Assembly (NCBI GenBank): GCA_030695905.1
Contig: JAUYOL010000036.1
Coordinates: 54,814 to 118,813, forward strand
Length of the DNA stretch: 64,000 nucleotides
DNA from: Candidatus Omnitrophota bacterium
Lineage (GTDB): Bacteria > Omnitrophota > Gorgyraeia > 2-01-FULL-45-10
Reading direction: 5' to 3'
The notes under the pieces were generated by a model. That model was not told the DNA's origin. It did not search any database and saw only the letters and a program-made list of their open reading frames with translations. Every line of letters starts with the position of its first letter. Within the stretch, counting starts at the first letter, position 1. Of the stretch, positions 1-64,000 are shown piece by piece. The position numbers and the translations under genes were made by a program.

Positions 1-263
1 ATAAAACAATCGTCCTCGATCTTAATACCCCTGTGGATGAGGGCCTTGCTCATGATCTTTACATTGTTGCCTACCACAACTTTCCGGTCGATGAATACAC
101 CGTTACCTATTACACAATCTTCTCCTATTGCGGCATCACGCATGATCTGCGAAAAATGCCAGACCGCGGTCCCCTTTCCTATCCTGGCAGATCTATCCAC
201 TACAGCTGTTTTTGCTATGGTAACGCCCTTACCCGGATTTATCTTAGATTCTCTTTTGCCCAT
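1..263 (-). CDS. Hexapeptide-repeat (left-handed beta-helix) sugar N-/O-acyltransferase, N-terminal part; gene continues past window start
   Basis: Minus-strand translation from ATG at 263 gives MGKRESKINPGKGVTIAKTAVVDRSARIGKGTAVWHFSQIMRDAAIGEDCVIGNGVFIDRKVVVGNNVKIMSKALIHRG..., imperfect [LIV]-G-x-x-x-x hexapeptide repeats typical of PglD/WbpD/NeuD-type acetyltransferases. Absent from the ORF track because no stop lies inside the window. Overlaps the stop of the upstream gene by about 25 nt. Confidence 0.5.
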   Translation of the reverse strand, partial: MGKRESKINPGKGVTIAKTAVVDRSARIGKGTAVWHFSQIMRDAAIGEDCVIGNGVFIDRKVVVGNNVKIMSKALIHRGIKIEDDCF

Positions 264-1213
264 TCTACGTTTCTCCTCAATCCTTCCTCGATACCGATTT
301 TCGGTTTCCAGCCGAATAGTCTTTCTGCCAGGCCGTAATTACAATTCAATTTTCTAACCTGTGCCGCCCTGTCGGCAGTATGCACTATCCTGGAATCGCT
401 GCCTGAGATGTCTATTATCTTCTTTGCGATATAATTCACACTGACATCCTTACCATTTCCAAAGTTCACTGCATTTCCCACCGCTTTCGGATGAGAGCCC
501 ATAACAAGGAAGGCATCGATCATATCATCAACATATGTAAAATCCCTGGTCTGTTTGCCGTCACCGTGTATCGTCAATGTTTCGCCTTTCAGTGCAAGGT
601 CTATAAATTTCGGTATGACATCGTAAGTATGACGCGGCCCATAAGTATTAAATGGTCTTATAATAGCAACCGGTATGTGATAGGTATTCCAATAGGCATA
701 ACAATATCGGTCAGCAGCTACTTTGCTTGCCGCATATGGCGATGATGGATAAAGAGGGTGCTCTTCACTGATTCTCCTGCCCAGCGTCATTCCGTATATC
801 TCGCTCGACGAAGTGCATACGATCCTTTTTGTGCACTTCGTTTCCATAACAGCATGCAACATGTTCAGCGTCCCTAAAACATTAGTTTCCATTACTTCTA
901 AGGGATGCGTAAAGGAATTAGGCACATAAGCATCGGCCGCGAGATGGAATATAATCTCCGGACAATTATTCTTTACCAGCGTCCTGCAGTCAGCACTTGC
1001 TATATCGCCCGTTATTATCTCTGCAAACCTTCTTTCCAGCGGCTTTATGTTCTTGAGGTTATATTGAGTAGTCCCTATGGTAGAATTACCTCGCACATAA
1101 ACCGAGACTTTGGCGCCATCCGCAAGCAGTCTTTCCGCAAGATGCGAACCCATAAAACCGTCGGCCCCCGTAACCAATATTCTTTTACTTTTATAAAAAC
1201 TTTTCATCAACAA
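239..1213 (-). CDS. NAD-dependent epimerase/dehydratase (extended SDR), UDP-glucuronate decarboxylase (UXS / ArnA C-domain)-like
   Basis: N-terminal Rossmann motif ILVTGADGFMGSHLAERLL. TSSSEIYG (Ser-rich catalytic strand as in UXS, not the D/E of 4,6-dehydratases). YAASK YxxxK motif. GDGKQTRDFTYVDD motif shared by UXS, ArnA-C and RmlB. Confidence 0.7.
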   Translation of the reverse strand: MLMKSFYKSKRILVTGADGFMGSHLAERLLADGAKVSVYVRGNSTIGTTQYNLKNIKPLERRFAEIITGDIASADCRTLVKNNCPEIIFHLAADAYVPNSFTHPLEVMETNVLGTLNMLHAVMETKCTKRIVCTSSSEIYGMTLGRRISEEHPLYPSSPYAASKVAADRYCYAYWNTYHIPVAIIRPFNTYGPRHTYDVIPKFIDLALKGETLTIHGDGKQTRDFTYVDDMIDAFLVMGSHPKAVGNAVNFGNGKDVSVNYIAKKIIDISGSDSRIVHTADRAAQVRKLNCNYGLAERLFGWKPKIGIEEGLRRNVEWAKENLR

Positions 1214-2928
1214 TCCCCTTTCATTTTTACAATAAATTTTTTCATTATTTTTCTTATTGGAGGCCCTTTTAACTCTTCTGCAGGAGTAACCCGTTCAAGA
1301 TCAATTAATCGCCTTACGAACCTTTTAAGCATTTTATAACAATTCTCTTTTACAATGCTACCTAAAAAAGCGCTGCTCGGAAAGCCTGTTATGCATATGG
1401 CGCTGGTTGGATAGCAATTCTCGGCAGGTCTGCCTCTCCACCATTTATAAAATAACGTCATGTTGGAAGGTATGAGGGATTTTTTGGAAATAGCGTATTC
1501 CAAAATATTATTCAGTATGATCGGCACTTCTTTATATTTACTTGTATGAGCATACACGATAACGGGAAGGCCGCATGAGAGCATCTCATCTATAGCTCTC
1601 TTGTAATATGTTGTTATCTTATCGATATCCTTCATTCCCGCGTTTAAAAATAATTCGGGAGCTACGGGAAAGACCGGAACCTGCAGGACATTCGATATCC
1701 TGCTGCCCAAGCTGGGATATGTTGGAAGGCCCAAGTAATCATATGAAAACTCCGAAGAGTACTCATAGCCTTCGTCTTCTAATGCGCGCGAGAGCCCCGG
1801 ATTCCACCTTCCTGCGGGAGAAACGAAGCCCTTTGTAGGAATGCCGAGGCCATCAAAAAATAACCGCGCCTTTTTAATATTATGGCGGTTGCTTTCATAA
1901 TCGCCGTAGGTGTGATGATAAAACCCATGCGATTGTATATCGATACCCTCGTTGTGCCATCTTTTTATTAAGTCCTGTTTATCGGAAAAATTATCTGCAT
2001 TGACAAATATGGTTATTGCATCCCGGTATTTAGTAAGCAAAGAGCTGAATGCAGAGATAGTATCCTCATGATATTCGTCTGCATCTATGCGCAAACAAAA
2101 TATATTCGGATAGTCGATCTTCATGCCCTTCATGTAAGTAATAAGCGGCTTCTTTGCCACCTCTTCCACAACCGACACTGATCCGTCTCCAAAAACTTTG
2201 AGCACCGAATCGCGCTTCCGCCATTCTGACAGCCGTTTCTTTAGAGAGGCTTTTTCTTCGGGACGTGCCCTCCCGTATGTCTTTGAGAAATTACTGTCCT
2301 GCACCGAATAGACCTTAACTCCTGCCTCGATCCGGGAGATGGCCTCGTTTATTTTTTTCGCTCCCAGGTATATATTTTTTATCCTCAGACCGCCTATGGT
2401 ATCACAAGGGTGTACACGCAGCCTTTCCTGTACTATTACATCGCCGGTATCGAGAGATTCGTCTATGAAATGGATTGAGACGCCGACCCTGTCAGGCTCA
2501 TTATTGTAAAGGGCCCAAAACTCTGAGTCCGAACCGCGATAGAACGGCAGTATTCCAGAATGAAGATTTATAGCGCCTGCCGGCGCTATAGAGAATACCT
2601 CCTTCTTTAGTTTCCTCGTCCCGACAACCACAATCAGGTCGGGCCTGATCGAATTAAGAAAATCTACACTATCAGGATTATTGATATTTTCCGTAAACTT
2701 TACCTTTACTCCCCGAAAATCCCCGGCCATTTCTTCGAAACTTCCGTATTTTAATCTTCCCGCTGCTTTTAATAAAAGGCTTTTTATATCCGTCCTTAAT
2801 CGCTCTACGGGCTTTTTCGCTCCGCCTTTTTCATACACTATGGCGCTTACTGAACGGCCCATCCTTAAAAGTTCTTCGGCCACTATCCTGCCGTCTATAA
2901 TATCGCTTGTTAATATAGCCAGCTTCAT
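1207..2928 (-). CDS. Bifunctional protein: N-terminal formyltransferase domain (Fmt/ArnA-N/WbkC-like) fused to C-terminal polysaccharide deacetylase (NodB/ArnD-like) domain
   Basis: NLHSGILPFYRGSDSEFWALYNNE...HFIDESLDTGDV matches the N10-formyl-THF transferase catalytic region (N-x-H-x-SLLP-x-x-RG ... D-x-G-x-D). The C-terminal half carries RIDADEYHEDT and SHGFYHH metal-binding motifs of the NodB-type carbohydrate esterase 4 fold. 573 aa; 7-nt overlap with the downstream SDR gene. Confidence 0.6.
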   Translation of the reverse strand: MKLAILTSDIIDGRIVAEELLRMGRSVSAIVYEKGGAKKPVERLRTDIKSLLLKAAGRLKYGSFEEMAGDFRGVKVKFTENINNPDSVDFLNSIRPDLIVVVGTRKLKKEVFSIAPAGAINLHSGILPFYRGSDSEFWALYNNEPDRVGVSIHFIDESLDTGDVIVQERLRVHPCDTIGGLRIKNIYLGAKKINEAISRIEAGVKVYSVQDSNFSKTYGRARPEEKASLKKRLSEWRKRDSVLKVFGDGSVSVVEEVAKKPLITYMKGMKIDYPNIFCLRIDADEYHEDTISAFSSLLTKYRDAITIFVNADNFSDKQDLIKRWHNEGIDIQSHGFYHHTYGDYESNRHNIKKARLFFDGLGIPTKGFVSPAGRWNPGLSRALEDEGYEYSSEFSYDYLGLPTYPSLGSRISNVLQVPVFPVAPELFLNAGMKDIDKITTYYKRAIDEMLSCGLPVIVYAHTSKYKEVPIILNNILEYAISKKSLIPSNMTLFYKWWRGRPAENCYPTSAICITGFPSSAFLGSIVKENCYKMLKRFVRRLIDLERVTPAEELKGPPIRKIMKKFIVKMKGDC

Positions 2929-3845
2929 TTTTCCGCCTCAAATATCTGTCTTATCTTTTTGTCGGATACCGCTATTGCCCGCAAGACATCTCTTCTACGG
3001 CGGATGACCCTGGGCAACATGGAAAGCGCCCACAGGCTGCCGGCAACCAGGTCAGAACGCATGCGTAAGACATTGTAAATGATCAGGAGTGGATATAAGA
3101 ATATATTGGAAAAAAGAATCGCCGGGTCATGTATATTTTTCCATACAAATAGATACGCGTTTCGCGCCGCCATCTTCTGCCGCCTCCTCTCGCCATAGAC
3201 CTTCTTGAAAGATGCGGAATCTTCATGATACGCTACTGCGCTCTCCTCATAAACACACAGCCATCCCCTCTGCCATGCCCTATAGCACAGGTCCATGTCT
3301 TCGTATGTGCCCGGCAGGTATATTGGGTCATAGCCTCCCAGTGCCATGAATTTTTCTCTGTCATACGCGGCAGTGCTTCCCACGAAAAAGGTATAATCAT
3401 TTTTATTCATATTCTTTAACTTATTCCTGAACAATCCCGTTCTAACTGAAAAATCCATACATCCGCCGGTTATGTTCACACCCTCCTTATCCAGGATCTT
3501 TGGCGCAGCCACGAAAACCTTATCATCATTCAATCTCTCTATCAGGCGATCTATGCAGCCCGGCGCCATGTAAGCATCGTTATTCAAAAGAAGTATTATC
3601 TTTTCGGGTATCGTTCCCAAAAAATCATTGTATGATGCCACAATACGGTTGACCTTTGCAACCACAACATTAACTGAAGGAAAGTTCTCTTTTATAAAAG
3701 CGACGCTATTGTCGCTGCTCTTATTGTCAAGGACCGTAACTTTAACATTATGAGATGAGTTCCCCGCTTCTTTCACGACAAGCGGTAGATACTCCTTCAA
3801 TATATCTACGCCGTTATAATTCAATATTACTATATGAGCATCCAT
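2925..3845 (-). CDS. Glycosyltransferase family 2 (GT-A fold)
   Basis: 306-aa ORF; N-terminal VILNYNGVDILKEYL...LDNKSSDNS...LLNNDAY pattern (GT2 DxD region), then YDREKFMALGGYD typical of WbbL-type GT2 enzymes. Confidence 0.65.
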   Translation of the reverse strand: MDAHIVILNYNGVDILKEYLPLVVKEAGNSSHNVKVTVLDNKSSDNSVAFIKENFPSVNVVVAKVNRIVASYNDFLGTIPEKIILLLNNDAYMAPGCIDRLIERLNDDKVFVAAPKILDKEGVNITGGCMDFSVRTGLFRNKLKNMNKNDYTFFVGSTAAYDREKFMALGGYDPIYLPGTYEDMDLCYRAWQRGWLCVYEESAVAYHEDSASFKKVYGERRRQKMAARNAYLFVWKNIHDPAILFSNIFLYPLLIIYNVLRMRSDLVAGSLWALSMLPRVIRRRRDVLRAIAVSDKKIRQIFEAEK

Positions 3846-3855
3846 CTCTAATACC

Positions 3856-5418
3856 TTAGTCCTTTACCGCTGCTTTTGAATAAGTGCTCCGTACTATATA
3901 GGTAAGCGAAAATGCGACGGCTATGACAAGTAGCAATAACAGGCCAAAGACCTGCATATTATATTCGGACCTTATACCAAGCACCTTTAAAAACCAAAAA
4001 TCAAAATTATTATAACCAGACATACTACCTCTCACAGGAGAGATAAGTCTATAGTCGGGATTATATACAAACGGAATGTCTAACCCCTTTGTAATAAATA
4101 TTATACGGGTAATAACCATCTTCCATCCTCCCAGGATGGGTGAAAGATCCGGAATAAAATTTACCATGTATTCCGGGATGCCAAGCTTTTCTTTGACAAA
4201 GAAATAAAATTTTGACTGATTTATAAGCATGCACGGAAGCATGATGAAAAAACCGGCAATAGACAAAACCCACGCCGCTGATTTTGCGGTTAAATTTTTA
4301 TTATTTTCCAGAAAATCGCCTATCAAGAATATCAGAAATGCGACAGACGGCAAGAGATAGCGCGGCCCCCAGGCAAAGAGGGACCCGCGCCTGAAAGACA
4401 TGGCAAAAAATATAAGGCTGGATATGAAGATAAGCAGAAAAAGGACCGCCTCTTTTTTTCTTTTCCCGGAAATTCCTGCCAAGCCTATAAAAGACAGGAT
4501 AATGGGAAGATTAAAGATAAAAAATCCTTTTCCCGTGCTTATCAGATAATAATATAAGCCCTTTAGCACATGTGGCGCTTCCGCCACGCGCCCGGTGACC
4601 GCGAGCGCTTCCCTACTCCCGAATTTTAATAATTTTCCGTAAATAACATAATTATATGCTGTTATCAAAACAAGGAATACGGCTAAAACCGTTAACAATA
4701 CAGAGGCATCCTTAAGAATCTCCGCCTTGGCCCGCGCTCCGCTGAATATCAGGCAACACGCATAAATAGTAAAGGCCGGCAGGAAAATTATTGCGGTTGA
4801 CTTTGTAAAGACCGATAGCCCTATCGCAGTTCCTGCTAATAATAGATATTTTATTTCAGCGGAATTTTTGTACTTCAAGATAAAATAAAAAGCGAAAAGC
4901 ATGAATAATATCATGACCGGCTCCTCAAACCCGGTCCTCGAATATGCGGGGGCCATTGTTGCCAGACCGTAGATGAAGGCCAGGATAATAGAAATACGCC
5001 TTGAAAAAAAAAGATTTGTGGAAATAATAAATATCAGCAGACAATTTATTGCCGATACAAGAGGGTTGGAAAAAGAAACAAAGAACATTGTTATGAAATC
5101 ATGCGGGATGTTTTTAAAAAAATGCGCGGTTATATGACCTGTGTAAAAAAATACCGAAAGGATAACAGGCACGGCCAGACCTCCTCTGGAGCTGTATGTA
5201 TTTCCGCCACTTCCCTCAATGCCCGACTTTTTCATATAGCCAAACCCATCTATATCGGTAGGGCTGTCATTAAATGCCAGGCTATGATTTAGCACGATGC
5301 TTTTTGCGGTAAGGTAATCCTCATAACCGTCTCCGCCGTAATGACCGATTGAAAATAAACAATACAAAGACATAAAGAATACCGCTATGGCTATGGCGCA
5401 CATTCTTTGATTATTCAT
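3856..5418 (-). CDS. Polytopic membrane glycosyltransferase, GT-C fold (PMT_2/ArnT-like)
   Basis: More than 10 predicted TM helices plus periplasmic loops. Start moved to internal Met (MNNQRM...) preceded by AAGGAG 9 nt upstream; the annotated longer ORF (to 5445) overlaps the upstream gene by 35 nt. Confidence 0.45.
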   Translation of the reverse strand: MNNQRMCAIAIAVFFMSLYCLFSIGHYGGDGYEDYLTAKSIVLNHSLAFNDSPTDIDGFGYMKKSGIEGSGGNTYSSRGGLAVPVILSVFFYTGHITAHFFKNIPHDFITMFFVSFSNPLVSAINCLLIFIISTNLFFSRRISIILAFIYGLATMAPAYSRTGFEEPVMILFMLFAFYFILKYKNSAEIKYLLLAGTAIGLSVFTKSTAIIFLPAFTIYACCLIFSGARAKAEILKDASVLLTVLAVFLVLITAYNYVIYGKLLKFGSREALAVTGRVAEAPHVLKGLYYYLISTGKGFFIFNLPIILSFIGLAGISGKRKKEAVLFLLIFISSLIFFAMSFRRGSLFAWGPRYLLPSVAFLIFLIGDFLENNKNLTAKSAAWVLSIAGFFIMLPCMLINQSKFYFFVKEKLGIPEYMVNFIPDLSPILGGWKMVITRIIFITKGLDIPFVYNPDYRLISPVRGSMSGYNNFDFWFLKVLGIRSEYNMQVFGLLLLLVIAVAFSLTYIVRSTYSKAAVKD

Positions 5419-6352
5419 GCGAAAGAGCTCCTTTTTTCTTATCAAAACCGTGCCTCAATAAGATAAAACTGAATACAGGCCCCAATATGAACGTCAATGT
5501 CATCGTTATTATTCTGTCGGTAAGAGTCGCGAGCGCGCCGGATGCGAATGAGACATCGGTCAATGTAGAGACAGCTCCTACCGCAGCTTCTTTGATCCCG
5601 TAGGCGCCCGGGACTATGCTCATGAAATGCGTTATGATATTAAATGGAGCTATAAGCACGCAGGAAGTGAATGTAACGGGCAAAGAAAATATCCTGAATA
5701 GCACAAAATAACGCGCCGCCATAGACAATATTATCAGGAGATCCCAGAAAGAAAGGATCGTGATTGTCCTGGCGTCTTTACGAAGCACTTCCCATCCTTC
5801 AAAAAATTCATTTATCTTTACAAAGAGGCCCTTCTCGGGGAGTTTAATCCTCGGCATTAAAAAAAGCACCAGAGACCCTGCGATCATGCCAAAAAATAGC
5901 ACTAGAAAAATTATTTTATCTATGCGGTGCGGCAGACCGGAGCATAAACTGAAAGCGAAACCAACCAATCCCGAAGCAAGGATCGTGATCAATCCTGTTG
6001 TGATCAATATACCCATGTATTTATTATAATCCAGATCATACTTGTTTTTTAAATACAGGCCGCAGGCCGCAGTGCCGCTTTTTGGGGCGAGATAATTATA
6101 GAAATTATTTACGCATGACATGCCGAACCATTCCTTAAATAAAAGCCTTATATTGAACGACTCCAGTATCTTCTTGGTCTTAAGCCCAAGGCATACTTTA
6201 TTAGCAATATTAAGCAGCACCAGCAAAACAAGGAAATACGGCTTTATTGAGACCGCCTCTTTGATCTGATTAAAGTTCTTCTTTATATAAAAGGCAAACG
6301 CTGCCGTTATAATAATAATCAGCACTAGTTGTGCTATGTTTTTTTTAGACAT
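5411..6352 (-). CDS. Flippase-like integral membrane protein (lysylphosphatidylglycerol-synthase TM-region / UPF0104 family)
   Basis: 313 aa, about 8 TM helices, no soluble domain. Resembles the flippase-like domain commonly adjacent to GT2 polyprenyl-phosphate glycosyltransferases. Confidence 0.45.
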   Translation of the reverse strand: MSKKNIAQLVLIIIITAAFAFYIKKNFNQIKEAVSIKPYFLVLLVLLNIANKVCLGLKTKKILESFNIRLLFKEWFGMSCVNNFYNYLAPKSGTAACGLYLKNKYDLDYNKYMGILITTGLITILASGLVGFAFSLCSGLPHRIDKIIFLVLFFGMIAGSLVLFLMPRIKLPEKGLFVKINEFFEGWEVLRKDARTITILSFWDLLIILSMAARYFVLFRIFSLPVTFTSCVLIAPFNIITHFMSIVPGAYGIKEAAVGAVSTLTDVSFASGALATLTDRIITMTLTFILGPVFSFILLRHGFDKKKGALSHE

Positions 6353-6974
6353 ATTTTCCGATGGCCTTTTCCAAATAATTTTTTACCACACCTTTGATAT
6401 TGTCCATACTGCCTTCGGCTATCCTCACATTAGGCACTGCCCTGTACATATCGTCATACAGAACGCTCTTGACTATGAAGTATTCCTTATCGTATTCCCT
6501 TTTTCTGTCATAAGCCAGGGCCGGCTCCGACCTTAGAAAAAATACTATGTCCGGCTGTATTATACATTTCTTAAACATGACAAGGAAACCTTTTCTCATA
6601 ATGCCCAAATACACGCCCTGCACGATATCGTCATAAAAATATCTGTCCGTAACTATGTTATGCTGTATATTATTTTTATATCTGTGATACTGCAAGTTAA
6701 AACACAAAAGATTGATGAACAGAACCATCTTTTTCATGCATTTCGAAATAAAAATAGATATACCGCCTTTTTTCTTTCTGAGATTTTCTTCCAGAGAGCG
6801 TTGTGCGTTTTTTGAAACTTTCCCGATAACCTTATGGAGTATCTTATGATAAAAGGAATCCCGTATAATATGCGAATATTCTGCCGTAATATTTCTTTTT
6901 CTTAAATAATCCAAGACAAATTCAGCAGCTGTAGTTTTGCCTGAACCATCGATCCCCGAAAAAGCTATTATCAC
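6345..6974 (-). CDS. P-loop nucleoside/nucleotide kinase, thymidylate-kinase-like fold
   Basis: N-terminal IIAFSGIDGSGKTT Walker A, identical in form to the dTMP kinase signature. 209 aa. 8-nt overlap with the downstream gene and 2-nt gap to upstream rtcB-like gene. Confidence 0.5.
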   Translation of the reverse strand: MIIAFSGIDGSGKTTAAEFVLDYLRKRNITAEYSHIIRDSFYHKILHKVIGKVSKNAQRSLEENLRKKKGGISIFISKCMKKMVLFINLLCFNLQYHRYKNNIQHNIVTDRYFYDDIVQGVYLGIMRKGFLVMFKKCIIQPDIVFFLRSEPALAYDRKREYDKEYFIVKSVLYDDMYRAVPNVRIAEGSMDNIKGVVKNYLEKAIGKYV

Positions 6975-6975
6975 T

Positions 6976-8568
6976 TTATCTCCACCCTTTAAGGTCCGCT
7001 AACGGCCGTAGCCTGGCCACCGGCTCTGCTATATTATTTTTTGAGATAACATCCAATATTTTATCTACATCCTTAAATGCCTTAGGCGCTTCTTCCGCGA
7101 TATAACCATTGCCATAATCGTAAATCTTGACATTGTTTCCGCGCACTTCATCGATCACATTCTTTGCGTCAAAAATTTGCCTTGCCGCACCTCTATCCAC
7201 CAGCCTTCCCGTGCCATGGCATGTCGAATAATAGGAGCCGGCGCATCCTTTTGTGGCAGCGCATAAAAAGGAATGCCGCCCCAAAGAACTGGGTAAAAGG
7301 ACCGGCTGCCCTGTCTTCGAAAAAACAGGATGGCCGCTGAAATAGCGCGGCGGATATGCCCTGCAGGCGCCGTTCCTGTGCACATAATATTCCTCTCCGT
7401 CTATCCGTTCTTTCTGTAATGCATCGTGGTTACCGTCATACAGGATATTCAGGCAACCGCCGTCCTTGCCAAACGTCTTTTGCAGTGCGCGCTGTATGAC
7501 AGAGGCCATATACGCCCTGTTCGCGTAACCAAAATTAATAGCGCAATAAGTACTTATAAGGTACGAACGCCCTTCTTCGTTATTTGCGTCTATCCCTTCG
7601 AATATAAAATTCTTTTTTTTGTTCCACTTATCCACCTTCCAGTATACAGTTGATTTGATCCTGTTTAAATTTTTATTAACTGACCTCAAGAAATCCCTGA
7701 GAATATATGATGACCCGAACATGCTGTAATAAAGCTTTTTATATATCTGCTGTGCGCCGAAAAGCTTTTTTGCTTTCTGAGAATAGAAATCGAAGATCGA
7801 CTGTCCAAAATCTCTTGAATCGCTGTGTATCATGAAGCAAACCTGGCTCTTTTTAATGCCGAAAAGGCCGGCTACATCTTTATTGATTATATCGTCGATT
7901 ACCTGAAGTTCTATAAAGTGATTGCCATAACCCAGGACCCCTATGCTGAAAAGGCCTATGTTCTGACACGCCTTCGGCACATAGGACATTATTTCAGTTA
8001 TATCCGTTTTATCATTCTTAAAAAGAGACCCGTTGTTCTCAAAATTCATCAGGTCCGACGGATCAATGCCATGTTTTTCTACGGCCCAGCCCGCGCCTTC
8101 TTTTATGATATGCTTAAGATCGTCATGCGAAATTATAGGAGCATTTCTCATGGAGACCGAGATGTTCTTCTGCAAATATCCGAATATAGAATCCAGCGCG
8201 TTTTCGTTTATATCACCTGACGAAAATTCCGTCTTAATAAAAGACATTGCGCAGTTCGCGTTCACGAACTTCGGAAATATCCTGTCCTTTGAAAGAACGA
8301 CTACGCCCGTAGGCGTATGGTAGGAATATTTGAAATGAACATCCGGCAGGGCCACTATCGGCCTGACAACGCCCTCGGTCCCGGCCATCTTCTCAAGTAT
8401 AGTAGACGTATTTTCGTCTATACCGTAATCCGGGTGTGTAAATATCCTGACATTGCTGCTCATCGTTAAATCATCCCCCGATCTCAGAGTATATCTTATC
8501 GTACTCGGCCGCCATTGCGTCCATTGTAAAACATCTCTTAACACCATCCTGAGATTTATTTGCGACAT
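6976..8568 (-). CDS. rtcB: RtcB-family 3'-phosphate RNA ligase homolog (530 aa, N-terminal extension)
   Basis: Ordered RtcB motifs: ALPDVHFKYSYHTPTGVV (cf. MPDVHLGKGSTIG), NANCAM (metal Cys), LGYGNHFIE (GNHFIE), MIHSDSRDFG (HSGSRG), YDGNHDAL (HHN), STCHGTGR (SHGAGR), APKAFKDVD (PMAYKDID). Confidence 0.8.
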   Translation of the reverse strand: MSQINLRMVLRDVLQWTQWRPSTIRYTLRSGDDLTMSSNVRIFTHPDYGIDENTSTILEKMAGTEGVVRPIVALPDVHFKYSYHTPTGVVVLSKDRIFPKFVNANCAMSFIKTEFSSGDINENALDSIFGYLQKNISVSMRNAPIISHDDLKHIIKEGAGWAVEKHGIDPSDLMNFENNGSLFKNDKTDITEIMSYVPKACQNIGLFSIGVLGYGNHFIELQVIDDIINKDVAGLFGIKKSQVCFMIHSDSRDFGQSIFDFYSQKAKKLFGAQQIYKKLYYSMFGSSYILRDFLRSVNKNLNRIKSTVYWKVDKWNKKKNFIFEGIDANNEEGRSYLISTYCAINFGYANRAYMASVIQRALQKTFGKDGGCLNILYDGNHDALQKERIDGEEYYVHRNGACRAYPPRYFSGHPVFSKTGQPVLLPSSLGRHSFLCAATKGCAGSYYSTCHGTGRLVDRGAARQIFDAKNVIDEVRGNNVKIYDYGNGYIAEEAPKAFKDVDKILDVISKNNIAEPVARLRPLADLKGWR

Positions 8569-9595
8569 CCGAGTAAAACTTTGCGTCCTTAAGACATCTT
8601 ATCAGGTTTTCAGCATATGCATCCGCGCCATCTCCGCTTATTTTAATGCCGATGCCGTGCCTTTCAAGCTCGTCCAACGGCGCGATATTGCCGTATATTA
8701 CAGGCTTGCCTAATACGGCTAATTCGAGTAAAACAAGCGGTATCTCTAAAATTCCTACCATCGGGCGCCTTACAGGCATGATGCCTGCCGCGCAACTATT
8801 AAAAAGCGCGGGCATATCCTCAACAGTATCCAGCAACGTAAAGTTTTCTACGCCATTATTTTTCAGCAATACGGCAAACTCTTTCTTTAGCTTCGCGTCT
8901 TCTTTCGTCCTCACGCGGCATGCCATCACGAATTCGGCATTTCGTATTTTTTTCGTAACCAGTAAAGCTATTTTCAGTAGCTCAGAAAATGAGTAGGAGT
9001 CATTTAATATCTTATATGTGCCCGGATATATTACGCGTGGTAAAGGCGCGTGTTTTAAATCGGAACCGCGCGGCGCGCCAAACCGCTGCGTCTCGACTCC
9101 CGGATAGACCCTGATTACATTTTTCACGCCGAGTGCGGTAAGTTTTTCTTTAGCGTAATCGGAGTGCACCACTACACGGTCGGCAAAGAATAAAGACGAT
9201 ATCGGCACGTTAGCGTTCTTATTAAATAAAGTATGTATCGAAGTTAATATCTGCACCGATTTCTTTCCATTCTTTTTTACGAATCTACTGTAAAAGCCGG
9301 AAAAATACGGCTGCGGAGTGATAAAAAATTGGAACACGTCTATTTTTTTAGCGATTAAGACTGTTATAAATAGCACATAAAGCTTCTGCAGAATCGACAT
9401 GCTGTGCCTGCCCGGCTTCTGGAAAAGCGAAGGAATAAATGCTATGTTTGTTTCCGGAGCAAATTTATTTCCAAGCGATGACACAAAATAAAATAAATGC
9501 TTTTTTATGCGCTGCGCAATACCCATGACAATATTTTTCGCGCCATCATTGTAAGGCGGACTGATAGGGGCCATTGTTATCGTAAATATCTTCAC
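8471..9595 (-). CDS. Glycosyltransferase, GT-B fold (family 1/4-like)
   Basis: 374 aa; C-terminal ...GILEIPLVLLELAVLGKPVIYGN... resembles the GT4 E-x7-E donor-binding region; N-terminal half is Rossmann-like. Confidence 0.5.
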   Translation of the reverse strand: MKIFTITMAPISPPYNDGAKNIVMGIAQRIKKHLFYFVSSLGNKFAPETNIAFIPSLFQKPGRHSMSILQKLYVLFITVLIAKKIDVFQFFITPQPYFSGFYSRFVKKNGKKSVQILTSIHTLFNKNANVPISSLFFADRVVVHSDYAKEKLTALGVKNVIRVYPGVETQRFGAPRGSDLKHAPLPRVIYPGTYKILNDSYSFSELLKIALLVTKKIRNAEFVMACRVRTKEDAKLKKEFAVLLKNNGVENFTLLDTVEDMPALFNSCAAGIMPVRRPMVGILEIPLVLLELAVLGKPVIYGNIAPLDELERHGIGIKISGDGADAYAENLIRCLKDAKFYSDVANKSQDGVKRCFTMDAMAAEYDKIYSEIGG

Positions 9596-11076
9596 TTTTT
9601 CCGCGCCTTTGGACTGATAAATACGTCCTTTAATCTTGATGCGATACCTGATTCGACTATCACCTTTTGAAATATTTCCGTGTAGTAAAGCCGCGCAAGG
9701 ATCTTGCTGATAAAAACCGGCAGCCCTATGCCACTGAATATGTTTTCCATCTCAGCTGAAAATTTAAGTTTTGTTTTCAGGGTATGTTTTTTCGCTTTTT
9801 TATTAAATTCATTATATAATTTTTTTCTTAAGCCGGCTGACATTTCAGGGGTCTCAAACACAGGGTTATTGACCCAGTGCGAAGAATGATTAAGATATGT
9901 TTCTTCTTTCTCTCTGAAATATTTGTTCTGTTTGACCCATTCATAAAGCTCGGTTCCGGGAAACGGTATGGGGTTATAAAATCTTATATCAAATACCGGA
10001 TATTTAACGGCCAATTGCAAAGATTCATAGGCGTCTTTTTCGGTCTCATGAGGCAGGCCCAATATAAAAAACAAAGTGACCATATAACCAAGGCCACATG
10101 CGTCGCTTATGGCCTTTTCCACGTCTGAAAGCTTTTCGCCCTTCTTAATAATGCTCAGCATCTTTTCGCTGCCGCTCTCTACGCCAAAAGCCAGGTAATT
10201 AAAACCCGCTTCCTTCATTGCGATAAGAGTTTGTTTGTCTATTGTATCTGCTCTTATCCCATTTCTGCAGCTTAGTATGAGCCCGGAGAGTTTTCTTTTT
10301 TTGATATCAGCGCATATATCCAATACCCTCTGTTTCTGAAAAGAAAAGTTGTCATCCACTATGTTGAATATCCTCATACCGTCTTTTTTATACCAGTACT
10401 CAATTTCGTCGACGACCGAAGACGGCGACCTTGTCCTTAACTTTCTCCCTATCGTGACCTTAACCGGACAAAATATGCAGCTATAAGGGCAACCTCTGCT
10501 TGTCAAAAGCGGTATGAAGCGTGGGTACTTATCCTTTTCTAAATATTCGTACTTTGGGAAGCCTATGTTATCAAGATCGATCTTGAAATCCCTGTCTCCG
10601 GAATACAGAACCTTGCCGCCTTCCCTGTAAAGCAACCCCTTTATCTCTTCCGGATTTTTCATACCGCTGCATAGTTCCAATATAGTATCTTCGCCTTCAA
10701 GCGCAACGCCATAATCTATTGAAATGCATTCTTCAAGGGTCCGCGCCCTAAAAGTGGATATGTGCGGCCCGCCTGCCACTATCTTTATATTTTTAAAGCT
10801 ATCTTTTATAAAATCGGCAAGCGCATAATGATCCCTATATTTGAAGCTCATCATACTTATGCCGATAAGGTCCGGATTGAACGAGCTTATGGACTCAAGA
10901 AGATCCCTATTGCTATAACCAAGGGACATGTCAAAGACCTTATGCGCTATTTTTCCTTTCTTTAACGATTCGGAAATATAGCCCAGGCCTGCCGGCAGCC
11001 CCACATATTCATAATGCGACTGCTTATAGTTCGGCCGTATCAGCAATACTCTTTTATAAGCATTTAAAGGCTTCAT
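9592..11076 (-). CDS. Cobalamin (B12)-binding radical SAM enzyme (class B)
   Basis: N-terminal Rossmann-type B12-binding domain (VLLIRPNY...DLIGISMM...). Radical-SAM cluster motif LLTSRGCPYSCIFCPV (CxxxCxxC). 494 aa. Confidence 0.8.
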   Translation of the reverse strand: MKPLNAYKRVLLIRPNYKQSHYEYVGLPAGLGYISESLKKGKIAHKVFDMSLGYSNRDLLESISSFNPDLIGISMMSFKYRDHYALADFIKDSFKNIKIVAGGPHISTFRARTLEECISIDYGVALEGEDTILELCSGMKNPEEIKGLLYREGGKVLYSGDRDFKIDLDNIGFPKYEYLEKDKYPRFIPLLTSRGCPYSCIFCPVKVTIGRKLRTRSPSSVVDEIEYWYKKDGMRIFNIVDDNFSFQKQRVLDICADIKKRKLSGLILSCRNGIRADTIDKQTLIAMKEAGFNYLAFGVESGSEKMLSIIKKGEKLSDVEKAISDACGLGYMVTLFFILGLPHETEKDAYESLQLAVKYPVFDIRFYNPIPFPGTELYEWVKQNKYFREKEETYLNHSSHWVNNPVFETPEMSAGLRKKLYNEFNKKAKKHTLKTKLKFSAEMENIFSGIGLPVFISKILARLYYTEIFQKVIVESGIASRLKDVFISPKARKK

Positions 11077-12179
11077 CGCTTCTCCATGAGCTGTGCATAC
11101 TGAGCAAGATAGTCGCCCGCTATCCTGTCCCAGCTGAAATTATACATGACATATTCTCTGGATTTTTTTGCCAGGTCCAGCCTTAAATCCGGCCTGGAAA
11201 GCAATGAACTCACGGTTTCGGCAAAAGCATTGTAATCGCCTTCCTTTATAAGAATCCCGTTTTTATTGTTATGCAGGGCTTCCGCGATACCATCCACTTC
11301 ATACGCTACAACAGGCAGAGCATTCATCCCGGCCTCAAGCACAACCAAACCAAAACCTTCAGCGTCATCCTTTACCTTAATATTAGGCATTACAAAAACA
11401 TCGCTTGCCGTAAATAATGCATTATAAAGACCGCTGTCATGTTCAACGTATCCCAGCCTGTGCGCCTTTCCGAAGAATCCCGACCTTCTAATGGCATTAT
11501 CTATCTCGGGCGCCTGCGGACCATCGCCTGCCACCAAAAAAAGTATATCTTTGTTTTTTTCATTGATCCTCGGCATCCCCTCTTCAATAAACTCTTTTAT
11601 GCCCTTTTTTGGCACGAGCCTGGAAACAGAAAGAATAATCTTTTTATCTGTTAACATAATCCCAAAATGCGCCGCTATTGCCCTACGGGCAATATCTTTG
11701 TCCAAACAGTTATTAATACGGCCCTTTATATCAATGCCATTGGGTATGACCGCAAGCTTATTCTCCGGAATGCCCCGCGCGGCCAGCCTTTCTTTTATAT
11801 AATTGCTTACACAAATTATCCTATCGAGCTTTTTTGCCGGACACAATACTAAAAGATCGTACAAAATACCCGCATACGCCGAATCCCTTCCGTGCGATAC
11901 AGACAGAACGGGCTTATTGAATAATATCTTGAGTAAAAATCCGAGAGGAGAAAGCACCAGGTCGCCTAGCTGAATAACATCCACCTTATTTGTAATTACC
12001 AATAAAACCGATACCATAAAGGCGTATGCCATAAAAAGCGGTAGAAAGAGCTGCGAGTGCCCCCATGCTATCAAATACACCTTATTACCTGCGGCAATAC
12101 TGTCATAAAATTGCCTGCTTTGGGTCTGCATCCCGCCTATGCTGGGTGGAAATTTACGCGTTATATATAAAATGTTCAT
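11073..12179 (-). CDS. Glycosyltransferase family 4 (GT-B)
   Basis: Canonical EGFGLVVLEAGMNALPVVAYEVDGIAE (E-x7-E) motif. 368 aa. Confidence 0.8.
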   Translation of the reverse strand: MNILYITRKFPPSIGGMQTQSRQFYDSIAAGNKVYLIAWGHSQLFLPLFMAYAFMVSVLLVITNKVDVIQLGDLVLSPLGFLLKILFNKPVLSVSHGRDSAYAGILYDLLVLCPAKKLDRIICVSNYIKERLAARGIPENKLAVIPNGIDIKGRINNCLDKDIARRAIAAHFGIMLTDKKIILSVSRLVPKKGIKEFIEEGMPRINEKNKDILFLVAGDGPQAPEIDNAIRRSGFFGKAHRLGYVEHDSGLYNALFTASDVFVMPNIKVKDDAEGFGLVVLEAGMNALPVVAYEVDGIAEALHNNKNGILIKEGDYNAFAETVSSLLSRPDLRLDLAKKSREYVMYNFSWDRIAGDYLAQYAQLMEKR

Positions 12180-13124
12180 TTAAGGCTTAGACTGCTCCTT
12201 TCTCTGCCTATACAGGATCTCTTCCGATAGTTTCCTGTTAGCGGCAATAATATCAGCCAGAAGACCTGTAAATATCAGCTGAGCTCCTATTATGGTCAGG
12301 ATCAGCGCCAGGATAAGAGATTGCACGTGCCCGCCCCTCTTTACTCCGAAAAAGAAGAAATACAGGTATCTGCCACCTAATATGGCTGCACCGCCTAAGA
12401 ATAACGACCCTATCTTAACAAAGAACTTCATCGGCTCATACATAAGATATATGCGCAATATCGTTGCAATGGACCTCAGAATATATGAGGCGGTATTTTT
12501 AATCAATCGCGATTCCCGCAGCTTTGGGTTTGCTTTTATATCTATATGCGCCACAGGGATTTCCTTCCTCCCCGCCTGAATCACCGTTTCCAAAGTATAG
12601 GTGTAAGTAGAAAATACATTTAACCGCAATGCAGCTTCTCTCGTATAAGCCCTGAATCCGCTTGTCACATCGGGGATAGCGGTATTCGAGAACTTCCTGA
12701 CCACCCAGCTTCCGAGCTGCTGCAAGACTTTTTTCAGCAACGAAAAATGCTGTATCGCGAACATGTCCCTGCAGCCTATGGTAATCTCTGCCTTGCCGTT
12801 TAATATAGGCCCTATAAGCCGCGGAATATCCTCGCCCTTGTACTGATTATCGCCATCCGTATTCACTATTATATCTGCGCCAAGAGCTAGGCTCTTTTCC
12901 AAGCCTCTCCTGAATGCCTCGGCCAACCCCCTATGCGAAGGCATGTCTACTATATAATCAACGCCCAGTTTTTTTGCGGTTTCAACGGTAGCATCGCCGC
13001 TCCCGTCATTTATGACTAATATTTTAATATCGTCGATACCTTTTATCCTTCTTGGTATGCTGTTTATAACTACCGGTAAAGTATTCTCTTCGTTATAACA
13101 CGGTATCTGAACTACGAGTTTCAT
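12180..13124 (-). CDS. GT2 polyprenyl-phosphate glycosyltransferase (DPM1/ArnC/CsbB-like) with C-terminal TM helices
   Basis: VVQIPCYNEENTL...ILVINDGSGDATVE...DGDNQY (DxD) typical of dolichyl/undecaprenyl-phosphate sugar synthases. Two C-terminal TM helices (IGSLFLGGAAILGG..., LILALILTIIGAQLIFTGLL). Confidence 0.8.
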   Translation of the reverse strand: MKLVVQIPCYNEENTLPVVINSIPRRIKGIDDIKILVINDGSGDATVETAKKLGVDYIVDMPSHRGLAEAFRRGLEKSLALGADIIVNTDGDNQYKGEDIPRLIGPILNGKAEITIGCRDMFAIQHFSLLKKVLQQLGSWVVRKFSNTAIPDVTSGFRAYTREAALRLNVFSTYTYTLETVIQAGRKEIPVAHIDIKANPKLRESRLIKNTASYILRSIATILRIYLMYEPMKFFVKIGSLFLGGAAILGGRYLYFFFFGVKRGGHVQSLILALILTIIGAQLIFTGLLADIIAANRKLSEEILYRQRKEQSKP

Positions 13125-13147
13125 CTTTCACCTCTCAATTTAGTAAA

Positions 13148-13942
13148 TCATTTTTCTAAAATAAACAAATTACTTCCAGCGCAAATATATGGAAAAAACT
13201 TTTCTAAAATATTACCCCATTTAACTGCAAGCTTGCTTTCGCCGTCATACGTATTTTTGTCTCTAAAGAAAGATGAAAATTCCACCAAAGAAAATGTATG
13301 ATCTATCGGCTTATGAAGGACTACCCTATACCCTGCTTCATTAAATTTTGCCATTAATTTTTTCGGGGCAAAATATTTCTGATAATAATACACCTTCTTT
13401 TCTTTTGAAAAAATACTCCTTAAAAATGGAGATCTCTTCAGCCATACAATCGGGCTCTTAATGATAGTAAAAATATTTCTGTGAGGAACCGTTACAAGCG
13501 CTGTCCCCCCTTTTTTAAGCACCCTATACGCTTCCCTTAAGGCAGCATTCGGACCTTCTATGAAATGCTCAATCACCCCGAATGAGATATATGTATCTAA
13601 ACTTTCGTCCTGAAACGGCAATGTCCTGACGTCGGCTGTGGCTAAACGAATATCGGGGTTGTAACTTTTCGCCTGCCTTATAGTAGGTTCGTTGTAATCG
13701 ATACCTATTATATTGTAACCTTTGGAACGAAGATATCCCACCCACTGCCCCAGGCCGCATCCTGCTTCCAGCACTAATCCCTTTTTCGGAAGATAATTGA
13801 GATATACGTCGATTATCTTTTTGACTCTAGGATAATCGAATATTTCATTGATGGATTTAAGGTCCACCTTGCTCCAATTAAGTTCCCACGACTTCTTGGT
13901 ATCTGATTCTATTTTCTTACAGAGCTCTCTTTGAATATCCAT
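13148..13942 (-). CDS. Class I SAM-dependent methyltransferase
   Basis: VLEAGCGLGQWVGYL...IGIDYNEP (motif I GxGxG plus acidic motif II). Confidence 0.7.
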   Translation of the reverse strand: MDIQRELCKKIESDTKKSWELNWSKVDLKSINEIFDYPRVKKIIDVYLNYLPKKGLVLEAGCGLGQWVGYLRSKGYNIIGIDYNEPTIRQAKSYNPDIRLATADVRTLPFQDESLDTYISFGVIEHFIEGPNAALREAYRVLKKGGTALVTVPHRNIFTIIKSPIVWLKRSPFLRSIFSKEKKVYYYQKYFAPKKLMAKFNEAGYRVVLHKPIDHTFSLVEFSSFFRDKNTYDGESKLAVKWGNILEKFFPYICAGSNLFILEK

Positions 13943-14721
13943 TTTTTATCTTTCAAATTCTGTCTGAATAACCGCCTGTTAGAGGCGTATACTGAAAAAG
14001 TGTTTTCTTTTGCCAGAGGCAGCATCTGAACCTTTCCGCCAGCCCCGGTAACAATTGCAACCCCAGCGGCGACGTCCCATAGCATTATATTATTTTCACG
14101 GTAAACATCCGCTCTGCCTGCCGCGACATAGGCTAGCGACAAAGCAGCGGACCCGATCAAACGGACTTTTTTATAGCTTTGAATTTGCTTGGTAAATTTT
14201 AATATACCGCCGGATGAAAAATCGGCGCTCACTGGAAAACCCGTACAAAGTACGGCGTTTGCTTCTTTGGAAACAGCGCTCACTCTTATCCGTCTTTGGT
14301 TCAAGAACGCAATTTTACCGGCTATGCCGGAAAAAAGTTCATTTTTATTGAAGTCGTAAATTACTCCCAACAAAGGCTCCTCGCCCCTCCACAGACCTAC
14401 AGAAACGCAGCTTATAGGAATCCCGCGTAAAAAATTCATAGTTCCATCAAGCGGGTCAATAATCCAAAGAAAACGCTTTTCAGAATTTCCCGGCAGAAAC
14501 CCTCTTTCTTCTGTAAGAATATCAAATTCAGATTTGGCTCTTAACATATTTACGATGATCTTTTCTGAATGTAAATCAGCGGAGATCTTTACATCTTTCC
14601 CGAGATCGGCCAGGATTTTATTGTCTTTTATTTTCGTCCGAGACAAAAACGCGCCGGCGCCGCGCGCCGCCTTTTCAGCGATAAATAACCATTTCTCTAG
14701 CTCATGCATTTCCCTAGTCAT
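13909..14721 (-). CDS. Inositol-monophosphatase family phosphatase (IMPase/SuhB/CysQ fold), putative sugar-phosphate phosphatase
   Basis: WIIDPLDGTMNF (DPxDGT) and upstream E-E metal-binding residues. C-terminal WDVAAG motif of the IMPase family. Confidence 0.75.
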   Translation of the reverse strand: MTREMHELEKWLFIAEKAARGAGAFLSRTKIKDNKILADLGKDVKISADLHSEKIIVNMLRAKSEFDILTEERGFLPGNSEKRFLWIIDPLDGTMNFLRGIPISCVSVGLWRGEEPLLGVIYDFNKNELFSGIAGKIAFLNQRRIRVSAVSKEANAVLCTGFPVSADFSSGGILKFTKQIQSYKKVRLIGSAALSLAYVAAGRADVYRENNIMLWDVAAGVAIVTGAGGKVQMLPLAKENTFSVYASNRRLFRQNLKDKKWIFKESSVRK

Positions 14722-15644
14722 TAATATTTCCTTAAAGCTTCGATAAGGTTTTTGACCGCTTCCATTTCCATCCGCTTTCTACACTCAACCGTGTAAGAAC
14801 CAACGTGGGGGGTAAGCATAACTTGCGGATATTTTATCAACGGCCCAGCATATGGCTCCTCTTCAAATACATCAAGCCATGCCCCTGCAATGCGTTTTTC
14901 CTCCAGCGCCTTTACGAGAGCGTCTTCATTTACAGCTCCGCCGCGTGCCGCATTAAGGATAAATGCGCCTTTTTTTATCTTCCGCAATTCATTCTTTCCA
15001 ATAATACAATTGTTCCCACTGGAATGTATACTGATAATATCGGCTTCTGACAATGCCTTCTCAAGCGATAGGGTTGTTACATTAGCATCGCTATTCTTTA
15101 TAAGCGGGTCTACTACCAATACCCTTACTCTAAAAGGTATAAGCAGCTGGCTTAATCTTCTGCCTATGCGCCCAAAACCTACGATTACCACTGTCTTCCC
15201 TTCAAGCAGGAAGCCTATCCGCTTGGCCCATCTGCCTTTATGAAGTTCATTGTCCATAAAAGGCACGGCCCTTATAAGACTCAGTATGGCTGCCAGTGTA
15301 AGTTCGGCAACAGAATTTACTGGAGCGTCCGGAGTTGAACATACTGTAATTCCTAATTCCTCGGCTGCCGCAAGATCCACATTAGACATCCCGGAACCAC
15401 ATCTGGATATAACCTTTAATCTGGATTTAGACATTATTTCTTTGTCTAGAATTTCTAATCCTGCAATCAAACCTGTTATGCCCTTTGACAATAATCCTAA
15501 CAGTTCAGGTTTTGTTAGCCGGCGCTTATAAGGATTATCCATTACTTCACACCCTGCATTTTTAAGCATATCTAAGGGTTCCGTGTCAGTAGCTGCAAAA
15601 GATGAGGTGCTTATAAGTATCTTTTCTCCGAAAAATTGCTTCAT
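14721..15644 (-). CDS. D-isomer-specific 2-hydroxyacid dehydrogenase (phosphoglycerate-dehydrogenase-like)
   Basis: GKTVVIVGFGRIGRRL NAD-binding motif. ...RGGAVNEDAL...H catalytic region typical of the family. Confidence 0.75.
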   Translation of the reverse strand: MKQFFGEKILISTSSFAATDTEPLDMLKNAGCEVMDNPYKRRLTKPELLGLLSKGITGLIAGLEILDKEIMSKSRLKVISRCGSGMSNVDLAAAEELGITVCSTPDAPVNSVAELTLAAILSLIRAVPFMDNELHKGRWAKRIGFLLEGKTVVIVGFGRIGRRLSQLLIPFRVRVLVVDPLIKNSDANVTTLSLEKALSEADIISIHSSGNNCIIGKNELRKIKKGAFILNAARGGAVNEDALVKALEEKRIAGAWLDVFEEEPYAGPLIKYPQVMLTPHVGSYTVECRKRMEMEAVKNLIEALRKY

Positions 15645-15651
15645 ACAAACA

Positions 15652-16263
15652 TTATCCTTTTCGTTTTTTAAACCACATCCAGGTATAGATAAGATGGTCC
15701 ATTATCATGTGGATATCCTCAACGGGCCCATATTCGCCTTTCGGCGTATTCACATGTACGCAGATATCGCTTATTTCCTTTAATTTACCTCCGTCAAAGC
15801 CGACAAGGCCTATAACTCTGCCTCCTCGTTTTTTGACCCATCTTGCGGCATTTACAACATTAGGGGAATTGCCGCTTGCCGAAATGGCTACAAGCTTATC
15901 GCCCCGCTTGTAATAGAGATTGAGCTGTCTGATAAAAATATTGTCATAACCGGAATCGTTTGCAATGGCAGTTATGGATGAAACATTGTCGGTAAGAGAT
16001 ATTGCGCGAAACGGCAGCTTCTCATCCTTGCGCGTCCCTAATCCAAAATCGTTTGCCATGTGCGAAGCCGTTGATGCAGAGCCGCCGTTGCCTATGAAAA
16101 ACACGGTATTGCGATTTTTATGCGCCTTGTCAAATTCCCTGACGATACCTTCTATCACACCCATGTCAAGCCGGTCCATCAGGCCGCACAGATACCTGAA
16201 ATAACCCTTGCTGAACTGGTGTATATCGGCCGAGTTATTAAAAAGAGTTTCTATATTTTCCAT
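15652..16263 (-). CDS. gmhA: SIS-domain sedoheptulose-7-phosphate isomerase (GmhA-like)
   Basis: 203 aa; VFFIGNGGSASTASHMANDF and AISASGNSPNVV match the GmhA phosphoheptose isomerase signature. Confidence 0.7.
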   Translation of the reverse strand: MENIETLFNNSADIHQFSKGYFRYLCGLMDRLDMGVIEGIVREFDKAHKNRNTVFFIGNGGSASTASHMANDFGLGTRKDEKLPFRAISLTDNVSSITAIANDSGYDNIFIRQLNLYYKRGDKLVAISASGNSPNVVNAARWVKKRGGRVIGLVGFDGGKLKEISDICVHVNTPKGEYGPVEDIHMIMDHLIYTWMWFKKRKG

Positions 16264-16278
16264 AATCCTCTTCGCCTT

Positions 16279-17007
16279 TCATTTTTGCCTTATAAAGATA
16301 AGATTTGAATACTTATCGTCAAGACGGTGCTGTTGAGATTTTTCAAACCCGATGGCTGTCAGGAAATTTGTTATTTTACTATACCGCTCCGTATCGGATT
16401 CAATCAATATACTTTTTACTCTGGGGAGTAATTTCACGGCCCCCTGCAATATCTCATATTCATTACCATCAACATCAAGTTTTATATGATCTATCTGCGG
16501 CAAGTTGAATTCCTCCGCAAAATCATCCAGCGAGTAAGAAAGAACGTGCTGGATCCAGTTATCGCCTATTACTGTATTTACAATAGTATTGCAAGATCCG
16601 CCTTCGGACGTCTGATTATATGAAAAAGCGTTTATGCGCTTATCGCTGTACAAGGCGATATTAAACGGAATAATACTGGTAAACCTGTTTGCTAGTATGT
16701 TTTTCTCCAGCATATAAAAATTAAAAATGGACGGCTCAAAGGCATAAACAAGCCTGCAGTATCTGGATGCTACCAAAGAGTACGCGCCTACGTTGGCCCC
16801 GATATCAACAAAAACGTCATTTTTCCCGAACGTTTCTATCCATTTTATGGTCCCCGGTTCCTTGGCGCATGAATTAAGGCGCAGATTATCACACATCAGG
16901 ATATCGAATTTCGCGTAATCTAATTTATGAATGATTTTAATCTTTTTGATTGTGTCCGCTACAATAGATTTTGACCTGTTTTTTAAAGAATTCCACGATA
17001 GCTTCAT
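16279..17007 (-). CDS. FkbM-family SAM-dependent methyltransferase
   Basis: VFVDIGANVGAYSL...AFEPSIFNFYMLEKNI is the FkbM-domain signature. Confidence 0.7.
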   Translation of the reverse strand: MKLSWNSLKNRSKSIVADTIKKIKIIHKLDYAKFDILMCDNLRLNSCAKEPGTIKWIETFGKNDVFVDIGANVGAYSLVASRYCRLVYAFEPSIFNFYMLEKNILANRFTSIIPFNIALYSDKRINAFSYNQTSEGGSCNTIVNTVIGDNWIQHVLSYSLDDFAEEFNLPQIDHIKLDVDGNEYEILQGAVKLLPRVKSILIESDTERYSKITNFLTAIGFEKSQQHRLDDKYSNLIFIRQK

Positions 17008-17031
17008 TCAGATATCCTCCTAAGCAAGTTA

Positions 17032-18561
17032 CTATGCCTTCTCTTTGGTAAAATCCCAAACTGCCTCTTTTCTGGTGATAAAGTAAAAGATTTTCCTCAA
17101 AAGACTATAAAGCCTGCGGGAAAACACGCTATCATTTTCTGCCAGACCAATCAATGGATAAAATATTTTGGGTAATTTTAAATACATCTGAAAAGTTTTG
17201 AAAATACCGTTCAGCTCTTTTCTGGACACGTCTTTTAAGTTAAGGCAGGAGTCTGTCCTGTAACCGTCCTCGAACTCTCTTTCTTTTGATATATCAAAAA
17301 TATTTTCTTGAACACACAGGCCTCTAACCTTTGTGCCGCGATAGGGATGTAAAAAGGTAAGCGTGGTAGTCGTAGGGTTGGCCTTCCGGTTTAATTCAAT
17401 GGTTTCAAATATATTTTTCCTGGTCTCATGCGGTATACCTATGATATTGAAAGATGAGCTGCGCACTTTATATTTATGCGCCAATTTAAAAACATTGATA
17501 ATATGCTCATCGGAACAACGACGCTCAAAAATCTCTTCCCTTATTTTTGGATTACCGGACTCGAGCCCGACGCAAATATTGCGGCAGCCGGCGTCAACAA
17601 GTTTGGCAAACTGTTTCTCTCGGACCAGCTCTGCGTGTAAACTTACATTGAAAGGGATCTTTACGTTCTTTTTATAAAGACGACAGAACTCGTCCAAAAC
17701 ATCCTCTTTGTGCAGAGGAAAAATATCATCTACAAAGAACGCAAAATTAAGATTATATTTTTCCTTGCATTCCGCTATCTCTTTAACCGCCAGATCCGGG
17801 CGTTTTATACGATATAGCGCACCCTTGTTTTTATAGATATTGGACAGGGCAAAATTGGCGCAATAAGTACAGCGGAAAAGACAACCGCGCGTGAGAGAAA
17901 ATATACCCATGCGGTACATCTTACCCCCCAGGGGACGTATTAAATGGCGCTCGTCAAACAAGCTCCAGTCAGGTTGCAGCAAAGAATCCAGATCGATGAG
18001 CGACCGCACATCATTACGATAGACTTTCCCATTGTGTTTTATCCATATATTGCCGACGTTTAGGATGTCTTTGCCTTCAGCGAATTTTGAGCACAATTCC
18101 GGAACGGCTTCTTCGCCTTCTCCGACGCAGATAGCATCCACGCAATCTTCAGCGATAACTTCCTCGGGAGAAAAAGTGACCGTAGGTCCGCCGAACAAAA
18201 CAAAGATATTCTTATAGTCCCTCTTTATCGCCCTCGCAAGCTCTAAACCAAAACGGTAATTAGGGTCAACGACGCTGATACCGACGACATCCGGAACGCA
18301 CTTTTCTATTTTTTTAAAAAGTTCGCCGATAACATCCGCCTCCTGCTCAATAATATTGTATTCAGAGAAGTCGGGATTACGCACCTGCAGAGAATATGCC
18401 CTTAATTGATCATCGCTGACGCCGCTACCGCATTTCACAAAAGTCGTGTCAAAAACATCCACCTGATGCCCGGCGGCCTTAAGATAAGAGATTAGATATC
18501 CTACCCCCAGCGGCATGCGGGTCGTCATCGTTTTATTGGGATATATAAGTAAAATCTTCAT
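17032..18561 (-). CDS. Cobalamin (B12)-binding radical SAM enzyme (class B)
   Basis: MKILLIYPN...PDVVGISVV B12-binding Rossmann region. FSLTRGCLFRCTYCAN radical-SAM motif. 509 aa. Confidence 0.8.
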   Translation of the reverse strand: MKILLIYPNKTMTTRMPLGVGYLISYLKAAGHQVDVFDTTFVKCGSGVSDDQLRAYSLQVRNPDFSEYNIIEQEADVIGELFKKIEKCVPDVVGISVVDPNYRFGLELARAIKRDYKNIFVLFGGPTVTFSPEEVIAEDCVDAICVGEGEEAVPELCSKFAEGKDILNVGNIWIKHNGKVYRNDVRSLIDLDSLLQPDWSLFDERHLIRPLGGKMYRMGIFSLTRGCLFRCTYCANFALSNIYKNKGALYRIKRPDLAVKEIAECKEKYNLNFAFFVDDIFPLHKEDVLDEFCRLYKKNVKIPFNVSLHAELVREKQFAKLVDAGCRNICVGLESGNPKIREEIFERRCSDEHIINVFKLAHKYKVRSSSFNIIGIPHETRKNIFETIELNRKANPTTTTLTFLHPYRGTKVRGLCVQENIFDISKEREFEDGYRTDSCLNLKDVSRKELNGIFKTFQMYLKLPKIFYPLIGLAENDSVFSRRLYSLLRKIFYFITRKEAVWDFTKEKA

Positions 18562-18566
18562 AATCC

Positions 18567-19592
18567 TTACTTTTTTATTGCCGCGATCCTCACATGTGAA
18601 CTTAATTGAAAATGCTGCAAATACTCCTGAAGCGAGCGCAGAGACTCTTTGCCTCTATTATCAAAAATATATTTCCAAAAACCGTCGATAGATATACCAC
18701 GATCTTTCTCGTACTCCCTCTTGACAGTCTCAACGTCAAACCTGCCCGGAGTGCTCACTTCGATTATTTCAAAACCGGCGTTTTTTATCCCGGAGATCAT
18801 GGCCTCCAGCGACAATATGTTTAACCTGTCGGGGACTATAACGTTAGGAGAGATATCCCTCAAGACTTGATATTCAAACCCGCTTGCAGTAACGGACGTA
18901 ATGATAAACAGGCCGTTCTTTGCGCAGGAACGATATGCTAAATCAAACAGATCCTTAGGCGAAAAAACCCTTTCTATTATTTCAAAGGCAGCGAAAATGT
19001 CCACCTTACCGGCGAATTCTCCGGTGTTTTTTAAAATTTTTGCGTTCTTTAACAACAGATCTTCTTGTTCATAGCACTGCGGCATCAATGAAATGGACGA
19101 AGAAAAGACACCGGATTCATTAAGTTCTTTTAGAAAATCCGGATACCTGGTGCCGTAATCTAAAAATATCCCTTTCTTGGAAAGATACTCTCCGACCAAA
19201 TCGATAAGCCACTGGGTACGATAAGAAAAGACATTTTGTGCGCGCGTTTCCGAAGTTTTTTTGAAAAAAACTTCCCTAAGGAATTTTCCGGAACTGGAAT
19301 CTTTATAGAAATTCCTCAGCGCTTCTTCGCTGGGACGCGGAGAAGCATACCAGGAACCGCAGATACCGCATACATGATAGGTAAAACCATTTTTAACAAA
19401 ATGCCTCTCCTCTTTTTTAGACAGGCAACCCGGGCATTTAATATCCGTCAACAGCGATTTATCAGAAAAATATTGTTTTATGTCCTTAACAACCAGCTTC
19501 TTGTACTCATTGTAGATATGCTCTGGCCGAATCTCCGATTCTTTTAAATCATCTAAAAATACTACATTTCTCATATTTTCCCCCTTCCGCAA
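18567..19592 (-). CDS. SAM-dependent methyltransferase with N-terminal zinc-ribbon (sugar C-methyltransferase-like, TylCIII-type architecture)
   Basis: CPGCLSKKEERHF...HVCGICGSWYASPRP Cys4 ribbon followed by a Rossmann methyltransferase fold (FLDYGTRYPDFL...). Confidence 0.45.
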   Translation of the reverse strand: MRKGENMRNVVFLDDLKESEIRPEHIYNEYKKLVVKDIKQYFSDKSLLTDIKCPGCLSKKEERHFVKNGFTYHVCGICGSWYASPRPSEEALRNFYKDSSSGKFLREVFFKKTSETRAQNVFSYRTQWLIDLVGEYLSKKGIFLDYGTRYPDFLKELNESGVFSSSISLMPQCYEQEDLLLKNAKILKNTGEFAGKVDIFAAFEIIERVFSPKDLFDLAYRSCAKNGLFIITSVTASGFEYQVLRDISPNVIVPDRLNILSLEAMISGIKNAGFEIIEVSTPGRFDVETVKREYEKDRGISIDGFWKYIFDNRGKESLRSLQEYLQHFQLSSHVRIAAIKK

Positions 19593-20641
19593 AGATCTGA
19601 AACACCGCCGGCATTTATGTTCTTATCATCGGCATATATCCTCTGGACCAGGTCCATTGTCTTTATCGCGTCATCCACCCCGCCATTAGTGATCGGCTTA
19701 TCCTCTGCCACGCACTCTACAAACTCGCTGATCTCAGCTATCCAGGAGTCGTCGTCATCATAATAAACCATATTTTCCTGAGGATTAGGCATGGGGTAAT
19801 TATTTTTGTCAAAAATACACCTGGCTATCTTTAATGTCTCCCTGCCATATGTCCGCGTTGAGGAAAGGATCCCGTCTATCTCCAAATACCCTTTTTCCAT
19901 ATATATCTCCAGCAGAAATTTATGCCTCCACTGTGTTGCCGAAGAATGAATCATCGCGGTCTGCCCGGTCCCGGCGTTGCGCAGCAACGCGAAGACATTA
20001 TCCTCGACTTCCACCTTCCAGTACGAATTACCGACAAAGCTTTTAACCTCATCAAATTCTCCGCAAAAATAACGGAAGAGGTCGAGCATGTGGATCCCCT
20101 GGTCTATCAATATACCCCCTCCGGACAGCGCTTTCTTATTGCGCCAATCTAAATCATAACCGGCTCCTCCGGCTTTGCCATATATGCCACGCATCCACAT
20201 TATATTCCCTAATCTGGCGCTCTTTACAATTGACCTGGCCTCTTTAACACCTTCGTGATAACGGTGGTTAAAACCGAATTTTACCTTTACCGAAGGATTG
20301 TTGACGGATGAGCGCTGAATCGCCTTTACATCTTCCAGGGTACAGCCTGGCGGTTTCTCGCTGAACACGTGAATCCCGCGCGATATAGCCTCAACGGCAA
20401 TCTCCGGTATGTGCCGGTTATAAGAACATATGAACACGATATCCGGTTTTTTATCCAAAACTTTTCTAAAATCATCGAAAAACGGCACGCCCGGCTGCTG
20501 CCACACACCGGGGTTGATATCGCACACGCCCGTCAATTCAAGGGCGGGATGGCGATCGACGCATTCATGGCGTATCTTTCCCACCTTGCCGTAGCCGATA
20601 ATCCCGACCTTATACTTTTTTTTCAATCTGTTCGTCGTCAT
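19571..20641 (-). CDS. Gfo/Idh/MocA-family NAD(P)-dependent oxidoreductase (sugar dehydrogenase)
   Basis: KVGIIGYGKVGKIRHE...ELTGVCD N-terminal dinucleotide-binding motif. EKP active-site motif (FSEKPPG). Confidence 0.8.
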   Translation of the reverse strand: MTTNRLKKKYKVGIIGYGKVGKIRHECVDRHPALELTGVCDINPGVWQQPGVPFFDDFRKVLDKKPDIVFICSYNRHIPEIAVEAISRGIHVFSEKPPGCTLEDVKAIQRSSVNNPSVKVKFGFNHRYHEGVKEARSIVKSARLGNIMWMRGIYGKAGGAGYDLDWRNKKALSGGGILIDQGIHMLDLFRYFCGEFDEVKSFVGNSYWKVEVEDNVFALLRNAGTGQTAMIHSSATQWRHKFLLEIYMEKGYLEIDGILSSTRTYGRETLKIARCIFDKNNYPMPNPQENMVYYDDDDSWIAEISEFVECVAEDKPITNGGVDDAIKTMDLVQRIYADDKNINAGGVSDLCGRGKI

Positions 20642-22134
20642 TTTGTAAAATATTTATCCTGATAAATCTTCTTAAGCATATTGAACATGCGGTTGCCCTC
20701 ATCGTCAAACTTTTCAGCTCTCTTTATCTGCTGCCAATATTCCTTCGGCATGCGGGCATATAAAGCAAACGTCCTTTGCAGTCCCCTTACCTCTTCTTTG
20801 GATAATTGAGGCATATCCAATGACACGTCTACGTTGATAGAGCCGGGGGTAAAACCCTCAGATATAAAGCCCTTTTCAACACAAAGTTTATACAAGGGTG
20901 TGCCGTGAAAAGGGGCGAAAGTAGCGGCATTTACAGTATCAAAAACAAGCTGACGGTTCAATCCAATAGTATCAAAAATCAGCTCCCGGGTTTCACCGGG
21001 GAATCCTATTATATTATTAACCGTTAAGGGTATTCCGACGTCGGCTATTATCTTCGATGCCTTTATCATCTTATCATTATCGAATCTTTTCTTTAGCACC
21101 TTCTTCCGAAACTCATCATTGCCGTGCTCGAGCCCCATGGACATGCGGTGGCACCCCACCTCTTTAAGTTTTTTTATCTTGTATTTAGTAATCACCTCGA
21201 CTCGTGACTGCATCCAAAAAGGCAGTTTTATATCCGCATAAAAATCGATAAATTCTTCAAACTCATCATCGGTAAGAGTTAAAAAAGTATCGGAAGCAAA
21301 ATAAACATATTCAGCATTCCATTTCTTTACCAAATACTGCACTTCTTCCTTGATCTTCTTCATGGATTTTTTCCTGAAAAATACTCCGGCATCACTGTCA
21401 CGATACAGCTGTGAAGTCGACGGAGAATTACAAAAAGTGCAGGAATACGGACATCCCCTGTTAGTTTCTATCGGTATTGTCAAATATACCTTGCCTGCCA
21501 TGGGGCGGAAAAATCTCTGCTTCTCAAATAAGTCGTAATCGGGAATTGGCAGCCCGTTCAGATCTATGGGCTTTTTTAATTTATTGACTATTATCCTGCC
21601 GTCTTTTTTGATGACCAGGTTCTCTACGCCAAAACAATCTTTGCCTTCCGACAAACGCTTGCACACCTCAATCAGGGCGTCTTCTCCTTCACCGCGGCAT
21701 ACCATGCTAATATTTTTGTTTGACAGGATAATTTCCGGCGCAAAAGTAGCGAATACCCCGCCGGCAAGAACAGGGATATCAAATCTTTCAATGGCTTTTA
21801 TCATGCGAAGAGCGATCGGATATGTGCATTCCAGGATAGAAATGGTAATCAGGTCCGGCTTAAAATCCTGCACTTTTTTGACAAGATCGTCTTCAAAGAG
21901 CCCTTCATTAAGCCTTACGTCTCTTTCTCCATAATCAAAAGGACGGACCTGAAGATTTTCCTGCTTGGCATCATCCGATCCCCTCTCTTTTTTGTCGGCA
22001 TAAAAAGTAGTATCAAACAAGTCCGCTTCAAAACCATTTTGCTTGAGTAAAGCTGTAAATATGCCGATAGAGATCGGCGGCGGATTTAAAAGTTTACCGT
22101 TGGGATATAAAAGCAAAGCTTTAAAAGGTTTCAT
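20638..22134 (-). CDS. Cobalamin (B12)-binding radical SAM enzyme (class B)
   Basis: ALLLYPN...PDLITISIL B12-binding domain. IETNRGCPYSCTFCNS radical-SAM motif. 498 aa. Confidence 0.8.
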   Translation of the reverse strand: MKPFKALLLYPNGKLLNPPPISIGIFTALLKQNGFEADLFDTTFYADKKERGSDDAKQENLQVRPFDYGERDVRLNEGLFEDDLVKKVQDFKPDLITISILECTYPIALRMIKAIERFDIPVLAGGVFATFAPEIILSNKNISMVCRGEGEDALIEVCKRLSEGKDCFGVENLVIKKDGRIIVNKLKKPIDLNGLPIPDYDLFEKQRFFRPMAGKVYLTIPIETNRGCPYSCTFCNSPSTSQLYRDSDAGVFFRKKSMKKIKEEVQYLVKKWNAEYVYFASDTFLTLTDDEFEEFIDFYADIKLPFWMQSRVEVITKYKIKKLKEVGCHRMSMGLEHGNDEFRKKVLKKRFDNDKMIKASKIIADVGIPLTVNNIIGFPGETRELIFDTIGLNRQLVFDTVNAATFAPFHGTPLYKLCVEKGFISEGFTPGSINVDVSLDMPQLSKEEVRGLQRTFALYARMPKEYWQQIKRAEKFDDEGNRMFNMLKKIYQDKYFTK

Positions 22135-22951
22135 ATTTTAAGTTGGTTTTACCCAGCATGCCGTATTTCTCCGGCATCAGGACGTTAAAAGGTATATGTA
22201 TTATATCTATAACCGGATCGACCGACCTTACAAACTCGTGTATTTGGGCCAGATTACCGGGAGTATCAGTGACTTTTGGAATCAGGGGCACCCTTACGGA
22301 TACATGTTTCTTTGCCTCATGCAAACGCCTAAAATTATCCAAAATACATCCGTTTGACCTGCCTGTATATTTTTCATGAAGCTCGGGATCGATAAATTTC
22401 AGATCAAACAGGAAAAGATCGACAAAAGGCAAAATTTTCATGAAGGCTTCGGGCTCGGAATAACCGCTGGTATCCAAGGCCACGTTTATTCCGTTTTTCT
22501 CCGCAAGACTTGCCAATTCACAGGAAAAGTCTATCTGAAACAGCGGTTCGCCCCCGGAAATCGTTACCCCTCCTCCGGACATCTCATAATAACTTTTATC
22601 GCTAAGCGCCTGATGAATAATCTCCTCGGCTGGCAATTCCATGCCTGACCATAAAAGCGCTTTCAAACTGCAATTATTGACACACAAACCGCAACGATCG
22701 CAATCATCGCTTTTAAAAACAATCTTATCCTGCCAGTCAAAACATTTTTTCGAACAAAGCTCCACGCATCTGCGGCACCCTGCGCAACGCTCGCGCAAAA
22801 ACAAGACCTCGGAAAACCGCGGGATATTTTCCGGATTATGGCACCAGACACAATTAAGGGGGCAGCCTTTTAAAAAAATCGTGGTACGGATGCCCGGCCC
22901 GTCATGCAGGGAAAACTTTTGTACCCTGGTAATAAAACCTTTTGCGCTCAT
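22121..22951 (-). CDS. Glycyl-radical-enzyme activating enzyme (PflA family) with two ferredoxin-like 4Fe-4S motifs
   Basis: HDGPGIRTTIFLKGCPLNCVWCHNPE (classic GRE-AE CxxxCxxC). Two additional clusters, CAGCRRCVELCSKKC and CDRCGLCVNNCS. 4-nt overlap with the upstream GRE gene. Confidence 0.85.
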   Translation of the reverse strand: MSAKGFITRVQKFSLHDGPGIRTTIFLKGCPLNCVWCHNPENIPRFSEVLFLRERCAGCRRCVELCSKKCFDWQDKIVFKSDDCDRCGLCVNNCSLKALLWSGMELPAEEIIHQALSDKSYYEMSGGGVTISGGEPLFQIDFSCELASLAEKNGINVALDTSGYSEPEAFMKILPFVDLFLFDLKFIDPELHEKYTGRSNGCILDNFRRLHEAKKHVSVRVPLIPKVTDTPGNLAQIHEFVRSVDPVIDIIHIPFNVLMPEKYGMLGKTNLKYETF

Positions 22952-24960
22952 TGCGCCCTCGCTATCACATGGTCCTGCATTTCTTTGCTTAACAAGACAA
23001 AGTAGTAAGAAAAACCCCAGACGCGGACGATAAGGTCTTTGTATCTATCGGGATGCTTTTGCGCGTCTAAAAGCTTTTGTTTATCCAAAATATTAATATT
23101 TAAAACACACCCCCCTTTTTGGCAAAACACTTTAACCAGAGATATCAGGATGCTCTCAGGATGCTCGATCTCTTTGAAAACCGTAAGCGGCAGATTTAAA
23201 TGTAAAGTCGACCCAAATACCTGTTCACTTAAATTTAATTTACAAACGGAATTTATCACAGCGGTCGGACCTTTAAGAGCCGTACCGGGAGTAGGTGATA
23301 TATGCTCCCCCACCAAAGAGCCGAATTCGCGACCGTCAGGCGTTGCGCCGACGCTATACGCCGTATGATTGAATAAATGATTATAAAGCCCCGGCAAGAT
23401 TGGCCGTCCCGTGCGATCCTTATGCTCCTGCACCCATAAAGCGAATTTTCCGGCGATATCAACTGCCAGTTTATCCACGAAATCGTCATCATTACCGAAC
23501 TTAGGGGCGCCCTTGCAAAGACCCTGCAAAACGCGATAATCCTGAAAATTATTACGCAGGGCCGAAAGAAGGTCTTCCCGGCAAATATTCTTTTTGTCAT
23601 AGATTAAATATTTGACCGCCGCTAAGCTATTTACGGCCGTACCCAATGAACCTATGAAAAGCCCGTAAGTGTGATAACAGGACGGGTTTCTATATGGTTC
23701 CGTGGCATTTTCCAGAACATCAGGCATTGTTGCGGCGGTGAATAAACGCATGGGGTAAGCATCGCTGTTATAAGGGTCTTTAAGCATGACCCTTATCTGA
23801 TATTTTATCTGTTTTAAATAAGCCTCATAGAATTCATCGAAGCTTTCCATTTTTAAAAAATCGCCTGTGCTCAGCCCTTTTCTAATAGGCGATCCTACAT
23901 CAATTGAATCCTGCATCGAAGAATAATACTGCATCTTCTTTTTATCGGGAATATTCTCCGCACCATTAAACAGAACATGTTCGACGGCTTTAACGCAATC
24001 TATGTAACGAAACCAGGTCTCTCCGCACCCGTCGAGGATTATTTCAGAACAGCCGTCGTTACAATAGTTATAAGCGATTTTCTCAGGACGGCCGCATAGC
24101 TTTAATCCCTTAATAATAAAGTCGTCGTTAAATACGGTACATATGCCCCTGCCGGTAAGCTGCAGGCGAGCAACAAGTTCCAGCAGTCTCGGCGTACTAT
24201 TCTTGTGTAAACGAACATTAATTTTTGGCTCGATGTATTTGTTGATGATCATGGATTCCAGAATGATGTAGCTGATGTCATTAGTCTGGTCGTTGCCATC
24301 TGCATCCTGCCCTGAAAGCATAATATTCTGTAAGGTGTCGCCTACCCCCGATCCGCGTTTTTCAAAACGAAACAAAAGTTCATCCACGATCTTTTTTGCT
24401 TCGTGGCAGGTAAGGATATTTCTTCCGACGTCATTCTTATAAAAATGGAAAAGATGCTGATCTGTGCGCCCGACAGTAGAAGTTCCTATCCGGAAGATCA
24501 CGGCAAACCAGTAAAGCTGACATGCCTCGAGGAACGTCTGTGGGGCCCTTTCAGTCAAAGCAACACAAGTCTTATGGATTTCTTTTAACCCGAGTTTTTG
24601 CGCAGCCAAAGAGAATTTTTTCACGATCTCGATCACGGCCGAATAAACCTGTGCTATAAGCAACAGGTATTCCTTCTCATTGCCATTGAATTTTTGGGCA
24701 TTGTCTAAAGCCTCTTTTTTAATTCCGGCAAATCCCAGAGAAAGAAGCCTGCGCATGCCCAGCGGGTAATGAAAGTTATCATGGTTGCGCGGCCAGACCG
24801 GATAAGGGGGAGAAACAAATGGACCGGCCAGATAAGAATCTGGGCCGACGTCTATCCCGATCTTATTAAGCCAGTCGAGATACATCTCATTATCCTTTTT
24901 AATAGTTTGGATGACAGTATTTGTTATAGGCATAATATTCCGATTACTAATTAAGCACAA
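22948..24960 (-). CDS. Glycyl radical enzyme, short (670 aa) PFL-like family member of unknown specificity
   Basis: C-terminal HPDRYKDLIVRVWGFSYYFVLLSKEMQDHVIARAQ aligns with the PFL glycine-radical domain ([32 protein letters not shown]); Gly is retained in RVWGF. ATPDGREFGSLVGEHISPTPG matches PFL NTPDGRRAGAPFGPGANP. Candidate Cys loop NDGCSEI. A cognate activase lies immediately downstream. Confidence 0.75.
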   Translation of the reverse strand: MCLISNRNIMPITNTVIQTIKKDNEMYLDWLNKIGIDVGPDSYLAGPFVSPPYPVWPRNHDNFHYPLGMRRLLSLGFAGIKKEALDNAQKFNGNEKEYLLLIAQVYSAVIEIVKKFSLAAQKLGLKEIHKTCVALTERAPQTFLEACQLYWFAVIFRIGTSTVGRTDQHLFHFYKNDVGRNILTCHEAKKIVDELLFRFEKRGSGVGDTLQNIMLSGQDADGNDQTNDISYIILESMIINKYIEPKINVRLHKNSTPRLLELVARLQLTGRGICTVFNDDFIIKGLKLCGRPEKIAYNYCNDGCSEIILDGCGETWFRYIDCVKAVEHVLFNGAENIPDKKKMQYYSSMQDSIDVGSPIRKGLSTGDFLKMESFDEFYEAYLKQIKYQIRVMLKDPYNSDAYPMRLFTAATMPDVLENATEPYRNPSCYHTYGLFIGSLGTAVNSLAAVKYLIYDKKNICREDLLSALRNNFQDYRVLQGLCKGAPKFGNDDDFVDKLAVDIAGKFALWVQEHKDRTGRPILPGLYNHLFNHTAYSVGATPDGREFGSLVGEHISPTPGTALKGPTAVINSVCKLNLSEQVFGSTLHLNLPLTVFKEIEHPESILISLVKVFCQKGGCVLNINILDKQKLLDAQKHPDRYKDLIVRVWGFSYYFVLLSKEMQDHVIARAQ

Positions 24961-25724
24961 AGGTATCCGCCGTCAACCGGTATTACGGCACCGTTGAGAT
25001 AGTCGGACATCGGCGAAGATAAGAATATTACAATACCTTTTAGATCCTCGCCCTTCCCCCAGCGTCCCAGCGATATTCTTTGCAAGATCGCGGCGTTGCG
25101 TTTTTGATCCTGCTGCAGGGGCAATGTCAAATCCGTAGCCATAAAGCCCGGAGCTACAGCGTTAACATTGATGCCGTATTTGCCCAGTCCGTTGGCGAAG
25201 CTTTTAGTCAAGCCGATAATCCCGTGTTTCGACGCGACATAAGACGGCACTCTTAAACCGCCCTGAAAAGAAAGCATGGAGGCCAGATTGATAATCTTTC
25301 CGGATCTCTGTTTAATAAATATCTTAGCTGCCACCCTGGATAAATAAAACGGGACGGTTAAATTTATCTTCAGAACATCCTGCCAGTCGGTGTCGCTGAA
25401 ATCCTCTACTTCACCGCGGCGGCTTATGCCCGCGCTATTAATAAGTATATCTAAACGGGAAAATTCTTTTTTCACCTGATTTACAACCTTCTCGAGGTCT
25501 TTCTCGGATGCCTGCAAAAGGTCGACCTTGATCCGTTCGAAAACAACGCCAAGCCTTTTTCCCAGTTTAGGCAAATAGTCGTTTTCCGAGCGATCCAGGG
25601 CAACGACATCGGCCCCGGCCTCAAGCAACCCTTCGGCAATTGACCGCCCCAACCCTTTTGAGGTACCGGTTATCAAAACGACTTTCCCCTTCAAACCAAA
25701 TTTATCCAGCAACTTATTTTTCAT
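24951..25724 (-). CDS. Short-chain dehydrogenase/reductase (classical SDR)
   Basis: KVVLITGTSKGLGRSIA (TGxxxGxG); NSAG; YVASKHG (YxxxK). Confidence 0.8.
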   Translation of the reverse strand: MKNKLLDKFGLKGKVVLITGTSKGLGRSIAEGLLEAGADVVALDRSENDYLPKLGKRLGVVFERIKVDLLQASEKDLEKVVNQVKKEFSRLDILINSAGISRRGEVEDFSDTDWQDVLKINLTVPFYLSRVAAKIFIKQRSGKIINLASMLSFQGGLRVPSYVASKHGIIGLTKSFANGLGKYGINVNAVAPGFMATDLTLPLQQDQKRNAAILQRISLGRWGKGEDLKGIVIFLSSPMSDYLNGAVIPVDGGYLCA

Positions 25725-26485
25725 AGGTTCCCGTAGCTCCTAAAAAAAGGATCGTTCTCCATGATCTTCGAGACCGCCTCGCGATCCTGCGGAGTATCGA
25801 TCCCCTTAGTCTTATTGGGAGACAAGATCACCTTAACCTTGATCCCGGTTTCTATAAACCGCATCATGTCATCGGACTCGGCGATCTCCAGAGGCGTTTC
25901 TTTCATGGTTAAATACTTCAGCGCTATCTCCCTGGACAAGCCATAAAGTCCCAGCTGCTTGTAATGCCCGCGCGCCTTCCCGTAAGGGATGGGCAGGCGC
26001 GAGAAATATAGAGCAAACCCGTTTTGATCAAAAACCACCTTAACATTGTTGTAACTATTTATCTCCTCCTCGCCTTCCAAGATTTCAATAAGGTTAACGC
26101 AGAAAATGTCTTTCTCTTCAAGAAATGGTTTTACCAGTAAATCCAGCGTATCCGGGTCAAGCATGGGCTCATCGCCCTGTATGTTCAAAACAACGTCAAA
26201 AGCAATGCCGGCCTTATCCAGTTTCTGACAGGCTTCGGCAATGCGATCCGTGCAGCGCGTATGTTTGGAACTTGTCATGATCACCTTTGCGCCAAACGCC
26301 AAGGCCTTTTCTTTTATCTCGGTATCACAAGTAGCTATATAAATATCGCTGATATTTTTATTAAGCCTCGCCCGCCGCCAAACATGCTCTATCATGGTCT
26401 TGCCGCAGATATCCGCAAGAGGTTTCCCCGGGAAACGGCTTGATCCCATGCGGGCGGGGATCATAGCAATAATTTTCATAGACAA
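25721..26485 (-). CDS. kdsB: 3-deoxy-manno-octulosonate cytidylyltransferase-like CMP-ulosonic-acid synthetase (KdsB family)
   Basis: Near-collinear with E. coli KdsB motifs: IPARMGSSRFPGKPLADICGKTMIEHV, QGDEPM, VKVVFDQNGFALYFSRLPIP, GIDTPQD. Confidence 0.8.
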   Translation of the reverse strand: MSMKIIAMIPARMGSSRFPGKPLADICGKTMIEHVWRRARLNKNISDIYIATCDTEIKEKALAFGAKVIMTSSKHTRCTDRIAEACQKLDKAGIAFDVVLNIQGDEPMLDPDTLDLLVKPFLEEKDIFCVNLIEILEGEEEINSYNNVKVVFDQNGFALYFSRLPIPYGKARGHYKQLGLYGLSREIALKYLTMKETPLEIAESDDMMRFIETGIKVKVILSPNKTKGIDTPQDREAVSKIMENDPFFRSYGNL

Positions 26486-27237
26486 CTCCTAATCTCCCTT
26501 AAACATTTTTTGGTATATTCGCCCAAAAAGAGAAAATCCACCCCAAAACCTATAAACTTAACCCCCTCCTTTACCCTCTCCTTGACCAAGACGGGCCGCG
26601 GCTCCACAACATGCTGGCCCATAAGATAACCAAACTTTTTTGATTTCCGATGGATCTCTTTAAGCGCAGACTTCACTCTGGTATCGGAAAAATCCCCAGG
26701 ACAGCCCAGCGAAGCGGAAAGGTCATACAGCCCTATGATAAAACCATCCACGCCTTCAACGCTCATGATCTCTTCAAGATTTTCAACGGCTTTAATATGC
26801 TCCACCTGTACAATAACAATGCTTTTTTTCTGGTTCCAGTCCCTGTACTTTTTAAAATCAAGGCTATAACCCTGCGCACGGGTGAGCCCTGCCCCTCTTG
26901 TGCCAATAGGGGGATATTTCACAGCATTGACACACTTTTGGGCGTCAGCCTTTGAATTAACAAGCGGCACCAAAACACCGTGGGCTCCGGCATCCATAAA
27001 TCTTTTAATAATATCATGATCATTCTGCCTGACCCGCACCAGTGGGGTTACCCCGCAAAGTTCGACCACCCTGATCAGTTCAGCAGCCTGGGCAAAAGAA
27101 AGCTGGCTATGCTCAGTGTCTACGACCAACCAGTCAAAACCTAACTTGGCCATGATCTCGGCAACCGCGCAGTCCGCGAGAGTAATCCATGTGCCTATCG
27201 TCACGGCGCCTTTGGCGAGCCTGTTCTTCAGATCCAT
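26476..27237 (-). CDS. HpcH/HpaI-family class II (metal-dependent) pyruvate aldolase
   Basis: GTWITLADCAVAEIMAKLGFDWLVVDTEHS...RV...DAGAHGVLVP pattern of HpcH/HpaI/GarL aldolases. 253 aa. Confidence 0.7.
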   Translation of the reverse strand: MDLKNRLAKGAVTIGTWITLADCAVAEIMAKLGFDWLVVDTEHSQLSFAQAAELIRVVELCGVTPLVRVRQNDHDIIKRFMDAGAHGVLVPLVNSKADAQKCVNAVKYPPIGTRGAGLTRAQGYSLDFKKYRDWNQKKSIVIVQVEHIKAVENLEEIMSVEGVDGFIIGLYDLSASLGCPGDFSDTRVKSALKEIHRKSKKFGYLMGQHVVEPRPVLVKERVKEGVKFIGFGVDFLFLGEYTKKCLREIRSCL

Positions 27238-27239
27238 AT

Positions 27240-28520
27240 CTATCCCTTTCTTAGTTTTTTAAACTCATTCAAAATATCGTTTGCCATGTTTTCTATTATC
27301 GTATCCGGTTCGTTTCCGCCGGCAACCCATTTCCTGCAGAATTGGCTTATATCTTTGTGTGCGCAGCTTTTTTCCCCTCTTGCCTTTAAAAAAGCCAGAA
27401 GATCCTCATATTTATTACAGCAATTAAATCCGTCTTTAAATATATTTACAACTATACCGGCGGATTGCCAGAAATCCCCGATATCATATATAACGATCTT
27501 TCTGTGTCCTTCCGGCAAGAAGTCAAAAAACGCGCTTGTAATCATCGATATTATGAAATCTACGTGCTCTAAATAGCAGACCAGAGGGTCGTCCTCCAGG
27601 ATGTAAAAATCATTAAACCCGACTTCTCTCATTACACGCCTTATCTTATCCTCATATCGGTACCTGGGGTGCGGTTTGATCAGAAGCGCCGCATTTCCCA
27701 GCTCTTTAACGGCCCTTACGACATCGGAGATATTCCTGTATTTTTCAGCGTCAGCCCTGCCTGTTTCCAGGTTCGGGCAGATATATAATATCCTGGTTTT
27801 GGACGATACACCCATCTGCCCAATGTTCTTTCTGACATCTTCCAAAAAAACTCTCTTAATGCTTTTTTTCCAGTTTATGTCATAACGCGGATCGCCGAAG
27901 ACAAGTATCGGCGTATCCTTCTCGATATGTTCGGCGCAATATTTCTGCCTTTCATGTTCATGCGGGACATAGTACCTGTCAAAATTCAGCTGTTTTTGCT
28001 CAAGCTCCAGCGGATAACAGGGCAACCCGTTGAATATATCAAAGCTTTTAATACCCAATTCGTCCGATATTTTCTTTATATAATAACTTCCATAGGGATA
28101 ATCGACATACTTCACAAGGCTTATGGTATCAAAAAATCCAATGGCGGGCGACAGCCCTGTCAACATTTCCCTTATGAATTTTTCTGTCATCTTGAGCTTC
28201 AATAATTTCGATCGCAGGCCTATGCATTTGTTTCGGAGGAACGCGCATTTTAAATATTTAAAAAATTCCACAAAGAGGCTTATGGTTCTTAAAATTAGAT
28301 CTTTTCTCATGAAAAAGGAATAATCCATGACATTAAGTCCATAGGCCCGGATGATCTTCATCTGCGCCCTGGAAAGTCCGTCTCTATAATTATAATTCTG
28401 GTAAAACATAAGCGGCCTTGCGCCCTTCTCTTTCAAGCTTACCATAAGGGGCAGGCACCTCTCGATCCCGTTGCTTACATGGGACCAAAAAACAAAATCA
28501 CATTTTTGTTTATTTTGCAC
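27240..28520 (-). CDS. Hypothetical protein, possible capsule-biosynthesis / CMP-ulosonic-acid-dependent transferase (GT-B-like); function unassigned
   Basis: 426-aa ORF in operon context between the aldolase and the Wzx flippase; no diagnostic motif recognised. Call is positional only. Confidence 0.3.
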   Translation of the reverse strand: MQNKQKCDFVFWSHVSNGIERCLPLMVSLKEKGARPLMFYQNYNYRDGLSRAQMKIIRAYGLNVMDYSFFMRKDLILRTISLFVEFFKYLKCAFLRNKCIGLRSKLLKLKMTEKFIREMLTGLSPAIGFFDTISLVKYVDYPYGSYYIKKISDELGIKSFDIFNGLPCYPLELEQKQLNFDRYYVPHEHERQKYCAEHIEKDTPILVFGDPRYDINWKKSIKRVFLEDVRKNIGQMGVSSKTRILYICPNLETGRADAEKYRNISDVVRAVKELGNAALLIKPHPRYRYEDKIRRVMREVGFNDFYILEDDPLVCYLEHVDFIISMITSAFFDFLPEGHRKIVIYDIGDFWQSAGIVVNIFKDGFNCCNKYEDLLAFLKARGEKSCAHKDISQFCRKWVAGGNEPDTIIENMANDILNEFKKLRKG

Positions 28521-29991
28521 TTGTTTTTCTCTCGTATATGCGAAGCATATGATAAATTATGTTCGTCCTTGCATTAATATATATCAGAAATGGCAGCATA
28601 GCAATACTTAAAAGGACGCTTTTTACCAGTACGCAACCATATATATTGGGCACCTTGACAAAAAATTCCAGCAAAAGAATAACTATCGAGGAATAAATAA
28701 AAGGCGTGGTTATCTCTATAAAAAATAAAACGATCTCCTTCGGTTTCATGAAATAGCGTAGAGCGTAAACCTGTAAGAGCGAGAAATAGATTAAAGATGC
28801 TATGGAAGTTGCCCAGGCCACGCCATATATACCAAAACCCTTCCTAATCAGGATGTAATTACCGATCACGCTCACAATTATACATACCAATATCACGCCA
28901 ACAATTTTTTTATAGTCCTTGATTACTATCAGAAAATGCACCGCCTGCGGCGAGCAGGAGCGGAAAAACATATCTATCAGCAATATCTGTATTGCAAGGA
29001 TCCCAGGCGTAAATTTAGGCAAAACCAGTTTTATGAAAACCGGCGCAATAAAAAATATCAGGCCAAGCAGCAATGGCAGGATGTAAGCATTTACCTTTGG
29101 CGGTATTATCGCATATTTCTTTATATCTTCCATATTCTGCCGCTTGCCATAGTCCTTAAGAATGTAAGGATAGAGCACCGTGCCGAAACTGGAAAGCTTG
29201 GCTATGTAATTTTTGGCCATTATAGAGATACTGTAATATCCAACAAAAACAACGCCTATCATCTTAGCTATCATGATCCTGTCCACACTTATCAAAATAC
29301 CGTCCAGGAATCCAATGACCGTGATCGGAAAACCTACCTTGATCAGCTCGGGCAGGCCTCTAAAATCCATGCTCAGGCTGACTTTATATTTCACAAGCAT
29401 ATGCATAAAAATTATATTCAACGCCGACACGGCCATTATCGCCATGTACAAGCCGTAAATATTGTAATTCCTGACCAATAGCATGACTAAGATCAAATTT
29501 ATCGCCGCATCAAAAATGATCGACTTGCTCAAAGCGTTAAAATTATTCCTAGCACGTAGAAGCAGCATATAATACCCGCAAAGCCGGTCCAGTATAATGT
29601 ATACTGACAGGATAAGAAGCCCTGCCACGACCTCCGCGGGATACCTATTCCGGAAAACTATCGCGCTGACCAACAACATAAGGCTGGCCGCCAAAGAGGC
29701 CAAAAATATAAGGCTGAACGCTAGATCTTTTACGCGCTCTGCTTTTGCGCGGTTGTCCCGGCCCAGATTAAAAGGTATCTCGTAACCGGCGCCTTCCGCG
29801 ACACCCATGGATATATACGATGAATAATCAGAGATAATCTTTAAAATGCTCCAGATGCCTGTGTAAAACGGCCCCAGGAAACGGCGCATTGCAATAGAAG
29901 TAAAAAATCCTATTCCCTGCGAAACATAACGGGCAAAAGTGAGTTCAAACGTCGCCTTTATTATGGATTTTTTTGTTTCGCTCATTATCAA
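28510..29991 (-). CDS. Wzx-type oligosaccharide flippase (MOP/PST superfamily)
   Basis: 493 aa, about 12-14 TM helices, N-terminal ...FARYVSQGIGFFTSIAMRRFLGPFYTGIWSI... typical of polysaccharide-biosynthesis (PST) exporters. Confidence 0.7.
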   Translation of the reverse strand: MIMSETKKSIIKATFELTFARYVSQGIGFFTSIAMRRFLGPFYTGIWSILKIISDYSSYISMGVAEGAGYEIPFNLGRDNRAKAERVKDLAFSLIFLASLAASLMLLVSAIVFRNRYPAEVVAGLLILSVYIILDRLCGYYMLLLRARNNFNALSKSIIFDAAINLILVMLLVRNYNIYGLYMAIMAVSALNIIFMHMLVKYKVSLSMDFRGLPELIKVGFPITVIGFLDGILISVDRIMIAKMIGVVFVGYYSISIMAKNYIAKLSSFGTVLYPYILKDYGKRQNMEDIKKYAIIPPKVNAYILPLLLGLIFFIAPVFIKLVLPKFTPGILAIQILLIDMFFRSCSPQAVHFLIVIKDYKKIVGVILVCIIVSVIGNYILIRKGFGIYGVAWATSIASLIYFSLLQVYALRYFMKPKEIVLFFIEITTPFIYSSIVILLLEFFVKVPNIYGCVLVKSVLLSIAMLPFLIYINARTNIIYHMLRIYERKTSAK

Positions 29992-31841
29992 TCCTTATCA
30001 AAATAGTCAATCGCACTGCGATCGGGTAAAGGTATTTCGAGCACGAAATCCCTCGCCGGCGCATCGATAAAATTAGCTATAACGCTGATCGCCTCCGGTA
30101 TTGTGTTAAATATCTTAAGAGAACTTCCAAAAAAAGATTCGATACTTTCGTCGATCTTAAATGTCTTATGCCATAGCGACATCACTGGTATCCCGGATAC
30201 TGCGGCTTCAAATAACCCGGTTGACGGGTAGTCAAATATAATCCGTTCCGGACCATGGAGACACTTCGCCAACGGCCTCGTCTTTACGGAGATATTGCTG
30301 TATTTTTTATCTTTGATATAAGAAAGCAGGGATCGATGCTGCCAGCTCTGGCCGGACGCGTACTTGTATATAAAATGCCTATCTTCTATAGCCGCAAAAT
30401 AGTCTATAATCGATTTTTGCATTTCATAATACCATGGAAGCGTATAGAAATTTACATTATATACATTAACGCCTGTAAATACTTTTGTAGGCACATACAT
30501 TATAACGTTATTCTGACACCGCCTGTTCTTATACCTACTTTTAATCGCGCCAAGATAATGTGACGATCGAGATATGTTGCATTTAGCCGGAAAACCAGGC
30601 CGAATACAGTCTTTGAAGTACCTTTCCGAAATACTATCCATCGCAAAATAGTGATCTACAAGATCCAGCTCCGTGACCCCCGCAACTTTTGTGTCATACG
30701 TTATCCCATGCTGAAAAACTACCCTTTTATTATGATCCGCAGCCGCCAAAAAAGCGCCTATCGAATCCTCTTCAGAGCTGGAACGCGCAACAACATAATC
30801 AATGTTCTCTTTTTTGTAAAAATTTTTTAATAATAATATTTCTGTCAAGTTGCGCAAACAAACATGTTCAATAAAGTGCTTAAAATACGGCGTGATAACC
30901 GAAGAAATATCCAGGCCACATTTACCACTTATCCAGCCAATCACGTCTTTTTTCATGCGTATATCACTGAACGCCTTAACGCAATCACTTGTAATATCTT
31001 TTTGTCCGTCCGTATTGCATGATAGTTTTAGCACATCTTTTTGAATAATATCACTGATGAGAACAACCCTGTTTTGATCCTTGAAAAATACCCGGTTACC
31101 GCGCGCTATACTATCCTTTATTATCATATCTATGCCCAGCCATCCGGCATGAAGTACAAATAAGCTCAGGCGCGCCCTGTCTGCCGGCTTTTGGATAAAT
31201 TTATTGATCTTACCGTATTTAAAAAAGTAATAGACGGATTTACAGCGCAGTCTTTTTAAAATTTTCTTTATTTCTTTCACCAAACAGTGCAATTGATTGG
31301 CAGGAATATTTTCCTGCGCGCCGCACTTTATAGATAGCGGCGTACCGTATTTTTCGCATACCAAAGTGACTAATTTCTTAAAAAATGTTCTTTTATTATT
31401 GCTAAGATCGTAGAAATCATCCACTGCATTATCTTTTTTCTTTAAGCAGACGTAAACGATCGAATCGGGCTTTATATTAAAAAGAACCTCCCTCAACACG
31501 CGGGCCTGTATAATAATGGAATCAATAAAATATTTTAGCTGATAAAAGTGCGCCTTTGATAAGCCTATGTTATGCTCTCTGCAATAAGTTATATTCTGTT
31601 TGAGGATCTCATCAAAATAATTGAACCATTGCAACTGGTCATTGAAATATGCATCTTCTTCTGTTTTCAAATCGTCAACACTATAATAATCTTCTATTAA
31701 CTTATACTGAATGCCCGTACGCCCTAAATCATAACAGGCTTCCGGAGTCAGGGCTATAACCATATTATTTCCATAATCCACATCTGGAAGATGGTCTTCG
31801 ACCAAATAACATTTCTTACCGCTTTTAAAATTATTTATCAC
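29988..31841 (-). CDS. Hypothetical 617-aa soluble protein (orphan; candidate nonulosonic-acid transferase/Maf-like, unverified)
   Basis: Long uninterrupted ORF in operon context, no TM segments, no motif recognised. Confidence 0.5.
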   Translation of the reverse strand: MINNFKSGKKCYLVEDHLPDVDYGNNMVIALTPEACYDLGRTGIQYKLIEDYYSVDDLKTEEDAYFNDQLQWFNYFDEILKQNITYCREHNIGLSKAHFYQLKYFIDSIIIQARVLREVLFNIKPDSIVYVCLKKKDNAVDDFYDLSNNKRTFFKKLVTLVCEKYGTPLSIKCGAQENIPANQLHCLVKEIKKILKRLRCKSVYYFFKYGKINKFIQKPADRARLSLFVLHAGWLGIDMIIKDSIARGNRVFFKDQNRVVLISDIIQKDVLKLSCNTDGQKDITSDCVKAFSDIRMKKDVIGWISGKCGLDISSVITPYFKHFIEHVCLRNLTEILLLKNFYKKENIDYVVARSSSEEDSIGAFLAAADHNKRVVFQHGITYDTKVAGVTELDLVDHYFAMDSISERYFKDCIRPGFPAKCNISRSSHYLGAIKSRYKNRRCQNNVIMYVPTKVFTGVNVYNVNFYTLPWYYEMQKSIIDYFAAIEDRHFIYKYASGQSWQHRSLLSYIKDKKYSNISVKTRPLAKCLHGPERIIFDYPSTGLFEAAVSGIPVMSLWHKTFKIDESIESFFGSSLKIFNTIPEAISVIANFIDAPARDFVLEIPLPDRSAIDYFDKD

Positions 31842-32979
31842 GATTATTATAGCCTTTGTCCCAAATATTATCTTTTACCCACTTACCGTTCTCTTTTCTC
31901 CAAACTCTGGGGTCTCTGAATGAATCCGCAACTTTCCAAAACTCATCTTCGGACATACCCACGTATTCTAACCAATAATACAGATCACTGGAGACGACAT
32001 GATCGTATTTCCTGACCATTTCAATGCCTTCATCCCTCGTCATATATCCCATGCGTATGTCTTTTGACGCATGATCTGTTGCCCGGCCATAACCAAATTT
32101 AATATATTTCATAAGGTCGTGAATCCCGTTTTCATACCTGTCATCAAGATTCGATATTTTCCTGTAGGTCCTCTCAAAAGGCGTTTGACTCGGCTTCCAA
32201 TTGTATTTCTGCTGCACCATCTTTGCGTGTTCATTAGGGTCCCATTTGAAAAAATTGCCTATATAAAGACCCCTTACACCTACGCTGAGGATCTCCTCGT
32301 CGCTAGGGTATTTCGCCCACAAAAGGTCTTTTTCGCTAAGCTTTTCGACCGGGTCGTTTAACATGTCATACCATTCAAAGCCGCGCAACCCATGTTCATG
32401 CCTAACCCTGGCGCTGAATTCGACATAATCATCGGGATCATACATTCCGGATATGTCCCAGGCGATTTCTCCCCATATTATAAGCGGTGTTTTGAATCTC
32501 ACGGCCATCTGTATCGGAACTGTAAAAATACCGCAATGTGCGTGCCAGTTCATGTCACCCATTTTTCGAAAACAAAGCCTGTTCATTTTCTTAAGCGTAT
32601 CTACGCTAGGCCCGACCACGACATGGTCCGCATCAAATACATGACGCATCCGGTCCCTGTTATAATCGCCTTCCGGAAGATAATTATTCCCATGATAAGT
32701 AACTAAAAGTGGCTTAAGCTTGTACTCGTCAACTATTATATGCGTCTGATAATAGCTGTCTTTTCCTCCGCTGACAGGAACTATGCAGTCATAATTAGAT
32801 TTATTTGAAGCTCGCGCTTCTGCTATTATCCTGTCGAACCTTTTTTTGCGCTGTTCCCAAAAATCGCCATTCATGCTCATCAGTTTTTCAAACACACGGC
32901 ATGAGCTGCATACTCCTTCTTCGTCAACGTACAGATTTACCGCAATTTGGGGATAAAGGCAGTGCTTACAGTATTTCAT
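31831..32979 (-). CDS. N-acetyl-sugar amidotransferase (PseA/WbpG family, PP-loop ATP pyrophosphatase)
   Basis: CIVPVSGGKDSYYQ PP-loop (SGGxDS). N-terminal Cys-rich region CKHCLYP...CSSC. Family is normally partnered with HisH/HisF paralogs, as seen here. Confidence 0.75.
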   Translation of the reverse strand: MKYCKHCLYPQIAVNLYVDEEGVCSSCRVFEKLMSMNGDFWEQRKKRFDRIIAEARASNKSNYDCIVPVSGGKDSYYQTHIIVDEYKLKPLLVTYHGNNYLPEGDYNRDRMRHVFDADHVVVGPSVDTLKKMNRLCFRKMGDMNWHAHCGIFTVPIQMAVRFKTPLIIWGEIAWDISGMYDPDDYVEFSARVRHEHGLRGFEWYDMLNDPVEKLSEKDLLWAKYPSDEEILSVGVRGLYIGNFFKWDPNEHAKMVQQKYNWKPSQTPFERTYRKISNLDDRYENGIHDLMKYIKFGYGRATDHASKDIRMGYMTRDEGIEMVRKYDHVVSSDLYYWLEYVGMSEDEFWKVADSFRDPRVWRKENGKWVKDNIWDKGYNNRDK

Positions 32980-33800
32980 ACGATTATCTCTTCTTTATTT
33001 TGGAAAAGTTCTGAATTCCTTACATTACAACCTTTTTCATATAGATATTTCTTCGCCAGATAAACACTCTGATCTATGTAATGAAATATATTCGCGGCAG
33101 CAACAGCATCCACCGCGGTAGTATTTAGTGCCTGCGCCAAATGTTCCCATTCGCCTACGCCTCCGCATGCTATAACAGGTATGCGCACTGCCTTGCTGAT
33201 GGCACCAATAAGATCTATGTCATATCCGCTGCGCATTCCGTCGCGATCTATCGAATTTATCAGTATTTCGCCGGCTCCGCAATCTTCGACTTTCTTCGCC
33301 CAACTGGAAGCATCGTATCCCGTAGGCGTCTTTCCGCCGCGTGACATCACCATATGACTACCGCAGGATAGCTTTGCATCGATAGACACTATTATGCATT
33401 GCGAGCCGAACTCTTTCGCAGCCTGGGTGATAAATGACGGGTCCTCCAGTGCCTTGGTATTGATCGCTATCTTATCAGCTCCACTCTTCAGCCTGATACT
33501 TATATCGTCCAACGATCGGATTTTGCCTCCAACAGTAATCGGCATGTAGCATTCTTTGGATACATCATTAAGAATATCTATTATATTTCCCCTATTAGGG
33601 TAGCGCAGGTCCTCTCTCCGGATATCGTAAATATCGTCGCTTGTTATGTCGAGATAGATCAGTTCGTCTGAAGCCCAGTCGCTCATACGCCGCACAGCGG
33701 TTATCGGATTACCAATATTTTGATAGCGGCAGAATCCTTTGCTCTGCACAAGAAAACCGTTTTTTAGCAATAAAACCGGTATCAGTCTTTTCTTCTTCAT
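32976..33800 (-). CDS. Imidazole-glycerol-phosphate-synthase cyclase subunit paralog (HisF-like) of glycan amidotransferase systems
   Basis: Collinear with HisF: RLIPVLLLKNG, YLDITS, TVGGKIRSLDD, GADKIAINT, CIIVSIDAK, GAGEILINSIDRDGMRSGYDIDL, IPVIACGGVG. Confidence 0.85.
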   Translation of the reverse strand: MKKKRLIPVLLLKNGFLVQSKGFCRYQNIGNPITAVRRMSDWASDELIYLDITSDDIYDIRREDLRYPNRGNIIDILNDVSKECYMPITVGGKIRSLDDISIRLKSGADKIAINTKALEDPSFITQAAKEFGSQCIIVSIDAKLSCGSHMVMSRGGKTPTGYDASSWAKKVEDCGAGEILINSIDRDGMRSGYDIDLIGAISKAVRIPVIACGGVGEWEHLAQALNTTAVDAVAAANIFHYIDQSVYLAKKYLYEKGCNVRNSELFQNKEEIIV

Positions 33801-34438
33801 TTTAGGCTCATAAAATTCTTAAGAAGCATTATACCGGCTTTCTGACTTTTTTCCGGGTGAAATTGTACTCCATATATATTATCCCTATTAACTATGGCTG
33901 CAAATTCTTCCCCGTAATTTGACGATGCCATCATCTCTTCCGAGTTTAGCGGCTCAAGATGATAGCTATGAACATAGTAAAAATCAGTATTATCACTCAT
34001 GCCTTCCAGTAAAGGACTTTTTCTTACAACCCTGATATTATTCCACCCCACATGCGGCAATGATAAGTTCGGGGCATTTATTCTCTTCACGGCACCGGGG
34101 ATCCATCCCAGCCCATCGCAGGAACCGTGCTCGTGCCCGACATCGGCCAATACTTGCATACCGACACATATGCCCAGAAACATCTTCTTCTTATTCAAAA
34201 CACTGTATTCTAGCAGCTCAAATGTCGGCATTTTTTTTATCTTATCAATAGCTGCTTTAAATGCGCCTACGCCCGGCAACACCAGATGAGTAGCCTTTTC
34301 CATGTCTTTGGCATCATTAGATACCATTACTGAATCGTGAAAACTTTTAAATGCATTATAGACTGAATTTACATTTCCAAATCCATAGTCTATTATACAT
34401 ACGTTAGATTTTCCTGAGGTCATATCAAAACATCCCAC
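33797..34438 (-). CDS. Glutamine amidotransferase subunit paralog (HisH-like, class I GATase)
   Basis: VCIIDYGFGNVNSV, LVLPGVGAF, GICVGMQVL (catalytic Cys), HVGWN, VQFHPEKS. Confidence 0.85.
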   Translation of the reverse strand: MGCFDMTSGKSNVCIIDYGFGNVNSVYNAFKSFHDSVMVSNDAKDMEKATHLVLPGVGAFKAAIDKIKKMPTFELLEYSVLNKKKMFLGICVGMQVLADVGHEHGSCDGLGWIPGAVKRINAPNLSLPHVGWNNIRVVRKSPLLEGMSDNTDFYYVHSYHLEPLNSEEMMASSNYGEEFAAIVNRDNIYGVQFHPEKSQKAGIMLLKNFMSLK

Positions 34439-35487
34439 GTTAATGGGGTGCCCTTTCTGATGTTCCGCGCGGCATTTTTCCCTAAGACTTTCTTGTAATA
34501 CTTAGGTGCAATTCCATATGCCGGCCTGATAGATTTCACATTATCCTGAGTAAGCTTTGACCCTTTAACAATGTCACGAACAGCAAAAATAGATCGCCTG
34601 AAGATACGGTTATCCCTTTCGCCTTTAGTAAGCCCGTAGTGGACTTTTCCCAGTGCCTTTTCTGCGGTTCGTATACAGGAAACGAGCGCGGCAAATTCAT
34701 GCGGCTCTACGGAGAAAAAACTATCCGGCGTCTTCAATCTGCGTGACAAGATAAAATGCTTTTCCACCATAATGGCGCCAAGGCTGACAGCGGCAACGGC
34801 AACGCTGGTCCCGCAAGTATGATCCGACAGCCCAATCGGAAGATCGAACCTTTTTGCCATATCGGGTATCGTCCTTATATTCATCTCTTCCGGAACTGCC
34901 GGATATCCGCTAACACATTTCATCAGAGTGATATCTTTTGCTCCGGCTTTTTTTGCGGCAGATACCGCATCTTTTATCTCAAGAATGGTCGCCATGCCCG
35001 TTGACAATATGATCGGTTTTTTAGTCTTAGCCGCATATTCTATCAACGGCAGGTCTATTAATTCAAATGATGATATTTTGTGGCAGCTCACTCCTATCTC
35101 TTCCAGAAAATCCACCGAAGTCCTGTCAAACGCGGAAGCAAAAAATACCAGACCCAATCCGTCCGCTACTCTTTTTAACCTCTTAAACCAGTTCCATGGA
35201 GTATAAGACTGCCGATACAATTCGTAAAGCGTCTGGTTGCCCCAGCTAGGGTGCTTGATCCTGAAATATTTGCTATTCGCGTCTATCGTTATAATATCCG
35301 GATTGTAAGCCTGAAATTTTACCGCGTCTGCGCCACATCGTTTTGCGGCCCTTATCATCTCTACAGCGCGCGCAAATTTTTGGCCATGATTTGCCGAGAT
35401 TTCGGCTATTATAAAAACACGGTCTTTTCTACCAGCCATCTGGGCACCTTGCCTTATAAATAATGCCTTTATCATTATGTCCGGCAT
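34420..35487 (-). CDS. pseI: Nonulosonic acid synthase (NeuB/PseI/LegI family) with C-terminal SAF domain
   Basis: IIAEISANHGQKFARAVEMIRAAKRCGADAVKFQ NeuB-family TIM-barrel signature. C-terminal SAF region (...VRDIVKGSKLTQDNVKSIRP...). Neighbouring PseB/C/F suggest the pseudaminic acid branch. Confidence 0.8.
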   Translation of the reverse strand: MPDIMIKALFIRQGAQMAGRKDRVFIIAEISANHGQKFARAVEMIRAAKRCGADAVKFQAYNPDIITIDANSKYFRIKHPSWGNQTLYELYRQSYTPWNWFKRLKRVADGLGLVFFASAFDRTSVDFLEEIGVSCHKISSFELIDLPLIEYAAKTKKPIILSTGMATILEIKDAVSAAKKAGAKDITLMKCVSGYPAVPEEMNIRTIPDMAKRFDLPIGLSDHTCGTSVAVAAVSLGAIMVEKHFILSRRLKTPDSFFSVEPHEFAALVSCIRTAEKALGKVHYGLTKGERDNRIFRRSIFAVRDIVKGSKLTQDNVKSIRPAYGIAPKYYKKVLGKNAARNIRKGTPLTWDVLI

Positions 35488-36661
35488 ATTTGTATCCTGC
35501 CTTTAAAAATACCTTGCGCGATACCTGATTTTCTTTTTTGATCTCGGCAAATATCGGCTTGGAGCTCCCAAATTCAGAAAAAGCTTTTTTCGTCCCGAGC
35601 TTCACCATACCTGTACCAAAGCCTCTGTTAAAAAAAACCGGATTCGTATTAACGCTCACTATTACTGATCTTCCCCTTACCTCGAACCTTATGACGCCCG
35701 CCTTGTCCTGCCCCTGCTGGCATATATATATTCTGGAATTATTATCCTGCATCTTACAGTCAAACCATTTCTTATGCGTACACCATGGTACGGGCTTATC
35801 ATTAAAACTGTTCTTTCTGATTTCGGGCCTGTTCCTCCATTTCCACAGGTCCTTGCAGTCGTCCCGGGTCGCAGTCCTTAAAATAAAACTCTTCTCTTTC
35901 CCAGTCAATGCTTTGAAAAAGTCTATATCTTCTTTAAAATCAGTCAAGTCTTTTGCAGGGTCCTTCGGGGTCTCCAGCGTACAGAGTTTGATGCTGCTTC
36001 CGTTTTTTTTGATCGTCTCCATTATAGCGCCTAGATCGCACTCGCTCCGATTTAAGCAAAGGTGGTCATTGGCCCCCGAATTGTAACTTATCCCCGCGAT
36101 ATGCATTATCTCCGGCTTTAACCTTAAAAAATCATTGATGACTTTAATACGTTCTTTGTGCGAACTATACGCGTAACCAACTGCGTGATTTACGTCAAAA
36201 CAGAATCCAACATTTGCTGTTTTTTTATAACGTTCTATCTCCCGCGGTGAACTGCCCACGCAGATAGTGTTCTTAAGCCCGTGCACCGGTTTATTCTCTA
36301 TCAATATCCGTTCATCGCCAAGAATCGCGAGCTGCTCCTCGGCTTCGGGTCGCTGTCCTAATACGCCACAGTGCACGACTATGTACCTGGCATTCAACTC
36401 ATCCGCGAAACATTGTGCTTCTTTAAAAAGGCGCCTATTGCGCCCCCTCTTGTCTTTGTCAGCCAGGTTGAATCCGTGTGCATAATGAGGTGCGTGTACT
36501 ATATAGGGAACATCTAAACTTTTCCATAATTTGATATAACGTGAGATAGTGCGCGGGACCGCGTAAAGTTCTATGAAATCGTAATTCCCGCCGCTATACA
36601 TCCTTGCGGCGGATTTGATATAGCAACTGTTGTCAGACCATAGCTTTAGCCCTATCTTCAC
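35429..36661 (-). CDS. Fusion: xylose-isomerase-like TIM-barrel (sugar-phosphate isomerase/epimerase fold) + C-terminal GNAT N-acetyltransferase (PseH-like)
   Basis: N-terminal roughly 250 aa has YIVVHCG...ENKP...FCFDVNHA pattern of AP-endonuclease-2/xylose-isomerase-like barrels. C-terminal roughly 150 aa (...VIRFEVRGRSVIVSVNTNPVFFNRGFGTGMV...) is a GNAT acetyl-CoA-binding core. Confidence 0.55.
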   Translation of the reverse strand: MKIGLKLWSDNSCYIKSAARMYSGGNYDFIELYAVPRTISRYIKLWKSLDVPYIVHAPHYAHGFNLADKDKRGRNRRLFKEAQCFADELNARYIVVHCGVLGQRPEAEEQLAILGDERILIENKPVHGLKNTICVGSSPREIERYKKTANVGFCFDVNHAVGYAYSSHKERIKVINDFLRLKPEIMHIAGISYNSGANDHLCLNRSECDLGAIMETIKKNGSSIKLCTLETPKDPAKDLTDFKEDIDFFKALTGKEKSFILRTATRDDCKDLWKWRNRPEIRKNSFNDKPVPWCTHKKWFDCKMQDNNSRIYICQQGQDKAGVIRFEVRGRSVIVSVNTNPVFFNRGFGTGMVKLGTKKAFSEFGSSKPIFAEIKKENQVSRKVFLKAGYKYAGHNDKGIIYKARCPDGW

Positions 36662-37386
36662 GACCGCCCTCGCTCGCTTATCTTCAATGCATCGATAAAT
36701 TTAATTACCCGTTCTAATCTTTTTTTATCTGCACTGATACCGGAAAATTTGTTGAATATCTTATATAGTGCACAATAGTCATCCATGGTATCCAGCGTTA
36801 CGCGTATGTCAGGCCTCCTGAGCTTCGGGATGGGCTCAAGATAACACACATTAAAAATTTCAGTGTTTTTATAAATATAGGTCGTAACATGCTCTCTATC
36901 ATGCGCCCGTCTTGCGGCCCTTGAAACCGCAATAAGCGTATCTCTACGAACCACCTCAACGCCGGACCCGTAAGGTATATTTTTCATTGTCACTAGGTCG
37001 CATCTCGTACTGGTGATTTTGTTAACACATAGATCTATAAAAGATGTTTCCGTCAAAGGATTATCAGCCGTTACGCGCACAATAACATCCGATCCAAGCC
37101 TTAAAGCTGCCTTCGCATATCTATCCAGCACATCTTCTTCGCTTCCTTTAAAGGAGATTACTTTATTTTTACTGGCCTCGGCCGAAATGATTTCGCCCGC
37201 TTCTCCGGTCGACGTAGCTACACATACAGAATCGACCGTCTTCGCGCGCTTGGCGGCATTTATGGCCCTCGCGAGAACTGTCTTGCCGCAAAGATCCATC
37301 ATGGCCTTGCCCGGAAGTCTCGTCGAACCCAAGCGCGCCTGTATAATAACCGACACTTTTTGTCTGCCGCTTACCATGCCGTCCAA
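36658..37386 (-). CDS. pseF: CMP-nonulosonic-acid synthetase (PseF/NeuA/SpsF cytidylyltransferase family)
   Basis: VSVIIQARLGSTRLPGKAMMDLCGKTVL N-terminal signature of SpsF/PseF cytidylyltransferases. 242 aa. Confidence 0.75.
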   Translation of the reverse strand: MDGMVSGRQKVSVIIQARLGSTRLPGKAMMDLCGKTVLARAINAAKRAKTVDSVCVATSTGEAGEIISAEASKNKVISFKGSEEDVLDRYAKAALRLGSDVIVRVTADNPLTETSFIDLCVNKITSTRCDLVTMKNIPYGSGVEVVRRDTLIAVSRAARRAHDREHVTTYIYKNTEIFNVCYLEPIPKLRRPDIRVTLDTMDDYCALYKIFNKFSGISADKKRLERVIKFIDALKISERGRS

Positions 37387-38180
37387 CCCCCGTCAACTAC
37401 GATATTGGAGCCCGTAACATAACTTGATGCGTCTGATGCCAAAAAAAGCAAGGCCCCCTTCAGATCTTCAGGGTTACCTATCCTTCCCAGCGGAATTTTG
37501 TTTTTAAGATTTGACATGAATCCCTTATTTTTTTGGATATCCCTGCTCGGAAATGCGCCCGGAGTTATTGAATTGACCCTTATATGCTTAGACGCAAGGT
37601 GACAAGCCGCATATCGTGTGAATTGTAGGATTGCTGCCTTTCCTGCCCCATATGCGGGAGGATTATTTAATTCGGATTTTCCGTATATACCCGAATACGG
37701 CGAAACAATGCCGTAAATAGAAGAAATATTGATTATCGAACCGCTGCCTCGCTTCTGCATATATGGTATAACGGCTTGGGTACATCTAAAAACTCCGCCT
37801 GCCGTTCCGTCAATGCCGCAGTTCCACATATCTTCCGACATAGACATCATGTCACATTTAAAACTGCCCCTGTGCCCAAAATATGCGTTATTTACTAATA
37901 TATCTACCCCACCCATCTTTCTGCTGATTAGCGACATTGTTTCTTTTACGCTTTCAGCGGATGATATATCGATCTCTATGCCTAAGGATATGGTTTTATA
38001 CTTCCTCATTAGTGTTGTCGCCGCCGATCCGCATTTTTTAATATCCCTTCCGGCCACTACAACGCGTGCGCCTGCCTGTGCAAGGCAATCGGACATCGAT
38101 GACCCGAGATGACCCGCACCTCCTGTAACTACCGCAACTTTATTCTTAAGCCCGAAAATGCTATTCTTTTTCATAGCCAC
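37371..38180 (-). CDS. Short-chain dehydrogenase/reductase
   Basis: KVAVVTGGAGHLGSSMS (TGxxxxxG); NNAY; YGAGK (YxxxK). Confidence 0.75.
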   Translation of the reverse strand: MAMKKNSIFGLKNKVAVVTGGAGHLGSSMSDCLAQAGARVVVAGRDIKKCGSAATTLMRKYKTISLGIEIDISSAESVKETMSLISRKMGGVDILVNNAYFGHRGSFKCDMMSMSEDMWNCGIDGTAGGVFRCTQAVIPYMQKRGSGSIINISSIYGIVSPYSGIYGKSELNNPPAYGAGKAAILQFTRYAACHLASKHIRVNSITPGAFPSRDIQKNKGFMSNLKNKIPLGRIGNPEDLKGALLFLASDASSYVTGSNIVVDGGWTAW

Positions 38181-39123
38181 CCTTTTTAGTTTTACTAAAC
38201 CAAAGAGACGGAATCTTCAGTCTCAAAGGAATGTCCGAAAAATACCGAAACAATCTTTTTTTTACGTCTTTGCCTATCCGTGCCTTTCTAAAAATATTTA
38301 TATCTTCCAGTATCTGATCGCTTGACTCCGCTCCTATAATAACGCTGGATATCTCCGGAATACTTTTTAGGAAACCAAGCGCGAGATCATGAATACCGAC
38401 GCCCTCACCACGCAAGAACTCGCGCAGCCTCTTTAAATATTTTGCGTAGAATTCCATTCCGCGCGGCATCCGGTCCGGGTCCAGAAAAAACAATCCCTGC
38501 AAAAATACGCTTCGCGCAAAAAGTATCTTTCCGCTTTTCTTGATACGTGCCAAAAGGCGCGGCTCGATAAATCTATGGTCAAAAAGATTTATAGGCACCT
38601 GTATTGCCCCTATTTCATCCATCGACAAAGCAGCTTCGACTTCATGGGCGTAATAGCAGGAGGCGCCTATCATACCTATTAGCCCATCTTTTTTTATCCT
38701 CGATAAGGCCTCAATAATTTTTTTCCCGTTTGATCCTATATCCGATGCGTCATGTAATAGATAAGCGTTAATCTTATCCTTTTTTAAGCGTTTTAACGAT
38801 CCCAGGACACTTTTCCTGATATTCTCATATATCAGATCACGGCCGGCGTATTTTAATTTCCCGACACCGGGAAGCTTAGAGATTATAAAAGGCTTGCACT
38901 TATTACTGCCTATAAAACGCCCTAAGATATCTTCGCTCTTACCATAAGCGCTTGCGGTATCAAAGCTATGTATGCCGTTATCGAAAGAAACTTCGAGTAT
39001 CCTGTAGGCTTCTTTTTCTCCTGGGCATCCCGTTCGGTTTGCAATTCCATAATGCGACCCGAGCTGGGTAGTCCCCAGAGTCAGTGCCGTGATATCTTCT
39101 TCTATTGCACGCTTCTTGAACAT
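38161..39123 (-). CDS. Aldo/keto reductase family oxidoreductase
   Basis: LGTTQLGSHYG...FDTASAYGKSEDILG...IGASCYY core AKR motifs. 320 aa. Confidence 0.75.
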   Translation of the reverse strand: MFKKRAIEEDITALTLGTTQLGSHYGIANRTGCPGEKEAYRILEVSFDNGIHSFDTASAYGKSEDILGRFIGSNKCKPFIISKLPGVGKLKYAGRDLIYENIRKSVLGSLKRLKKDKINAYLLHDASDIGSNGKKIIEALSRIKKDGLIGMIGASCYYAHEVEAALSMDEIGAIQVPINLFDHRFIEPRLLARIKKSGKILFARSVFLQGLFFLDPDRMPRGMEFYAKYLKRLREFLRGEGVGIHDLALGFLKSIPEISSVIIGAESSDQILEDINIFRKARIGKDVKKRLFRYFSDIPLRLKIPSLWFSKTKKGGYEKE

Positions 39124-40268
39124 AGAACACCTATGACCGTTTTTGCGACGTACAGGACTTCTTTATCCGACATTCCCGGATGAAGTGGAAGCGAGATGGT
39201 ATTGTTATAAAATCTCTGAGCGTTACAAAATTCCGACGTCTTGTATCCTTTAGACCTATAGTATGGATGGCTTGTCACGGGTATATAATGAACCTGAGCG
39301 CCTATGCCTTTATCATGCAACCTCTGATACAGCCCTCTCCTGGATATACGGCACCTTTTTTCATTTAACCTCAATACATAAAGGTGCCATGCGTGCGTCC
39401 TGTCCGGAAAATCTACGGCCGGCAATTTTACAAGGTCTCCCAGATTTTCATTAAATGCCTTGTCGTACATGCTTGCTATTGCGCTGCGACGCACAAGGAA
39501 TTCCGGAAGCTTATTCATCTGGCTATATCCTAACGCGGCCTGTAGTTCTGTCATCCTGTAATTAAATCCGATATCAAGCATTTCATAATACCAGCCGCCA
39601 TTTTTTCTAAGAGCCTCTTTTCTCTTATAGATACCATGGCTGCGCAAAGCAAGCATTTTTTCATAAAATCTTTTCGAGTTAGTCGTAACCATACCGCCTT
39701 CTCCGGTTGTTACGTGCTTAACCGGATGAAAACTAAAAATACTCATATCGGAATATCTACATGACCCCGTGCGGGACTCGTTATATTCGGAACCCAGAGC
39801 ATGGCAGGAATCTTCTATTACAATTAGGCCATGCCTTCTTGCAATATTATATATTTCGAACATATCGCACGGAAGGCCCGCAAAATTTACCGACAATATG
39901 GCTTTTGTGGTGGCAGTGATCTTCTCTTTTATTTTGCCGGCGCTTATATTCATGGTTTCATAATCGATATCAACGAATACTGGCCTGGCGCCTGTATACA
40001 ACACCGCATTCGACGTGGCCACGAACGTAATCGGTGAAGTTATAGCCTCGTCTCCTTTTTTTAGACCCGCCGCCAGACATGCCAGGTGAAGTGCCGCGGT
40101 GCCGCTTGAGACTGCAAGAGCGTATTTCACACGGCAGTATTCCGCAACTCGCTTCTCAAATTTTTGCACCATAGGACCCTGCGTGATAAGATCCGACTTC
40201 AGAGCCTTGATTACCTCCCGTATGTCATTATTATCTATATTCTGCTTTCCGTAGGGTATAAAACGCAT
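39102..40268 (-). CDS. pseC: PLP-dependent sugar aminotransferase, DegT/DnrJ/EryC1 family (PseC-like UDP-4-keto-6-deoxy-HexNAc aminotransferase)
   Basis: FIPYGKQNIDNNDIREVIKALKSDLITQGP N-terminus characteristic of PseC. PLP-Lys motif SIFSFHPVKHVTTGEGG. LRSHG. Confidence 0.8.
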   Translation of the reverse strand: MRFIPYGKQNIDNNDIREVIKALKSDLITQGPMVQKFEKRVAEYCRVKYALAVSSGTAALHLACLAAGLKKGDEAITSPITFVATSNAVLYTGARPVFVDIDYETMNISAGKIKEKITATTKAILSVNFAGLPCDMFEIYNIARRHGLIVIEDSCHALGSEYNESRTGSCRYSDMSIFSFHPVKHVTTGEGGMVTTNSKRFYEKMLALRSHGIYKRKEALRKNGGWYYEMLDIGFNYRMTELQAALGYSQMNKLPEFLVRRSAIASMYDKAFNENLGDLVKLPAVDFPDRTHAWHLYVLRLNEKRCRISRRGLYQRLHDKGIGAQVHYIPVTSHPYYRSKGYKTSEFCNAQRFYNNTISLPLHPGMSDKEVLYVAKTVIGVLCSRSVQ

Positions 40269-40270
40269 CT

Positions 40271-41275
40271 TTATACGACTTCCTTATTGATCATTTTTCT
40301 CATATCCTCTATCGAATACCAGTCTTTATTAGTATCGCTGCTGTAACCATCGAATCCGAAACCCAGTGCACGACCGCTGTCTTTTCCGTTTTTACGCACA
40401 ATTATATACGGATATGTCACGAACTTGTCTTTATACTCATAAGTGTAAATACCGTCATCCTTAGGCACTAATATCTCATGCAGCTTTTCGCCCGGTCGTA
40501 TACCTATTGTTTTTTGCCTGCAGCCGGGGCAAACCGATCTGGCAAGGTCGGTTATTTTAATGCTACGCATCTTAGGAATAAATATCTCTCCACCTTTCAT
40601 CTCTTTTATACTGCTTATAACAAAATTAACACCCTCTTCGAGCGTTATGAAGAACCTGGTCATCCTTGGGTCCGTAATCGGAACTACGCCACTTTTTCTG
40701 CATTCCTTAAAAAACGGCACGGCGCTTCCCCTTGATCCGAGAACGTTGCCGTACCGCACCACGCTGAAAAACGGTTTACCCGTACGGTAGTTATTTGCTG
40801 CTATAAACATCTTTTCTGCACACAATTTTGTAGCTCCATATAGATTGACTGGGTTTGCCGCTTTATCGGTACTAAGCGCGATCACTTTTTTTACGCCGTT
40901 ATCTATCGCTATATTGATAACGTTTTCTGCGCCCATAATATTCGTTTTGACAGCCTCGAAAGGATTAAATTCTGCGTATGGTACGATCTTTAAAGCCGCA
41001 GCATGTACGACTATATCCACGTTATAAAAAGCCCTGTGTAACCTGTCAGGGTCACGCACATCTCCCAGGAAATATCTTATATTCGGATATTTTTCCTGAC
41101 TGTATATCTTGCTCATTTCGAACTGCTTCATCTCATCCCGGCTGAATATTATCAGCTTACACGGCTTGTGGTATTTCAGCACTATTTCGGTGAATTTCTG
41201 ACCGAACGAACCGGTGCCTCCCGTGATTAGAACAATCTTATCTTTAAAAATATCCGCATTCTTCATTTTACGCAT
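40271..41275 (-). CDS. pseB: UDP-N-acetylglucosamine 4,6-dehydratase (PseB/FlaA1/CapD family)
   Basis: KIVLITGGTGSFG; IIFSRDEMKQFEM; ALSTDKAANPVNLYGATK (catalytic Tyr/Lys of the Polysacc_synt_2 family). Confidence 0.8.
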   Translation of the reverse strand: MRKMKNADIFKDKIVLITGGTGSFGQKFTEIVLKYHKPCKLIIFSRDEMKQFEMSKIYSQEKYPNIRYFLGDVRDPDRLHRAFYNVDIVVHAAALKIVPYAEFNPFEAVKTNIMGAENVINIAIDNGVKKVIALSTDKAANPVNLYGATKLCAEKMFIAANNYRTGKPFFSVVRYGNVLGSRGSAVPFFKECRKSGVVPITDPRMTRFFITLEEGVNFVISSIKEMKGGEIFIPKMRSIKITDLARSVCPGCRQKTIGIRPGEKLHEILVPKDDGIYTYEYKDKFVTYPYIIVRKNGKDSGRALGFGFDGYSSDTNKDWYSIEDMRKMINKEVV

Positions 41276-41295
41276 CTCCTTTTAAGCTTTTAATA

Positions 41296-41538
41296 TTAAG
41301 CTTTATCGACGTCTTCATGAACCCATCTGCGCGCTTTATTGTAGGCTTTTCCGACCTTATCTTCCAGTTTGGGCGAGACTAAACGCAAGATCTCTTTACC
41401 AAGTATGCGGTACTGCTTGCCCACTTTAGCAGTCTTAATAATACCTTTTTTGATCAGACGCATCGTGGTGCTCGGACTTATCTTTAAAAGCTGTTGCACT
41501 TCTTCTGTTGTGTATATTTCGTTATCCTTTATCTCCAT
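41296..41538 (-). CDS. Small helix-turn-helix DNA-binding protein (MerR/excisionase-type HTH)
   Basis: 80 aa; YTTEEVQQLLKISPSTTMRLIKKGIIKTAKVGKQYRI is a canonical HTH_17-type motif. Only non-enzymatic gene in the window. Confidence 0.6.
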   Translation of the reverse strand: MEIKDNEIYTTEEVQQLLKISPSTTMRLIKKGIIKTAKVGKQYRILGKEILRLVSPKLEDKVGKAYNKARRWVHEDVDKA

Positions 41539-41606
41539 ATTTTTTCTCCTTATGTATTGATACCAATTATACCGATTAAACGGAAAAAGTCAACAGCAAT
41601 CTATAG

Positions 41607-41632
41607 TAGTCATTGGTAGTCATTGGTAGTCA
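41607..41632. repeat. Tandem direct repeats, 2.6 copies of 10-bp unit TAGTCATTGG in the HTH-gene upstream intergenic region
   Basis: Plus strand reads tagtcattgg tagtcattgg tagtca. Lies in the 119-bp gap between the GT2 gene stop (41658) and the HTH gene start (41538). Confidence 0.7.
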
Positions 41633-41657
41633 AAAAGCTGTGCTCTTTTGGGTGTTT

Positions 41658-42389
41658 TCAGCTGTATTTGCGAGATAAGGCGGTTAGCTTTATTATCAGT
41701 ATGCTTATGAAGGATTTTATTGCATCCTTTACTGGCTTTACTTTAGACTCGCTCTTGTGGATCCATCTAACGGGTACCTCTTTTATCTTAAGGCCGTATT
41801 TATTTAACAAAAACAGCAGCTCAACATCAAAGCTCCAGTCATTCATTTTTTGTAACTCGAATATACGGTAGGTGGTTCTTGTGTTATAAACCTTAAATCC
41901 GCAATTAAAATCGCTTAAGTTTAATCCAAGTATGAGCCGCGCCAGAAAAATATAAAATTGGCCCATCTTTGCCCTAAAAAAAGGCTGCGGCTCTTCCACA
42001 TTGGAAGTTTTAAGCCTTCTCGATGCTATGACGGCATCATATCCCTCTTTAAGATAAGGCAGGAATTTGTCAAATTCATAAATAGATGTAGAATTGTCGG
42101 CATCCATGAATAGCGCGTACTCTCCTTTAGCGAAAAGAATCCCCCTCTTTACTGAATACCCCTTACCTTTATTGGCGTCGTTCTTAAGGACTTTGAAATC
42201 GCTGAAAAGATTCGAGCAAGTTTGAGTATTTTCAAAAGTCTTGTCCTTGGATCCGTCGTCTATGACAATTATTTCATATGAAAATTTTTTTTTATTTAAA
42301 TAACCCGATATCTCTTCAAGCGTCGTCCGGATATTTTTCTCTTCATTGTATGCAGGTATGACGACTGTTAAAAGAATGTCCTGGTTCAC
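41658..42389 (-). CDS. GT2 polyprenyl-phosphate glycosyltransferase (DPM1/ArnC/CsbB-like)
   Basis: ILLTVVIPAYNEEKNI...IIVIDDGSKDKT...DADNS. Start set to GTG preceded by AAAGGAGG (6-nt spacer); the longer ATG ORF would overlap the upstream gene by 134 nt, while this start still overlaps by about 47 nt. Confidence 0.75.
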   Translation of the reverse strand: MNQDILLTVVIPAYNEEKNIRTTLEEISGYLNKKKFSYEIIVIDDGSKDKTFENTQTCSNLFSDFKVLKNDANKGKGYSVKRGILFAKGEYALFMDADNSTSIYEFDKFLPYLKEGYDAVIASRRLKTSNVEEPQPFFRAKMGQFYIFLARLILGLNLSDFNCGFKVYNTRTTYRIFELQKMNDWSFDVELLFLLNKYGLKIKEVPVRWIHKSESKVKPVKDAIKSFISILIIKLTALSRKYS

Positions 42390-44064
42390 TTTGCGCCTCC
42401 TTTTTTGTAAAATCATAGATAAATATGGAATGACCGGCTGTTGCGGTCGGTTTATGTTCCTTCGCCCACTTAGCATGCTCTAAATATTGGGCGCTTATCG
42501 CATATATATTATTTCCCGGTACCTCAAATTCGTCGGGCGTAAACTTTCGATAATGAACGCCATAAACAGCCGGGTCTGCCTGGCCGAAATATTCTAACAC
42601 TACCTCTTTTACACTATTTTTTTCCATATACCGTGATAGCGACGGCAGGTCCTGTCCCCAATCAACATTTGAATCTCTAATATATTTATATCCGTTTGCC
42701 GGGCCTCCAACAGCTTCATTAAAGTAGCCCAGATAATGCGGCCATGCCGTGAAGGCCGAAAAGGCGTACCAGACAATCAATAGCGCCATGGCAATAACCG
42801 CGGCTTTATTCTTCAGGAACTCCACGCTTCTGCCCGCTATCATAAAACAGAAAGGATATACCGGCAATATGTGCCGCAACCCCAGCTTCAATCCGCTTAG
42901 AGACGATACTGCCAGGAATATGACAGTAAAGATAAGGATAAACCTTTCGCCCATGCCGAGCCTGCGCCTTAATAATGCCATAAGGCCGGCCAATAATAGT
43001 ATTATTGCCGCGATGGGCGTCTTTATCAGGAACGCCGTGACAAAATATAGCGGGCTTCCGTGGGCCGACCATCTTCCCAGGAAAAAAGTATTGTGGCCCT
43101 CCTGGCCGTGGCGCAGGACCCCTATTATACCGAGCATGTGTGACGGCAATGGCACCGGAACTTTCAGTAAAATATCGTCCAGTCTGCGAATGGCCTCGGG
43201 TCCCGCGGCCGGGAATATCTTCTTGGCGATACTGTGCGCGATCTGGAGCTTTTCGTCTACTCGCATCGCATCCTTCAATAATGGCTGAAACTCAAAGCCG
43301 TACCCGGCCCAAATAACTATTAAAGACAATAGAACTATAATAAAGAAGTTTAAAAGAGCGAGATTGCTTCGTCGTTTCGCTCCTCGCAATGACAGTTTTT
43401 CAGCAATCCCGAATAATTCAAGAAGTGGAATTAATAGAAATACCGGATAGAGCAGGATGGCCGTATACTTGGACAATTGCGCCAGGCCAAGGGCAAGGCC
43501 CGCCAATACAGCGTTCTTCATGGAGGGCTCTTTCAAAAATAGCCAGAATGTATAACACGATAGCAGGATAAAGAAAGCGGCTATCATATCCGTAGTGGCA
43601 AGACCGGAATGCGCCAGCATCTCAGGAGATGAGGAGTAGAGGAACAGGCTCAATAAAGCCGCCTTCTCACCCCAAAGCGCCTTTGCCCACACGAACAATA
43701 ATAGGCCGCATAATACACCCACAAGCACCACTGGCAGCCTGGCGGCCCATACGATCGCGACCTGTCCTGCATTGTACTTATAGAAAAAATCCCTGCCGAA
43801 AACAGAACGATCCGCCGCTCGCCATACAGCCTTGTCGTCAGGCATGTCTATATTCATGAATAACTTCAGGGGCAATGCCACTATGTATCGCGGCAGCGGC
43901 GGCTGCGATGTATCCATCTTGAAATCGGCCTTTGTCAATAAAACATACCCCACGGGTATATGATGGGCGATCTCATCGCATGTTGCGGAATTCTGCCGCA
44001 TACTTGATATAGTTAAAACAGCAAATACCAAAAGTAGAATTATTACAGGTATTTTTGTCTTCAT
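42343..44064 (-). CDS. GT-C membrane glycosyltransferase (ArnT/PMT_2, GT83/GT39-like)
   Basis: 573 aa, N-terminal TM bundle with CDEIAHH periplasmic-loop acidic motif (DE of GT-C), more than 10 TM helices, C-terminal soluble domain. Confidence 0.6.
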   Translation of the reverse strand: MKTKIPVIILLLVFAVLTISSMRQNSATCDEIAHHIPVGYVLLTKADFKMDTSQPPLPRYIVALPLKLFMNIDMPDDKAVWRAADRSVFGRDFFYKYNAGQVAIVWAARLPVVLVGVLCGLLLFVWAKALWGEKAALLSLFLYSSSPEMLAHSGLATTDMIAAFFILLSCYTFWLFLKEPSMKNAVLAGLALGLAQLSKYTAILLYPVFLLIPLLELFGIAEKLSLRGAKRRSNLALLNFFIIVLLSLIVIWAGYGFEFQPLLKDAMRVDEKLQIAHSIAKKIFPAAGPEAIRRLDDILLKVPVPLPSHMLGIIGVLRHGQEGHNTFFLGRWSAHGSPLYFVTAFLIKTPIAAIILLLAGLMALLRRRLGMGERFILIFTVIFLAVSSLSGLKLGLRHILPVYPFCFMIAGRSVEFLKNKAAVIAMALLIVWYAFSAFTAWPHYLGYFNEAVGGPANGYKYIRDSNVDWGQDLPSLSRYMEKNSVKEVVLEYFGQADPAVYGVHYRKFTPDEFEVPGNNIYAISAQYLEHAKWAKEHKPTATAGHSIFIYDFTKKEAQSEPGHSFNSRHTCIQ

Positions 44065-46244
44065 CTTTTAAATAAAGAAAATTGTGGTTTGTACACAAAA
44101 ATAACTTTATGATGCCCCTTGCCTACAGCAACGGCCTGCAGGATATCCTTAACTCTTACCATATCCTTCTCTATACCGTCGACAAATGCGTGCCATCCGG
44201 GATAGTAATTTTCAGAAAATACAACAAACCCATCGTCATATGCCGTGACCTCAGCTTCGATATATCCGTTTTTGTATGTTAATATTTTAACGGCCGCTAA
44301 AGGCGACTGTCTTACGTCTGAGACTATGCTTGCGGTAAAGAACAGCCGCGGGAAAAAATCCCTCATCCTGTAAAGAAATACGCCGTTATCCGTATAAACT
44401 TTTTCCAGCCCCCGGTCCTCCAGTTCTTTTTGCGCTATTATGTATTTAACGTTAAGCAGCCGCAACGTGTCCGCACCGGTCTTTATCGCGTCGTCTGCGG
44501 CATCCGCATAACCGAGAGAATCATCTATAGCCCCCAGAGCGAGAAACTTATCCCTATACACCTTGGTCACGAGCGGGGTGTAGCACGCAACGCTGTCTAT
44601 GCCATATGCGATATTCGCGTTGGCTATAGACCAGTTAGGTAATTTCCCTGGCCTAGAATCAAATGGAAGGATCCTGTAAATATCGCGATCCTTCTTAAGG
44701 TATTCCAGAAGGCCGTTATTATCCGGTGCCAGGCTCAAAAACGGCTTTATGTTCTGGCTGAAGCCTTTTCCGTAAAAACTGAATATAAATATATCGACAA
44801 ATATCAAAGCAACAGCTATATATTTCGACCTTTTACGTAAAGGCATCAGGCAGAACAATAATGCCGCTATAAGGATCGCCCATGACAAAATAACAAAAAT
44901 GCTTGAGAAAGAAAAACCGCCCAAAACCGCGTCATATGAAATCTTAAACTTATCTATATAGTATTCCAGGCCGTAACGGTGATGCGGCTTATTGTAGATA
45001 AAATTGCGCACAAAATAATCCCCGAAACTAATAATGTTGGTCTTGAACAGGGCCAATAAAAATTTTACTGCAAAAAATGCGCATCCCGCCGCGGATAACA
45101 CCAGTAAAAATACAAAATTGGTTTTTCGCCTGGCTGCGGTGTCATCATCGTTAAAGTACCGGGTCAGCCCTATCCCGGCCAGGACCGCCAAGGAAAAAGA
45201 CCCGAAGAACAAGAATTTGGACGGGTTCCTGAAGATGTATAACTTCGTGATCTTGATCAATGCAAAATATACAGGATTATATCTCCCGAGAGCCAGGAAC
45301 ACTGATAATATCAGGAGCAATACAAGCGGCCTTGCTGACCTGTCTTTTTTCAACGAATAAAGACAGGATACGACAAATAGAAGGCTCAATATCCCCACAT
45401 AAAGATCGCCTTTAAAGGCGAAGGAATAAGGAAATACGGTCCCCAGCAGCCCCGAAGGAAAGACCGAGCCCCATAGCGCAAAGGCCGCCGTTGCGCCCTC
45501 TCTATTGGATAATCCGGCCAATTGGTAAGTAAGTACAAGCTGAGGCAACGCTATCAAAATAGCTGTAGCAAAAAATCCGGCTAAAGAGGCTGTGATCCTT
45601 ACCGCACCTTTTTTCTCTATCATCGCCTTATAAATAAAATACGCCAGATAGAAAAAAGCGCTGTATGCGGCCATCTGCACGAATCCCGCGAGAAACTGCA
45701 GCCCCAGTATTACGCCGCCTAAAAATAAATATTTCAGTTCTTTTTTATCAAAATGGTTCTCTATGAACAGCAGAACCAGCGGAAACCACGCCAGGGTCCG
45801 TAGCGTGACTATATTGTAGAAACACCCGGTATAAGCGCTCCCAAAACAGAAAAGTAAGGCTGCGAGGCTGCCTCCGGATTGATCCGTGCCCAATTTGCGG
45901 CTGTATAGATAGGTAAAAATACCTCCCATTATGAAGTGTAGGATTACCGAATAATTATATGCGATCTTGAACGGCAGGGCAAAAAATAGCACTATATTGA
46001 GCGGATAAAAACCGCCCACCTGCCCTTCGGCCATAAGAGGAAATCCGCTGCCCATTGCCTTTATCCAATAAGGGAACGAAAAGGATTTTATTGATTCCGC
46101 ATAGCACTTCGACCAGGGGTAGAATTGAACAAATGAATCTCCCCATATAAATCCTCCCCGCATGGTTATTAGAGGATACAAAAATACCGCTATCGTGAAA
46201 GAAAAAAACGCGATAAATCCTAAGTGGTTTTTAAGTATTCTCAT
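44061..46244 (-). CDS. YfhO-family polytopic membrane glycosyltransferase (GT-C-like)
   Basis: Large (about 727 aa from Met at 46244) protein, N-terminal 12+ TM helices then C-terminal extracytoplasmic domain. N-terminal ...GDSFVQFYPW...GFPLMAEGQVGGFYPLNIV... resembles YfhO. Start chosen at the Met abutting the upstream stop; the longer Arg-rich ORF to 46319 is an alternative. Confidence 0.5.
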   Translation of the reverse strand: MRILKNHLGFIAFFSFTIAVFLYPLITMRGGFIWGDSFVQFYPWSKCYAESIKSFSFPYWIKAMGSGFPLMAEGQVGGFYPLNIVLFFALPFKIAYNYSVILHFIMGGIFTYLYSRKLGTDQSGGSLAALLFCFGSAYTGCFYNIVTLRTLAWFPLVLLFIENHFDKKELKYLFLGGVILGLQFLAGFVQMAAYSAFFYLAYFIYKAMIEKKGAVRITASLAGFFATAILIALPQLVLTYQLAGLSNREGATAAFALWGSVFPSGLLGTVFPYSFAFKGDLYVGILSLLFVVSCLYSLKKDRSARPLVLLLILSVFLALGRYNPVYFALIKITKLYIFRNPSKFLFFGSFSLAVLAGIGLTRYFNDDDTAARRKTNFVFLLVLSAAGCAFFAVKFLLALFKTNIISFGDYFVRNFIYNKPHHRYGLEYYIDKFKISYDAVLGGFSFSSIFVILSWAILIAALLFCLMPLRKRSKYIAVALIFVDIFIFSFYGKGFSQNIKPFLSLAPDNNGLLEYLKKDRDIYRILPFDSRPGKLPNWSIANANIAYGIDSVACYTPLVTKVYRDKFLALGAIDDSLGYADAADDAIKTGADTLRLLNVKYIIAQKELEDRGLEKVYTDNGVFLYRMRDFFPRLFFTASIVSDVRQSPLAAVKILTYKNGYIEAEVTAYDDGFVVFSENYYPGWHAFVDGIEKDMVRVKDILQAVAVGKGHHKVIFVYKPQFSLFKR

Positions 46245-47926
46245 CTTGCACTGTATATTACCAGATATGGCCCTGCGGCGCGCCTTGAGAAAAGCTCTCT
46301 TGTGCCCGCGGGCACGCATGTCAACTCTGTCGTATCATATGGAAGCCTGAATTTATCATCTTTATAAGGACTGAATACGGCAACCACCTTTAATATGCCG
46401 TCTGCTTCATCATGCAGCCCCTTTATCGCTTCGGATGGATCCATATTATTGAACACTATATAACCGATGTCGTTTTTCTTTATATCGTCCATCGAATTCT
46501 CTACCATCGGCCATAAATTCAAGAATTGGCCTGGCGCCTCGTTATCGCCCCTTAAATAATATACCCGATATGTCTTGGGGGCTTTACGGCCCTTTATAAG
46601 AAGCTCCAGTTTTCTGCGCTTCAATTCCTTCAGCTCGGGCTGTCCGGAAACTATGCCCTCTTTTTCTATCAGCTGCTCCGTTATCTGTTGCAGCGGAGGG
46701 CTGAAGAAGGTGTGGGCAAGGGCTATGCGCGTACCCGCTTCTATATTCTTTTCTATCCATTCCTTTGCCTCTATGCGCGTATCCTTACTTGTAAAAAGCA
46801 GGTCTGCCTTGATAGACTTGGCCGTTGTCGGTATTATCAGCGCCAATGAGGCCGCGACGATGGCGGCCTTTAATGCCTTCGTTCTTATCTTTTCGTATGA
46901 TCCGAATAGTAAAAAAGATAGGCCTATTGCCAGAAAAGGAATTATCGGCAAGGCGTACCTCGGAAAAGGCTGGCTCTTGAAAACAAGATGTATGTAGAAA
47001 AACGCCGGAAAGGAAAGAAGAAAAACCGCTTTTTTAAAATCTTTCTTCAAAAACCACACTAACCCAGCAACCCCTAAAATAGTAGGAATCACGCCCAGTC
47101 CTTCGAATAATGAATATGTAAGATGGTAACTAAGGCCCCTGTACCCGCCCCTGATCCTGTGTGTCAAGGACTCCAGAAAGAACCTGCTATCCAGGACAGA
47201 GTACGGGTTGCATATGATAAAAGTTGCTATTGCCGCGGCGGCGAATAAAGCAAGGTCGGGGACAGCGGAACTTGCGCGTTCCGGCGCGCGCCGTCTTATA
47301 AAATGAGCGGCCAAAAAAGGCGCCCCAAGCAATACGGCATTATATTTAGTGGCCGTTGCTATCCCTATAAGCACCCCGGCGATAATATAATTCATCCTAC
47401 GCGGATCGCTTATAAGCCTCTCCAACTGAAGATACGCGGCCAATATAAAGAGTGCCAAAAGATTATCGGTATAGGCGTAATGAGCGTTGACGACGTTCAG
47501 GAACGCCAGGGCCATTACGAACGCCGCGTAAATAGCTACTCTGTTTGAAAATAATCTCGCGGCCAGCCTGTAAGTAAGATATATACACAAGATACCTGGT
47601 AATGTCCCCAGGACCACCCTTCCTATGATATAAAATATCGTCGGGTCGTTGAAAAAACTGAGGGCAAAACTTTCCGCTCCTTTGAATATACCGCAGGCGC
47701 TGCCCGCTAAAAAATAAATTATATAACAGCCGAACAAAATATAGGAGGCAATCGGAGGGATTATAAAAAAATGCGGGTTCAGGTCACCGGTACCATAGGC
47801 AAGCGCATGATTAACTATTATCGGCTCGTCCTGGTGGAATTGATACGGAAGGCCAAAATTTAATCCCCAAAGACGGAGAATAGTGCCTATGCCTATGATA
47901 ATCAATAACGGAAAATATTTTTTCAT
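46241..47926 (-). CDS. GT-C membrane glycosyltransferase (ArnT/PMT_2-like, GT83)
   Basis: RLWGLNFGLPYQFHQDEPIIV (DE motif in first periplasmic loop), 11-13 TM helices, C-terminal soluble domain. 561 aa. Confidence 0.65.
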   Translation of the reverse strand: MKKYFPLLIIIGIGTILRLWGLNFGLPYQFHQDEPIIVNHALAYGTGDLNPHFFIIPPIASYILFGCYIIYFLAGSACGIFKGAESFALSFFNDPTIFYIIGRVVLGTLPGILCIYLTYRLAARLFSNRVAIYAAFVMALAFLNVVNAHYAYTDNLLALFILAAYLQLERLISDPRRMNYIIAGVLIGIATATKYNAVLLGAPFLAAHFIRRRAPERASSAVPDLALFAAAAIATFIICNPYSVLDSRFFLESLTHRIRGGYRGLSYHLTYSLFEGLGVIPTILGVAGLVWFLKKDFKKAVFLLSFPAFFYIHLVFKSQPFPRYALPIIPFLAIGLSFLLFGSYEKIRTKALKAAIVAASLALIIPTTAKSIKADLLFTSKDTRIEAKEWIEKNIEAGTRIALAHTFFSPPLQQITEQLIEKEGIVSGQPELKELKRRKLELLIKGRKAPKTYRVYYLRGDNEAPGQFLNLWPMVENSMDDIKKNDIGYIVFNNMDPSEAIKGLHDEADGILKVVAVFSPYKDDKFRLPYDTTELTCVPAGTRELFSRRAAGPYLVIYSAR

Positions 47927-48636
47927 CCGTTCCGTCTCTTAATCTTAAAAAGATCGATAAACATCGCAAGAGAACTATTAATAACCCGTACCTTGCTTTG
48001 TGGCGAGTTCTCCCAGATAATTCCAGTTTCCGCTATACGATAGCCTTTTTTCCCGGCAAGATAAAGCATCTCAACATCGAAACAAAAACCGTTTACTGTA
48101 AGCTCTTTCCCCAGCTCTCTTGCTACATTACCCTTAAAAAGCTTAAAACCACACTGAGTGTCATTGAACCCCTTTATCAACAACATATTGACCAGGAAAT
48201 TAAATATTCTGCCCATCCACTCCCTATAAAAAGGCTGATGAACTTTTACGTCGGCTCCGGCTATGCTGCGCGAACCGATCACTATGTCACACCCCTTTTT
48301 GATATAGCTAAAAAGCTTATCGGCCTCTTCGATTGGCGTGGATAGATCGGCGTCGCTGAAAAGTATATATTCTCCGGAACTGTTCAGAATACCGTTCTTT
48401 ACGGAAAACCCCTTACCTTTATTTGTGCCGTTATTGATTATCTTTAATTTGGCGATCTTGGCGAGTTCGCTATCCTGCGCCCGAATAACGGTATTATCGC
48501 TGCTTCCATCATCTACAAGGATAACTTCCCAGTCGTAATCTTTTGTTCTCAAAAATTCATAGACCTTAGAAAGAGTCGGCCCTATCCTGCCCTCTTCGTT
48601 ATAAGCCGGTATTATTACCGATAAATAAACAGACAT
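47923..48636 (-). CDS. GT2 polyprenyl-phosphate glycosyltransferase (DPM1/ArnC-like)
   Basis: LSVIIPAYNEEGRIGPTL...VILVDDGSSDNT...DADLSTP (DxD). 237 aa. Confidence 0.8.
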   Translation of the reverse strand: MSVYLSVIIPAYNEEGRIGPTLSKVYEFLRTKDYDWEVILVDDGSSDNTVIRAQDSELAKIAKLKIINNGTNKGKGFSVKNGILNSSGEYILFSDADLSTPIEEADKLFSYIKKGCDIVIGSRSIAGADVKVHQPFYREWMGRIFNFLVNMLLIKGFNDTQCGFKLFKGNVARELGKELTVNGFCFDVEMLYLAGKKGYRIAETGIIWENSPQSKVRVINSSLAMFIDLFKIKRRNG

Positions 48637-48638
48637 TC

Positions 48639-50012
48639 TTATTTCCTGTCCTTAAATGTTATTTTGTAAAACAATGTTCTTTCTGACTCATAAATAGGCT
48701 CGTAATCGAAATTATATTCTTCTTTTTTCTCCTTAAATATGTCCGGCAGTATTATACAATAAATCTCCTTTTTGCCCTGTGATATAAGAGACTGATATAC
48801 GCTTTTGTCCAACTCCCTGGTGAAGTCATAATAAAATATTTCAGAATCGTTTCCGCTGATCATATATATATCATTCCCGGCTTTATGCAGCTCCATGCCC
48901 AGCGCTGAAACTTTTTTTATATCAGGAGTATATTCCAGCTTAAATGCCCACGATAGCGGGATCTGGGCCAACATCCCTGCAAGGATGACAATAAGCGCTA
49001 CATATAGCAGCTTCTTTGTTAAAAATCTCTTCAGTAAAAAAGCGGACAGTAACGCAAGGGCCGGATATATAGGCATTATATACCATTGCAACTTAGTCCT
49101 TACCGCGCTGTACAGAAATAACGTAACAAGCACCCAGCTTAATAAAAATACCAGCCTTTTGTCCCTGTCTTTAAAACATCCATAAGCCGCGTAAAAAACA
49201 GACGCAAATATCATTATCGACCACGGCATGTTTTTCTTAAAGATTACCCTTATATAGTAATCAAGCCCTCCTTTGTGGCCTTCGAGCACGGAAGTCGCCC
49301 TCTGAAATATATGAAAACCAAAATATCCCTTTAGGGCAGCGGGCCCTGTCAGTAGAAATTGCGCCAGGTGCCATATAAAAATAACTGAAAAAGCGACCGC
49401 TGTGCCAAGCAGGAACTGCCGCCTGAGTACCAGGCGAATATCTTTAGACAATACGGCATAAACAATAATCACCAATAAAGGTAAAAATGCCGCGAAGCCT
49501 TTCAGCAAATACGAAACACAGAGTATCGCCCCGGAATAAAACAGATACTTTTCCTTCTGGGCTCCCAGCCAAAAAAGATAAAGTGTCAGCAGGGTAAAGA
49601 AAGCCACCGGCACATCCATCATCCCCATCTTGGAAAAATGGATATAATGAGGGAATGCCAGAAGTATAAGGGCCGATAAAAGCCCCGTCATTTTATCCGC
49701 GAGCTTCTTCCCGAAAAGATACAGTAGTAAAACAGATGCTACGCCCAAAATGCCGGAGGTCAACCTCGTGGAAAATTCACTCACTCCGAATATCTTATAA
49801 AAAACAGCCGTGCACCACATGTATAGAGGCGGCTTGTCAAACCACAGCTTTTCACCCTGGCGCATTACCAGCCAATCGCCTGTCTTGACGATATTCCTCG
49901 ATATGTTGGCATAAATCGCTTCATCAAATGTTGAAAGGCTCCCCGTGCCTATGTTGCCCAGAATATAAACAGAGGCAAATATAAGAAGCAGCCAGAATAT
50001 ATTGTCTTTCAT
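48639..50012 (-). CDS. GT-C membrane glycosyltransferase (ArnT/PMT_2-like, GT83)
   Basis: SLSTFDEAIYANISRN...WFDKPPLYMW N-terminal motifs shared with ArnT-type 4-amino-arabinose/mannose transferases. 457 aa. Confidence 0.65.
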   Translation of the reverse strand: MKDNIFWLLLIFASVYILGNIGTGSLSTFDEAIYANISRNIVKTGDWLVMRQGEKLWFDKPPLYMWCTAVFYKIFGVSEFSTRLTSGILGVASVLLLYLFGKKLADKMTGLLSALILLAFPHYIHFSKMGMMDVPVAFFTLLTLYLFWLGAQKEKYLFYSGAILCVSYLLKGFAAFLPLLVIIVYAVLSKDIRLVLRRQFLLGTAVAFSVIFIWHLAQFLLTGPAALKGYFGFHIFQRATSVLEGHKGGLDYYIRVIFKKNMPWSIMIFASVFYAAYGCFKDRDKRLVFLLSWVLVTLFLYSAVRTKLQWYIMPIYPALALLSAFLLKRFLTKKLLYVALIVILAGMLAQIPLSWAFKLEYTPDIKKVSALGMELHKAGNDIYMISGNDSEIFYYDFTRELDKSVYQSLISQGKKEIYCIILPDIFKEKKEEYNFDYEPIYESERTLFYKITFKDRK

Positions 50013-50019
50013 AATAGTC

Positions 50020-51423
50020 TCACGTATTTTTATACCCGGTCTCCTTTGCCGTATTTTTGCAGCGCAGGAGTATGAAAGAATATACGATCAGCATCGGCAC
50101 GGCCAACACACACATGCGTTTCCAAAAGGTCATTATCAGAAAATAGGACAGAAGAAAAACGAGCTGAAATTTTAAGCGTATATTGCTTAAGAAAATAAAG
50201 GGAATAACCCATAGCAGATACCATGCCTGAAATGGCGTAGAATTAGTGAAGAGGAGCGCAAGCAATATCAATGCGGCTGCTGTAAATAATGAACCCCTGT
50301 TCTTTTGGGCATTCCTTACGAGGTAGCCCAGTATGCAAAAGTATGCTATGGCAAACAGGGTAAGGAAAACATTCGCGAGTAGATTTTTCGAAATTGCAAT
50401 ACCCGCCTTGTCCGAAATAAAATATATCGCGGATGGAATGGAATCGACCCAGAAATTTTTGCTTAATTCGGTATAGTAATAAATAATCGCCTTAACGCTC
50501 TCCCGGCCGAAAGGAAGCCATGCAACTACCGTGGTAAATATAAATATCGCGCCCCCTATTATAACGCCATAAACCCTTTCCCTGACGCTATGCGTCTTTT
50601 TGGCATATAGGATAAATACGGGAATGAACAATACGTAAACAAATTTAACGGCTATGGCAAGCGCAAGAAACGCGTATGAAAGCACATGTTTCGATTTTAG
50701 CAGAAAATAAAAAGCGCAAAGTATAAAGAAAACCATGACAATCTCATTATGGCCGTCTATCAGCGTCATTACTATGACCAAGGGATTTAACAATAAAGCT
50801 AAAGTTGTAGCTCCTGCATCCTCGGGAATATTATCTTTACACAATTTGTAAAAAACAGATGGGGTCATGCCTAAAAAAGCCAGGAGCACCAGCTTGTGCA
50901 TGAATGAGGTCAGAGCTACATTGTTTTTAAAAAATAACGTATGAACTGCCCCTATCGCCACCCATAGCGGCCCATAACACTCTGGTGTGCTTTTCCAGAA
51001 TATCAGAGGAAAGAAGATATCATTCTTTATCTCCATTGGCACATGAAGATATGGATTTAACTTATAGATACTGAGCATGCGCCCTCTTACGGAATATTCG
51101 AACAAGTCGTGAGACAAGAGGGCCGAAGAATTGCAGAGTATCAAAAATATAATTATCGTGCTTGCCCAGAAATATAAAGACAGATTACCGGATTTAAAAA
51201 CCGATATCCCGGATTTTTTATAAAAATAAATGCATAGATAATACGCAAGAAAGGTTATTGAGAATACCCCTATGATATAAAACCGCAAGAATCTATCCAT
51301 GGGAGGAAGGAATTTTTCATGGATTAGGGGATATATGCGCGGGATATGATATATTACGATCAGCGATAAAAGAAATATGAGGTGTGAAAGTATAAAATTT
51401 ATTTTATCGCGTTCTGGACGCAT
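50020..51423 (-). CDS. Polytopic membrane protein, putative GT-C-type glycosyltransferase or glycan polymerase (DUF2029/GT87-like)
   Basis: 467 aa, about 12 TM helices, ...LLNPLVIVMTLIDGHNEIVMVFF... loop. Family assignment uncertain. Confidence 0.35.
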   Translation of the reverse strand: MRPERDKINFILSHLIFLLSLIVIYHIPRIYPLIHEKFLPPMDRFLRFYIIGVFSITFLAYYLCIYFYKKSGISVFKSGNLSLYFWASTIIIFLILCNSSALLSHDLFEYSVRGRMLSIYKLNPYLHVPMEIKNDIFFPLIFWKSTPECYGPLWVAIGAVHTLFFKNNVALTSFMHKLVLLAFLGMTPSVFYKLCKDNIPEDAGATTLALLLNPLVIVMTLIDGHNEIVMVFFILCAFYFLLKSKHVLSYAFLALAIAVKFVYVLFIPVFILYAKKTHSVRERVYGVIIGGAIFIFTTVVAWLPFGRESVKAIIYYYTELSKNFWVDSIPSAIYFISDKAGIAISKNLLANVFLTLFAIAYFCILGYLVRNAQKNRGSLFTAAALILLALLFTNSTPFQAWYLLWVIPFIFLSNIRLKFQLVFLLSYFLIMTFWKRMCVLAVPMLIVYSFILLRCKNTAKETGYKNT

Positions 51424-52534
51424 GTCTCCTCTGTATCTTTCTTATTGCCTCGCAGATAAATAAAATATTCTTATCTTTGAGCGCAAGCCCGGTAGGAAGA
51501 TAAAGGCCGTGGTCTGAAATATAGTCGGAAACGGGGTATCTCTTCTTTTTATCTACGAGCCCCAGCTTTTGTATTACCGGCTGCCTGTGCATGGGAATGA
51601 AAAAAGAACGTGTTTCGATCCCCTCTTTTAGAAGTTCGGTCCTGAACCTGTCCCTCGTCAGGCCAAAATCCTCTTCGACCAAAACTGAATACATCCAGTA
51701 CACGCTTTTTGCCCATTTCTCTTCTAACGGCAATCTCAAGCCTTCGACATCTTTAAGGTTTTCATAATATAATCCGGCTATGCGCCTTTTCCTGGCTATA
51801 AGACTATTCGCATTTTCTATCTGGGCAAGGCCTATTGCCGCCTGCATGTTTGTCATCCTGTAGTTATACGCCAACTCCGTATGCAGGAAACGCTGACCCG
51901 GAGAATGGGAAAGGTCTTTAAGCAGGCGCGCTCGTTCTGCCAGTTTTCTATTATTAGTAACGACCATCCCGCCCTCGCCCGTTGTGATAATCTTATTCGC
52001 GTAGAATGAAAAAGAATTGATATCTCCCATGGAGCCACATAGCTTATTCTTATATCTTGCGCCGTGCGCCTCGGCGGCATCCTCAACTATAAAAATGCCG
52101 TATTTTTTTGAAAGCTTGATAATAGGATCCATATTAACGGGGTGCCCGTATATATGTACAGGCAGCAATACCCTGGTTTTTGAGTTCACCGCTTCCTCGA
52201 TATCGGAGACATCCATATTCCATGTCCTGTCTTCACTATCAATAAATACAGGCTTTGCCCCCAGATACAGGACAGCGTAAGCGGTCGCGATCATAGTAAA
52301 GGTCGGCATAATGACTTCGTCGCCCTTCTTAATGCCCAGGCAGGCAAGGGCAAGATGAAGCGCCGCTGTCCCGTTTGTCGTAGAAATACCGTATCGGACA
52401 CCGCAAAATTTGGCAAACTCCTCTTCAAAACTTTTTATATACTTACCTTTTGAGGATATCCAACCGGACTTCACGCAATCAGTTATATATTGAAGCTCTT
52501 TCTTACCCATTAAAGGCTCGTTTACGGGGATCAT
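51404..52534 (-). CDS. PLP-dependent sugar aminotransferase, DegT/ArnB/Per family
   Basis: SFSFYANKIITTGEGG (PLP-Lys present); LRDLSHSPG hmm-like RxHG region; N-terminal ...GWISSKGKYIKSFEEEFA... typical DegT. 376 aa. Confidence 0.8.
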   Translation of the reverse strand: MIPVNEPLMGKKELQYITDCVKSGWISSKGKYIKSFEEEFAKFCGVRYGISTTNGTAALHLALACLGIKKGDEVIMPTFTMIATAYAVLYLGAKPVFIDSEDRTWNMDVSDIEEAVNSKTRVLLPVHIYGHPVNMDPIIKLSKKYGIFIVEDAAEAHGARYKNKLCGSMGDINSFSFYANKIITTGEGGMVVTNNRKLAERARLLKDLSHSPGQRFLHTELAYNYRMTNMQAAIGLAQIENANSLIARKRRIAGLYYENLKDVEGLRLPLEEKWAKSVYWMYSVLVEEDFGLTRDRFRTELLKEGIETRSFFIPMHRQPVIQKLGLVDKKKRYPVSDYISDHGLYLPTGLALKDKNILFICEAIRKIQRRHASRTR

Positions 52535-52947
52535 CGACCATTCTTTTCTTTGAAGTATTCCTTATCGTCCACGCCGGCATAAGGCCCTTGTTTAATTTCC
52601 AGCATCAAGCTATCTTTCAATACTTCTACGCCATGGCCTCCGCTTGCCAGAAGTATAGTATCGCCTTTCTTTAGTATGCGGGTTCCGAGGCATCTTTCTT
52701 TCTCATCATATAAATAAACCGCCACCTTGCCTTTTTTAACATGCAGGACTTCCTGGGTTCTCTCTATCCTCCTTTTTACCAGTTTATGGACATGGGGTTT
52801 TACCTGCGCCCCCTTCCGATGCCTTAAGAGGCCCACCTGCTGGGAAAACTCCGGTGGAGTAAAAAATGTAGCGCCTTTTGTATCTATGCGGCTTGGCAGG
52901 ATTATAGCTATCAGACTGCCCCTTTTTGATTTTATATATTCAACCAT
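52531..52947 (-). CDS. Small cupin-fold protein, sugar 3,4-ketoisomerase (FdtA/QdtA/WxcM-C)-like
   Basis: 138 aa with two His-containing strands (KPHVHK..., VLHVKKGKV), right size and pattern for FdtA-type NDP-4-keto-6-deoxyhexose 3,4-isomerases. Translationally coupled to the upstream DegT. Confidence 0.45.
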   Translation of the reverse strand: MVEYIKSKRGSLIAIILPSRIDTKGATFFTPPEFSQQVGLLRHRKGAQVKPHVHKLVKRRIERTQEVLHVKKGKVAVYLYDEKERCLGTRILKKGDTILLASGGHGVEVLKDSLMLEIKQGPYAGVDDKEYFKEKNGR

Positions 52948-52965
52948 GATTAGGATCTCCTTGAA

Positions 52966-53664
52966 TTATTTTGGCCCGGCGAATCTTATACAGACTATTC
53001 GTTTTAAATAGCCGAATCCCAGCGAAAAAAATCCTGAAAGACTGGCGGTGGTTTTAGACGTTCCTTTTTTTCTATCCTGGAAAACATAAGGAATCTCCTT
53101 TATTCTAAAGCCGGCTTTCTTGCATTTAAAAACAAACTCTATAAAATAATCCCCATAACCCTTTTTTGACGGGAACGGGACTTTTTGCAATACATTTTTT
53201 TTAAAAACAATAAAGCCGCTATCGTAATCTTTTATGTCAAATCCCAGCAGGGCCTGGGCAAACCAATTTATGATCCTGCTCGTGATTACCCTGAAAAGAG
53301 ATCTGGCGTCTTTACCGCCGCGGACATACCGTGACCCTATTACAATATCAAACCGGTCGAGACTCTTCAGCATTTCCGGCAGCGCGGATGGCGGCATGCT
53401 CATATCGGCATCCATCCAGCCCACTATATCTCCTTCGGATTCTTTTAGGCCCCTATCGATGGCGGAGGGCAGGCCTCTTTCGTTGCGTCGTATAACCTTT
53501 ACCCCGGGCCTCTTACACTCCTGGACGATTTTCCATGTCATATCAGGAGAATCATCATCTACAACAACCACTTCGAGAGGCCCCTTAATACTGCCGAATA
53601 ACGCATTGATGAGAGTTATTATGTTTTCACTTTCATTGTAGGTCGGCAATATTATGGAGACCAT
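52966..53664 (-). CDS. GT2 polyprenyl-phosphate glycosyltransferase (DPM1/ArnC-like)
   Basis: VSIILPTYNESENI...VVVVDDDSPDMT...DADMSMPP (DxD). 232 aa. Confidence 0.8.
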   Translation of the reverse strand: MVSIILPTYNESENIITLINALFGSIKGPLEVVVVDDDSPDMTWKIVQECKRPGVKVIRRNERGLPSAIDRGLKESEGDIVGWMDADMSMPPSALPEMLKSLDRFDIVIGSRYVRGGKDARSLFRVITSRIINWFAQALLGFDIKDYDSGFIVFKKNVLQKVPFPSKKGYGDYFIEFVFKCKKAGFRIKEIPYVFQDRKKGTSKTTASLSGFFSLGFGYLKRIVCIRFAGPK

Positions 53665-53667
53665 GCC

Positions 53668-54663
53668 TTATACTATTCCCCGTTTACTTTTTAACCGCTT
53701 CAAATCCGCATCCACCATCATCCTGACCAGGTCCGAAAATTTGACCGCGGGCTTCCACCCTAATTTTCTCCTTGCCTTACTATAATCTCCCTCAAGGATA
53801 TTCACCTCGGCTGGCCTGTATAGCTCCCTGTCTATAACCACGTATTTTCTCCAGTCAAGCTTTAAATGATCGAACGCAAGTTCCGCAAATTCTCTGACCG
53901 AATGCGTTTCGCCTGTCGCGATAACATAATCATCGGCTTTATCGTTCTGCAGCATGAGCCACATGGCTTTTACATAATCGCCCGCAAAGCCCCAGTCCCT
54001 CTTGGCTTCAAGGTTCCCCAACGGCAGTTTTTTAGATAAACCCAGCTTTATCTCTGCTACAGCATAAGAGATCTTTCTTGAAACAAACTCAAAACCTCTG
54101 GTAGGGCTTTCATGGTTAAAACATATACCGTTGCAGGCGAACAGGCCATAGGCCTCGCGGTAATTCCTGGTCAGTTCAAATCCGGCGAGTTTGGAAATAC
54201 CATACGGAGAACGCGGATGAAAAGGCGTAGACTCGCTTTGCGGCGTTTTCTTCACGCTGCCGAACATCTCGCTTGATGCGGCGAAGTAGAATTTGCATTT
54301 AGGCGCTTTTTGCTTTATGGCCGACAGCACGTAATGGGTGCCGTTTATATTGGTATTTATAGTGGAGAATTCGTCTTCGAAAGAATAACTCACAAACGTC
54401 TGCGCGGCCAGATGATAGCATTCGTGCGGCCGTATTTTTTCTATTATGTTAAATAGGCTTGCATAACTTTCGAGCGAAGCCGCGTGTATCTTGATCTTGC
54501 CCAAAAGGTGCCTTACCCTCCACAGCCTGTGCTCGGGATCTTCCAGCGCAACGCGCCTGACCAGTCCGTGGACCTCATAGCCTTTTTTTAATAAAAATTC
54601 TGCCATGTACGAACCGTCCTGGCCGGTTATTCCTGTTATAATGGCTCTCTTCATACTTTCCAC
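53668..54663 (-). CDS. gmd: GDP-mannose (GDP-hexose/heptose) 4,6-dehydratase
   Basis: AIITGITGQDGSYMAEFLLKKGYEVHG; FYFAASSEMFG; SPYGISK; FNHESPTRGFEFVSRKI. Near-identical motif set to E. coli Gmd. Confidence 0.9.
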   Translation of the reverse strand: MESMKRAIITGITGQDGSYMAEFLLKKGYEVHGLVRRVALEDPEHRLWRVRHLLGKIKIHAASLESYASLFNIIEKIRPHECYHLAAQTFVSYSFEDEFSTINTNINGTHYVLSAIKQKAPKCKFYFAASSEMFGSVKKTPQSESTPFHPRSPYGISKLAGFELTRNYREAYGLFACNGICFNHESPTRGFEFVSRKISYAVAEIKLGLSKKLPLGNLEAKRDWGFAGDYVKAMWLMLQNDKADDYVIATGETHSVREFAELAFDHLKLDWRKYVVIDRELYRPAEVNILEGDYSKARRKLGWKPAVKFSDLVRMMVDADLKRLKSKRGIV

Positions 54664-54709
54664 CTTCCTTTTATAGCCTACTATTATATCATTATAGGCG
54701 GGTGTATTT
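54664..54709 (-). promoter_or_regulatory. Candidate internal sigma70-like promoter/RBS upstream of gmd
   Basis: Minus-strand reading ...CCTATAATGATATAATAGTAGGCTATAAAAGGAAGGTGGAAAGT-ATG: two TATAAT-like hexamers and a purine-rich SD immediately 5' of the gmd start. One of the few non-overlapping gene junctions in the window. Confidence 0.25.
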
Positions 54710-56044
54710 CTACGGATTATTTTGTTTTAAAGGATTTTGAGGGGATTGAGGAGCGTGGGGGGTGTATTTGGGTTGTAACTTGTACTGATAATTCTGTACG
54801 TCGCCGGACCAGTCCAGCTGGCATAGTGATTCGAGCAGTTTTTCTCTCATTTTTTTGACATCTGCCCTCTTCATATTCTCGGTTTCAACTGTGAGCCCTC
54901 CCTCCTGGTATCCCGCTATATTGAAGTACTGCTCATAGTTCTTCTCAAAATAAATTATACCATAGTTCTGCGGATTGTTCCAAACATCACAACCCGGAAA
55001 AGGAACAAAGTTAAAAAGCGTGTATTGATGAGGGCGGCACTCCAGCATAAGATCGGCGGTATCCTGTATCGTCTGATATGTCTCTCCTGGAAAACCGACT
55101 ATAAGAAAAACCTTAACTATAAGCCCGGCCGCCTTGGCGTTTTTAATCGCTTTTTTTATCTGCTCTACCGTTGTATGCTTCTTCATCTTGCGCAGCAATT
55201 CCTGAGAACCGGTCTCTACACCAAAGGCAATGTTCCTGCAGCCTGCCGCGTAAAGGTCTTCATAGACCTCCGGGTCATTCACCCTTACAGTGCCGTTCGC
55301 GCGAAAGCGTATGTCCAACTGCTTAAACCGTTTGGACATCTCTCTTACCCTGACCCTGTCCAAGGTCATCGTATCGTCATAAAAAATAAAATTCCTGACA
55401 CCGTATTTTGATTTTATCAATGACAGCTCATTAATAACATTATCGAGATGCCGGAACCTGATCTTTTTACCAAACATGAAATTACAGCAAAATGCACATG
55501 TATTGGGACAACCCCTGCTGGTAACAAAACTTAGGCTTAGCTGGCCATCTACCTTTCTGTTATATGAGTGTATGTCTATTAATCCAAGATCCGGACATGG
55601 TAATTCGTCTAAATTTGAAATAAGCGGGCACCTGATGATCCTGGATTCCGGCGGCTTGCCGCTAGCCAGGTTCGTTACTAAATCGCGCAGGGCATACTCC
55701 CCTTCGCCAATGACTACATAATCAAAATCTTTAAGGGTTTCTTCAGGCAAAGCGGAAGGATGCGCTCCCCCCGCAACACTTATGGCTCCGGGATTATTCT
55801 GCTTGGCAAGTTTTAACATTTCTTTACATATATAATATGAGGGAGTGTATATCGTGAAGCCATATACGTCTGCCCAGCCAATTAGATCGGCCCAGCGTTT
55901 CATCGGTATGGACGATAAATCGAGAACCCTGGTTTCATACCCTGCCTTGCGCAGCACAGTGGCTAAGTACAACTGTCCAAGCGGGATATCCAGCCTGTCA
56001 TCAAGCGAATTGGGTTGAGGCGGATGTATAAGACAGACCTTCAT
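54710..56044 (-). CDS. Cobalamin (B12)-binding radical SAM enzyme (class B)
   Basis: MKVCLIHPP...B12-binding Rossmann region. VTSRGCPNTCAFCCN radical-SAM motif. 444 aa. Confidence 0.8.
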   Translation of the reverse strand: MKVCLIHPPQPNSLDDRLDIPLGQLYLATVLRKAGYETRVLDLSSIPMKRWADLIGWADVYGFTIYTPSYYICKEMLKLAKQNNPGAISVAGGAHPSALPEETLKDFDYVVIGEGEYALRDLVTNLASGKPPESRIIRCPLISNLDELPCPDLGLIDIHSYNRKVDGQLSLSFVTSRGCPNTCAFCCNFMFGKKIRFRHLDNVINELSLIKSKYGVRNFIFYDDTMTLDRVRVREMSKRFKQLDIRFRANGTVRVNDPEVYEDLYAAGCRNIAFGVETGSQELLRKMKKHTTVEQIKKAIKNAKAAGLIVKVFLIVGFPGETYQTIQDTADLMLECRPHQYTLFNFVPFPGCDVWNNPQNYGIIYFEKNYEQYFNIAGYQEGGLTVETENMKRADVKKMREKLLESLCQLDWSGDVQNYQYKLQPKYTPHAPQSPQNPLKQNNP

Positions 56045-56054
56045 GCGATATTCC

Positions 56055-57818
56055 TTATTTTTGGTGCGAACTTTTCAGAAAATCAATATCATCTTTTGTA
56101 ATATTATATATTAGCAGAGACCCACCCACCCATTCAACAGGTTTTATTTTATCCAGCCATTTTATTCTTTTTGCCGGAAAAGCAGTAGTCTCAATGACAT
56201 AAAATCCTTTATTAGGGATCAGTACCTCTTCATTCGTTATCAGCGTATATGGTATGCGATAGTAATCACATACTTTATCGCAACTAAATACCGCATCTAT
56301 CGTTATCTTGTTTATATTATTCTTTTCAAGATATTCTTTCAGCCTCTTCCAGTCCTGGCCCCAGGCAATGTTAGAATCGCCAAGGTACTTATAACCGTTC
56401 TTAAAACCTCCGACCATCCTATTAAAATATGAAAGATGCGCCGGGTATGAACTGAGGACATCCGCTGATAGTATTATTATCAAGGCAGATAAGGGATACT
56501 TCATCACCTTAGAGTTTCTTACTATGAACACGCTATAGCCGGCCATGACAAATAAAAACGGATAGACCGGCAATATATGACGAATACCTATATTCAATTT
56601 GTTTATAAACATGGCGATAAAAAGATAAATAAATGCCGGCATTATAAGAACCACCTTCATTAACATCTTTTCTTTTTTCATGCATAGCCCGATTGCCCCC
56701 AACAAGAAGAATAACAATGTAACAAAAGGCTCTTTAAAAAATATAGCAAGAGGGAAATAATACCACCACCCCCCTGACTTTGAATTAACCCCTAATAGAT
56801 ACGAATCCTGACCATATTGCGCATGGCCCTCAAAATAGGCAAAACCTTTGAAATACGGCATGGTTGCGCTGTGAAAAGGAAACCAGGAGTACTTGGTATA
56901 ATCGAGTATAACTATTACGAATGCGGCCGTCATGATAATGAGCAGTGACCTGCCCACAAAGTTTATTTTTGAGAAAATCGTCTTTTTGTTATAAAAAAGG
57001 TAAGAGATCGCGTATACAGCCAAGGCCGGCATTATCAATCTAAAGGATTTTTTATAAGAAACGGCGAATATCAAAAAAGGCAGAAATAGGGCCGCATGTG
57101 TCATCCATTTTTTTAAAGTCGCTTTCTTAGGTGCGTGAACCGGGTAAAACCCCCTCAGAAAAATAAGAAAATGCGATACCGGCATTAAAAGCAGTCCGCT
57201 GAATTTTGAAATAAAACTTAGGCCCGTGAAGGCGGCCACGGCAATAAGAACCCCTGTCTTCTCTGTTTCGAAATATCTCATCAGATAATAAATGGCTGCA
57301 AAATAGAAACAGCTTATTGTGGTATCCATGGTAACCAATGAAGAATGGCCTAAAAATAAGGGGGATAATACAAATAGCGATAAAGAAATAAAGCCCGCAA
57401 ATGCGCCGTTGAGCCTTTTAGAGTACAGGTATATGAATAATCCCAAGAGTGCGGCAATAATAATATCCACCGCTCGAGAAAGTAAAAGTAGTAGCTCCAG
57501 GTCATTGCCGCGGTTGTAAAGAAAATCGTTCTGGATCTTGACAATATCGTCCGGGACTGAAGTGCGGTAAATTTCAAAAGGAAAATTTAATTTTACAAAC
57601 AAAAGAGGAAGTGCCGCCAGTTGTTTTACGAAAGGCGGATGTTCTATGTTGAATCTATAGTCATGAAACTTAAGATTTATATAACCGACCGTGATATGCG
57701 TTTTTTCGTCGGATGTTATGGAATTAGTAGCGGCATAATACAATCCGCTCATTAAAAAAAATAATAGCAAAATCGCTACAGATATTTTTTCTGTTGTTTT
57801 CATACTAAGCCTTCCCAA
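56055..57818 (-). CDS. GT-C membrane glycosyltransferase (ArnT/PMT_2-like)
   Basis: ATNSITSDEKTHITVGY...NIEHPPFVKQL first-loop motifs (DE ... HPP) as in ArnT/PMT. 587 aa, more than 11 TM helices. Confidence 0.6.
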   Translation of the reverse strand: MGRLSMKTTEKISVAILLLFFLMSGLYYAATNSITSDEKTHITVGYINLKFHDYRFNIEHPPFVKQLAALPLLFVKLNFPFEIYRTSVPDDIVKIQNDFLYNRGNDLELLLLLSRAVDIIIAALLGLFIYLYSKRLNGAFAGFISLSLFVLSPLFLGHSSLVTMDTTISCFYFAAIYYLMRYFETEKTGVLIAVAAFTGLSFISKFSGLLLMPVSHFLIFLRGFYPVHAPKKATLKKWMTHAALFLPFLIFAVSYKKSFRLIMPALAVYAISYLFYNKKTIFSKINFVGRSLLIIMTAAFVIVILDYTKYSWFPFHSATMPYFKGFAYFEGHAQYGQDSYLLGVNSKSGGWWYYFPLAIFFKEPFVTLLFFLLGAIGLCMKKEKMLMKVVLIMPAFIYLFIAMFINKLNIGIRHILPVYPFLFVMAGYSVFIVRNSKVMKYPLSALIIILSADVLSSYPAHLSYFNRMVGGFKNGYKYLGDSNIAWGQDWKRLKEYLEKNNINKITIDAVFSCDKVCDYYRIPYTLITNEEVLIPNKGFYVIETTAFPAKRIKWLDKIKPVEWVGGSLLIYNITKDDIDFLKSSHQK

Positions 57819-59399
57819 TAATAAATGAGCCCATAACCAAATAATCGATTTCAGTTTGTATAAAACATCTGTAAGCGTCTTCGGGTGTACAAACGATCGG
57901 CTCGCCCATCCTGTTAAAAGATGTATTGATAATCATAGGGCATCCATGGTCTTTATAAAACTGCCTTATTAAATCGTAAAAAAGAGGGTTGTCTTCGCGC
58001 TTGACCGTCTGTACCCTCGCTGAGCCGTCAACATGTGTTATGGCCGGAAAACCGGATTTTTTAACCGCCGACACAAAAAGCATGTAGGGGCTTTCGCATT
58101 TGAGGTCAAAATAAGCTTGCGATTTTTCTAAAAGTACGCTGGGAGCGAATGGCCTGAACGCTTCTCTAAATTTTACCTTTGAATTAATCATGCCGCGCAT
58201 ATATTTTGAGCGCGGGTCCGCCAGAATACTGCGGTTTCCCAGAGAGCGCGGCCCAAATTCCATTCTACCCTGAAACCAACCGATTATTCTTTGATCGGCC
58301 AGAAAACCGGAAACTATTTTAAGCAAAGTCTTTCTTTCCAGTTTCTTATATTTTATATTATTTTCTTTTAAATAGCCTTCTATTTCTTCATCAGAGAACA
58401 ATGGGCCCAGAAGACTCGCTTTCTGCCGATCCCTATTTCTGCTAACTTTTCGGGGCTTGCCCATGTATTCATGCCAACCTATAAATGCCGCCCCTAATGC
58501 GCAGCCCGCATCTGAAGAAGAAGGCTGAATCCAGACTTTCTTAAATGGTCCCTCCCGTAATATTTTTCCGTTTGCCACGCAATTAAGCGCGACTTCTCCC
58601 GCCATACACAAGCTTTCCAAACCGGCTTTTCTGTGAAGGCGCCTTACCATGTTCATCAAGGCCATTTCTGCGACCGCTTGCACCGAACAGGCCAAATCCC
58701 TGTGCCTTTTTTTTATTTCCTCTTCTTTTCCTCTAGGAGGCCCGCCGAAAAGATCATTAAAATTCTTACCGGTTATTTTATGTCCGGAACGATAATTAAA
58801 ATATGACGGGTTTAATTTAAATGTGCCATTTTCTTTTAGTTCGATCACTTTTTCTAAAATAATATCGGTATAAACCGGATCGCCATACGGGGCCAACCCC
58901 ATCAATTTATATTCATCAGAGTTTGGAATAAACCCGCAATAATATGTAAATGCCGAATACAACAAACCTATTGAATCGGGAAACCTTGTGAGGGAGTGAA
59001 TTTTTGTAGAATTACCCGCCCCGCTACCAAGGGTCGCCGCTATACCGTTTTCCGCCCCGTCAACTGTAAGTATGGCGGCTTCCTTAAATGGTGATGGGTA
59101 AAAGGCGCTTGCGGAATGAGTAAGATGATGCCTGGAAAATATGATCTTTGCATCAAAATTTAGTTTTTTTTTACAACTTCTTTATAAACATCATCGTGAA
59201 ATACCACTAGATCGATATCGCTCTTTTTGATTCCGGCTTCGCGCAGGCAATAGTGTATGGCATTTTCAGGGAAACTCGAATCGTGTTTTTTGCGCGTAAA
59301 ACGCTCTTCCTGTGCCGCCATTATGATCTGGCCGTCTTTAAGAAGGGCCGCTGCCGCATCACGATAAAACGCCGATATTCCTAAAATATAATTAGACAT
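57805..59399 (-). pseudogene. Carbamoyltransferase (NodU/CmcH family) interrupted by a single-nucleotide frameshift in a T9/A9 homopolymer
   Basis: The 79-aa ORF 59160-59399 ([44 protein letters not shown]...) is the carbamoyltransferase N-terminus. ORF 57805-58965 carries the rest (…SSSDAGCALGAAF… and C-domain). Inserting one A in the A9 run (plus-strand T9 at 59164-59172) restores LNFDAKIIFSRHHLTHSASAFYPSPFKEAAILTVDGAENG... in frame with the downstream ORF. Confidence 0.75.
59164..59172. repeat. T9 homopolymeric tract at the carbamoyltransferase frameshift site
   Basis: agTTTTTTTTTaca on the plus strand, which is A9 in the coding sense; the sole frame break in an otherwise intact 530+ aa gene. 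Confidence 0.8.
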
Positions 59400-60321
59400 A
59401 TTTTACCCTGCAACATTCGCATGTACGCCTCAGGCCATCGTCAAGCGAGACCTTGGGCCTCCACCCGAGGGAAAATATCTTTGAAGAATCAAGCAATCTA
59501 CGAGGGGTTCCGTCAGGTTTATCTTTCTGGAATATTATTTTACCATTATATCCGATCACGTTCCTCACCTTTTCCGCCAGCACCCTGACAGAGGTTTCTT
59601 TCCCAACCCCCATGTGCACAAGCTCGCTCTTGTCATATTTATTCATGAGAAAAATAAACCCTTCTGCGGCATCATCTATAAACATAAACTCTCTTTTAGG
59701 GGCGCCGGTCCCCCATACCGTAAATTTATTACGGCCGGGATCAATGGCTGCCAAATTGGCCCGTTCTATCAGCCCTGCTACTACGTGCCCTTCTCTCCCA
59801 AAGTGGTCGCCCGGGCCATAGACAGTTGCCGGTACAACACAAATAAAATCGGTCTTATGCTGCCTATTATAAGACTGGCACATCTTTATACCCGCTATCT
59901 TGGCAACTGCAAACGATTCACTCGTCGGCTCTATTGAGCCTGAGAGCAGGTACTTTTCCTTCATGGGCTGAGGGCAATGCTTAGGGTATATGCATGCGCT
60001 ACCCGGAAAAAGCAGTTTTTTTATTCCATATTTATACGCTGAGTGTATTACGTTCGTCTGAATAGCGATGTTCTGACAGATAAAGTCAGCGGGATAGGTA
60101 TTGTTTGCATATATTCCTCCAACCTTAGCCGCCATAAGAAAGACATATTCCGGACGTGAATCTTTAAATAATTTATCGATCTTGATGCAATCGGTCAGGT
60201 CCAGTTCTTTATGGGTCCTTAATATCAGGTTCTTATAGCCGTCCGCCTTTAACTTTCTTACCAATGCTGAACCAATGAATCCGGTGTGGCCGGCAACATA
60301 AATACGGGAATTTTTATTCAT
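59392..60321 (-). CDS. GDP-4-keto-6-deoxy-sugar 3,5-epimerase/4-reductase (GDP-L-fucose synthase Fcl / GDP-L-colitose synthase ColC family)
   Basis: [15 protein letters not shown]; ELDLTD; [51 protein letters not shown]; [23 protein letters not shown]. Collinear with E. coli Fcl. Confidence 0.85.
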
Positions 60322-60324
60322 ATT

Positions 60325-61521
60325 TTATTTCGCGTTAGCGGTTATAAATTTTTCTATCACATTCATGATATAATCGATATGCTCATCGCCTAGATCCTGA
60401 TGAACTCCTATATGCAGGCCGTTATTACCCATAAACTCTGCGTTGGGAAAATCTCCTAATTTATAGCCCAGATAAGCAAACCCGGGGCATTGGGTGGGCA
60501 TTGAAGAAAAGAGATCCCGCGTATCAATGCCATTTTTCTCCAGATAATCCACAAATCTGTCCCGGCTAAAAGGCGAGCCCTCCTTAACAATGATGGGGAA
60601 AGCATGGGGCCCGATCTTCTCGTCTTTGTCTTCCTGTATCGTAGTCAAATAATCATCAAATTTCTTGAGGCGTTTTATCATCGTCAAAAGATTATGCCTT
60701 CTTTTATCTATGATCTTATCGTATATTTCCAGACTGCCCAAGCCAACGGCGGCCTCTAATTCATTCATCTTGGAAGAATATCCTACCCTTTCAAAGATAA
60801 ACCTTATGTCCTTGCCGTATTGAAACCTCTTTTTACAATAATCGGAAGCCGTGTTGACTATACATATATTACATTTACAGGCGCGGCCATGGCAACGGAG
60901 CGACCTTAATATATCAGCAAATTTCTCTTTATTGGCAGTAACAATGCCGCCCTCTATGGTAGTGATAATATGCGCGAGGTAAAGGCTATACGCGGCCATA
61001 TCCCCCCATTCTCCTACTTTCTTACCTTTATAGGCCGCTCCATGCGCCTCAGCGGCATCTTCTATTACATACAGATTGTTCCTTTTGGCTATTTTATTAA
61101 TAATATCCATTTCAGCCGGTTTGCCCATAAGGTGTACCGGCATGATAGCGCGTGTTTTTTTAGTGATAGTTTTTTCTATAAGATTCGCATCTATATTTAA
61201 TGTAGCTCTCTCGATATCCACAAATACCGGCTTAAATCCGGCATGTAAAACAGCATTACCTGTAGCAACGAAGGATAGGGCAGGGATGATTATTTCATCA
61301 CCGCGCTTCGCGCCAAAATCATAAAGCACCGCCAATGCCAATACATCGGCGTCGGTCCCGCTGCTGACAGCAACCGCTTCCTTCGCGTTTACAAGCTTGG
61401 CAAATTTTTTCTCAAACTCACGGACATATTTGCCGCTGGAAACCCTTTTTGAGTTAAGGGCTTTGCCAATAAGATCTTTAGATTTTTGCGTAATGTCTAT
61501 CGTTCCAAATGGAATCTTCAT
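60325..61521 (-). CDS. DegT-family PLP enzyme with His in place of the Schiff-base Lys: ColD-like GDP-4-keto-6-deoxy-sugar 3-dehydratase (candidate)
   Basis: DegT fold (VSSGTDADVLA...IIPALSFVATGNAV...IEDAAEAHGA). At the PLP-Lys position the sequence reads AAYSLYLAHIITTIEGG (K replaced by H), the hallmark of ColD-type 3-dehydratases. Unusual Cys cluster LRCHGRACKCNICIV after the RxHG region. Confidence 0.6.
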   Translation of the reverse strand: MKIPFGTIDITQKSKDLIGKALNSKRVSSGKYVREFEKKFAKLVNAKEAVAVSSGTDADVLALAVLYDFGAKRGDEIIIPALSFVATGNAVLHAGFKPVFVDIERATLNIDANLIEKTITKKTRAIMPVHLMGKPAEMDIINKIAKRNNLYVIEDAAEAHGAAYKGKKVGEWGDMAAYSLYLAHIITTIEGGIVTANKEKFADILRSLRCHGRACKCNICIVNTASDYCKKRFQYGKDIRFIFERVGYSSKMNELEAAVGLGSLEIYDKIIDKRRHNLLTMIKRLKKFDDYLTTIQEDKDEKIGPHAFPIIVKEGSPFSRDRFVDYLEKNGIDTRDLFSSMPTQCPGFAYLGYKLGDFPNAEFMGNNGLHIGVHQDLGDEHIDYIMNVIEKFITANAK

Positions 61522-62212
61522 GCTTTTTCGCCTTTATATATCTTTCCGGGGTTCCAATATCGATAAAAAAACTTGATTTCGGATACCCGAAAGTCTTGCC
61601 TCCGGTCAATGACGGAAAAAAATCGCGTTCTAAAGAAAATCTTTTTCTTTGCGGCATTAGATCAAAGACCTGCCTGTCAAATATATAGACGCCGACATTG
61701 ACCAGGCATTTTTTTGCCTTGCTCCTTTTTTCATTAAAACTTTTTATACATAAAGATCTATCCAGCTCAACAATTCCGTATTCCCTGCCATCGGAAACCT
61801 GCCCTAATAATATCGAAACAACGGCCTTATTCTTATTATGAAATTTTACGAAATCTAAGGGGTTGAACTTACAATACGAATCTCCGTTCAAAACAAAAAA
61901 ATATCTGCTCCTTATTTTCTTTCTTGCATTCTTTACCGCGCCTCCCGTATCAAGAGGGCTTCTTTCTCGGGAAAATAAAATATTCAATCCGGTTTTTTTG
62001 TTACGGGTATAATGTTCTTTTATAGCTCCCGCCTTGTACCCCGTACCTAGAATAAAACGCCTGAATCCGAAACCTGCCATATAATTCAGGATCAGGTCAA
62101 GAAACGGCTTGCCGCCTATCTCCACCATGGGCTTGGGATTATTACGAGAAATCGCCCTTAATCTCTTTCCCAAGCCGCCGCAAAGAATAAAAACATCGAT
62201 ATCTTTGATCAT
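61478..62212 (-). CDS. hddC: Sugar-1-phosphate nucleotidyltransferase, D-glycero-alpha-D-manno-heptose-1-phosphate guanylyltransferase (HddC)-like
   Basis: VFILCGGLGKRLRAISRNNPKPMV (GGxGxRL pyrophosphorylase motif). 244 aa, short single-domain as in HddC. Directly downstream of the hddA-like kinase. Confidence 0.6.
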   Translation of the reverse strand: MIKDIDVFILCGGLGKRLRAISRNNPKPMVEIGGKPFLDLILNYMAGFGFRRFILGTGYKAGAIKEHYTRNKKTGLNILFSRERSPLDTGGAVKNARKKIRSRYFFVLNGDSYCKFNPLDFVKFHNKNKAVVSILLGQVSDGREYGIVELDRSLCIKSFNEKRSKAKKCLVNVGVYIFDRQVFDLMPQRKRFSLERDFFPSLTGGKTFGYPKSSFFIDIGTPERYIKAKKHEDSIWNDRHYAKI

Positions 62213-63201
62213 ATTTCCTGTGGATTATAGTAGATTATCTGGCTTCCCTCGTTCTCAAAATTAAATTTTACTTCCAGGAAATCTTCCAGGGCCTTTGAAA
62301 CCTTTTGCCGGTTCTCCGGCTTCACGAATAAAAGCATAAAACCCCCGCCGCCCGCGCCCAAAAGTTTTCCTCCGACAGCACCGGACTTTTGGGCCTTTTC
62401 ATACAAGCTATCTATCTGGGGGTTCGATATTCTTTTCGAAAATTGCTTCTTGATCTGCCAGGATTCATGAAGCAGTTTTCCGAACTCCGAGATGTCCTGG
62501 TTGCTGTTCAGGACATCAACAGCGCGGTCAACCATCTGACGCATCTTATTCAGCTCTTTTTCTTTCTCCGGGGTATTTCTGATCTGCTCCGCGGCGATCT
62601 CTGAGGCAAAACGCGAAAATCCAGTGAATATCAACATAAGATGGTCTTGCAAATGACCGATTTTTTCTTTAGGTAAAGTCATCGCCTCTACTCTGAAATT
62701 ATGGTCATTGTGAAAAATTATCTTATTGAACCCCCCGTGCGCAACGGCGATCTGATCCTGCGAACCTACATTTTCCTTGAGCACGACCCTTTCTATGTGG
62801 ATCGCTTCCTTTGCCAATTGCTCCTTAGAGACTATTTTGCCTTTCAAGGCATAAAGAGAATTAAGCATACCTACCGTAAAGGATGAGCTTGACCCCAATC
62901 CCGACCTGGCAGGCAGATCCCCGTCATGATGCACCTCTACCCCTTTATCAATTTTAAAATATTCCAACAACGCCCTGACTACCGGATGCTTAATGTCTGC
63001 GGATGATTTTATGTTCTCTACTATAGAATAAACGATCCTGTGTTTATGTTCAAAAAACGGAGGCAGGTAACGTATGTTTATATAGCAATATTTATCTATG
63101 GTAGTGGATAGCACGGCGCCTCCGCATTTTTCAAACCAGGCGGGATAATCTGTGCCGCCGCCAAAAAAAGAAATCCTAAAAGGAGTTTTGCTTATTATCA
63201 T
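62209..63201 (-). CDS. hddA: GHMP-family sugar kinase, D-glycero-alpha-D-manno-heptose 7-phosphate kinase (HddA)-like
   Basis: TPFRISFFGGGTDYPAWF N-terminal signature of HddA-type kinases. PARSGLGSSSSF (GHMP motif II). GAGGGGF (motif III). Confidence 0.75.
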   Translation of the reverse strand: MIISKTPFRISFFGGGTDYPAWFEKCGGAVLSTTIDKYCYINIRYLPPFFEHKHRIVYSIVENIKSSADIKHPVVRALLEYFKIDKGVEVHHDGDLPARSGLGSSSSFTVGMLNSLYALKGKIVSKEQLAKEAIHIERVVLKENVGSQDQIAVAHGGFNKIIFHNDHNFRVEAMTLPKEKIGHLQDHLMLIFTGFSRFASEIAAEQIRNTPEKEKELNKMRQMVDRAVDVLNSNQDISEFGKLLHESWQIKKQFSKRISNPQIDSLYEKAQKSGAVGGKLLGAGGGGFMLLFVKPENRQKVSKALEDFLEVKFNFENEGSQIIYYNPQEI

Positions 63202-64000
63202 TTCAGTACCTTTCTCCCCAATCTTGTTTCTGACATTTTCTCTACATTAGTCCTTACTGCTGGCCCAAATTTTTTCTCAAGCATACTTAAATAAGCCGGA
63301 TTACTAAAATATCTATGGAACGCATCATCTCTAAATTTTAAAACTTCTTTAGCGCTGACATGTTTGGTAGGTAAGGGTAACGTCTCATATGAATGTTGTG
63401 AAAAACCATGCCATTCTTCGGGAAGTTCCCATTCCTCTTTCTTTGCAATGCCGTACAACTTAGAGCCCGGATATGCCATGGCGCAATAAAAATTGGCAAA
63501 TTCACAACTAAGATCCATTGCCATATCGAGCGTTTCCTGCATCGTCTCCATGGTGTCATCAGGCAAACCAAAGATATAGTTCCCGATAACCCTGATGCCT
63601 TCATCCTGAATAATCCGGACAACATTTTTCACATCCTTCACCCTCATCTTCTTAGAGGAACTGTCCCTTATATCAGCGTTTGCAGACTCAATGCCAAGGG
63701 CAATCCAGTTTATCCCCGCTTTTTTCATTTTTTCTAAATTTTCGGGTTTCACCGTATCAACGCGCGCGTATGCCCAAATATTTAAATCGTAGCGTCTTTC
63801 TAAAAGCAAGTCTACGATCTTCATATAATGGCGTTCATCCAGCACAAATAATTCATCAACAATCTTGATATTCCTGACGCTGTATTCTTGTACCAAAATA
63901 CCTATCTCATCAACAACCATATGCGGGCTTCTGTATCGTATGCCGGGCTTCCCGAAAAGCGCGTTTATACAACAAAAGATACAATCATACGGACAGCCAA
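63198..64000 (-). CDS. Radical SAM enzyme (probably B12-binding class), C-terminal part; gene continues past window end
   Basis: ORF track gives a 240-aa C-terminal portion. Reading further upstream in the same frame to the window edge gives ...GCPYDCIFCCINALFGKPGIRYRSPH-MVVDE..., i.e. the CxxxCxxC radical-SAM motif, with no stop before position 64000. Confidence 0.7.
   Translation of the reverse strand, partial: GCPYDCIFCCINALFGKPGIRYRSPHMVVDEIGILVQEYSVRNIKIVDELFVLDERHYMKIVDLLLERRYDLNIWAYARVDTVKPENLEKMKKAGINWIALGIESANADIRDSSSKKMRVKDVKNVVRIIQDEGIRVIGNYIFGLPDDTMETMQETLDMAMDLSCEFANFYCAMAYPGSKLYGIAKKEEWELPEEWHGFSQHSYETLPLPTKHVSAKEVLKFRDDAFHRYFSNPAYLSMLEKKFGPAVRTNVEKMSETRLGRKVLK

Follow-up and report, generated by a model that had tools for sequence, protein, structure and literature searches.

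The window analysed here, a 64 kb stretch of a Candidatus Omnitrophota MAG, contains a minus-strand glycan island that is home to two adjacent genes, one encoding an HpcH-family aldolase and the other a KdsB-type cytidylyltransferase (Table 1). A sequence-only reading had treated positions 24951-28520 as a unit comprising this pair, a short-chain dehydrogenase (SDR) and a 426-aa protein. All four ORFs are present on the minus strand at the coordinates it reported, but they cover just part of a conserved module, which also includes a GFO oxidoreductase, a GmhA-like isomerase, a PGDH-like dehydrogenase and an IMPase-family phosphatase between 13909 and 20641. From 28520 down to 13148 the genes are spaced by -34 to +24 nt, with the cytidylyltransferase ORF overlapping the aldolase stop by 4 nt, and this packing is consistent with a single operon.

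Table 1. Genes of the module and its immediate context in the window
Feature	Protein	Position	Strand	Basis of assignment
617-aa LIC12162-like protein (context)		29988..31841	-	TIGR04331 weak match; PF27859 weak match
Wzx-type flippase (context)		28510..29991	-	Polysacc_synt_3
426-aa GT-B fold, TagF-like protein		27240..28520	-	Glyphos_transf 21.0 vs threshold 22.1
Class II HpcH/HpaI-family pyruvate aldolase	MDP3791531.1	26476..27237	-	253 aa; PF03328 HpcH_HpaI E=4.9e-34, 221/221 profile positions
KdsB-type (KpsU-like subfamily) CTP:ulosonate cytidylyltransferase	MDP3791530.1	25721..26485	-	254 aa; PF02348 CTP_transf_3 E=8e-44
KduD-like short-chain dehydrogenase	MDP3791529.1	24951..25724	-	TIGR01832 KduD 302.7 bits, cut-off 338.85
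Short glycyl radical enzyme (GRE), 1,2-eliminase (dehydratase) type	MDP3791528.1	22948..24960	-	PFL-like + Gly_radical domains; probable start 24933
GRE activating enzyme (radical SAM)		22121..22951	-	TIGR02494 297.7 bits vs cut-off 174
B12-binding radical SAM enzyme (probable C-methyltransferase or tailoring enzyme)		20638..22134	-	PF02310 + PF04055; homologues in 22/80 loci
GFO/IDH/MocA oxidoreductase, recurrent member		19571..20641	-	PF01408 + PF22725
Methyltransf_23 methyltransferase, recurrent tailoring enzyme		18567..19592	-	Family in 22/80 loci
Second B12-binding radical SAM enzyme		17032..18561	-	
FkbM-type methyltransferase		16279..17007	-	PF05050
GmhA-like SIS sugar-phosphate isomerase		15652..16263	-	SIS_2 + SIS domains
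PGDH-like D-2-hydroxyacid dehydrogenase (2HADH)		14721..15644	-	PF02826 + PF00389
IMPase-family phosphatase, proposed KdsC-like step		13909..14721	-	PF00459 E=1e-49

The enzyme next to the cytidylyltransferase had been read as a class II HpcH/HpaI aldolase rather than a KdsA/NeuB-type synthase, and the full-profile PF03328 match and intact catalytic residues bear this out. Specifically, H43, R68, E146 and D172 do not vary across 27 clade members and line up with the catalytic residues of YfaU/HpaI. Compared with HpcH/HpaI, GarL and YfaU/RhmA, the protein falls in a separate clade with at least 45% identity inside it, for which we found 431 loci in species genomes. Its identity to all characterised members is about 35%, and its scores against the HpaI, GarL and RhmA equivalogs (145-180 bits) are far below the cut-offs (369-441). 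We propose it as the enzyme that forms the carbon-carbon bond of a ulosonic acid.

The cytidylyltransferase was likewise correctly recognised as a KdsB homologue. In addition to its CTP_transf_3 match, it scores above the cut-offs of three KdsB models of NCBIfam (NF009905, 270.3 vs 255; NF003952, 258.9 vs 193; TIGR00466, 156.1 vs 155.2) and keeps the catalytic motifs PAR..SR.PGKP, QGDEP, FSR and DTP. The NCBI start, 26479 (252 aa), is the probable one. No NeuB- or KdsA-type synthase lies beside this gene; the nearest NeuB-type synthase is PseI, 8 kb upstream, within a separate pseudaminic acid gene set.

The earlier reading had suggested a search for KdsB-HpcH gene pairs in other genomes. With the aldolase clade as anchor, we surveyed 80 loci of other species and found a CTP_transf_3 cytidylyltransferase beside the aldolase in approximately 77 (72 on the same strand by ORF clustering, plus 5 more by tblastn), at a distance of at most 3 kb in 62. 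Two non-orthologous classes of cytidylyltransferase occupy this one slot: a KdsB-type class (about 258 aa), downstream of the aldolase in approximately 52 loci, and a PseF/NeuA-like class (about 230 aa), upstream in 19. Aldolase and KdsB-type distances are correlated (Mantel r=0.555, p=0.001), and the two partners co-evolve. Carriers include Dehalococcoidia, Patescibacteria, Firmicutes (Peptococcaceae and Syntrophomonadaceae) and archaea, the latter represented by two unrelated Hadarchaeia contigs and a 91-kb Methanomethylovorans contig; these labels are those of the MAG records, at least one of which (L022) is wrong. The pair is thus present in taxa without LPS. In a search with a KdsA query sequence, neither the window nor any of 81 related loci gave a KdsA homologue. 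The pairing is not due to chance, and the proposal that an HpcH aldolase takes the place of the PEP-dependent synthase ahead of a KdsB-type CMP-transferase has strong comparative-genomic support from the conservation of the pair, the two enzyme classes in one slot, the non-LPS taxa, the Mantel correlation and the lack of KdsA at these loci.

Could the two genes nonetheless act in separate pathways? The KdsB homologue might activate pseudaminic acid or housekeeping Kdo while the aldolase works elsewhere, for example in a pyruvate-derived branch on a keto-sugar or in catabolism. The pseudaminic acid set is close by, no protein of the window reaches the cut-off of the PseF model, and HpcH aldolases are classically catabolic. 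However, the pseudaminic acid set has its own SpsF-like cytidylyltransferase (36658-37386), and a NeuB-type gene is nearby in only 11 of the 80 loci, while the other 69 keep the aldolase-cytidylyltransferase pair without one, as do organisms that have no LPS. Against a catabolic role, no hpa, gar or rhm genes were found in any locus looked at, and the aldolase is far under every catabolic equivalog. Genes of the clade always sit in glycan biosynthesis clusters, so the predicted direction of the reaction is synthetic. We consider separate roles for the two enzymes very improbable.

The genes downstream of the pair recur to different degrees. The PGDH-like dehydrogenase is the third most conserved member of the module (51 of 80 loci); its best model is PGDH TIGR01327, at 202 bits against a cut-off of 454, and among PDB entries it matches 1WWK best (E=1.6e-51). 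A homologue of the GFO oxidoreductase is found on the same strand in 31 of the 80 loci and the GmhA-like isomerase in 20. The isomerase scores 115.9 bits against TIGR00441 gmhA (cut-off 209) and aligns with GmhA structures, with the His/acid/His positions kept. In other loci the phosphatase slot holds a HAD phosphatase or a DHQS-like enzyme, the latter with an SDR in six loci; the natural substrate of DHQS is a 3-deoxy-ulosonate phosphate. About one third of full-length loci have no recognisable phosphatase or isomerase.

The SDR, which had been described as flanking the pair, is not a core partner but part of an accessory set, with the GRE, that is confined to one subclade. Its orthologues (at least 68% identity) occur only in three loci (L002, L003 and L005), with an SDR at the equivalent position in a fourth (L082), and all four carry the GRE. 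The SDR is closest to KduD, an enzyme that acts on a 3-deoxy-hex-2-ulosonic acid. Like the glycyl radical 1,2-eliminases (B12-independent glycerol dehydratase, HypD and sulfopropanediol dehydratase), the GRE carries the Gly radical motif and the GCxE catalytic loop and is encoded next to an activase. Its C304 and E306 (GCxE) and R646-V-W-G649 do not vary among 15 orthologues, and C304/E306 align with the GCVE of glycerol dehydratase (1R8W). Its best models, PFL2/glycerol dehydratase, HypD and HpsG, are all far under cut-off; it differs from the known enzymes in having an N-terminal part shorter by approximately 120 residues (protein length 661-680 aa), in forming a separate clade whose next relatives are at 40% identity, and in its location in an anabolic glycan operon. 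To our knowledge, all characterised GRE eliminases are catabolic.

Two proteins are candidates for transfer of the activated sugar. The 426-aa protein had been put forward in this role; it is a TagF-like GT-B protein, rare among the loci (5 of 80), and a plausible transferase for a cytidine-nucleotide-linked donor. The closest known enzymes are the CDP-alditol phosphotransferases TagF/TarL and the GT-B transferases that use CMP-sugars, from which it differs in a sequence under the Pfam threshold and in having UDP-GlcNAc 2-epimerases as its top structural matches; the window also encodes no gene for CDP-alditol synthesis. Elsewhere this position is taken by other large proteins of GT-B or Maf-like type. 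The 617-aa LIC12162-like protein is a second candidate ulosonic acid transferase. Across the loci the transferases neighbouring the pair include Maf/MptE-like and TagF-like GT-B proteins, and the Maf/MptE-like family transfers CMP-nonulosonic acids and CMP-Kdo (PMC11339370).

On balance, the gene identities, catalytic residues, operon packing and cross-genome linkage make it probable that the module builds a CMP-2-ulosonic acid for a surface glycan by an aldolase-based route that needs no PEP. What the sugar is, and how each step runs chemically, we infer from homology and synteny. The GmhA-like isomerase would convert a ketose phosphate to an aldose phosphate acceptor, and the aldolase would join pyruvate enolate to this aldehyde. 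The resulting 4-hydroxy-2-keto acid, a 3-deoxy-2-ulosonate, would probably still bear its phosphate. The IMPase-family phosphatase would then remove the phosphate, in analogy with KdsC or Neu5Ac-9-P phosphatase, and the KdsB-type enzyme would use CTP to couple CMP to the anomeric 2-OH. One of the two candidate GT-B proteins may transfer the sugar, with the Wzx flippase exporting the unit. The GFO oxidoreductase, PGDH-like dehydrogenase, methyltransferases and B12-radical SAM enzymes may tailor or supply intermediates. In the Omnitrophota subclade, the GRE 1,2-eliminase, its activase and the KduD-like reductase would probably remove a hydroxyl, the GRE dehydrating a vicinal diol and the reductase reducing the resulting ketone.

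The module might simply make Kdo. The Kdo pathway (KdsD-KdsA-KdsC-KdsB, with the capsule paralogues KpsF/KpsU) has the same order of isomerase, condensation of a C3 unit with an aldose, phosphatase and CMP activation by a KdsB/KpsU-type CTP_transf_3 enzyme. In a KdsA-independent version, the SIS protein would be an arabinose-5-phosphate isomerase, the aldolase would join pyruvate to arabinose 5-phosphate or arabinose, the IMPase or HAD phosphatase would play the part of KdsC, and the KpsU-like enzyme would make CMP-Kdo, or that of a stereoisomer, for a Kdo-containing glycan, as KpsF/KpsU do for E. coli group 2 capsules. The four functions correspond one-to-one; the KdsB models are passed, and the best PDB match of the cytidylyltransferase is KpsU itself (1GQ9, 37% identity). 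The chemistry also has a precedent in the orphan Kdo aldolase, EC 4.1.2.23, which interconverts pyruvate plus D-arabinose and Kdo (PMC12199768). However, in the published KdsB substrate-binding motif RHIGVYAYR (PMC7717453), our ORF has KQ in place of RH. EQLR, a conserved motif adjacent to this one in authentic KdsB, reads DMMR here. The changes are clade-wide: relative to authentic KdsB references that are few and all proteobacterial, K/R/Q-Q replaces R/K-H in 50 of 50 KdsB-type partners and DM[LMN]R replaces EQLR in 49 of 50. Furthermore, the isomerase is GmhA-like (heptose type) rather than KdsD-like with SIS plus CBS domains, the phosphatase is an IMPase or generic HAD protein rather than KdsC, the condensing enzyme is a metal-dependent pyruvate aldolase rather than PEP-dependent KdsA, and the module also occurs where LPS does not. 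The extra dehydrogenases, GRE and methyltransferases imply a modified sugar. We therefore regard ordinary Kdo or a stereoisomer of it as rather unlikely.

The simple scheme of pyruvate condensation and CMP activation does not explain the role of the highly conserved PGDH-like dehydrogenase. This enzyme, closest to phosphoglycerate dehydrogenases, could oxidise 3-phosphoglycerate to 3-phosphohydroxypyruvate, from which the phosphatase would free hydroxypyruvate; with hydroxypyruvate as donor, the aldolase product would not be 3-deoxy but a 3-hydroxy (Ko-like) 2-ulosonic acid, made without oxygen and activated by the KdsB-type enzyme. The dehydrogenase and a phosphatase of either family occur together in 34 of 38 loci, whichever acceptor-supplying genes are present, a pairing that suits this route equally well. 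Structures of hydroxypyruvate-using PF03328 aldolases have been solved (6R62, 'hydroxyketoacid aldolase'), and most carriers are anaerobes, in which the O2-dependent Kdo 3-hydroxylase could not work. On the other hand, the PGDH assignment is well under cut-off, the six loci with a DHQS-like enzyme and SDR in the phosphatase slot fit poorly with hydroxypyruvate formation, and donor preference is not separated by any sequence feature we compared. A hydroxypyruvate donor seems to us unlikely.

The pyruvate-based route that we favour has its chemistry in common with the HpcH/HpaI, GarL and YfaU/RhmA aldolases and the Kdo aldolase, which have the fold and the His/Arg/Glu/Asp catalytic set of the aldolase described here and combine pyruvate and an aldehyde into a 4-hydroxy-2-keto acid. 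It also resembles the nonulosonic acid pathways (NeuB/PseI/LegI with NeuA/PseF/LegF, or Kdn-9-P synthase plus phosphatase) in joining a C3 unit to an aldose, in CMP activation and in GT-B or Maf-type transfer; the second, PseF/NeuA-like cytidylyltransferase class adds to the likeness, and these pathways often share islands with the module, as PseI does here. Unlike them, the module has no NeuB-type synthase, and its carbon-carbon bond is predicted to come from pyruvate, not PEP. We found no literature precedent for an aldolase-based route to a CMP-ulosonic acid. If our proposal is correct, the module would represent an undescribed way to make an acidic cell-surface sugar that dispenses with the enzyme type used by every known route.

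The aldolase and the KdsB-type cytidylyltransferase overlap by 4 nt on the minus strand, and the two further frames named in the sequence-only reading, an SDR and a 426-aa protein, are present on the same strand. Packing is tight from position 28520 down to 13148, with intergenic gaps of -34 to +24 nt. We found that the 253-aa aldolase matches PF03328 (HpcH_HpaI) over the full TIM-barrel domain, residues 14-234, with an E-value of 4.9e-34 and a score of 118 bits (cut-off 25). Four residues, H43, R68, E146 and D172, do not vary among 27 clade sequences, and in alignments they fall on the catalytic His and Arg and on the metal-binding residues of YfaU and HpaI; the HpaI counterparts are H45 and R70 (catalytic) and E149 and D175 (metal-binding carboxylates). 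The full-domain match and the retained catalytic residues bear out the assignment to the class II HpcH/HpaI aldolases. The closest relatives in metagenomes, taking the best 120 matches, are 55-93% identical.

Such a gene might encode a specific catabolic aldolase (HpaI, GarL or RhmA). The protein scores far under the HpaI/GarL/RhmA equivalog cut-offs (180 against 369, 153 against 393, 150 against 407 and 145 against 441) and is roughly equidistant from all structurally solved family members. No hpa, gar or rhm catabolic genes were found in any of 80 aldolase loci from other species, and the gene context was a glycan cluster in all 80. On the low equivalog scores and this glycan, rather than catabolic, context, we did not assign it to any of these catabolic aldolases.

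The cytidylyltransferase matches PF02348 (CTP_transf_3) with an E-value of 8e-44 and exceeds three NCBIfam KdsB cut-offs: NF009905 (270.3 against 255), NF003952 (258.9 against 193) and, marginally, TIGR00466 (156.1 against 155.2). The nucleotide and catalytic motifs PAR..SR.PGKP, QGDEP and DTP, which form the site of the Mg-binding aspartates, are conserved in the clade and present here as MIPARMGSSRFPGKPL, LNIQGDEPM and GIDTP. On these grounds the protein is a KdsB homologue, as had been read from its motifs. In KdsB, K19 and D95/D219 are the catalytic Lys and Asp (PMC3149649), and FSR and RHIGVYAYR are substrate-binding motifs (PMC7717453). FSR is kept in the KdsB-type partner. KQ (K/R/Q-Q across the clade) stands in place of the RH (R/K-H) of RHIGVYAYR in all 50 aldolase-linked KdsB-type homologues, and DM[LMN]R in place of the adjacent conserved EQLR in 49 of the 50, EQLR being defined by its presence in three reference KdsB sequences, all proteobacterial. 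Set against this small, proteobacterial reference, the altered RH and EQLR motifs argue for a partner that would act on a sugar other than Kdo.

The earlier reading had proposed looking for kdsB-HpcH pairs in other genomes. A profile built from 27 aldolase relatives was run on 185,579 species genomes and gave 431 loci, of which we took the best 80 with 10-kb flanks; neighbors were scored by translated searches and by all-against-all clustering of the 1,263 ORFs in these 80 loci. The pair is found in approximately 77 of the best 80. ORF clustering placed a same-strand CTP_transf_3 gene beside the aldolase in 72 of the 80, and at five more loci (L053, L059, L072, L073 and L080) that gene was missed by crude ORF calling and detected by tblastn. 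The three loci lacking a CTP_transf_3 partner are two contig ends and locus L074. In 62 loci the aldolase and the cytidylyltransferase are no more than 3 kb apart. Because KdsB is usually present in one copy per genome of thousands of genes, chance adjacency is excluded at the observed rate. The loci number 78 when counted independently, since L018, L019 and L022 are the same DNA, 100% identical over 11-18 kb; two of them carry a Dehalococcoidia label, whereas L022 is filed under Nitrososphaeria. This archaeal assignment almost certainly reflects faulty binning, and we discarded L022 as archaeal evidence.

The partners split into two non-orthologous cytidylyltransferase classes. In about 52 loci the gene directly downstream of the aldolase encodes a partner of the KdsB-type class (about 258 aa); these proteins pass the NF009905 (KpsU-like) cut-off even in Peptococcaceae and Hadarchaeia. 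Those of the short class (about 230 aa), directly upstream of the aldolase in 19 loci, are distantly PseF/NeuA-like (76-81 bits). That the cytidylyltransferase family is swapped while the adjacency is kept is good evidence for a functional link in which the aldolase reaction is followed by CMP activation. The distances among aldolases and among KdsB-type partners are correlated (Mantel r=0.555, p=0.001), indicating that the two genes travel as a cassette. Carriers include Peptococcaceae, Syntrophomonadaceae, Acetivibrio, Patescibacteria and many Dehalococcoidia and, among archaea, a Methanomethylovorans contig of 91 kb and two unrelated Hadarchaeia contigs whose genes are arranged alike. Complete carrier genomes include OZ252023.1 (Terriglobia) and OY764159.1 (Syntrophales).

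Could the cytidylyltransferase instead belong to a canonical KdsA/KdsC/KdsD/WaaA setting in an LPS producer? With a hand-typed KdsA query, we found no KdsA homologue across the window or among 81 related loci, and homologues occur in Firmicutes, Patescibacteria, Dehalococcoidia and archaea; over the loci covered, this setting is not supported. A PEP-dependent synthase of the KdsA/NeuB type serving this cytidylyltransferase was rejected as well: in addition to the KdsA result, only 11 of the 80 loci have a NeuB-type gene less than 9 kb away, and the PseI of the window sits in a separate pseudaminic acid (Pse) set. Nor is the KdsB homologue the missing PseF of that upstream set, an assignment ruled out by the persistence of the pair where NeuB-type genes are absent and by the set having its own cytidylyltransferase. 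Pair conservation, the two partner classes and the KdsA result thus back the non-canonical pyruvate-aldolase route to a CMP-activated 2-ulosonic acid that had been proposed for this region.

The Pse set itself comprises PseB, PseC and PseI together with an aldo-keto reductase and an SDR, and no PseG was recognizable within 34420-41275. Its SpsF-like cytidylyltransferase fails the PseF cut-off, and the set also includes a xylose-isomerase-like TIM barrel fused to a PseH-like acetyltransferase.

Features of the window and recurrent partners of the aldolase; locus counts are over 80 loci, those of the recurrent partners from ORF clustering
Feature	Position	Strand	Loci (of 80)	NCBI annotation
GT-C membrane glycosyltransferases	3856-5445; 42343-57818	-		
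RtcB homologue and thymidylate-kinase-like ORF	6345-8568	-		
B12-binding radical SAM genes (four) and radical SAM fragment (one)	9592-11076; 17032-18561; 20638-22134; 54710-56044; 63198-63920	-		
IMPase-family phosphatase	13909-14721	-	15	
PGDH-like D-2-hydroxyacid dehydrogenase (2HADH)	14721-15644	-	51	
GmhA-like SIS isomerase	15652-16263	-	20	
GFO/IDH/MocA oxidoreductase (GFO)	19571-20641	-	31	
GRE activase	22121-22951	-		
Glycyl radical enzyme (GRE)	22948-24960	-		pyruvate formate lyase family protein
SDR	24951-25724	-		SDR family oxidoreductase
KdsB-type cytidylyltransferase	25721-26485	-		MDP3791530.1, 3-deoxy-manno-octulosonate cytidylyltransferase
Aldolase	26476-27237	-		MDP3791531.1, aldolase/citrate lyase family protein
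426-aa protein (possibly TagF-like)	27240-28520	-	5	
617-aa LIC12162-like protein	29988-31841	-		
Pse set	34420-41275	-		
TIM barrel/PseH-like fusion	35429-36661	-		
SpsF-like cytidylyltransferase	36658-37386	-		
GHMP kinase and NTP_transferase pair	61478-63201	-		
NAD-dependent epimerase			30	
HAD phosphatase			23	
'Cyclase' hydrolase			16	
DHQS-like enzyme			11	

The recurrent partners fall into three layouts. Layout I consists of the aldolase, the KdsB-type gene, (methyltransferases or radical SAM genes), GFO, the SIS isomerase, 2HADH and IMPase; layout II of the aldolase, the KdsB-type gene, 2HADH, the epimerase, the cyclase and HAD; and layout III of the short cytidylyltransferase, a Maf-like protein, the aldolase, 2HADH, SIS, an SDR, the DHQS-like enzyme and GFO. 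SIS with GFO occurs in 14 of 52 full-length loci, the epimerase with HAD or cyclase in 17, and both in one, so that the two sets are nearly exclusive. The window holds the full layout I set (GFO, SIS, 2HADH and IMPase), downstream of the region covered by the earlier reading. A phosphate-removing enzyme almost always accompanies 2HADH (34 of 38 loci), examples from L002-L081 being L007, L018, L028, L038, L049, L052 and L076; the occupant of this slot is an IMPase, a HAD phosphatase, or a DHQS-like enzyme with an SDR. In several loci this last combination replaces the phosphatase beside the PGDH-like dehydrogenase.

We favor a route to a CMP-2-ulosonic acid that relies on an aldolase and does without PEP, because of a match in pathway logic, the fit of a phosphorylated intermediate and the precedent of a Kdo aldolase. 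The isomerase, C3-adding enzyme, phosphatase and KdsB-type synthetase of the module repeat the logic of KdsD, KdsA, KdsC and KdsB in the Kdo pathway with unrelated proteins. DHQS naturally acts on a 3-deoxy-ulosonate phosphate, and a DHQS-like occupant of the phosphate-removal slot fits a phosphorylated ulosonate intermediate. For the aldol chemistry, the orphan Kdo aldolase EC 4.1.2.23 is a precedent. Judging from the GmhA-like isomerase, the product would be a C10 acid made from heptose 7-phosphate; a chain length of C8 or C9 is possible. Hydroxypyruvate as the aldolase donor, giving a 3-hydroxy product, would also fit, since the nearest relatives of 2HADH are phosphoglycerate dehydrogenases and a phosphatase is its near-constant companion. 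Comparative genomics gives good support to the aldolase module as a putative CMP-ulosonic acid pathway in which another kind of enzyme forms the backbone.

The 426-aa protein is a plausible candidate for the transferase, as had been suggested. Its sole hit is a TagF-family match below threshold. Two cytidylyltransferases but no CDP-alditol pathway are encoded in the window, which makes the 426-aa protein and the LIC12162-like protein of 617 aa reasonable choices as the two CMP-sugar transferases. The 426-aa protein is rare, with 23 homologues and few occurrences among the loci, and different large GT-B or Maf/MptE-like proteins hold the same position elsewhere. When the large proteins encoded upstream of the aldolase at other loci were compared with Pfam, most fell into no family, and the matches were to Maf/MptE-like and Glyphos_transf families only. 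Maf/MptE-like (DUF115) proteins, a family of flagellin nonulosonic-acid transferases, flank the aldolase and short cytidylyltransferase in Dehalococcoidia, Firmicutes and Desulfobacterota (loci L015, L029, L047, L052, L061, L066; L018-L025, L067 and L069).

The SDR is adjacent to the pair, as had been noted, but is not a core partner: orthologues of at least 68% identity occur only in L002, L003 and L005, with an SDR at the same position in L082, and all four loci bear the GRE. KduD (2-dehydro-3-deoxy-D-gluconate 5-dehydrogenase) is its best model and nearest family, yet the scores fall below the cut-offs (302.7 against 338.85 and 297.3 against 369), so the SDR is no member by score. The GRE is a complete enzyme of the 1,2-eliminase type, in which R646-V-W-G649 (RVxG) and C304 and E306 (GCxE) are invariant and the C304/E306 loop aligns with the GCVE of glycerol dehydratase; the adjoining activase scores 297.7 on TIGR02494, for which the cut-off is 174. 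The named subfamilies (HypD, HpsG, CutC and glycerol dehydratase) have cut-offs well beyond its scores: 267 against 1100, 247 against 1000, 210 against 1050 and, for TIGR01774, 276 against 678. Approximately 50 GRE orthologue clusters (56-92% identity, 661-680 aa) form a clade confined to aldolase/KdsB-type loci, and 15 of them come from contigs equal in length to those of the closest aldolase homologues. The next GRE clade, at 40% identity, has an unrelated regulatory context and was excluded. We infer that the GRE and the KduD-like SDR form a deoxygenation couple, radical diol dehydration being followed by ketone reduction, and the position of the GRE and its activase within a glycan operon suggests an anabolic, sugar-deoxygenating role.

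The entire 64-kb window is a single minus-strand glycan island, with a Pse set (PseB, PseC, PseI and WbuX/HisH/HisF), many glycosyltransferases, a flippase and five B12/radical SAM genes. These radical SAM genes imply that sugars are extensively C-methylated or otherwise modified by radical chemistry. The GT-C membrane glycosyltransferases are unusually dense (six PMT_2/ArnT-like, one GT87 and one YfhO), with GT2 genes interleaved. The GHMP kinase and NTP_transferase pair is similar to HddA/HddC, which belong to the GDP-heptose pathway, and lies 46 kb away from the GmhA-like isomerase. The RtcB RNA ligase homologue and the thymidylate-kinase-like ORF sit in the same orientation at the downstream end of the island.

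To our knowledge, a PEP-dependent synthase builds the backbone in all characterized routes to Kdo and to sialic, pseudaminic, legionaminic and Kdn acids, and genome mining for ulosonic sugars keys on that enzyme. A full-text literature search found no work tying an HpcH aldolase to CMP-sugar or nucleotide-sugar synthesis. Unassigned CMP-activated ulosonic acids are now detected by mass spectrometry (bioRxiv 10.64898/2026.04.20.719630), and the chemical space is therefore open; those sugars are diamino acids with no established tie to the aldolase module.

Read jointly, these results raise a serious possibility, falling somewhat short of a probable one, that PEP-independent ulosonic acid pathways make up a large unrecognized family, dispersed among anaerobic bacteria and archaea by gene transfer. 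A class II aldolase, and not a KdsA/NeuB-type synthase, would build the backbone of undescribed CMP-activated sugars, possibly C10 acids from heptose 7-phosphate or 3-hydroxy acids from hydroxypyruvate, and in the Omnitrophota subclade the GRE would deoxygenate the sugar anabolically. If the aldolase route is conserved, current surveys would be overlooking an entire class of acidic sugars on the surfaces of environmental bacteria and archaea. It would explain hundreds of '3-deoxy-manno-octulosonate cytidylyltransferase' annotations in LPS-free organisms, would give a genetic starting point for unassigned CMP-activated ulosonic acids, and may supply new biocatalysts for making ulosonic acids from pyruvate. 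In the GRE-bearing subclade, deoxy sugars may be reached by radical chemistry that needs no oxygen, which, if true, would be the first biosynthetic role of a GRE eliminase in glycan assembly.

Follow-up and report, generated by a model that had tools for sequence, protein, structure and literature searches.

A pseudaminic acid-type operon of a Candidatus Omnitrophota bacterium with an endonuclease IV-like domain in the pseG slot

The operon and its pathway type

How is UDP removed in a pseudaminic acid (Pse) pathway whose gene cluster encodes no recognizable PseG, and which sugar does such a cluster make? The question is raised by ten minus-strand genes at 31831–41275 in a Candidatus Omnitrophota MAG; the stretch analysed, called the window here, is 64 kb of a 252-kb contig. 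Nine of the ten gene junctions are overlaps of 4–59 nt and the remaining one is a gap of just 2 nt, so the ten genes are one operon. All ten ORFs of a first-pass annotation were recovered with their coordinates and strand, as were the motifs that it quoted for PseB (LITGGTGSFG, STDKA and YGATK, at residues 16, 135 and 146), PseC (IPYGKQNID, LITQGP and FSFHPVKHVTTGEGG, at residues 4, 27 and 178) and the cytidylyltransferase (IIQARLGSTRLPGK, at residue 14). The features, in the order of transcription, are:

40271..41275 (-): PseB, inverting UDP-GlcNAc 4,6-dehydratase, 334 aa (NCBIfam TIGR03589, 461.6 bits, cut-off 407.75; LegB 66 bits only)
39102..40268 (-): PseC aminotransferase, 388 aa (NCBIfam TIGR03588, 491.4 bits, cut-off 423.5)
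38161..39123 (-): aldo/keto reductase (AKR), 320 aa (Pfam PF00248, 116 bits)
37371..38180 (-): SDR oxidoreductase, 269 aa, candidate EpaB-like partner (Pfam PF13561, 176 bits)
36658..37386 (-): FlmC/SpsF-type cytidylyltransferase, 242 aa, predicted CMP-nonulosonate synthetase (CTP_transf_3, PF02348, 113 bits)
35894..36661 (-): endonuclease IV-like TIM barrel, residues 1–256 of a 410-aa protein, proposed PseG replacement (PF01261)
35429..35893 (-): GNAT (PseH-like) N-acetyltransferase domain, residues 257–410 of the 410-aa protein (PF13302; TIGR03585, 57 bits, cut-off 93)
34420..35487 (-): PseI pseudaminic acid synthase, 355 aa (NCBIfam TIGR03586, 449.2 bits, cut-off 340.25)
33797..34438 (-): HisH-like glutaminase subunit, WbuY-type (TIGR01855, 238.9 bits, cut-off 105.4)
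32976..33800 (-): HisF-like cyclase-fold subunit, WbuZ-type (TIGR03572, 260.8 bits, below the 299.7 cut-off)
31831..32979 (-): WbuX/PseA-family N-acetyl sugar amidotransferase, 382 aa (TIGR03573, 318.7 bits, cut-off 203.2)
29988..31841 (-): 617-aa protein, possible nonulosonate transferase, operon membership uncertain (weak match to TIGR04331, LIC12162-family transferase, E 1.7e-5)

The annotation had named PseB, PseC and the amidotransferase correctly, all three scoring above the cut-offs of their models (TIGR03589, TIGR03588 and TIGR03573, respectively), and had called the pathway "Pse/Leg-type". Only the Pse half of that label stands: among the NCBIfam models run on the operon proteins those for PseB and PseI are matched above the equivalog cut-offs, LegB gives no more than 66 bits and NeuB_NnaB reaches 307 bits (cut-off 400), and a Pse-type rather than a Leg-type pathway is therefore supported. 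PseB and PseC are shown by family assignment to be enzymes that would convert UDP-GlcNAc to UDP-4-amino-4,6-dideoxy-β-L-AltNAc, and PseI, on the same grounds, would condense the freed sugar with PEP.

The natural comparison is the canonical CMP-pseudaminic acid pathway of Campylobacter and Helicobacter, PseB-PseC-PseH-PseG-PseI-PseF (psaA-F in Acinetobacter). The operon is like it in order and logic, with equivalog-grade PseB, PseC and PseI and a GNAT domain at the PseH step, but it has an endonuclease IV-like TIM barrel in the pseG slot where a GT-B PseG would be expected, and a FlmC/SpsF-type cytidylyltransferase instead of a PseF-family enzyme. We think it probable that the operon makes a CMP-activated pseudaminic acid derivative by known chemistry with two swapped modules; the predicted product is a CMP-(8-epi)Pse5Ac7Am-type sugar, which would serve the large glycan island in which the operon lies. 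If this is true, the UDP-stripping enzyme of a bacterial sialic acid-like sugar pathway has been replaced by a domain resembling a DNA repair enzyme, endonuclease IV (Endo IV), a swap that is apparently undescribed previously.

A TIM barrel in the place of PseG

Searches of all six frames of the 64-kb window with PseG queries (four seeds annotated by PGAP, an HMM and the experimentally validated Caulobacter FlmD) found no match, in agreement with the first-pass remark that no PseG was recognizable. Of the 54 minus-strand window ORFs of at least 120 aa, 50 were scanned against Pfam, and no GT28-type protein was found among them. Three stand-ins had been proposed, and only the TIM barrel is favored by comparative evidence. 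The other two, downstream orphan proteins of 617 aa (29988–31841) and 426 aa (27240–28520), were compared with a 16-member PseG profile by hhalign and rejected (probabilities of 0.7% and 0.4%, both under 1%). The 617-aa gene does lie directly downstream of wbuX, which it overlaps by 11 nt, and the 426-aa protein has a weak match to the GT-B-type Glyphos_transf family (E 1.8e-4), but among 160 other Pse loci the latter has no relative and the former a single weak one, which adjoins Pse genes in locus L122. It is thus scarcely credible that either is the missing PseG; the 617-aa protein bears a weak likeness to a LIC12162-family transferase, and roles as glycan-specific transferases fit both orphans better.

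In the 410-aa protein, Pfam AP_endonuc_2 (residues 38–251; 55.2 bits, cut-off 31.1) is followed by GNAT PF13302 (residues 260–391). This fusion had been taken for a peculiarity of the locus, but it is one case of a widespread, compact and unnamed family of 421 clusters (E ≤ 1e-30), and a genome scan with a TIM-domain profile found relatives in at least 258 species genomes; the swap occurs in hundreds of genomes, including those of gut Akkermansia and Mucispirillum. A NeuB-family synthase lies within 10 kb in 50 of 80 TIM-centred genome loci, and PseB, PseC and PseI are all present in 35; 40 of 49 synthases and 37 of 38 dehydratases from TIM loci match the PseI and PseB equivalogs, respectively (E ≤ 1e-100). 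The modal order in the Pse clusters is PseB-PseC-PseF-TIM-GNAT-PseI, which places TIM in the pseG slot, and PseG was found in none of the 80 loci. A sample of 42 PseI-centred metagenome loci of at least 9 kb gave PseG only in 32, TIM only in three, neither in seven and both in none. PseG is thus present in 0/50 TIM loci with a NeuB-family synthase versus 32/39 TIM-free PseI-centred loci (Fisher p = 1e-17).

The exchange can be seen in natural counterparts of the operon. Metagenome locus L172 (PseB-PseC-AKR-SDR-SpsF-[PseG+GNAT]-PseI) and Herbaspirillum locus L095 (PseB-PseC-[SpsF+AKR]-SDR-[PseG+GNAT]-PseI) have the order of the window, with PseG in the position that TIM takes there. TIM+GNAT fusions, seen in the window, L013, L049 and L159 and in roughly one in three of the top representatives, mirror known PseG fusions, as does a cytidylyltransferase+TIM fusion (P0020). 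Like the bifunctional PseG/GNAT proteins of Parabacteroides (L010) and Herbaspirillum (L095), the 410-aa protein has an N-terminal, here putative, UDP-removal domain and a C-terminal GNAT domain, and is encoded directly upstream of pseI; its GNAT domain is closest to the homologous halves of proteins that PGAP calls "bifunctional PseG/GNAT" (E 7e-16 and 4e-14), whereas its N-terminal half is a TIM barrel with no detectable sequence relationship to their GT-B fold.

TIM genes also occur beyond Pse clusters: in Mucispirillum the gene follows pyrG-glmS, and in Succinivibrio it has flhA and flhF as its neighbors on either side. To be set against a simple replacement of PseG, 8 of the 80 loci encode a conserved protein "X" along with TIM.

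Structure and proposed chemistry of the barrel

With the TIM profile, matches to Endo IV proteins have E-values between 4e-9 and 1e-5 (in the PDB, MJ1311 at 4.5e-11 and Endo IV at 3.8e-9). Aligned by hhalign with E. coli Nfo (probability 94%), the family places invariant residues H59, H97, E122, D156, H159, H187, D198, H200 and E230 at the nine zinc ligands. Foldseek searches with an AlphaFold2 model of the barrel (pLDDT 93.8) matched Endo IV, MJ1311, TTHB071 and the multi-iron oxidase MbnB, the top match being a "D-tagatose 3-epimerase-like" protein. The family thus shares the fold and the nine trinuclear-metal ligand positions of Nfo, MJ1311 and TTHB071, but it is only about 18–21% identical to them, is found in a sugar biosynthesis or flagellar rather than a DNA repair context, and, relative to Endo IV, has the extra invariants W46, H56, N65, N75, N123, K124 and C134. 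The window copy itself differs from Nfo in having Asn (N198) at the position equivalent to D229, which is Asp in 41/41 other aligned members, and it has Cys at family H202; this copy could therefore be impaired.

Position in the pseG slot, mutual exclusivity with PseG, the natural swap loci and the nine Endo IV ligands make a non-homologous UDP-sugar hydrolase that replaces PseG the most likely role for the barrel, and the earlier suggestion that a non-canonical enzyme releases UDP is, with PseG missing from the window, the best reading. The 410-aa bifunctional protein would then perform both steps between PseC and PseI: its GNAT domain would acetylate N4 (the PseH step), after which the TIM barrel would strip UDP (the PseG step). 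The likeliest mechanism would be attack of a metal-activated water on the β-phosphorus with expulsion of the anomeric oxygen, that is, P–O rather than C–O cleavage, yielding UDP and free 6-deoxy-AltdiNAc.

Two other roles deserve consideration. The barrel might instead be an accessory isomerase/epimerase, or an MbnB-like oxidase, that gives a modified Pse, UDP removal being left to a PseG or housekeeping hydrolase whose gene lies elsewhere. Its Pfam family is named "xylose isomerase-like TIM barrel", the top Foldseek match and the MbnB neighbors point the same way, and MbnB has the same ligand pattern, so the ligands alone are no proof of hydrolysis; moreover, the PseG survey covered 64 kb of the 252-kb contig, and 7 of the 42 PseI-centred loci have neither gene, so absence from a neighborhood is not absolute proof. 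An accessory enzyme should, however, accompany PseG at least sometimes, and it does so in 0/80 and 0/42 loci; TIM occupies the exact pseG position and is fused to the same kinds of partner; conservation in the family extends to all nine Endo IV ligands, beyond the E-D-H-E set of sugar epimerases; and the family profile finds Endo IV at about 1e-9 versus only 0.06 for sugar isomerases and 0.02 for MbnB. We consider this role unlikely. Metal-dependent nucleotide-sugar pyrophosphatases, LpxH for example, are common, and the barrel could be one that yields UMP and a sugar-1-phosphate, a separate phosphatase completing the PseG step. A Metallophos phosphoesterase is indeed encoded two genes downstream of a cytidylyltransferase+TIM fusion in L004, but the minimal six-gene clusters of L019, L032, L048 and L052 (PseB-PseC-PseF-TIM-GNAT-PseI) have no additional gene class in the module and no phosphatase was seen in the window's Pse block, which makes such a division of labor quite improbable.

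The cytidylyltransferase, a candidate 8-epimerase module and the acetamidino genes

By its matches the cytidylyltransferase is FlmC/SpsF-type, not "PseF-type" as first annotated: on the PseF model TIGR03584 it scores 33.4 bits over residues 14–66 only (cut-off 205.7), whereas BLASTP aligns it with Caulobacter FlmC at 30% identity over 201 residues (E 1.4e-27). FlmC, of the Caulobacter crescentus flm pseudaminic acid pathway, is functional in E. coli as one of six genes with which a Pse pathway was reconstituted (PMC7591256); like it, the operon enzyme is only remotely related to PseF, but FlmC is partnered by a normal PseG (FlmD) and the operon enzyme by the TIM barrel. Among 85 classified loci, made up of the window, four metagenome loci collected earlier and the 80 genome loci centred on TIM, a PseF-type enzyme alone occurs in 40, an SpsF-type alone in 11 and both types in one.

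In Acinetobacter baumannii prophages EpaA (CTP_transf_3+AKR) and EpaB (an SDR) convert Pse5Ac7Ac to 8ePse5Ac7Ac (PMC12053666), and ElaABC is a parallel case for 8-epi-legionaminic acid (PMC13656337). The operon holds the CTP_transf_3, Aldo_ket_red and SDR set of both systems and, like EpaA/EpaB, associates it with Pse genes; it differs from EpaA/EpaB in that CTP_transf_3 and AKR are separate genes inside a Pse operon that has no PseF, the likeness being one of domain architecture. The AKR is homologous to the C-terminal half of fusions with the architecture of EpaA (32% identity to residues 241–549 of the Herbaspirillum CTP_transf_3+AKR fusion P0349, E 9e-44), and the cytidylyltransferase matches the N-terminal half of P0349 (29% identity, E 1e-23). 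A search with this type of fusion gave more than 1600 relatives at E ≤ 1e-10, the best 120 of which are nearly all CTP_transf_3+AKR fusions, and the window SDR matches the one that follows the fusion in L095 at E 2e-62.

An 8-epimerase module is therefore plausible from architecture and from about 30% identity to uncharacterised fusions; of the "reduced or epimeric" Pse proposed earlier, the epimeric form gains in plausibility and nothing was found in support of a reduced one. The cytidylyltransferase, SDR and AKR would act as EpaA/EpaB do, by CMP activation, C8 oxidation and re-reduction to the 8-epimer. It is quite possible, if somewhat short of probable, that AKR and SDR do not epimerize C8 together but have another purpose, for example in making an N-acyl donor or another sugar, the ordinary Pse stereochemistry being kept: AKR occurs without SDR beside a PseF-type cytidylyltransferase in L047, L071, L078, L081, L083 and L086, the solved structures that the SDR matches are generic FabG-like enzymes, and the likeness to EpaA/EpaB is one of domain architecture and of similarity to fusions. 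Against this, the genes recur as an AKR-SDR-SpsF unit (the window, L004, L011, L012 and L172) or as the fusion followed by SDR (L095 and L173), which is exactly the make-up of EpaA/EpaB.

The acetamidino trio recognized in the first-pass annotation is borne out by the WbuX and HisH scores, both above cut-off (HisH 238.9 bits). As in the PseA/WbuX-WbuY-WbuZ acetamidino systems, the HisH and HisF paralogues are adjacent to WbuX, which with these partners would convert one acetamido to an acetamidino group; to our knowledge C. jejuni PseA, in contrast, works without adjacent HisH/HisF paralogues. The trio recurs within eight other Pse clusters (L012, L017, L121, L123, L129, L151, L173 and L174).

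The pseudaminic acid gene block

The minus strand of the window is a glycan-biosynthesis island over its entire 64 kb, and the pseudaminic acid (Pse) block within it consists of ten tightly packed genes (overlaps of 4-59 nt at nine junctions and a 2-nt gap at one), as follows.

Genes of the Pse block (31831-41275, minus strand), with family models and scores in bits
Gene 1: PseB; TIGR03589 461.6 (cut-off 407.75), FnlA 222.8, LegB 66.2
Gene 2: PseC; TIGR03588 491.4 (cut-off 423.5), LegC family 242.6
Gene 3: aldo/keto reductase (AKR); PF00248
Gene 4: short-chain-type oxidoreductase (SDR); PF13561
Gene 5: CTP_transf_3 cytidylyltransferase; PF02348
Gene 6: TIM barrel + GNAT fusion; AP_endonuc_2 at residues 38-251, GNAT at 260-391
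Gene 7: PseI; TIGR03586 449.2 (cut-off 340.25), NeuB_NnaB 307.5 (below its 399.65 cut-off), PF03102 + PF08666 (NeuB + SAF)
Gene 8: HisH paralogue; TIGR01855 238.9 (cut-off 105.4)
Gene 9: HisF/WbuZ paralogue; TIGR03572 260.8 (below cut-off 299.7), hisF 243.6 (likewise below its own cut-off)
Gene 10: WbuX/PseA amidotransferase; TIGR03573 318.7 (subfamily cut-off 203.2)

All of the sequence motifs quoted in the first-pass annotation are present in the window, and its assignments of PseB, PseC and WbuX pass the TIGR03589, TIGR03588 and TIGR03573 cut-offs. It had also allowed for a LegB-type dehydratase and a Leg synthase; the NCBIfam scores rule out re-assignment to a Leg or Neu pathway (LegB has 66 bits and NeuB_NnaB is under its cut-off), and the pathway is therefore of the Pse type. 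Pse, a decoration of flagella, capsules and O-antigens, is a vaccine and antivirulence drug target. The 410-aa gene 6 protein has a counterpart of 100% identity in NCBI, a Candidatus Omnitrophota MAG protein labelled only "GNAT family N-acetyltransferase". Its GNAT domain has a GNAT fold by Foldseek (SpeG, MJ1062) and scores 57 bits on the PseH model TIGR03585, below the 93.1 cut-off; of the sequences compared with it, the GNAT halves of PseG/GNAT fusions come closest (E 7e-16 and 4e-14).

Five independent PseG sequences, used in phmmer and HMM searches, gave no match in any of the six frames of the window. Four of them are PGAP-annotated pseG products of plasmids (L009, L010, L091 and L092), used singly and as an HMM, and the fifth is the experimentally validated Caulobacter FlmD, whose sequence is in the supplement of PMC7591256. 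The same set of probes finds PseG in 32 of 42 PseI-centred loci. Among the minus-strand ORFs of at least 120 aa in the window (Pfam, 50 of 54), the only glycosyltransferases are GT2, GT4, GT87 and PMT_2/YfhO. The first-pass statement that no PseG is recognisable thus holds across the 64-kb window, and the two orphan proteins it had offered as substitutes (617 aa, 29988-31841; 426 aa, 27240-28520) are both rejected; its observation is confirmed, and its interpretation is right in part.

The TIM barrel and the pseG position

Most homologues of the endonuclease-IV-like N-terminal domain of the gene 6 protein (TIM below) stand alone, at about 255 aa. When 1.84 billion representatives were searched exhaustively with a profile, 421 clusters matched at E<=1e-30, about one third of the top profile matches being of fusion length, and among genomes taken at one per species at least 258 have a relative. 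These lie in Akkermansia and other Verrucomicrobiota, Mucispirillum, Gastranaerophilales, Geobacteraceae and other Desulfobacterota, Elusimicrobiota, Dependentiae, Planctomycetota, Omnitrophota, Brevinematales, Synergistia, Bacteroidota, Alpha- and Gammaproteobacteria, Margulisbacteria and Riflebacteria. No relative was found on plasmids, whereas 165 plasmids carry PseI relatives. The domain has no NCBIfam model and its Pfam match is the generic AP_endonuc_2 only; we found no description of the family in the full-text pseudaminic/nonulosonic acid literature. TIM+GNAT is a recurrent fusion, and a cytidylyltransferase+TIM fusion occurs once (protein P0020). In nine TIM-type loci (L029, L035, L042, L043, L065, L070, L077, L081 and L086) the GNAT domain is instead carried on the C-terminus of PseI (~485 aa) and not on the hydrolase, a third fusion arrangement within the same pathway. 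Two Gastranaerophilales loci have two TIM paralogues per Pse cluster, side by side in L031 and with pseF between them in L014.

Each ORF of 80 TIM-centred genome loci was classified using seeds derived from the window and from PGAP annotation. A NeuB-family synthase is present in 50 of the 80 loci, and PseB, PseC and PseI together in 35, of which 31 have a cytidylyltransferase and 24 a GNAT. By NCBIfam at E<=1e-100, 40 of 49 synthases match PseI and 37 of 38 dehydratases match PseB, and on such family-model matches the TIM-locus partners are confirmed as true Pse enzymes. The commonest order, PseB-PseC-PseF-TIM-GNAT-PseI, is that of the canonical pseBCFGHI clusters of Klebsiella and Parabacteroides plasmids, with TIM occupying the pseG slot; four loci (L019, L032, L048 and L052) are clusters of precisely these six genes. 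PseG was found in none of the 80 TIM-centred loci. In a control sample of 80 metagenome loci centred on PseI, with content counted in those of at least 9 kb, 32 have PseG only, 3 TIM only, 7 neither and 0 both (PseG in 0/50 versus 32/39 loci, Fisher p=1e-17), and the FlmD probe, an independent check, detects 40 PseG ORFs among the control loci but none among the TIM-centred ones. Natural swaps relative to the window (PseB-PseC-AKR-SDR-SpsF-[TIM+GNAT]-PseI, SpsF being the class of its cytidylyltransferase) are seen in metagenome locus L172 (PseB-PseC-AKR-SDR-SpsF-[PseG+GNAT]-PseI) and L095 of Herbaspirillum sp. meg3 (PseB-PseC-[SpsF+AKR]-SDR-[PseG(1-296)+GNAT]-PseI). If the SpsF+AKR fusion of L095 is set aside, their sole difference in content from the window lies in the domain that precedes GNAT in the two-domain protein.

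A conserved protein of 300-360 aa, here called protein X, occurs in 8 of the 80 TIM-type loci (L001, 9099-10001; L006, 7279-8211; also L013, L021, L035, L039, L045 and L071), often adjoining WbuX, and in 0 of the 80 PseI-centred loci; it is not in the window, and nothing in Pfam, NCBIfam or PDB matches it. As a divergent PseG it is rejected on hhalign (0.5% probability against the PseG profile).

The AlphaFold2 model of the gene 6 protein has two confident domains (pLDDT 93.8, pTM 0.81). Foldseek neighbours of its barrel are MJ1311, TTHB071, MbnB and the endonuclease IV of five organisms; against PDB sequences the TIM profile matches MJ1311 (4.5e-11) and endonuclease IV (3.8e-9 to 1e-5), with MbnB at 0.02 and a sugar isomerase at 0.06, and hhalign of the family with E. 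coli endonuclease IV (Nfo) gives 94% probability. The nine ligands of the trinuclear zinc site in the Nfo crystal structure (H69, H109, E145, D179, H182, H216, D229, H231 and E261) align to TIM H59, H97, E122, D156, H159, H187, D198, H200 and E230, and these TIM positions vary little or not at all among 42 members; sugar epimerases of the same superfamily have only a Glu-Asp-His-Glu subset of these ligands. From the profile, Foldseek and hhalign matches to endonuclease IV and the nine conserved ligands, we infer that the barrel would be a metal-dependent phosphoesterase. As far as the ligand set alone goes, redox chemistry like that of MbnB may also suit it, and MbnB is among the structural neighbours, with the far weaker profile match given above. 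The family has conserved all nine ligand positions (eight of nine in the window copy). The genes around TIM are Pse operons and flagellar genes rather than DNA repair genes, which argues against a role in DNA repair, and we do not class TIM as an endonuclease IV. Outside Pse clusters, TIM is found in Mucispirillum (L034/L061, 6495-10774) in a pyrG-glmS-TIM arrangement, and in Succinivibrio faecicola (L055, 7088-12549) between flhA and flhF; the products of pyrG and glmS supply CTP and UDP-GlcNAc.

As a phosphoesterase acting in the Pse pathway, TIM would most simply attack the beta-phosphorus and expel the anomeric oxygen, giving UDP and free sugar, because PseI needs a free aldose; this would be analogous to the expulsion of the sugar 3'-oxygen by endonuclease IV. 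TIM is probably a non-homologous PseG, that is, a new enzyme family predicted from its sequence and gene context to perform an already known step in the established Pse pathway. In its full form, we lean slightly toward the view that the family is an unrecognised class of nucleotide-sugar hydrolase with an endonuclease IV-like trinuclear metal site, attacking phosphorus and not the anomeric carbon to free 6-deoxy-AltdiNAc from UDP, and that it has displaced the GT-B PseG in at least 15 phylum-level lineages (including Akkermansia, Mucispirillum, Gastranaerophilales, Geobacteraceae, Omnitrophota and Dependentiae). If this is true, TIM is a second, mechanistically unrelated enzyme of UDP release, a clean non-homologous replacement, and the endonuclease IV scaffold extends from DNA to nucleotide sugars. 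TIM could serve as an alternative catalyst in chemoenzymatic Pse synthesis. Prediction tools that require pseG would call TIM-type clusters incomplete, and would for that reason overlook Pse biosynthesis in numerous uncultured lineages and in gut bacteria such as non-muciniphila Akkermansia, Mucispirillum and Melainabacteria.

The window copy has Asn (N198, codon AAT) in place of the Asp equivalent to Nfo D229, the sole case in the 42 aligned members (36050-36082, codons 194-204), and, four residues further on, Cys at position 202, where 34 of the 42 have His. Both positions carry the consensus residue in its nearest relatives (65% and 60% identity). N198 may be a ligand substitution that the enzyme tolerates, may stem from misassembly, or may lower activity.

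Predicted modifications of the sugar

The 242-aa cytidylyltransferase does not bear out its first-pass label of "PseF-type": it scores 33.4 bits on TIGR03584 (cut-off 205.7), over residues 14-66 only, and the true PseF proteins of L001 and L006 score 287-305 bits. By BLASTP it is 30% identical to Caulobacter FlmC (E 1.4e-27), and it matches an Azospirillum gene adjoining pseI at E 1e-32. By sequence it is of the FlmC/SpsF type, with a predicted role as CMP-Pse synthetase. FlmC has no homology to PseF according to the authors who studied it, yet it completes a six-gene Pse reconstitution in E. coli (PMC7591256). The two types are nearly exclusive among 85 classified loci (the 80 TIM-centred genome loci, four earlier metagenome loci and the window), with PseF in 40, SpsF/FlmC in 11 and both in 1. 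Proteins of ~1030-1043 aa with an SpsF-type domain lie between pseC and pseG in three PseG-type metagenome loci (L126, L146 and L168).

AKR, SDR and SpsF recur as a unit in L004, L011, L012 and L172, and in L095 and L173 as a CTP_transf_3+AKR fusion of ~547 aa followed by the SDR. A query with such a fusion (P0203) gives >1600 relatives at E<=1e-10, the best 120 of which are nearly all fusions of this kind. The window cytidylyltransferase and AKR are 29% (E 1e-23) and 32% (E 9e-44) identical to the halves of the Herbaspirillum fusion, and the window SDR matches that of L095 at E 2e-62; against solved structures this SDR has generic matches only. In Acinetobacter baumannii, EpaA (SBS22546.1; CTP_transf_3+Aldo_ket_red, 542 aa) and EpaB (SBS22545.1; an SDR) convert Pse5Ac7Ac to 8-epi-Pse5Ac7Ac, as determined by NMR (PMC12053666), and ElaABC provide a parallel route to 8-epi-legionaminic acid, acting on the CMP-sugar via an 8-keto intermediate (PMC13656337). 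The same domains (CTP_transf_3, Aldo_ket_red and adh_short_C2) are present in the window in adjacent genes that adjoin Pse genes, a likeness of architecture; EpaA is not among the best 120 relatives of P0203. By this analogy the window product may be the 8-epimer of Pse, to which we give not quite an even chance, because AKR is found in some loci without SDR and the likeness to EpaA and EpaB is one of architecture. To our knowledge, 8-epi-Pse has so far been reported from Acinetobacter only; the recurrence of the EpaA/EpaB-like trio suggests that it may be widespread. An AKR homologous to that of the window (E 2.6e-25) also follows pseC in Pseudosulfitobacter plasmid pSMR1-1 (L091, 1616-2470), in a cluster that has PseG and in whose nearby annotation no cytidylyltransferase is recognisable; AKR thus recurs as an accessory to Pse genes, regardless of hydrolase type.

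WbuX with the HisH and HisF paralogues is found within at least eight other Pse loci, which supports amidination of a Pse derivative. N7 is suggested as the site in the window product by analogy with the C. jejuni precedent, Pse5Ac7Am.

Other parts of the island

Regions of the island outside the Pse block
13909-27237, minus strand: second sugar-acid module, directly downstream of the Pse block
6976-8568: RtcB RNA-ligase homologue (PF01139, 287 bits), mid-island, adjoined by a thymidylate-kinase-like gene
1207-5445, 42343-50012 and 56055-57818: ArnA-like formyltransferase+polysaccharide-deacetylase fusion and seven PMT_2/YfhO/GT87 membrane glycosyltransferases

The second module encodes an HpcH/HpaI-type aldolase, a KdsB-subfamily cytidylyltransferase (270 bits, above the 255 cut-off), a KduD-like SDR, a glycyl radical enzyme (glycerol-dehydratase/HypD-like) with its activase, two B12-radical-SAM enzymes, a Gfo/Idh/MocA protein, two methyltransferases, a SIS protein, a 2-hydroxyacid dehydrogenase and an inositol-monophosphatase-like protein. 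Glycan clusters do not usually contain a glycyl radical enzyme. Judging by this content, the product of the module may be a 2-keto-3-deoxy acid, CMP-activated and either radically deoxygenated or C-methylated, that is built by a pyruvate aldolase. With four B12-radical-SAM enzymes in total and the genes of the three regions in the last line of the list, the glycan gene set is unusually dense for one island.

What the first reader, a model, noticed from the sequence alone, without database searches (positions are those of the whole stretch)
41658..51423. Iterated GT2 + GT-C modules: three polyprenyl-phosphate sugar synthases and five large GT-C membrane transferases in 10 kb
Sequence: GT2 genes at 41658–42389 and 47923–48636 (another at 52966–53664 and one at 12180–13124) show the DPM1/ArnC/CsbB pattern (VIPAYNEE…DDGSxDxT…DADxS). 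They alternate with polytopic GT-C proteins at 42343–44064, 44061–46244 (YfhO-like), 46241–47926, 48639–50012 and 50020–51423 (plus 3856–5418 and 56055–57818), several carrying the first-loop DE/ HPP motifs of ArnT/PMT enzymes.

Established knowledge: GT2 enzymes make Und-P-sugar on the cytoplasmic face; GT-C enzymes (ArnT, PMT, YfhO) transfer it on the outer face to lipid A, proteins or teichoic acids.

Inference: at least three or four independent periplasmic/extracytoplasmic decoration systems, each possibly with a different sugar (Ara4N-like, heptose/colitose-derived, HexNAc). This is reminiscent of S-layer/protein O-glycosylation or cell-wall polymer decoration islands.
Basis: partly seen in the sequence, partly recalled or inferred. 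Interest (0 to 1): 0.6.

Follow-up and report, generated by a model that had tools for sequence, protein, structure and literature searches.

The report
Omnitrophota periplasmic sugar-transfer gene block
A tightly packed operon in an uncultured Omnitrophota bacterium encodes three small enzymes predicted to load sugars onto a lipid carrier and six large membrane enzymes predicted to pass them to a cell-surface target. The core of this set recurs in every related Omnitrophota locus examined, so it looks like a standard envelope-building kit of the group rather than a curiosity.

Summary
On the minus strand, 41658-57818 holds three short GT2 genes of the DPM1/GtrB/ArnC type. It also holds six polytopic GT-C genes: four PMT_2, one YfhO and one GT87/MptA_B-like. 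All score above Pfam cut-offs and carry acidic first-loop motifs. Two AlphaFold models match solved GT-C enzymes.

The source is a Candidatus Omnitrophota MAG, where GenBank names these genes only generically.

This is not a set of 1:1 modules or a variable decoration island.
- Six related loci keep the two PMT_2 types, YfhO and short GT2s, five of them as a PMT_2-YfhO-PMT_2 triad. An 80-aa HTH gene and a nonulosonic-acid cluster follow in four of them.
- A Gmd / GT2 / WbuC-cupin / aminotransferase / GT87 sub-block is conserved in four loci.
- The ArnT-like GT-C and a second PMT_2 paralogue are accessory.

The array sits inside a surface-glycan locus of about 85 kb on one strand, with Wzx, two phosphoglycosyl transferases and two Wzy_C proteins.

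The most likely reading is that a few polyprenyl-phosphate sugars feed several periplasmic GT-Cs, which extend or decorate the glycan made by this locus. The sugars, the acceptor and the flippase are unresolved. I rate it a new variant of a known kind, of moderate interest.

The parts
41658..42389 (-). GT2a: short (243 aa) TM-less GT2 of the DPM1/GtrB/PgfS type, predicted polyprenyl-phosphate glycosyltransferase. It has a GTG start with an AAAGGAGG Shine-Dalgarno-like sequence.
   Evidence: - Pfam Glycos_transf_2, E 1e-27.
- Best PDB hits are DPMS 5mlz (E 5.7e-19) and GtrB 5ekp (5.5e-17).
- Best NCBIfam hit is PgfS, 80 bits, far below its cut-off.
- No TM segment.
- Orthologues at 50-66% identity in L002, L007 and L009, but at a different position in the block in L007 and L009.
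- Start context.
42343..44064 (-). PMT2-B: 573-aa GT-C of the PMT_2 family. It carries a first-loop C-D-E-IAHH motif, SQPPL, and a conserved C-terminal DSNVDWGQD motif.
   Evidence: - Pfam PMT_2 56.5 bits, PMT 45.1 bits, and a local Glyco_transf_22 match of 26.6 bits.
- 8 or more TM segments.
- Orthologues at 51-70% identity in L002, L007 and L009, with the motifs conserved also in L012 and L014.
44061..46244 (-). YfhO-like GT-C, 727 aa: 12 or more TM segments plus a C-terminal beta-rich periplasmic domain. It is the central gene of the conserved triad.
   Evidence: - Pfam YfhO 59.9 vs 28.5.
- 326 homologues at E <= 1e-5. The top 120 are 42-100% identical, 657-746 aa long, and cover at least 90% of the query. 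Every one of them that carries an organism name is Omnitrophota.
- 63 invariant columns in a 46-sequence alignment, including D36 in the first loop.
- AlphaFold model pLDDT 87.8. Top PDB matches are ArnT, AftD, STT3/PglB, EmbC and AftA.
46241..47926 (-). PMT2-A: 561-aa GT-C of the PMT_2 family. It carries a first-loop HQDEP motif, NPHFFIIPP, and a soluble C-terminal domain of about 190 aa.
   Evidence: - Pfam PMT_2 50.3 bits, PMT 33.9 bits.
- Orthologues at 45-70% identity in L002, L007 and L009.
- In the alignment the HQDEP/NPHFFIIPP block is conserved in L007, L009, L012 and L014. L013 carries an HDDEP variant in its gene at 5134-6846.
47923..48636 (-). GT2b: short (237 aa) TM-less GT2, 40% identical to GT2a, predicted polyprenyl-phosphate glycosyltransferase. 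It is translationally coupled to the downstream triad by 4-nt overlaps.
   Evidence: - Pfam E 1.1e-27.
- PDB hits: DPMS 1.6e-20, GtrB 5.4e-13, ArnC 8.2e-13.
- Paralogy to GT2a.
- Gene overlaps.
- Orthologues at 56-78% identity in L002, L007 and L009.
48639..50012 (-). ArnT-like GT-C, 457 aa, PMT_2 family. It is an accessory member found only in the window and its closest relative, L002.
   Evidence: - Pfam PMT_2 83.6 bits.
- phmmer vs ArnT 5ezm gives E 7.2e-27 over residues 20-350. FDEAIYANISR aligns to PDEGRYAEISRE, and FDKPP aligns to FEKPP.
- NCBIfam ArnT equivalog 106 bits vs cut-off 567.
- Its slot holds a GDSL-like gene in L007 and nothing in L009.
- Its nearest relatives in the genome-collection scan outside L002 are CPR bacteria at 33-36% identity.
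50020..51423 (-). GT87/MptA_B-like GT-C, 467 aa, with about 12 TM segments.
   Evidence: - Pfam GT87 32.6 vs 25. A precomputed PF26314 MptA_B_family hit is also on record.
- 44-sequence alignment with invariant D106, Y110, Y150, G151, P214, H225, N226, K260, W401 and W405.
- Model pLDDT 91.4, pTM 0.92.
- Top PDB matches are GPI mannosyltransferase I 9wno, PimE 9dm7 and ALG6 6snh.
- Orthologues at 46-78% identity in L002, L007 and L009.
51404..52534 (-). DegT-family sugar aminotransferase (LegC/PseC/perosamine-synthase-like), part of the conserved GT2c sub-block.
   Evidence: - Pfam DegT_DnrJ_EryC1, E 6.6e-119.
- NCBIfam LegC family 359.7 bits vs cut-off 420.
- 69-82% identical orthologues in the same position in L002, L007 and L009.
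52531..52947 (-). 138-aa soluble WbuC-like cupin, conserved between GT2c and the aminotransferase.
   Evidence: - NCBIfam cupin_WbuC 40.5 bits vs cut-off 42.
- No PDB sequence hit.
- 61-86% identical orthologues in L002, L007 and L009.
52966..53664 (-). GT2c: short (232 aa) TM-less GT2 of the DPM1/Ppm1 type, predicted polyprenyl-phosphate (GDP-sugar dependent) glycosyltransferase.
   Evidence: - Pfam E 1.3e-32.
- PDB DPMS 5mlz, E 1e-35 over residues 2-206.
- 2701 homologues. Named ones are called polyprenol monophosphomannose synthase or dolichol-phosphate mannosyltransferase. Identity is 55-57% even in Desulfobacterota.
53668..54663 (-). GDP-mannose 4,6-dehydratase-like enzyme.
   Evidence: - NCBIfam gmd 398.3 bits vs cut-off 415.
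- Pfam GDP_Man_Dehyd, E 1.3e-120.
- Orthologues at 63-91% identity in L002, L007 and L009.
54710..56044 (-). B12-binding radical SAM enzyme. Its role is unknown. A sugar C-methyltransferase is the likeliest guess.
   Evidence: - Pfam B12-binding plus Radical_SAM.
- NCBIfam hits only far below cut-offs.
- 88% identical orthologue in L002.
56055..57818 (-). Second PMT2-B-type GT-C, 587 aa, a paralogue of 42343-44064 at about 33% identity. Accessory member.
   Evidence: - Pfam PMT_2 43.6 bits.
- Paralogy.
- SDE, HPP and DSNIAWGQD motifs.
- An orthologue is found only in L002. L007 and L009 give only paralogue-level hits of about 28% identity on their PMT2-B genes.
41296..41538 (-). 80-aa HTH_17 (excisionase-type) DNA-binding protein between the GT-C array and the nonulosonic-acid genes. 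It is a candidate regulator.
   Evidence: - Logan gene call with PF12728.
- NCBIfam excise domain 34.3 bits vs 28.8, and a weak MamR hit.
- A gene of the same family and size sits at the same junction in L009/L010, L012, L013 and L014.
- Promoter-like site matching 11 of 12 positions at 41593-41566.

Best explanation
The block is the extracytoplasmic arm of a very large surface-glycan locus in an Omnitrophota bacterium.

Proposed mechanism:
1. Three small, TM-less GT2 enzymes of the DPM1/ALG5/GtrB kind sit at the cytoplasmic face. Each transfers one sugar from a nucleotide sugar to polyprenyl (undecaprenyl) phosphate. GT2c most probably uses GDP-mannose or a GDP-6-deoxy/amino sugar made by the adjacent Gmd, cupin and aminotransferase.
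2. The lipid-linked monosaccharides are flipped to the periplasmic face. No dedicated flippase gene is present. The candidates are the Wzx-type protein at 28510-29991 and the flippase-like LPG_synthase_TM protein at 5411-6352.
3. Six GT-C enzymes in the run use these few donors to add single sugars in the periplasm. The core four are PMT2-A, YfhO, PMT2-B and GT87-like. The accessory two are the ArnT-like GT-C and a second PMT2-B.
4. Because there are more GT-Cs than donor synthases, several GT-Cs must share a donor and differ in acceptor or linkage. Mycobacterial lipomannan/arabinan synthesis and the ER-lumen ALG steps work this way.
5. The most likely acceptor is the nonulosonic-acid-containing oligosaccharide built on Und-PP by the same locus, either before or after a Wzy_C-family ligase/oligosaccharyltransferase hands it to its final carrier.

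Shown: family membership, fold, motifs, operon structure and conservation in six related Omnitrophota loci. Inferred: the donors, the flipping step, the shared-donor logic and the acceptor.
For: Components:
- GT2 family and closest solved relatives are the polyprenyl-phosphate transferases DPMS, GtrB and ArnC. Annotated homologues of GT2c carry polyprenol-P-mannose synthase names.
- GT-C family assignments are above Pfam cut-offs. The ArnT alignment shows conserved DE and (E/D)KPP motifs.
- The loop-1 Asp is invariant in the GT87-like protein (D106) and the YfhO-like protein (D36). DE motifs are conserved in both PMT_2 orthologue families.
- High-confidence models match only GT-C enzymes. Many of these were solved with Dol-P/Und-P ligands.

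Operon: 4-nt start/stop overlaps run from GT2b through PMT2-A, YfhO and PMT2-B, with a 47-nt overlap into GT2a. The window is 99% coding on one strand.

Conservation:
- The whole order is kept at about 70-90% amino-acid identity in L002.
- The core is kept at 39-69% identity in L007 and L009.
- The triad plus short GT2s, followed by the HTH gene and nonulosonic-acid genes, is kept in L012 and L014. L013 has the same families in a different order.
- The YfhO-like protein has more than 300 homologues. All named ones among the 120 listed are Omnitrophota.

Context:
- GDP-sugar genes next to GT2c: Gmd, WbuC-cupin, aminotransferase, HddA/HddC-like, ColD/RfbH-like and Fcl-like.
- Pse/Leg-type genes, a WbuX amidotransferase and Wzx inside the window.
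- PglC-like and WbaP-like phosphoglycosyl transferases, two Wzy_C proteins and a GT9 just outside the window on the same contig.
- A 32%-identical GT87 homologue sits directly after a Wzx gene and orthologues of window genes 28510-32979 in L011.

Precedent: TM-less GT-A enzymes, Wzx-type flippases and one GT-A serving two GT-Cs are all described in PMC8035078.
Against: - No biochemical data exist for any member.
- None of the GT2s or GT-Cs reaches an NCBIfam equivalog cut-off, so no substrate can be transferred by homology.
- The three GT2s lack the C-terminal TM helices of GtrB, ArnC and CsbB. No membrane partner was identified.
- No GtrA/ArnEF-type flippase gene exists in the window.
- GT2c is 55-57% identical to homologues in other phyla. 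That argues for an ordinary donor (GDP-mannose) rather than the amino sugar suggested by its neighbours.
- L013 shows a more pairwise PMT_2/GT2 layout. This leaves room for separate donor-transferase pairs.
- The YfhO-like model resembles oligosaccharyltransferases (STT3, PglB) about as well as ArnT. An en-bloc transfer role is therefore not excluded.
- Linkage to the nonulosonic-acid and Wzx genes is by adjacency only.
Confidence: 0.6

Rival explanations
1. There are several independent three-component decoration systems. Each GT2 makes a different Und-P-sugar for its own GT-C, and each pair decorates a different envelope molecule (lipid A, O-antigen, protein, peptidoglycan-linked polymer).
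For: - The three GT2s are divergent: a/b 40% identical, c 27%.
- The GT-Cs belong to four different sequence families and are barely alignable with each other.
- L013 has an alternating layout: PMT_2, GT2, sugar-modifying enzyme, PMT_2, GT2, acetyltransferase, PMT_2, YfhO, GT2.
- The ArnT-like gene is an add-on next to GT2b, and ArnT is a lipid A decorator.
- A separate GT2 / PMT_2 / flippase-like / formyltransferase-deacetylase block exists at 239-6352.
Against: - There are six GT-Cs for three GT2s in the run.
- GT2b through PMT2-A, YfhO and PMT2-B are translationally coupled. They are inherited together in five of the six related loci.
- GT2a changes position relative to the GT-Cs between genomes.
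- No separate flippases are present.
- The whole run is one strand without terminators above chance.
Confidence: 0.25
2. Protein O-glycosylation machinery. The PMT_2 and YfhO enzymes transfer sugars from polyprenyl phosphate directly to Ser/Thr of secreted or surface proteins (pili, S-layer or the giant surface proteins typical of Omnitrophota). Actinobacterial Pmt/Ppm1 and streptococcal PgfS/PgfM work this way.
For: - PMT and PMT_2 Pfam hits on four of the GT-Cs.
- The best NCBIfam hit of GT2a is streptococcal PgfS.
- Wzy_C proteins, the family that includes O-oligosaccharyltransferases, flank the island.
- Nonulosonic-acid clusters are frequent in protein glycosylation loci (my own knowledge).
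- Omnitrophota encode many very long surface-directed proteins (10.64898/2026.06.07.730766).
Against: - No MIR or other protein-recognition domain was detected in the PMT_2 proteins.
- No candidate acceptor protein gene lies in or beside the block in any of the loci read.
- A GT9 heptosyltransferase and HddA/HddC-like genes point at least as much to LPS-type glycans.
- The PgfS score is far below its cut-off (80 vs 500 bits).
Confidence: 0.2
3. Some of the GT-C paralogues are not monosaccharide transferases. They could transfer or polymerise Und-PP-linked oligosaccharides, acting as ligase, oligosaccharyltransferase or polymerase. Alternatively they could be non-catalytic scaffolds or carrier-recycling/flipping helpers.
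For: - The YfhO-like model matches STT3/PglB/AglB and Emb/Aft polymerising enzymes as well as ArnT.
- The GT87-like model also matches the non-catalytic GT-C-like subunit PIG-U of GPI transamidase.
- PMT_2 proteins hit NCBIfam TIGR03663, 'flippase activity-associated protein Agl23', weakly.
- There are more GT-Cs than donor synthases.
Against: - First-loop acidic residues are invariant or conserved in every family examined. That argues for catalysis.
- Dedicated Wzy_C proteins already exist for ligation or polymerisation.
- The PMT_2, YfhO and GT87 family members characterised so far use polyprenyl-monophosphate sugars (PMC8035078, and my own knowledge).
Confidence: 0.12

Closest known systems
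Multi-component (three-component) transmembrane glycosylation systems: GtrB/CsbB/GacI-type GT-A, GtrA- or Wzx-type flippase, and a PMT_2/YfhO-type GT-C (reviewed in PMC8035078)
   Same: - The same two enzyme families are side by side.
- The GT2s are closest to GtrB, ArnC and DPMS.
- PMT_2- and YfhO-family GT-Cs have first-loop acidic motifs.
- TM-less GT-A (GacI) and Wzx-type flippase (GacK) variants are known.
- One GT-A can serve two GT-Cs (GttA).
   Different: - There are six GT-Cs and three GT2s in one operon instead of one pair.
- All three GT2s lack TM anchors.
- No GtrA gene is present.
- The host is a diderm PVC-group bacterium rather than a Firmicute or enterobacterial phage.
- The core is conserved in the related loci examined rather than serotype-specific.
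Mycobacterial/corynebacterial cell-envelope glycan assembly: Ppm1 polyprenol-P-mannose synthase with PimE, MptA, MptB, Emb and Aft GT-Cs
   Same: - A short soluble Ppm1-like GT2 supplies many different GT-Cs.
- A GT87/MptA_B-like member is present, and its model matches PimE.
- Several GT-Cs act in series on one polymer in the periplasm.
   Different: - The NCBIfam MptA equivalog scores only 49 bits vs its 439-bit cut-off.
- No PIM, arabinan or DPA genes are present.
- In actinobacteria the genes are scattered rather than in one operon.
- The phylum and envelope are different.
ER-lumen steps of eukaryotic N-glycan and GPI assembly: DPM1/ALG5 with ALG3/9/12/6/8/10 and PIG-M
   Same: - Two kinds of Dol-P-sugar synthase feed a larger number of GT-C transferases that extend one lipid-linked glycan after flipping.
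- The GT87-like model's best matches are GPI mannosyltransferase I and ALG6. It also matches ALG9 and ALG12 more weakly, and PMT2-B 42343-44064 has a local Alg9-like (Glyco_transf_22) Pfam match.
   Different: - Only fold-level similarity was found (12-18% identity, TM-score 0.3-0.5).
- No evidence of orthology.
- The acceptor is unknown.
Arn pathway (ArnB/ArnA/ArnC/ArnD/ArnT): lipid A modification with L-Ara4N
   Same: - 48639-50012 aligns to ArnT (E 7e-27) with the DE and KPP motifs.
- GT2b hits ArnC.
- A formyltransferase-deacetylase fusion plus GT2 plus PMT_2 block exists at 1207-5445.
   Different: - The ArnT and ArnC equivalog models are far below cut-off (106 vs 567 bits, and 58 vs 529 bits).
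- The protein is 457 aa, shorter than the 578-residue solved ArnT chain 5ezm, and the alignment covers only the membrane part.
- No ArnE/F is present.
- The gene is accessory in this lineage.
Haloferax volcanii AglD / AglR / AglS: final mannose of the S-layer N-glycan added outside the cell from its own Dol-P carrier
   Same: A Wzx-like flippase, a DPM1-like GT2 and a GT-C add a sugar to a glycan assembled on a separate carrier by the same locus. The best NCBIfam hits of GT2c are archaeal: AglJ and the dolichyl-phosphate hexose transferase.
   Different: - The system is archaeal and N-linked.
- It has a single GT-C.
- Scores here are far below cut-offs (72 vs 325 bits, and 68 vs 375 bits).
- The comparison rests partly on my own knowledge of the Agl pathway.

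Membership tests
Polyprenyl-phosphate glycosyltransferases of GT2 (DPM1/Ppm1, ALG5, GtrB, ArnC, CsbB) | GT-A catalytic domain with the N-terminal nucleotide-binding motif and a DxD motif, closest in sequence to characterised members rather than to processive synthases | tested here: met
   - Pfam PF00535, E 1e-27 to 1e-32.
- The top PDB hit for all three is DPMS 5mlz (E 6e-19, 2e-20, 1e-35), and GtrB and ArnC are also matched.
- Chondroitin and heparosan synthases match only about the first 100 residues and more weakly.
- The motifs are seen in the translations.
Polyprenyl-phosphate glycosyltransferases of GT2 (DPM1/Ppm1, ALG5, GtrB, ArnC, CsbB) | Membrane anchoring by C-terminal TM helices (GtrB/ArnC/CsbB/archaeal DPMS type) | tested here: not met
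   - No hydrophobic segment was found in GT2a, GT2b or GT2c, which are 232-243 aa long.
- They resemble the TM-less subtype (Ppm1 catalytic domain, GacI, human DPM1), which needs a partner or an amphipathic helix.
- GT2 12180-13124 does have a C-terminal TM segment.
Polyprenyl-phosphate glycosyltransferases of GT2 (DPM1/Ppm1, ALG5, GtrB, ArnC, CsbB) | Formation of a polyprenyl-monophosphate sugar from a nucleotide sugar | not testable with these tools
   This needs an enzyme assay. No NCBIfam equivalog cut-off is reached. The best scores are PgfS 80 vs 500 bits, ArnC 59 vs 529 and AglJ 72 vs 325.
GT-C fold glycosyltransferases (PMT_2/GT39/GT83, YfhO, GT87) | Polytopic membrane protein (8 or more TM segments) scoring above the family's Pfam gathering cut-off | tested here: met
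   Searches give the scores (39-84 bits vs 26.1 for PMT_2, 59.9 vs 28.5 for YfhO, 32.6 vs 25 for GT87). One search gives 7-12 hydrophobic segments, and the simple scan undercounts.
GT-C fold glycosyltransferases (PMT_2/GT39/GT83, YfhO, GT87) | Conserved acidic residue(s) in the first extracytoplasmic loop | tested here: met
   - DE is aligned to the ArnT DE.
- D106 is invariant in 44 GT87-like sequences.
- D36 is invariant in 46 YfhO-like sequences.
- HQDEP and DE[IL]AHH are conserved across loci.
- Loop topology is inferred from position after TM1 and was not tested separately.
GT-C fold glycosyltransferases (PMT_2/GT39/GT83, YfhO, GT87) | GT-C three-dimensional fold | tested here: met
   - Tested for two of the seven GT-Cs.
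- The GT87-like model (pLDDT 91.4) matches GPI-MT-I, PimE, ALG6 and ArnT.
- The YfhO-like model (pLDDT 87.8) matches ArnT, AftD, PglB/STT3, EmbC and AftA.
- TM-scores are only 0.4-0.6.
- The PMT_2 members were not modelled.
ArnT (lipid A L-Ara4N transferase, GT83) | Orthology to characterised ArnT (NCBIfam equivalog NF009784, cut-off 567 bits) | tested here: not met
   - 48639-50012 scores 106 bits.
- It is related to ArnT (E 7e-27 to 5ezm) but is not an orthologue.
- It is 457 aa, shorter than the 578-residue 5ezm chain, and only its residues 20-350 align.
MptA/MptB/PimE polyprenol-P-mannose-dependent mannosyltransferases (GT87) | Equivalog-level similarity to MptA (TIGR03459, cut-off 439 bits) | tested here: not met
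   - The score is 49 bits, and there is no PDB sequence hit.
- Membership holds only at Pfam family level (GT87 32.6 vs 25, plus PF26314) and fold level (PimE, Foldseek E 4.7e-4).
Three-component Gtr-type system | A GtrA-family (or ArnE/F SMR-type) small flippase encoded with the GT2 and GT-C | tested here: not met
   - All 57 minus-strand ORFs were scanned against Pfam, and none hits GtrA or an SMR family.
- The window is 99% coding. The two internal gaps hold the HTH gene and a carbamoyltransferase remnant.
- None was seen in the related loci.
- The alternatives present are Wzx-type 28510-29991 and flippase-like TIGR00374 5411-6352, at 44.4 vs 43.2 bits.

The most novel reading that the evidence does not exclude
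Omnitrophota may possess a phylum-wide, multi-step periplasmic glycan assembly line. In it, DPM1-like and ALG5-like donor synthases would feed at least four dedicated GT-C enzymes acting in series. This would be a bacterial counterpart of the ER-lumen/mycobacterial logic. Its product could be a lineage-defining envelope glycoconjugate, possibly the glycan coat of the giant surface proteins or pili these ultra-small, host-dependent bacteria use to attach to prey.
Probability: 0.15. Interest if true: 0.7.

Novelty: new variant of a known kind. Interest (0 to 1): 0.42.

Why it matters
Omnitrophota are widespread, mostly uncultured, ultra-small bacteria thought to live on or prey on other cells, and nothing is known about their surface chemistry.

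- A conserved PMT_2-YfhO-PMT_2 triad with its donor synthases gives a concrete, testable handle on an envelope glycan shared by the Omnitrophota loci examined. The handle includes defined genes, conserved catalytic residues and candidate GDP-sugar donors.
- It is also a compact natural example of several GT-C enzymes apparently sharing a few lipid-linked donors. That arrangement has so far been studied mainly in mycobacteria and the eukaryotic ER.

If the triad proves ordinary LPS or O-antigen decoration, the value is mainly better annotation of these MAGs.

Tried and rejected
- Anammox/Planctomycetes origin. The closest GTDB locus (L002) is titled 'uncultured Planctomycetia', and I read the Kuenenia S-layer glycan papers. 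I rejected this after exact protein matches turned out to be GenBank entries of a Candidatus Omnitrophota MAG, and all named homologues were Omnitrophota.
- The 138-aa protein as an FdtA/QdtA-type ketoisomerase or a GtrA-like flippase. I rejected both. There is no Pfam FdtA or GtrA hit and no TM segment, and the best hit is the WbuC cupin family just under its cut-off.
- Recent tandem duplication as the origin of the 'iterated modules'. I rejected this because only 42343 and 56055 are clear paralogues (about 33% identity). The other GT-Cs share at most short local matches.
- Promoter and terminator scan to define operon limits. The counts are not above shuffled expectation (49 vs 42.8, and 21 vs 20.1). 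Only the site at 41593-41566 is worth noting.
- PDB sequence search for the GT87-like protein found nothing. Structure prediction and Foldseek were needed.
- Literature search for any prior description of this locus type in Omnitrophota found none in the held library.
- Look-up of the first window gene (239-1213) failed, probably because the called start differs. The neighbouring gene was used instead.
- CAZy/dbCAN assignment and a dedicated topology predictor were not available.

Full report
**What is in the sequence**

The 64-kb window is about 99% coding on the minus strand, with 57 back-to-back ORFs. Only two internal gaps exceed 46 nt.

Read in the direction of transcription (high to low coordinates), the finding region contains:

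| Coordinates | Product |
|---|---|
| 56055-57818 | PMT_2 GT-C |
| 54710-56044 | B12-radical SAM |
| 53668-54663 | GDP-mannose 4,6-dehydratase-like |
| 52966-53664 | GT2c |
| 52531-52947 | 138-aa WbuC-like cupin |
| 51404-52534 | DegT aminotransferase |
| 50020-51423 | GT87/MptA_B-like GT-C |
| 48639-50012 | ArnT-like PMT_2 GT-C |
| 47923-48636 | GT2b |
| 46241-47926 | PMT_2 GT-C ('PMT2-A') |
| 44061-46244 | YfhO GT-C |
| 42343-44064 | PMT_2 GT-C ('PMT2-B') |
| 41658-42389 | GT2a |

All family hits are above Pfam gathering scores.

From GT2b to PMT2-B, successive genes overlap by 4 nt. PMT2-B overlaps GT2a by 47 nt. GT2a has a GTG start behind an AAAGGAGG sequence.

A hydropathy scan gives 7-12 hydrophobic segments in each GT-C and none in the three short GT2s.

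- Only two of the three short GT2s lie inside 41658-51423.
- The genes do not alternate one-to-one.

**Are the GT2s lipid-carrier charging enzymes?**

- Against all PDB sequences, the best hit of all three is Pyrococcus dolichol-phosphate mannose synthase 5mlz (GT2a 5.7e-19, GT2b 1.6e-20, GT2c 1e-35).
- For GT2a and GT2b the next hits are GtrB (5ekp) and ArnC (9bhc, 8vxh, 9hwj). For GT2c the chondroitin synthase nucleotide-binding region (about the first 100 residues) comes second, ahead of ArnC and GtrB. Heparosan synthase appears lower still.
- Their NCBIfam hit lists include, among the top hits, PgfS, ArnC, AglJ, PpgS and the haloarchaeal dolichyl-phosphate hexose transferase. All are far below equivalog cut-offs, so no substrate can be inferred.
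- GT2c belongs to a very large family of 230-240-aa proteins. NCBI names them 'polyprenol monophosphomannose synthase' and JGI 'dolichol-phosphate mannosyltransferase'. GT2c is 55-57% identical even to Desulfobacterota members.
- The three proteins are 232-243 aa and lack the C-terminal TM helices of GtrB, ArnC and CsbB. That places them with the TM-less subtype. The review PMC8035078 describes a cytoplasmic GT-A working with a separate membrane protein (GacI/GacJ).

That test is not met.

**Are the GT-Cs catalytic GT-C enzymes?**

- 48639-50012 aligns with Cupriavidus ArnT 5ezm at E 7.2e-27. The first-loop DE and the (E/D)KPP motifs are aligned. It is nonetheless far from the ArnT equivalog cut-off (106 vs 567 bits) and is only 457 aa.
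- The GT87-like protein has no PDB sequence hit. A 44-sequence alignment shows invariant D106, Y110, H225, N226 and K260.
- Its AlphaFold model (pLDDT 91.4, pTM 0.92) matches GPI mannosyltransferase I with Dol-P-Man, PimE, ALG6 with Dol-P-Glc, ArnT, ALG12 and ALG9.
- The YfhO-like protein has 63 invariant columns in 46 sequences, including D36.
- Its model (pLDDT 87.8) matches ArnT, AftD, PglB/STT3/AglB, EmbC and AftA.
- The two conserved PMT_2 types keep their own first-loop signatures across loci. PMT2-A has HQDEP...NPHFFIIPP. PMT2-B has DE[IL]AHH...SQPPL plus a C-terminal DSNIDWGQD.
- The GT-Cs are mutually very divergent. Only 42343 and 56055 are clear paralogues (about 33% identity), so the array is not a recent tandem duplication.

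**Source and conservation**

The proteins are exact matches to GenBank entries MDP3791546-57 of a Candidatus Omnitrophota MAG. They carry only generic names there: GT2, GT39, YfhO and GT87 family. The same sequence is on a 171-kb Logan contig.

The nearest species-level relative, L002, is titled 'Planctomycetia' in its record. It keeps the entire order at about 70-90% amino-acid identity, with one extra B12-rSAM gene inserted before GT2a.

More distant Omnitrophota loci compare as follows.
- L007 and L009/L010 (39-69% identity) keep this order: Gmd, (DegT), GT2a-like, GT2c, cupin, DegT, GT87, [variable slot], GT2b, PMT2-A, YfhO, PMT2-B, methyltransferase. In L009/L010 an HTH_17 gene and a PseB-like gene follow.
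- The variable slot holds the ArnT-like gene here and in L002. It holds a GDSL-like gene in L007 and nothing in L009, which instead has a Wzy_C gene after GT2b.
- L012 and L014 (52% and 47% YfhO identity) keep short GT2s, PMT_2, YfhO and PMT_2. An 80-aa HTH_17 gene and a nonulosonic-acid cluster follow.
- L013 (43% YfhO identity) has four PMT_2, one YfhO and four short GT2s (three ahead of the YfhO gene and one just after it). They lie in a more pairwise order with sugar-modifying genes in between, followed by the same HTH gene and PseB/PseC-like genes.
- The YfhO-like protein has 326 homologues at E <= 1e-5. The 120 listed are 42-100% identical and 657-746 aa long. Every one of them that carries an organism name is Omnitrophota.

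From this I conclude:
- The conserved core is PMT2-A, YfhO and PMT2-B plus short GT2s.
- A Gmd / GT2c / cupin / DegT / GT87 sub-block is conserved in part of the phylum.
- The ArnT-like gene and the second PMT2-B paralogue are accessory.

**Context**

The window also encodes:
- PseB/PseC-like, NeuB, PseH-like and two CMP-transferases.
- A WbuX amidotransferase with HisH/HisF-like partners.
- A Wzx-type flippase and two GT4s.
- A TM-anchored AglJ/ArnC-like GT2.
- HddA/HddC-like, ColD/RfbH-like and Fcl-like GDP-sugar enzymes.
- Four B12-radical SAM enzymes.
- A glycyl-radical enzyme with its activase.
- A block at 239-6352 of dehydratase, formyltransferase-deacetylase fusion, GT2, PMT_2 and a flippase-like LPG_synthase_TM protein.

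On the same contig and the same strand, the flanks add further genes.
- Upstream: a PglC-like phosphoglycosyl transferase, a PglF-like dehydratase, a Wzy_C protein, a papain-like peptidase and a split transketolase.
- Downstream: an acetyltransferase, a NeuC-like epimerase, three GT4s, a GT9, a WbaP-like phosphoglycosyl transferase and another Wzy_C protein.

The GT2/GT-C array is thus embedded in a Wzx/Wzy_C-type surface-glycan mega-locus of at least about 85 kb. In L011, a 32%-identical GT87 homologue directly follows the Wzx gene and orthologues of window genes 28510-32979. This again ties the GT-Cs to the Und-PP-oligosaccharide pathway.

**Mechanism proposed**

Steps marked (shown) rest on tool results. 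Steps marked (inferred) rest on established knowledge of the families.

1. The GT2s are DPM1/GtrB-type enzymes (shown). They make polyprenyl-phosphate monosaccharides on the cytoplasmic face (inferred).
   - GT2c probably uses GDP-mannose, given its high cross-phylum conservation.
   - Alternatively it uses the GDP-4-amino-4,6-dideoxyhexose-type product of its conserved Gmd, cupin and aminotransferase neighbours.
2. The carriers are flipped (inferred). No GtrA/ArnEF gene exists (shown). The Wzx-type and LPG_synthase_TM-type proteins are the only candidates in the window. PMC8035078 gives a precedent for a Wzx-type flippase (GacK).
3. The GT-Cs have conserved catalytic loops and a GT-C fold (shown). 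They transfer the sugars in the periplasm (inferred).
4. Six GT-Cs depend on three synthases, and GT2b, PMT2-A, YfhO and PMT2-B are translationally coupled and co-inherited (shown). Several GT-Cs therefore probably share a donor and act on different positions of one glycan (inferred). One GT-A serving two GT-Cs is documented for Listeria GttA (PMC8035078).
5. The acceptor is most simply the oligosaccharide made by the surrounding locus (inferred from adjacency only).

- The parts list and the general biochemistry are right.
- The idea of three or four independent systems is possible but not favoured. The block is inherited as a unit, has a GT-C excess, and lacks separate flippases.
- L013's layout and the accessory ArnT-like gene show that individual donor/transferase pairs can be added.
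- The proposed sugars are partly echoed by the pathway genes, but no assignment is possible.
- A protein target (PMT-like O-glycosylation) remains a live alternative. So does an en-bloc transfer role for some GT-Cs.

**Novelty**

Every component belongs to a known family, and the genes are already generically annotated in GenBank. The following were not described in the papers I could search:
- the arrangement itself;
- the recurring PMT_2-YfhO-PMT_2 triad with TM-less donor synthases and no GtrA;
- its fixed junction to an HTH gene and a nonulosonic-acid cluster.

I rate it a new variant of a known kind, of moderate interest.

Noticed in passing
window 57805-59399 (-): The NodU-like carbamoyltransferase is broken. 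A 79-aa N-terminal fragment ends in a stop, and the rest continues in another frame from a TTG. Part of the N domain appears to be missing. The orthologue in L007 is an intact 609-aa gene. The Logan gene calls show the same split. This is either a pseudogene or an assembly frameshift.
   Followed up: partly
window 41296-41538 (-), also L009 20058-20318, L012 13949-14191, L013 13047-13286, L014 10423-10662: An 80-aa excisionase-type HTH_17 protein sits at the junction between the GT-C array and the nonulosonic-acid genes in the window and in L009/L010, L012, L013 and L014. It hits the magnetosome protein MamR model weakly (43.6 bits vs cut-off 100). The best promoter-like site of the region (11 of 12 positions) lies just upstream at 41593-41566. 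It may be a locus regulator.
   Followed up: partly
window 22121-27237 (-): A short (670 aa) glycyl-radical enzyme of the dehydratase/lyase group and its activase lie inside the sugar locus. Next to them are an SDR, a CMP-sugar cytidylyltransferase and an HpcH-type aldolase. A glycyl-radical enzyme in a glycan biosynthesis cluster is unusual. It may act on a keto-acid sugar precursor.
   Followed up: no
window 9592-11076, 17032-18561, 20638-22134, 54710-56044, 63198-63920 (-); L015 1-1254: There are four complete B12-binding radical SAM genes plus the C-terminal part of a fifth that runs off the window end (489 aa in the Logan call). At least one more lies upstream, all within one glycan locus. 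None reaches any NCBIfam cut-off. In the related locus L002, an orthologue of 17032-18561 is inserted between PMT2-B and GT2a.
   Followed up: partly
window 6345-8568 (-): An RtcB RNA ligase homologue (E 3.9e-85) and a P-loop, thymidylate-kinase-like protein are embedded between glycosyltransferase genes. They are co-directional and tightly packed. Their function here is unexplained.
   Followed up: no
window 239-6352 (-): A separate Arn-like block is present. It comprises a LegB/RmlB-like dehydratase, a formyltransferase fused to a polysaccharide deacetylase, a GT2 that is not DPM1-like, a PMT_2 GT-C resembling the Leptospira LA_3751 family, and a flippase-like LPG_synthase_TM protein (TIGR00374, just above cut-off).
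   Followed up: partly
L015 1-10004 and L016 11722-21722 (same contig, beyond both window ends): The one-strand glycan locus continues past both ends of the window. Upstream lie a PglC-like and PglF-like pair, Wzy_C, a papain-family peptidase C1 and a split transketolase. Downstream lie a hexapeptide acyltransferase, a GH76-like protein, a NeuC-like epimerase, three GT4s, a GT9 heptosyltransferase-family protein, a WbaP-like transferase and a second Wzy_C. The total is at least about 85 kb.
   Followed up: partly
L002 (CAYSSS010000001.1): The closest GTDB relative is titled 'uncultured Planctomycetia bacterium'. However, it shares about 70-90% amino-acid identity and full synteny with this Omnitrophota locus. 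The record's taxon label is probably wrong or very coarse.
   Followed up: partly
window 48639-50012 (-); L003-L006: Apart from L002, the nearest relatives of the accessory ArnT-like GT-C in the species-representative genome collection are candidate-phyla-radiation bacteria (WWE3, Saccharibacteria) at 33-36% identity. This hints at exchange among ultra-small bacteria.
   Followed up: no
window 31831-34438 (-): A WbuX N-acetyl sugar amidotransferase (318.7 bits vs cut-off 203.2) lies next to HisF-like and HisH-like genes. This is the usual set for making acetamidino sugars. The next gene downstream in the direction of transcription is a 617-aa soluble protein with only a weak LIC12162-family hit.
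   Followed up: no
L009/L010 3490-6780: In one related Omnitrophota locus, two AbiEii toxin genes, an HTH antitoxin-like gene and a DUF6577 gene are inserted between the sugar aminotransferase and the GT2 pair of the conserved block.
   Followed up: no
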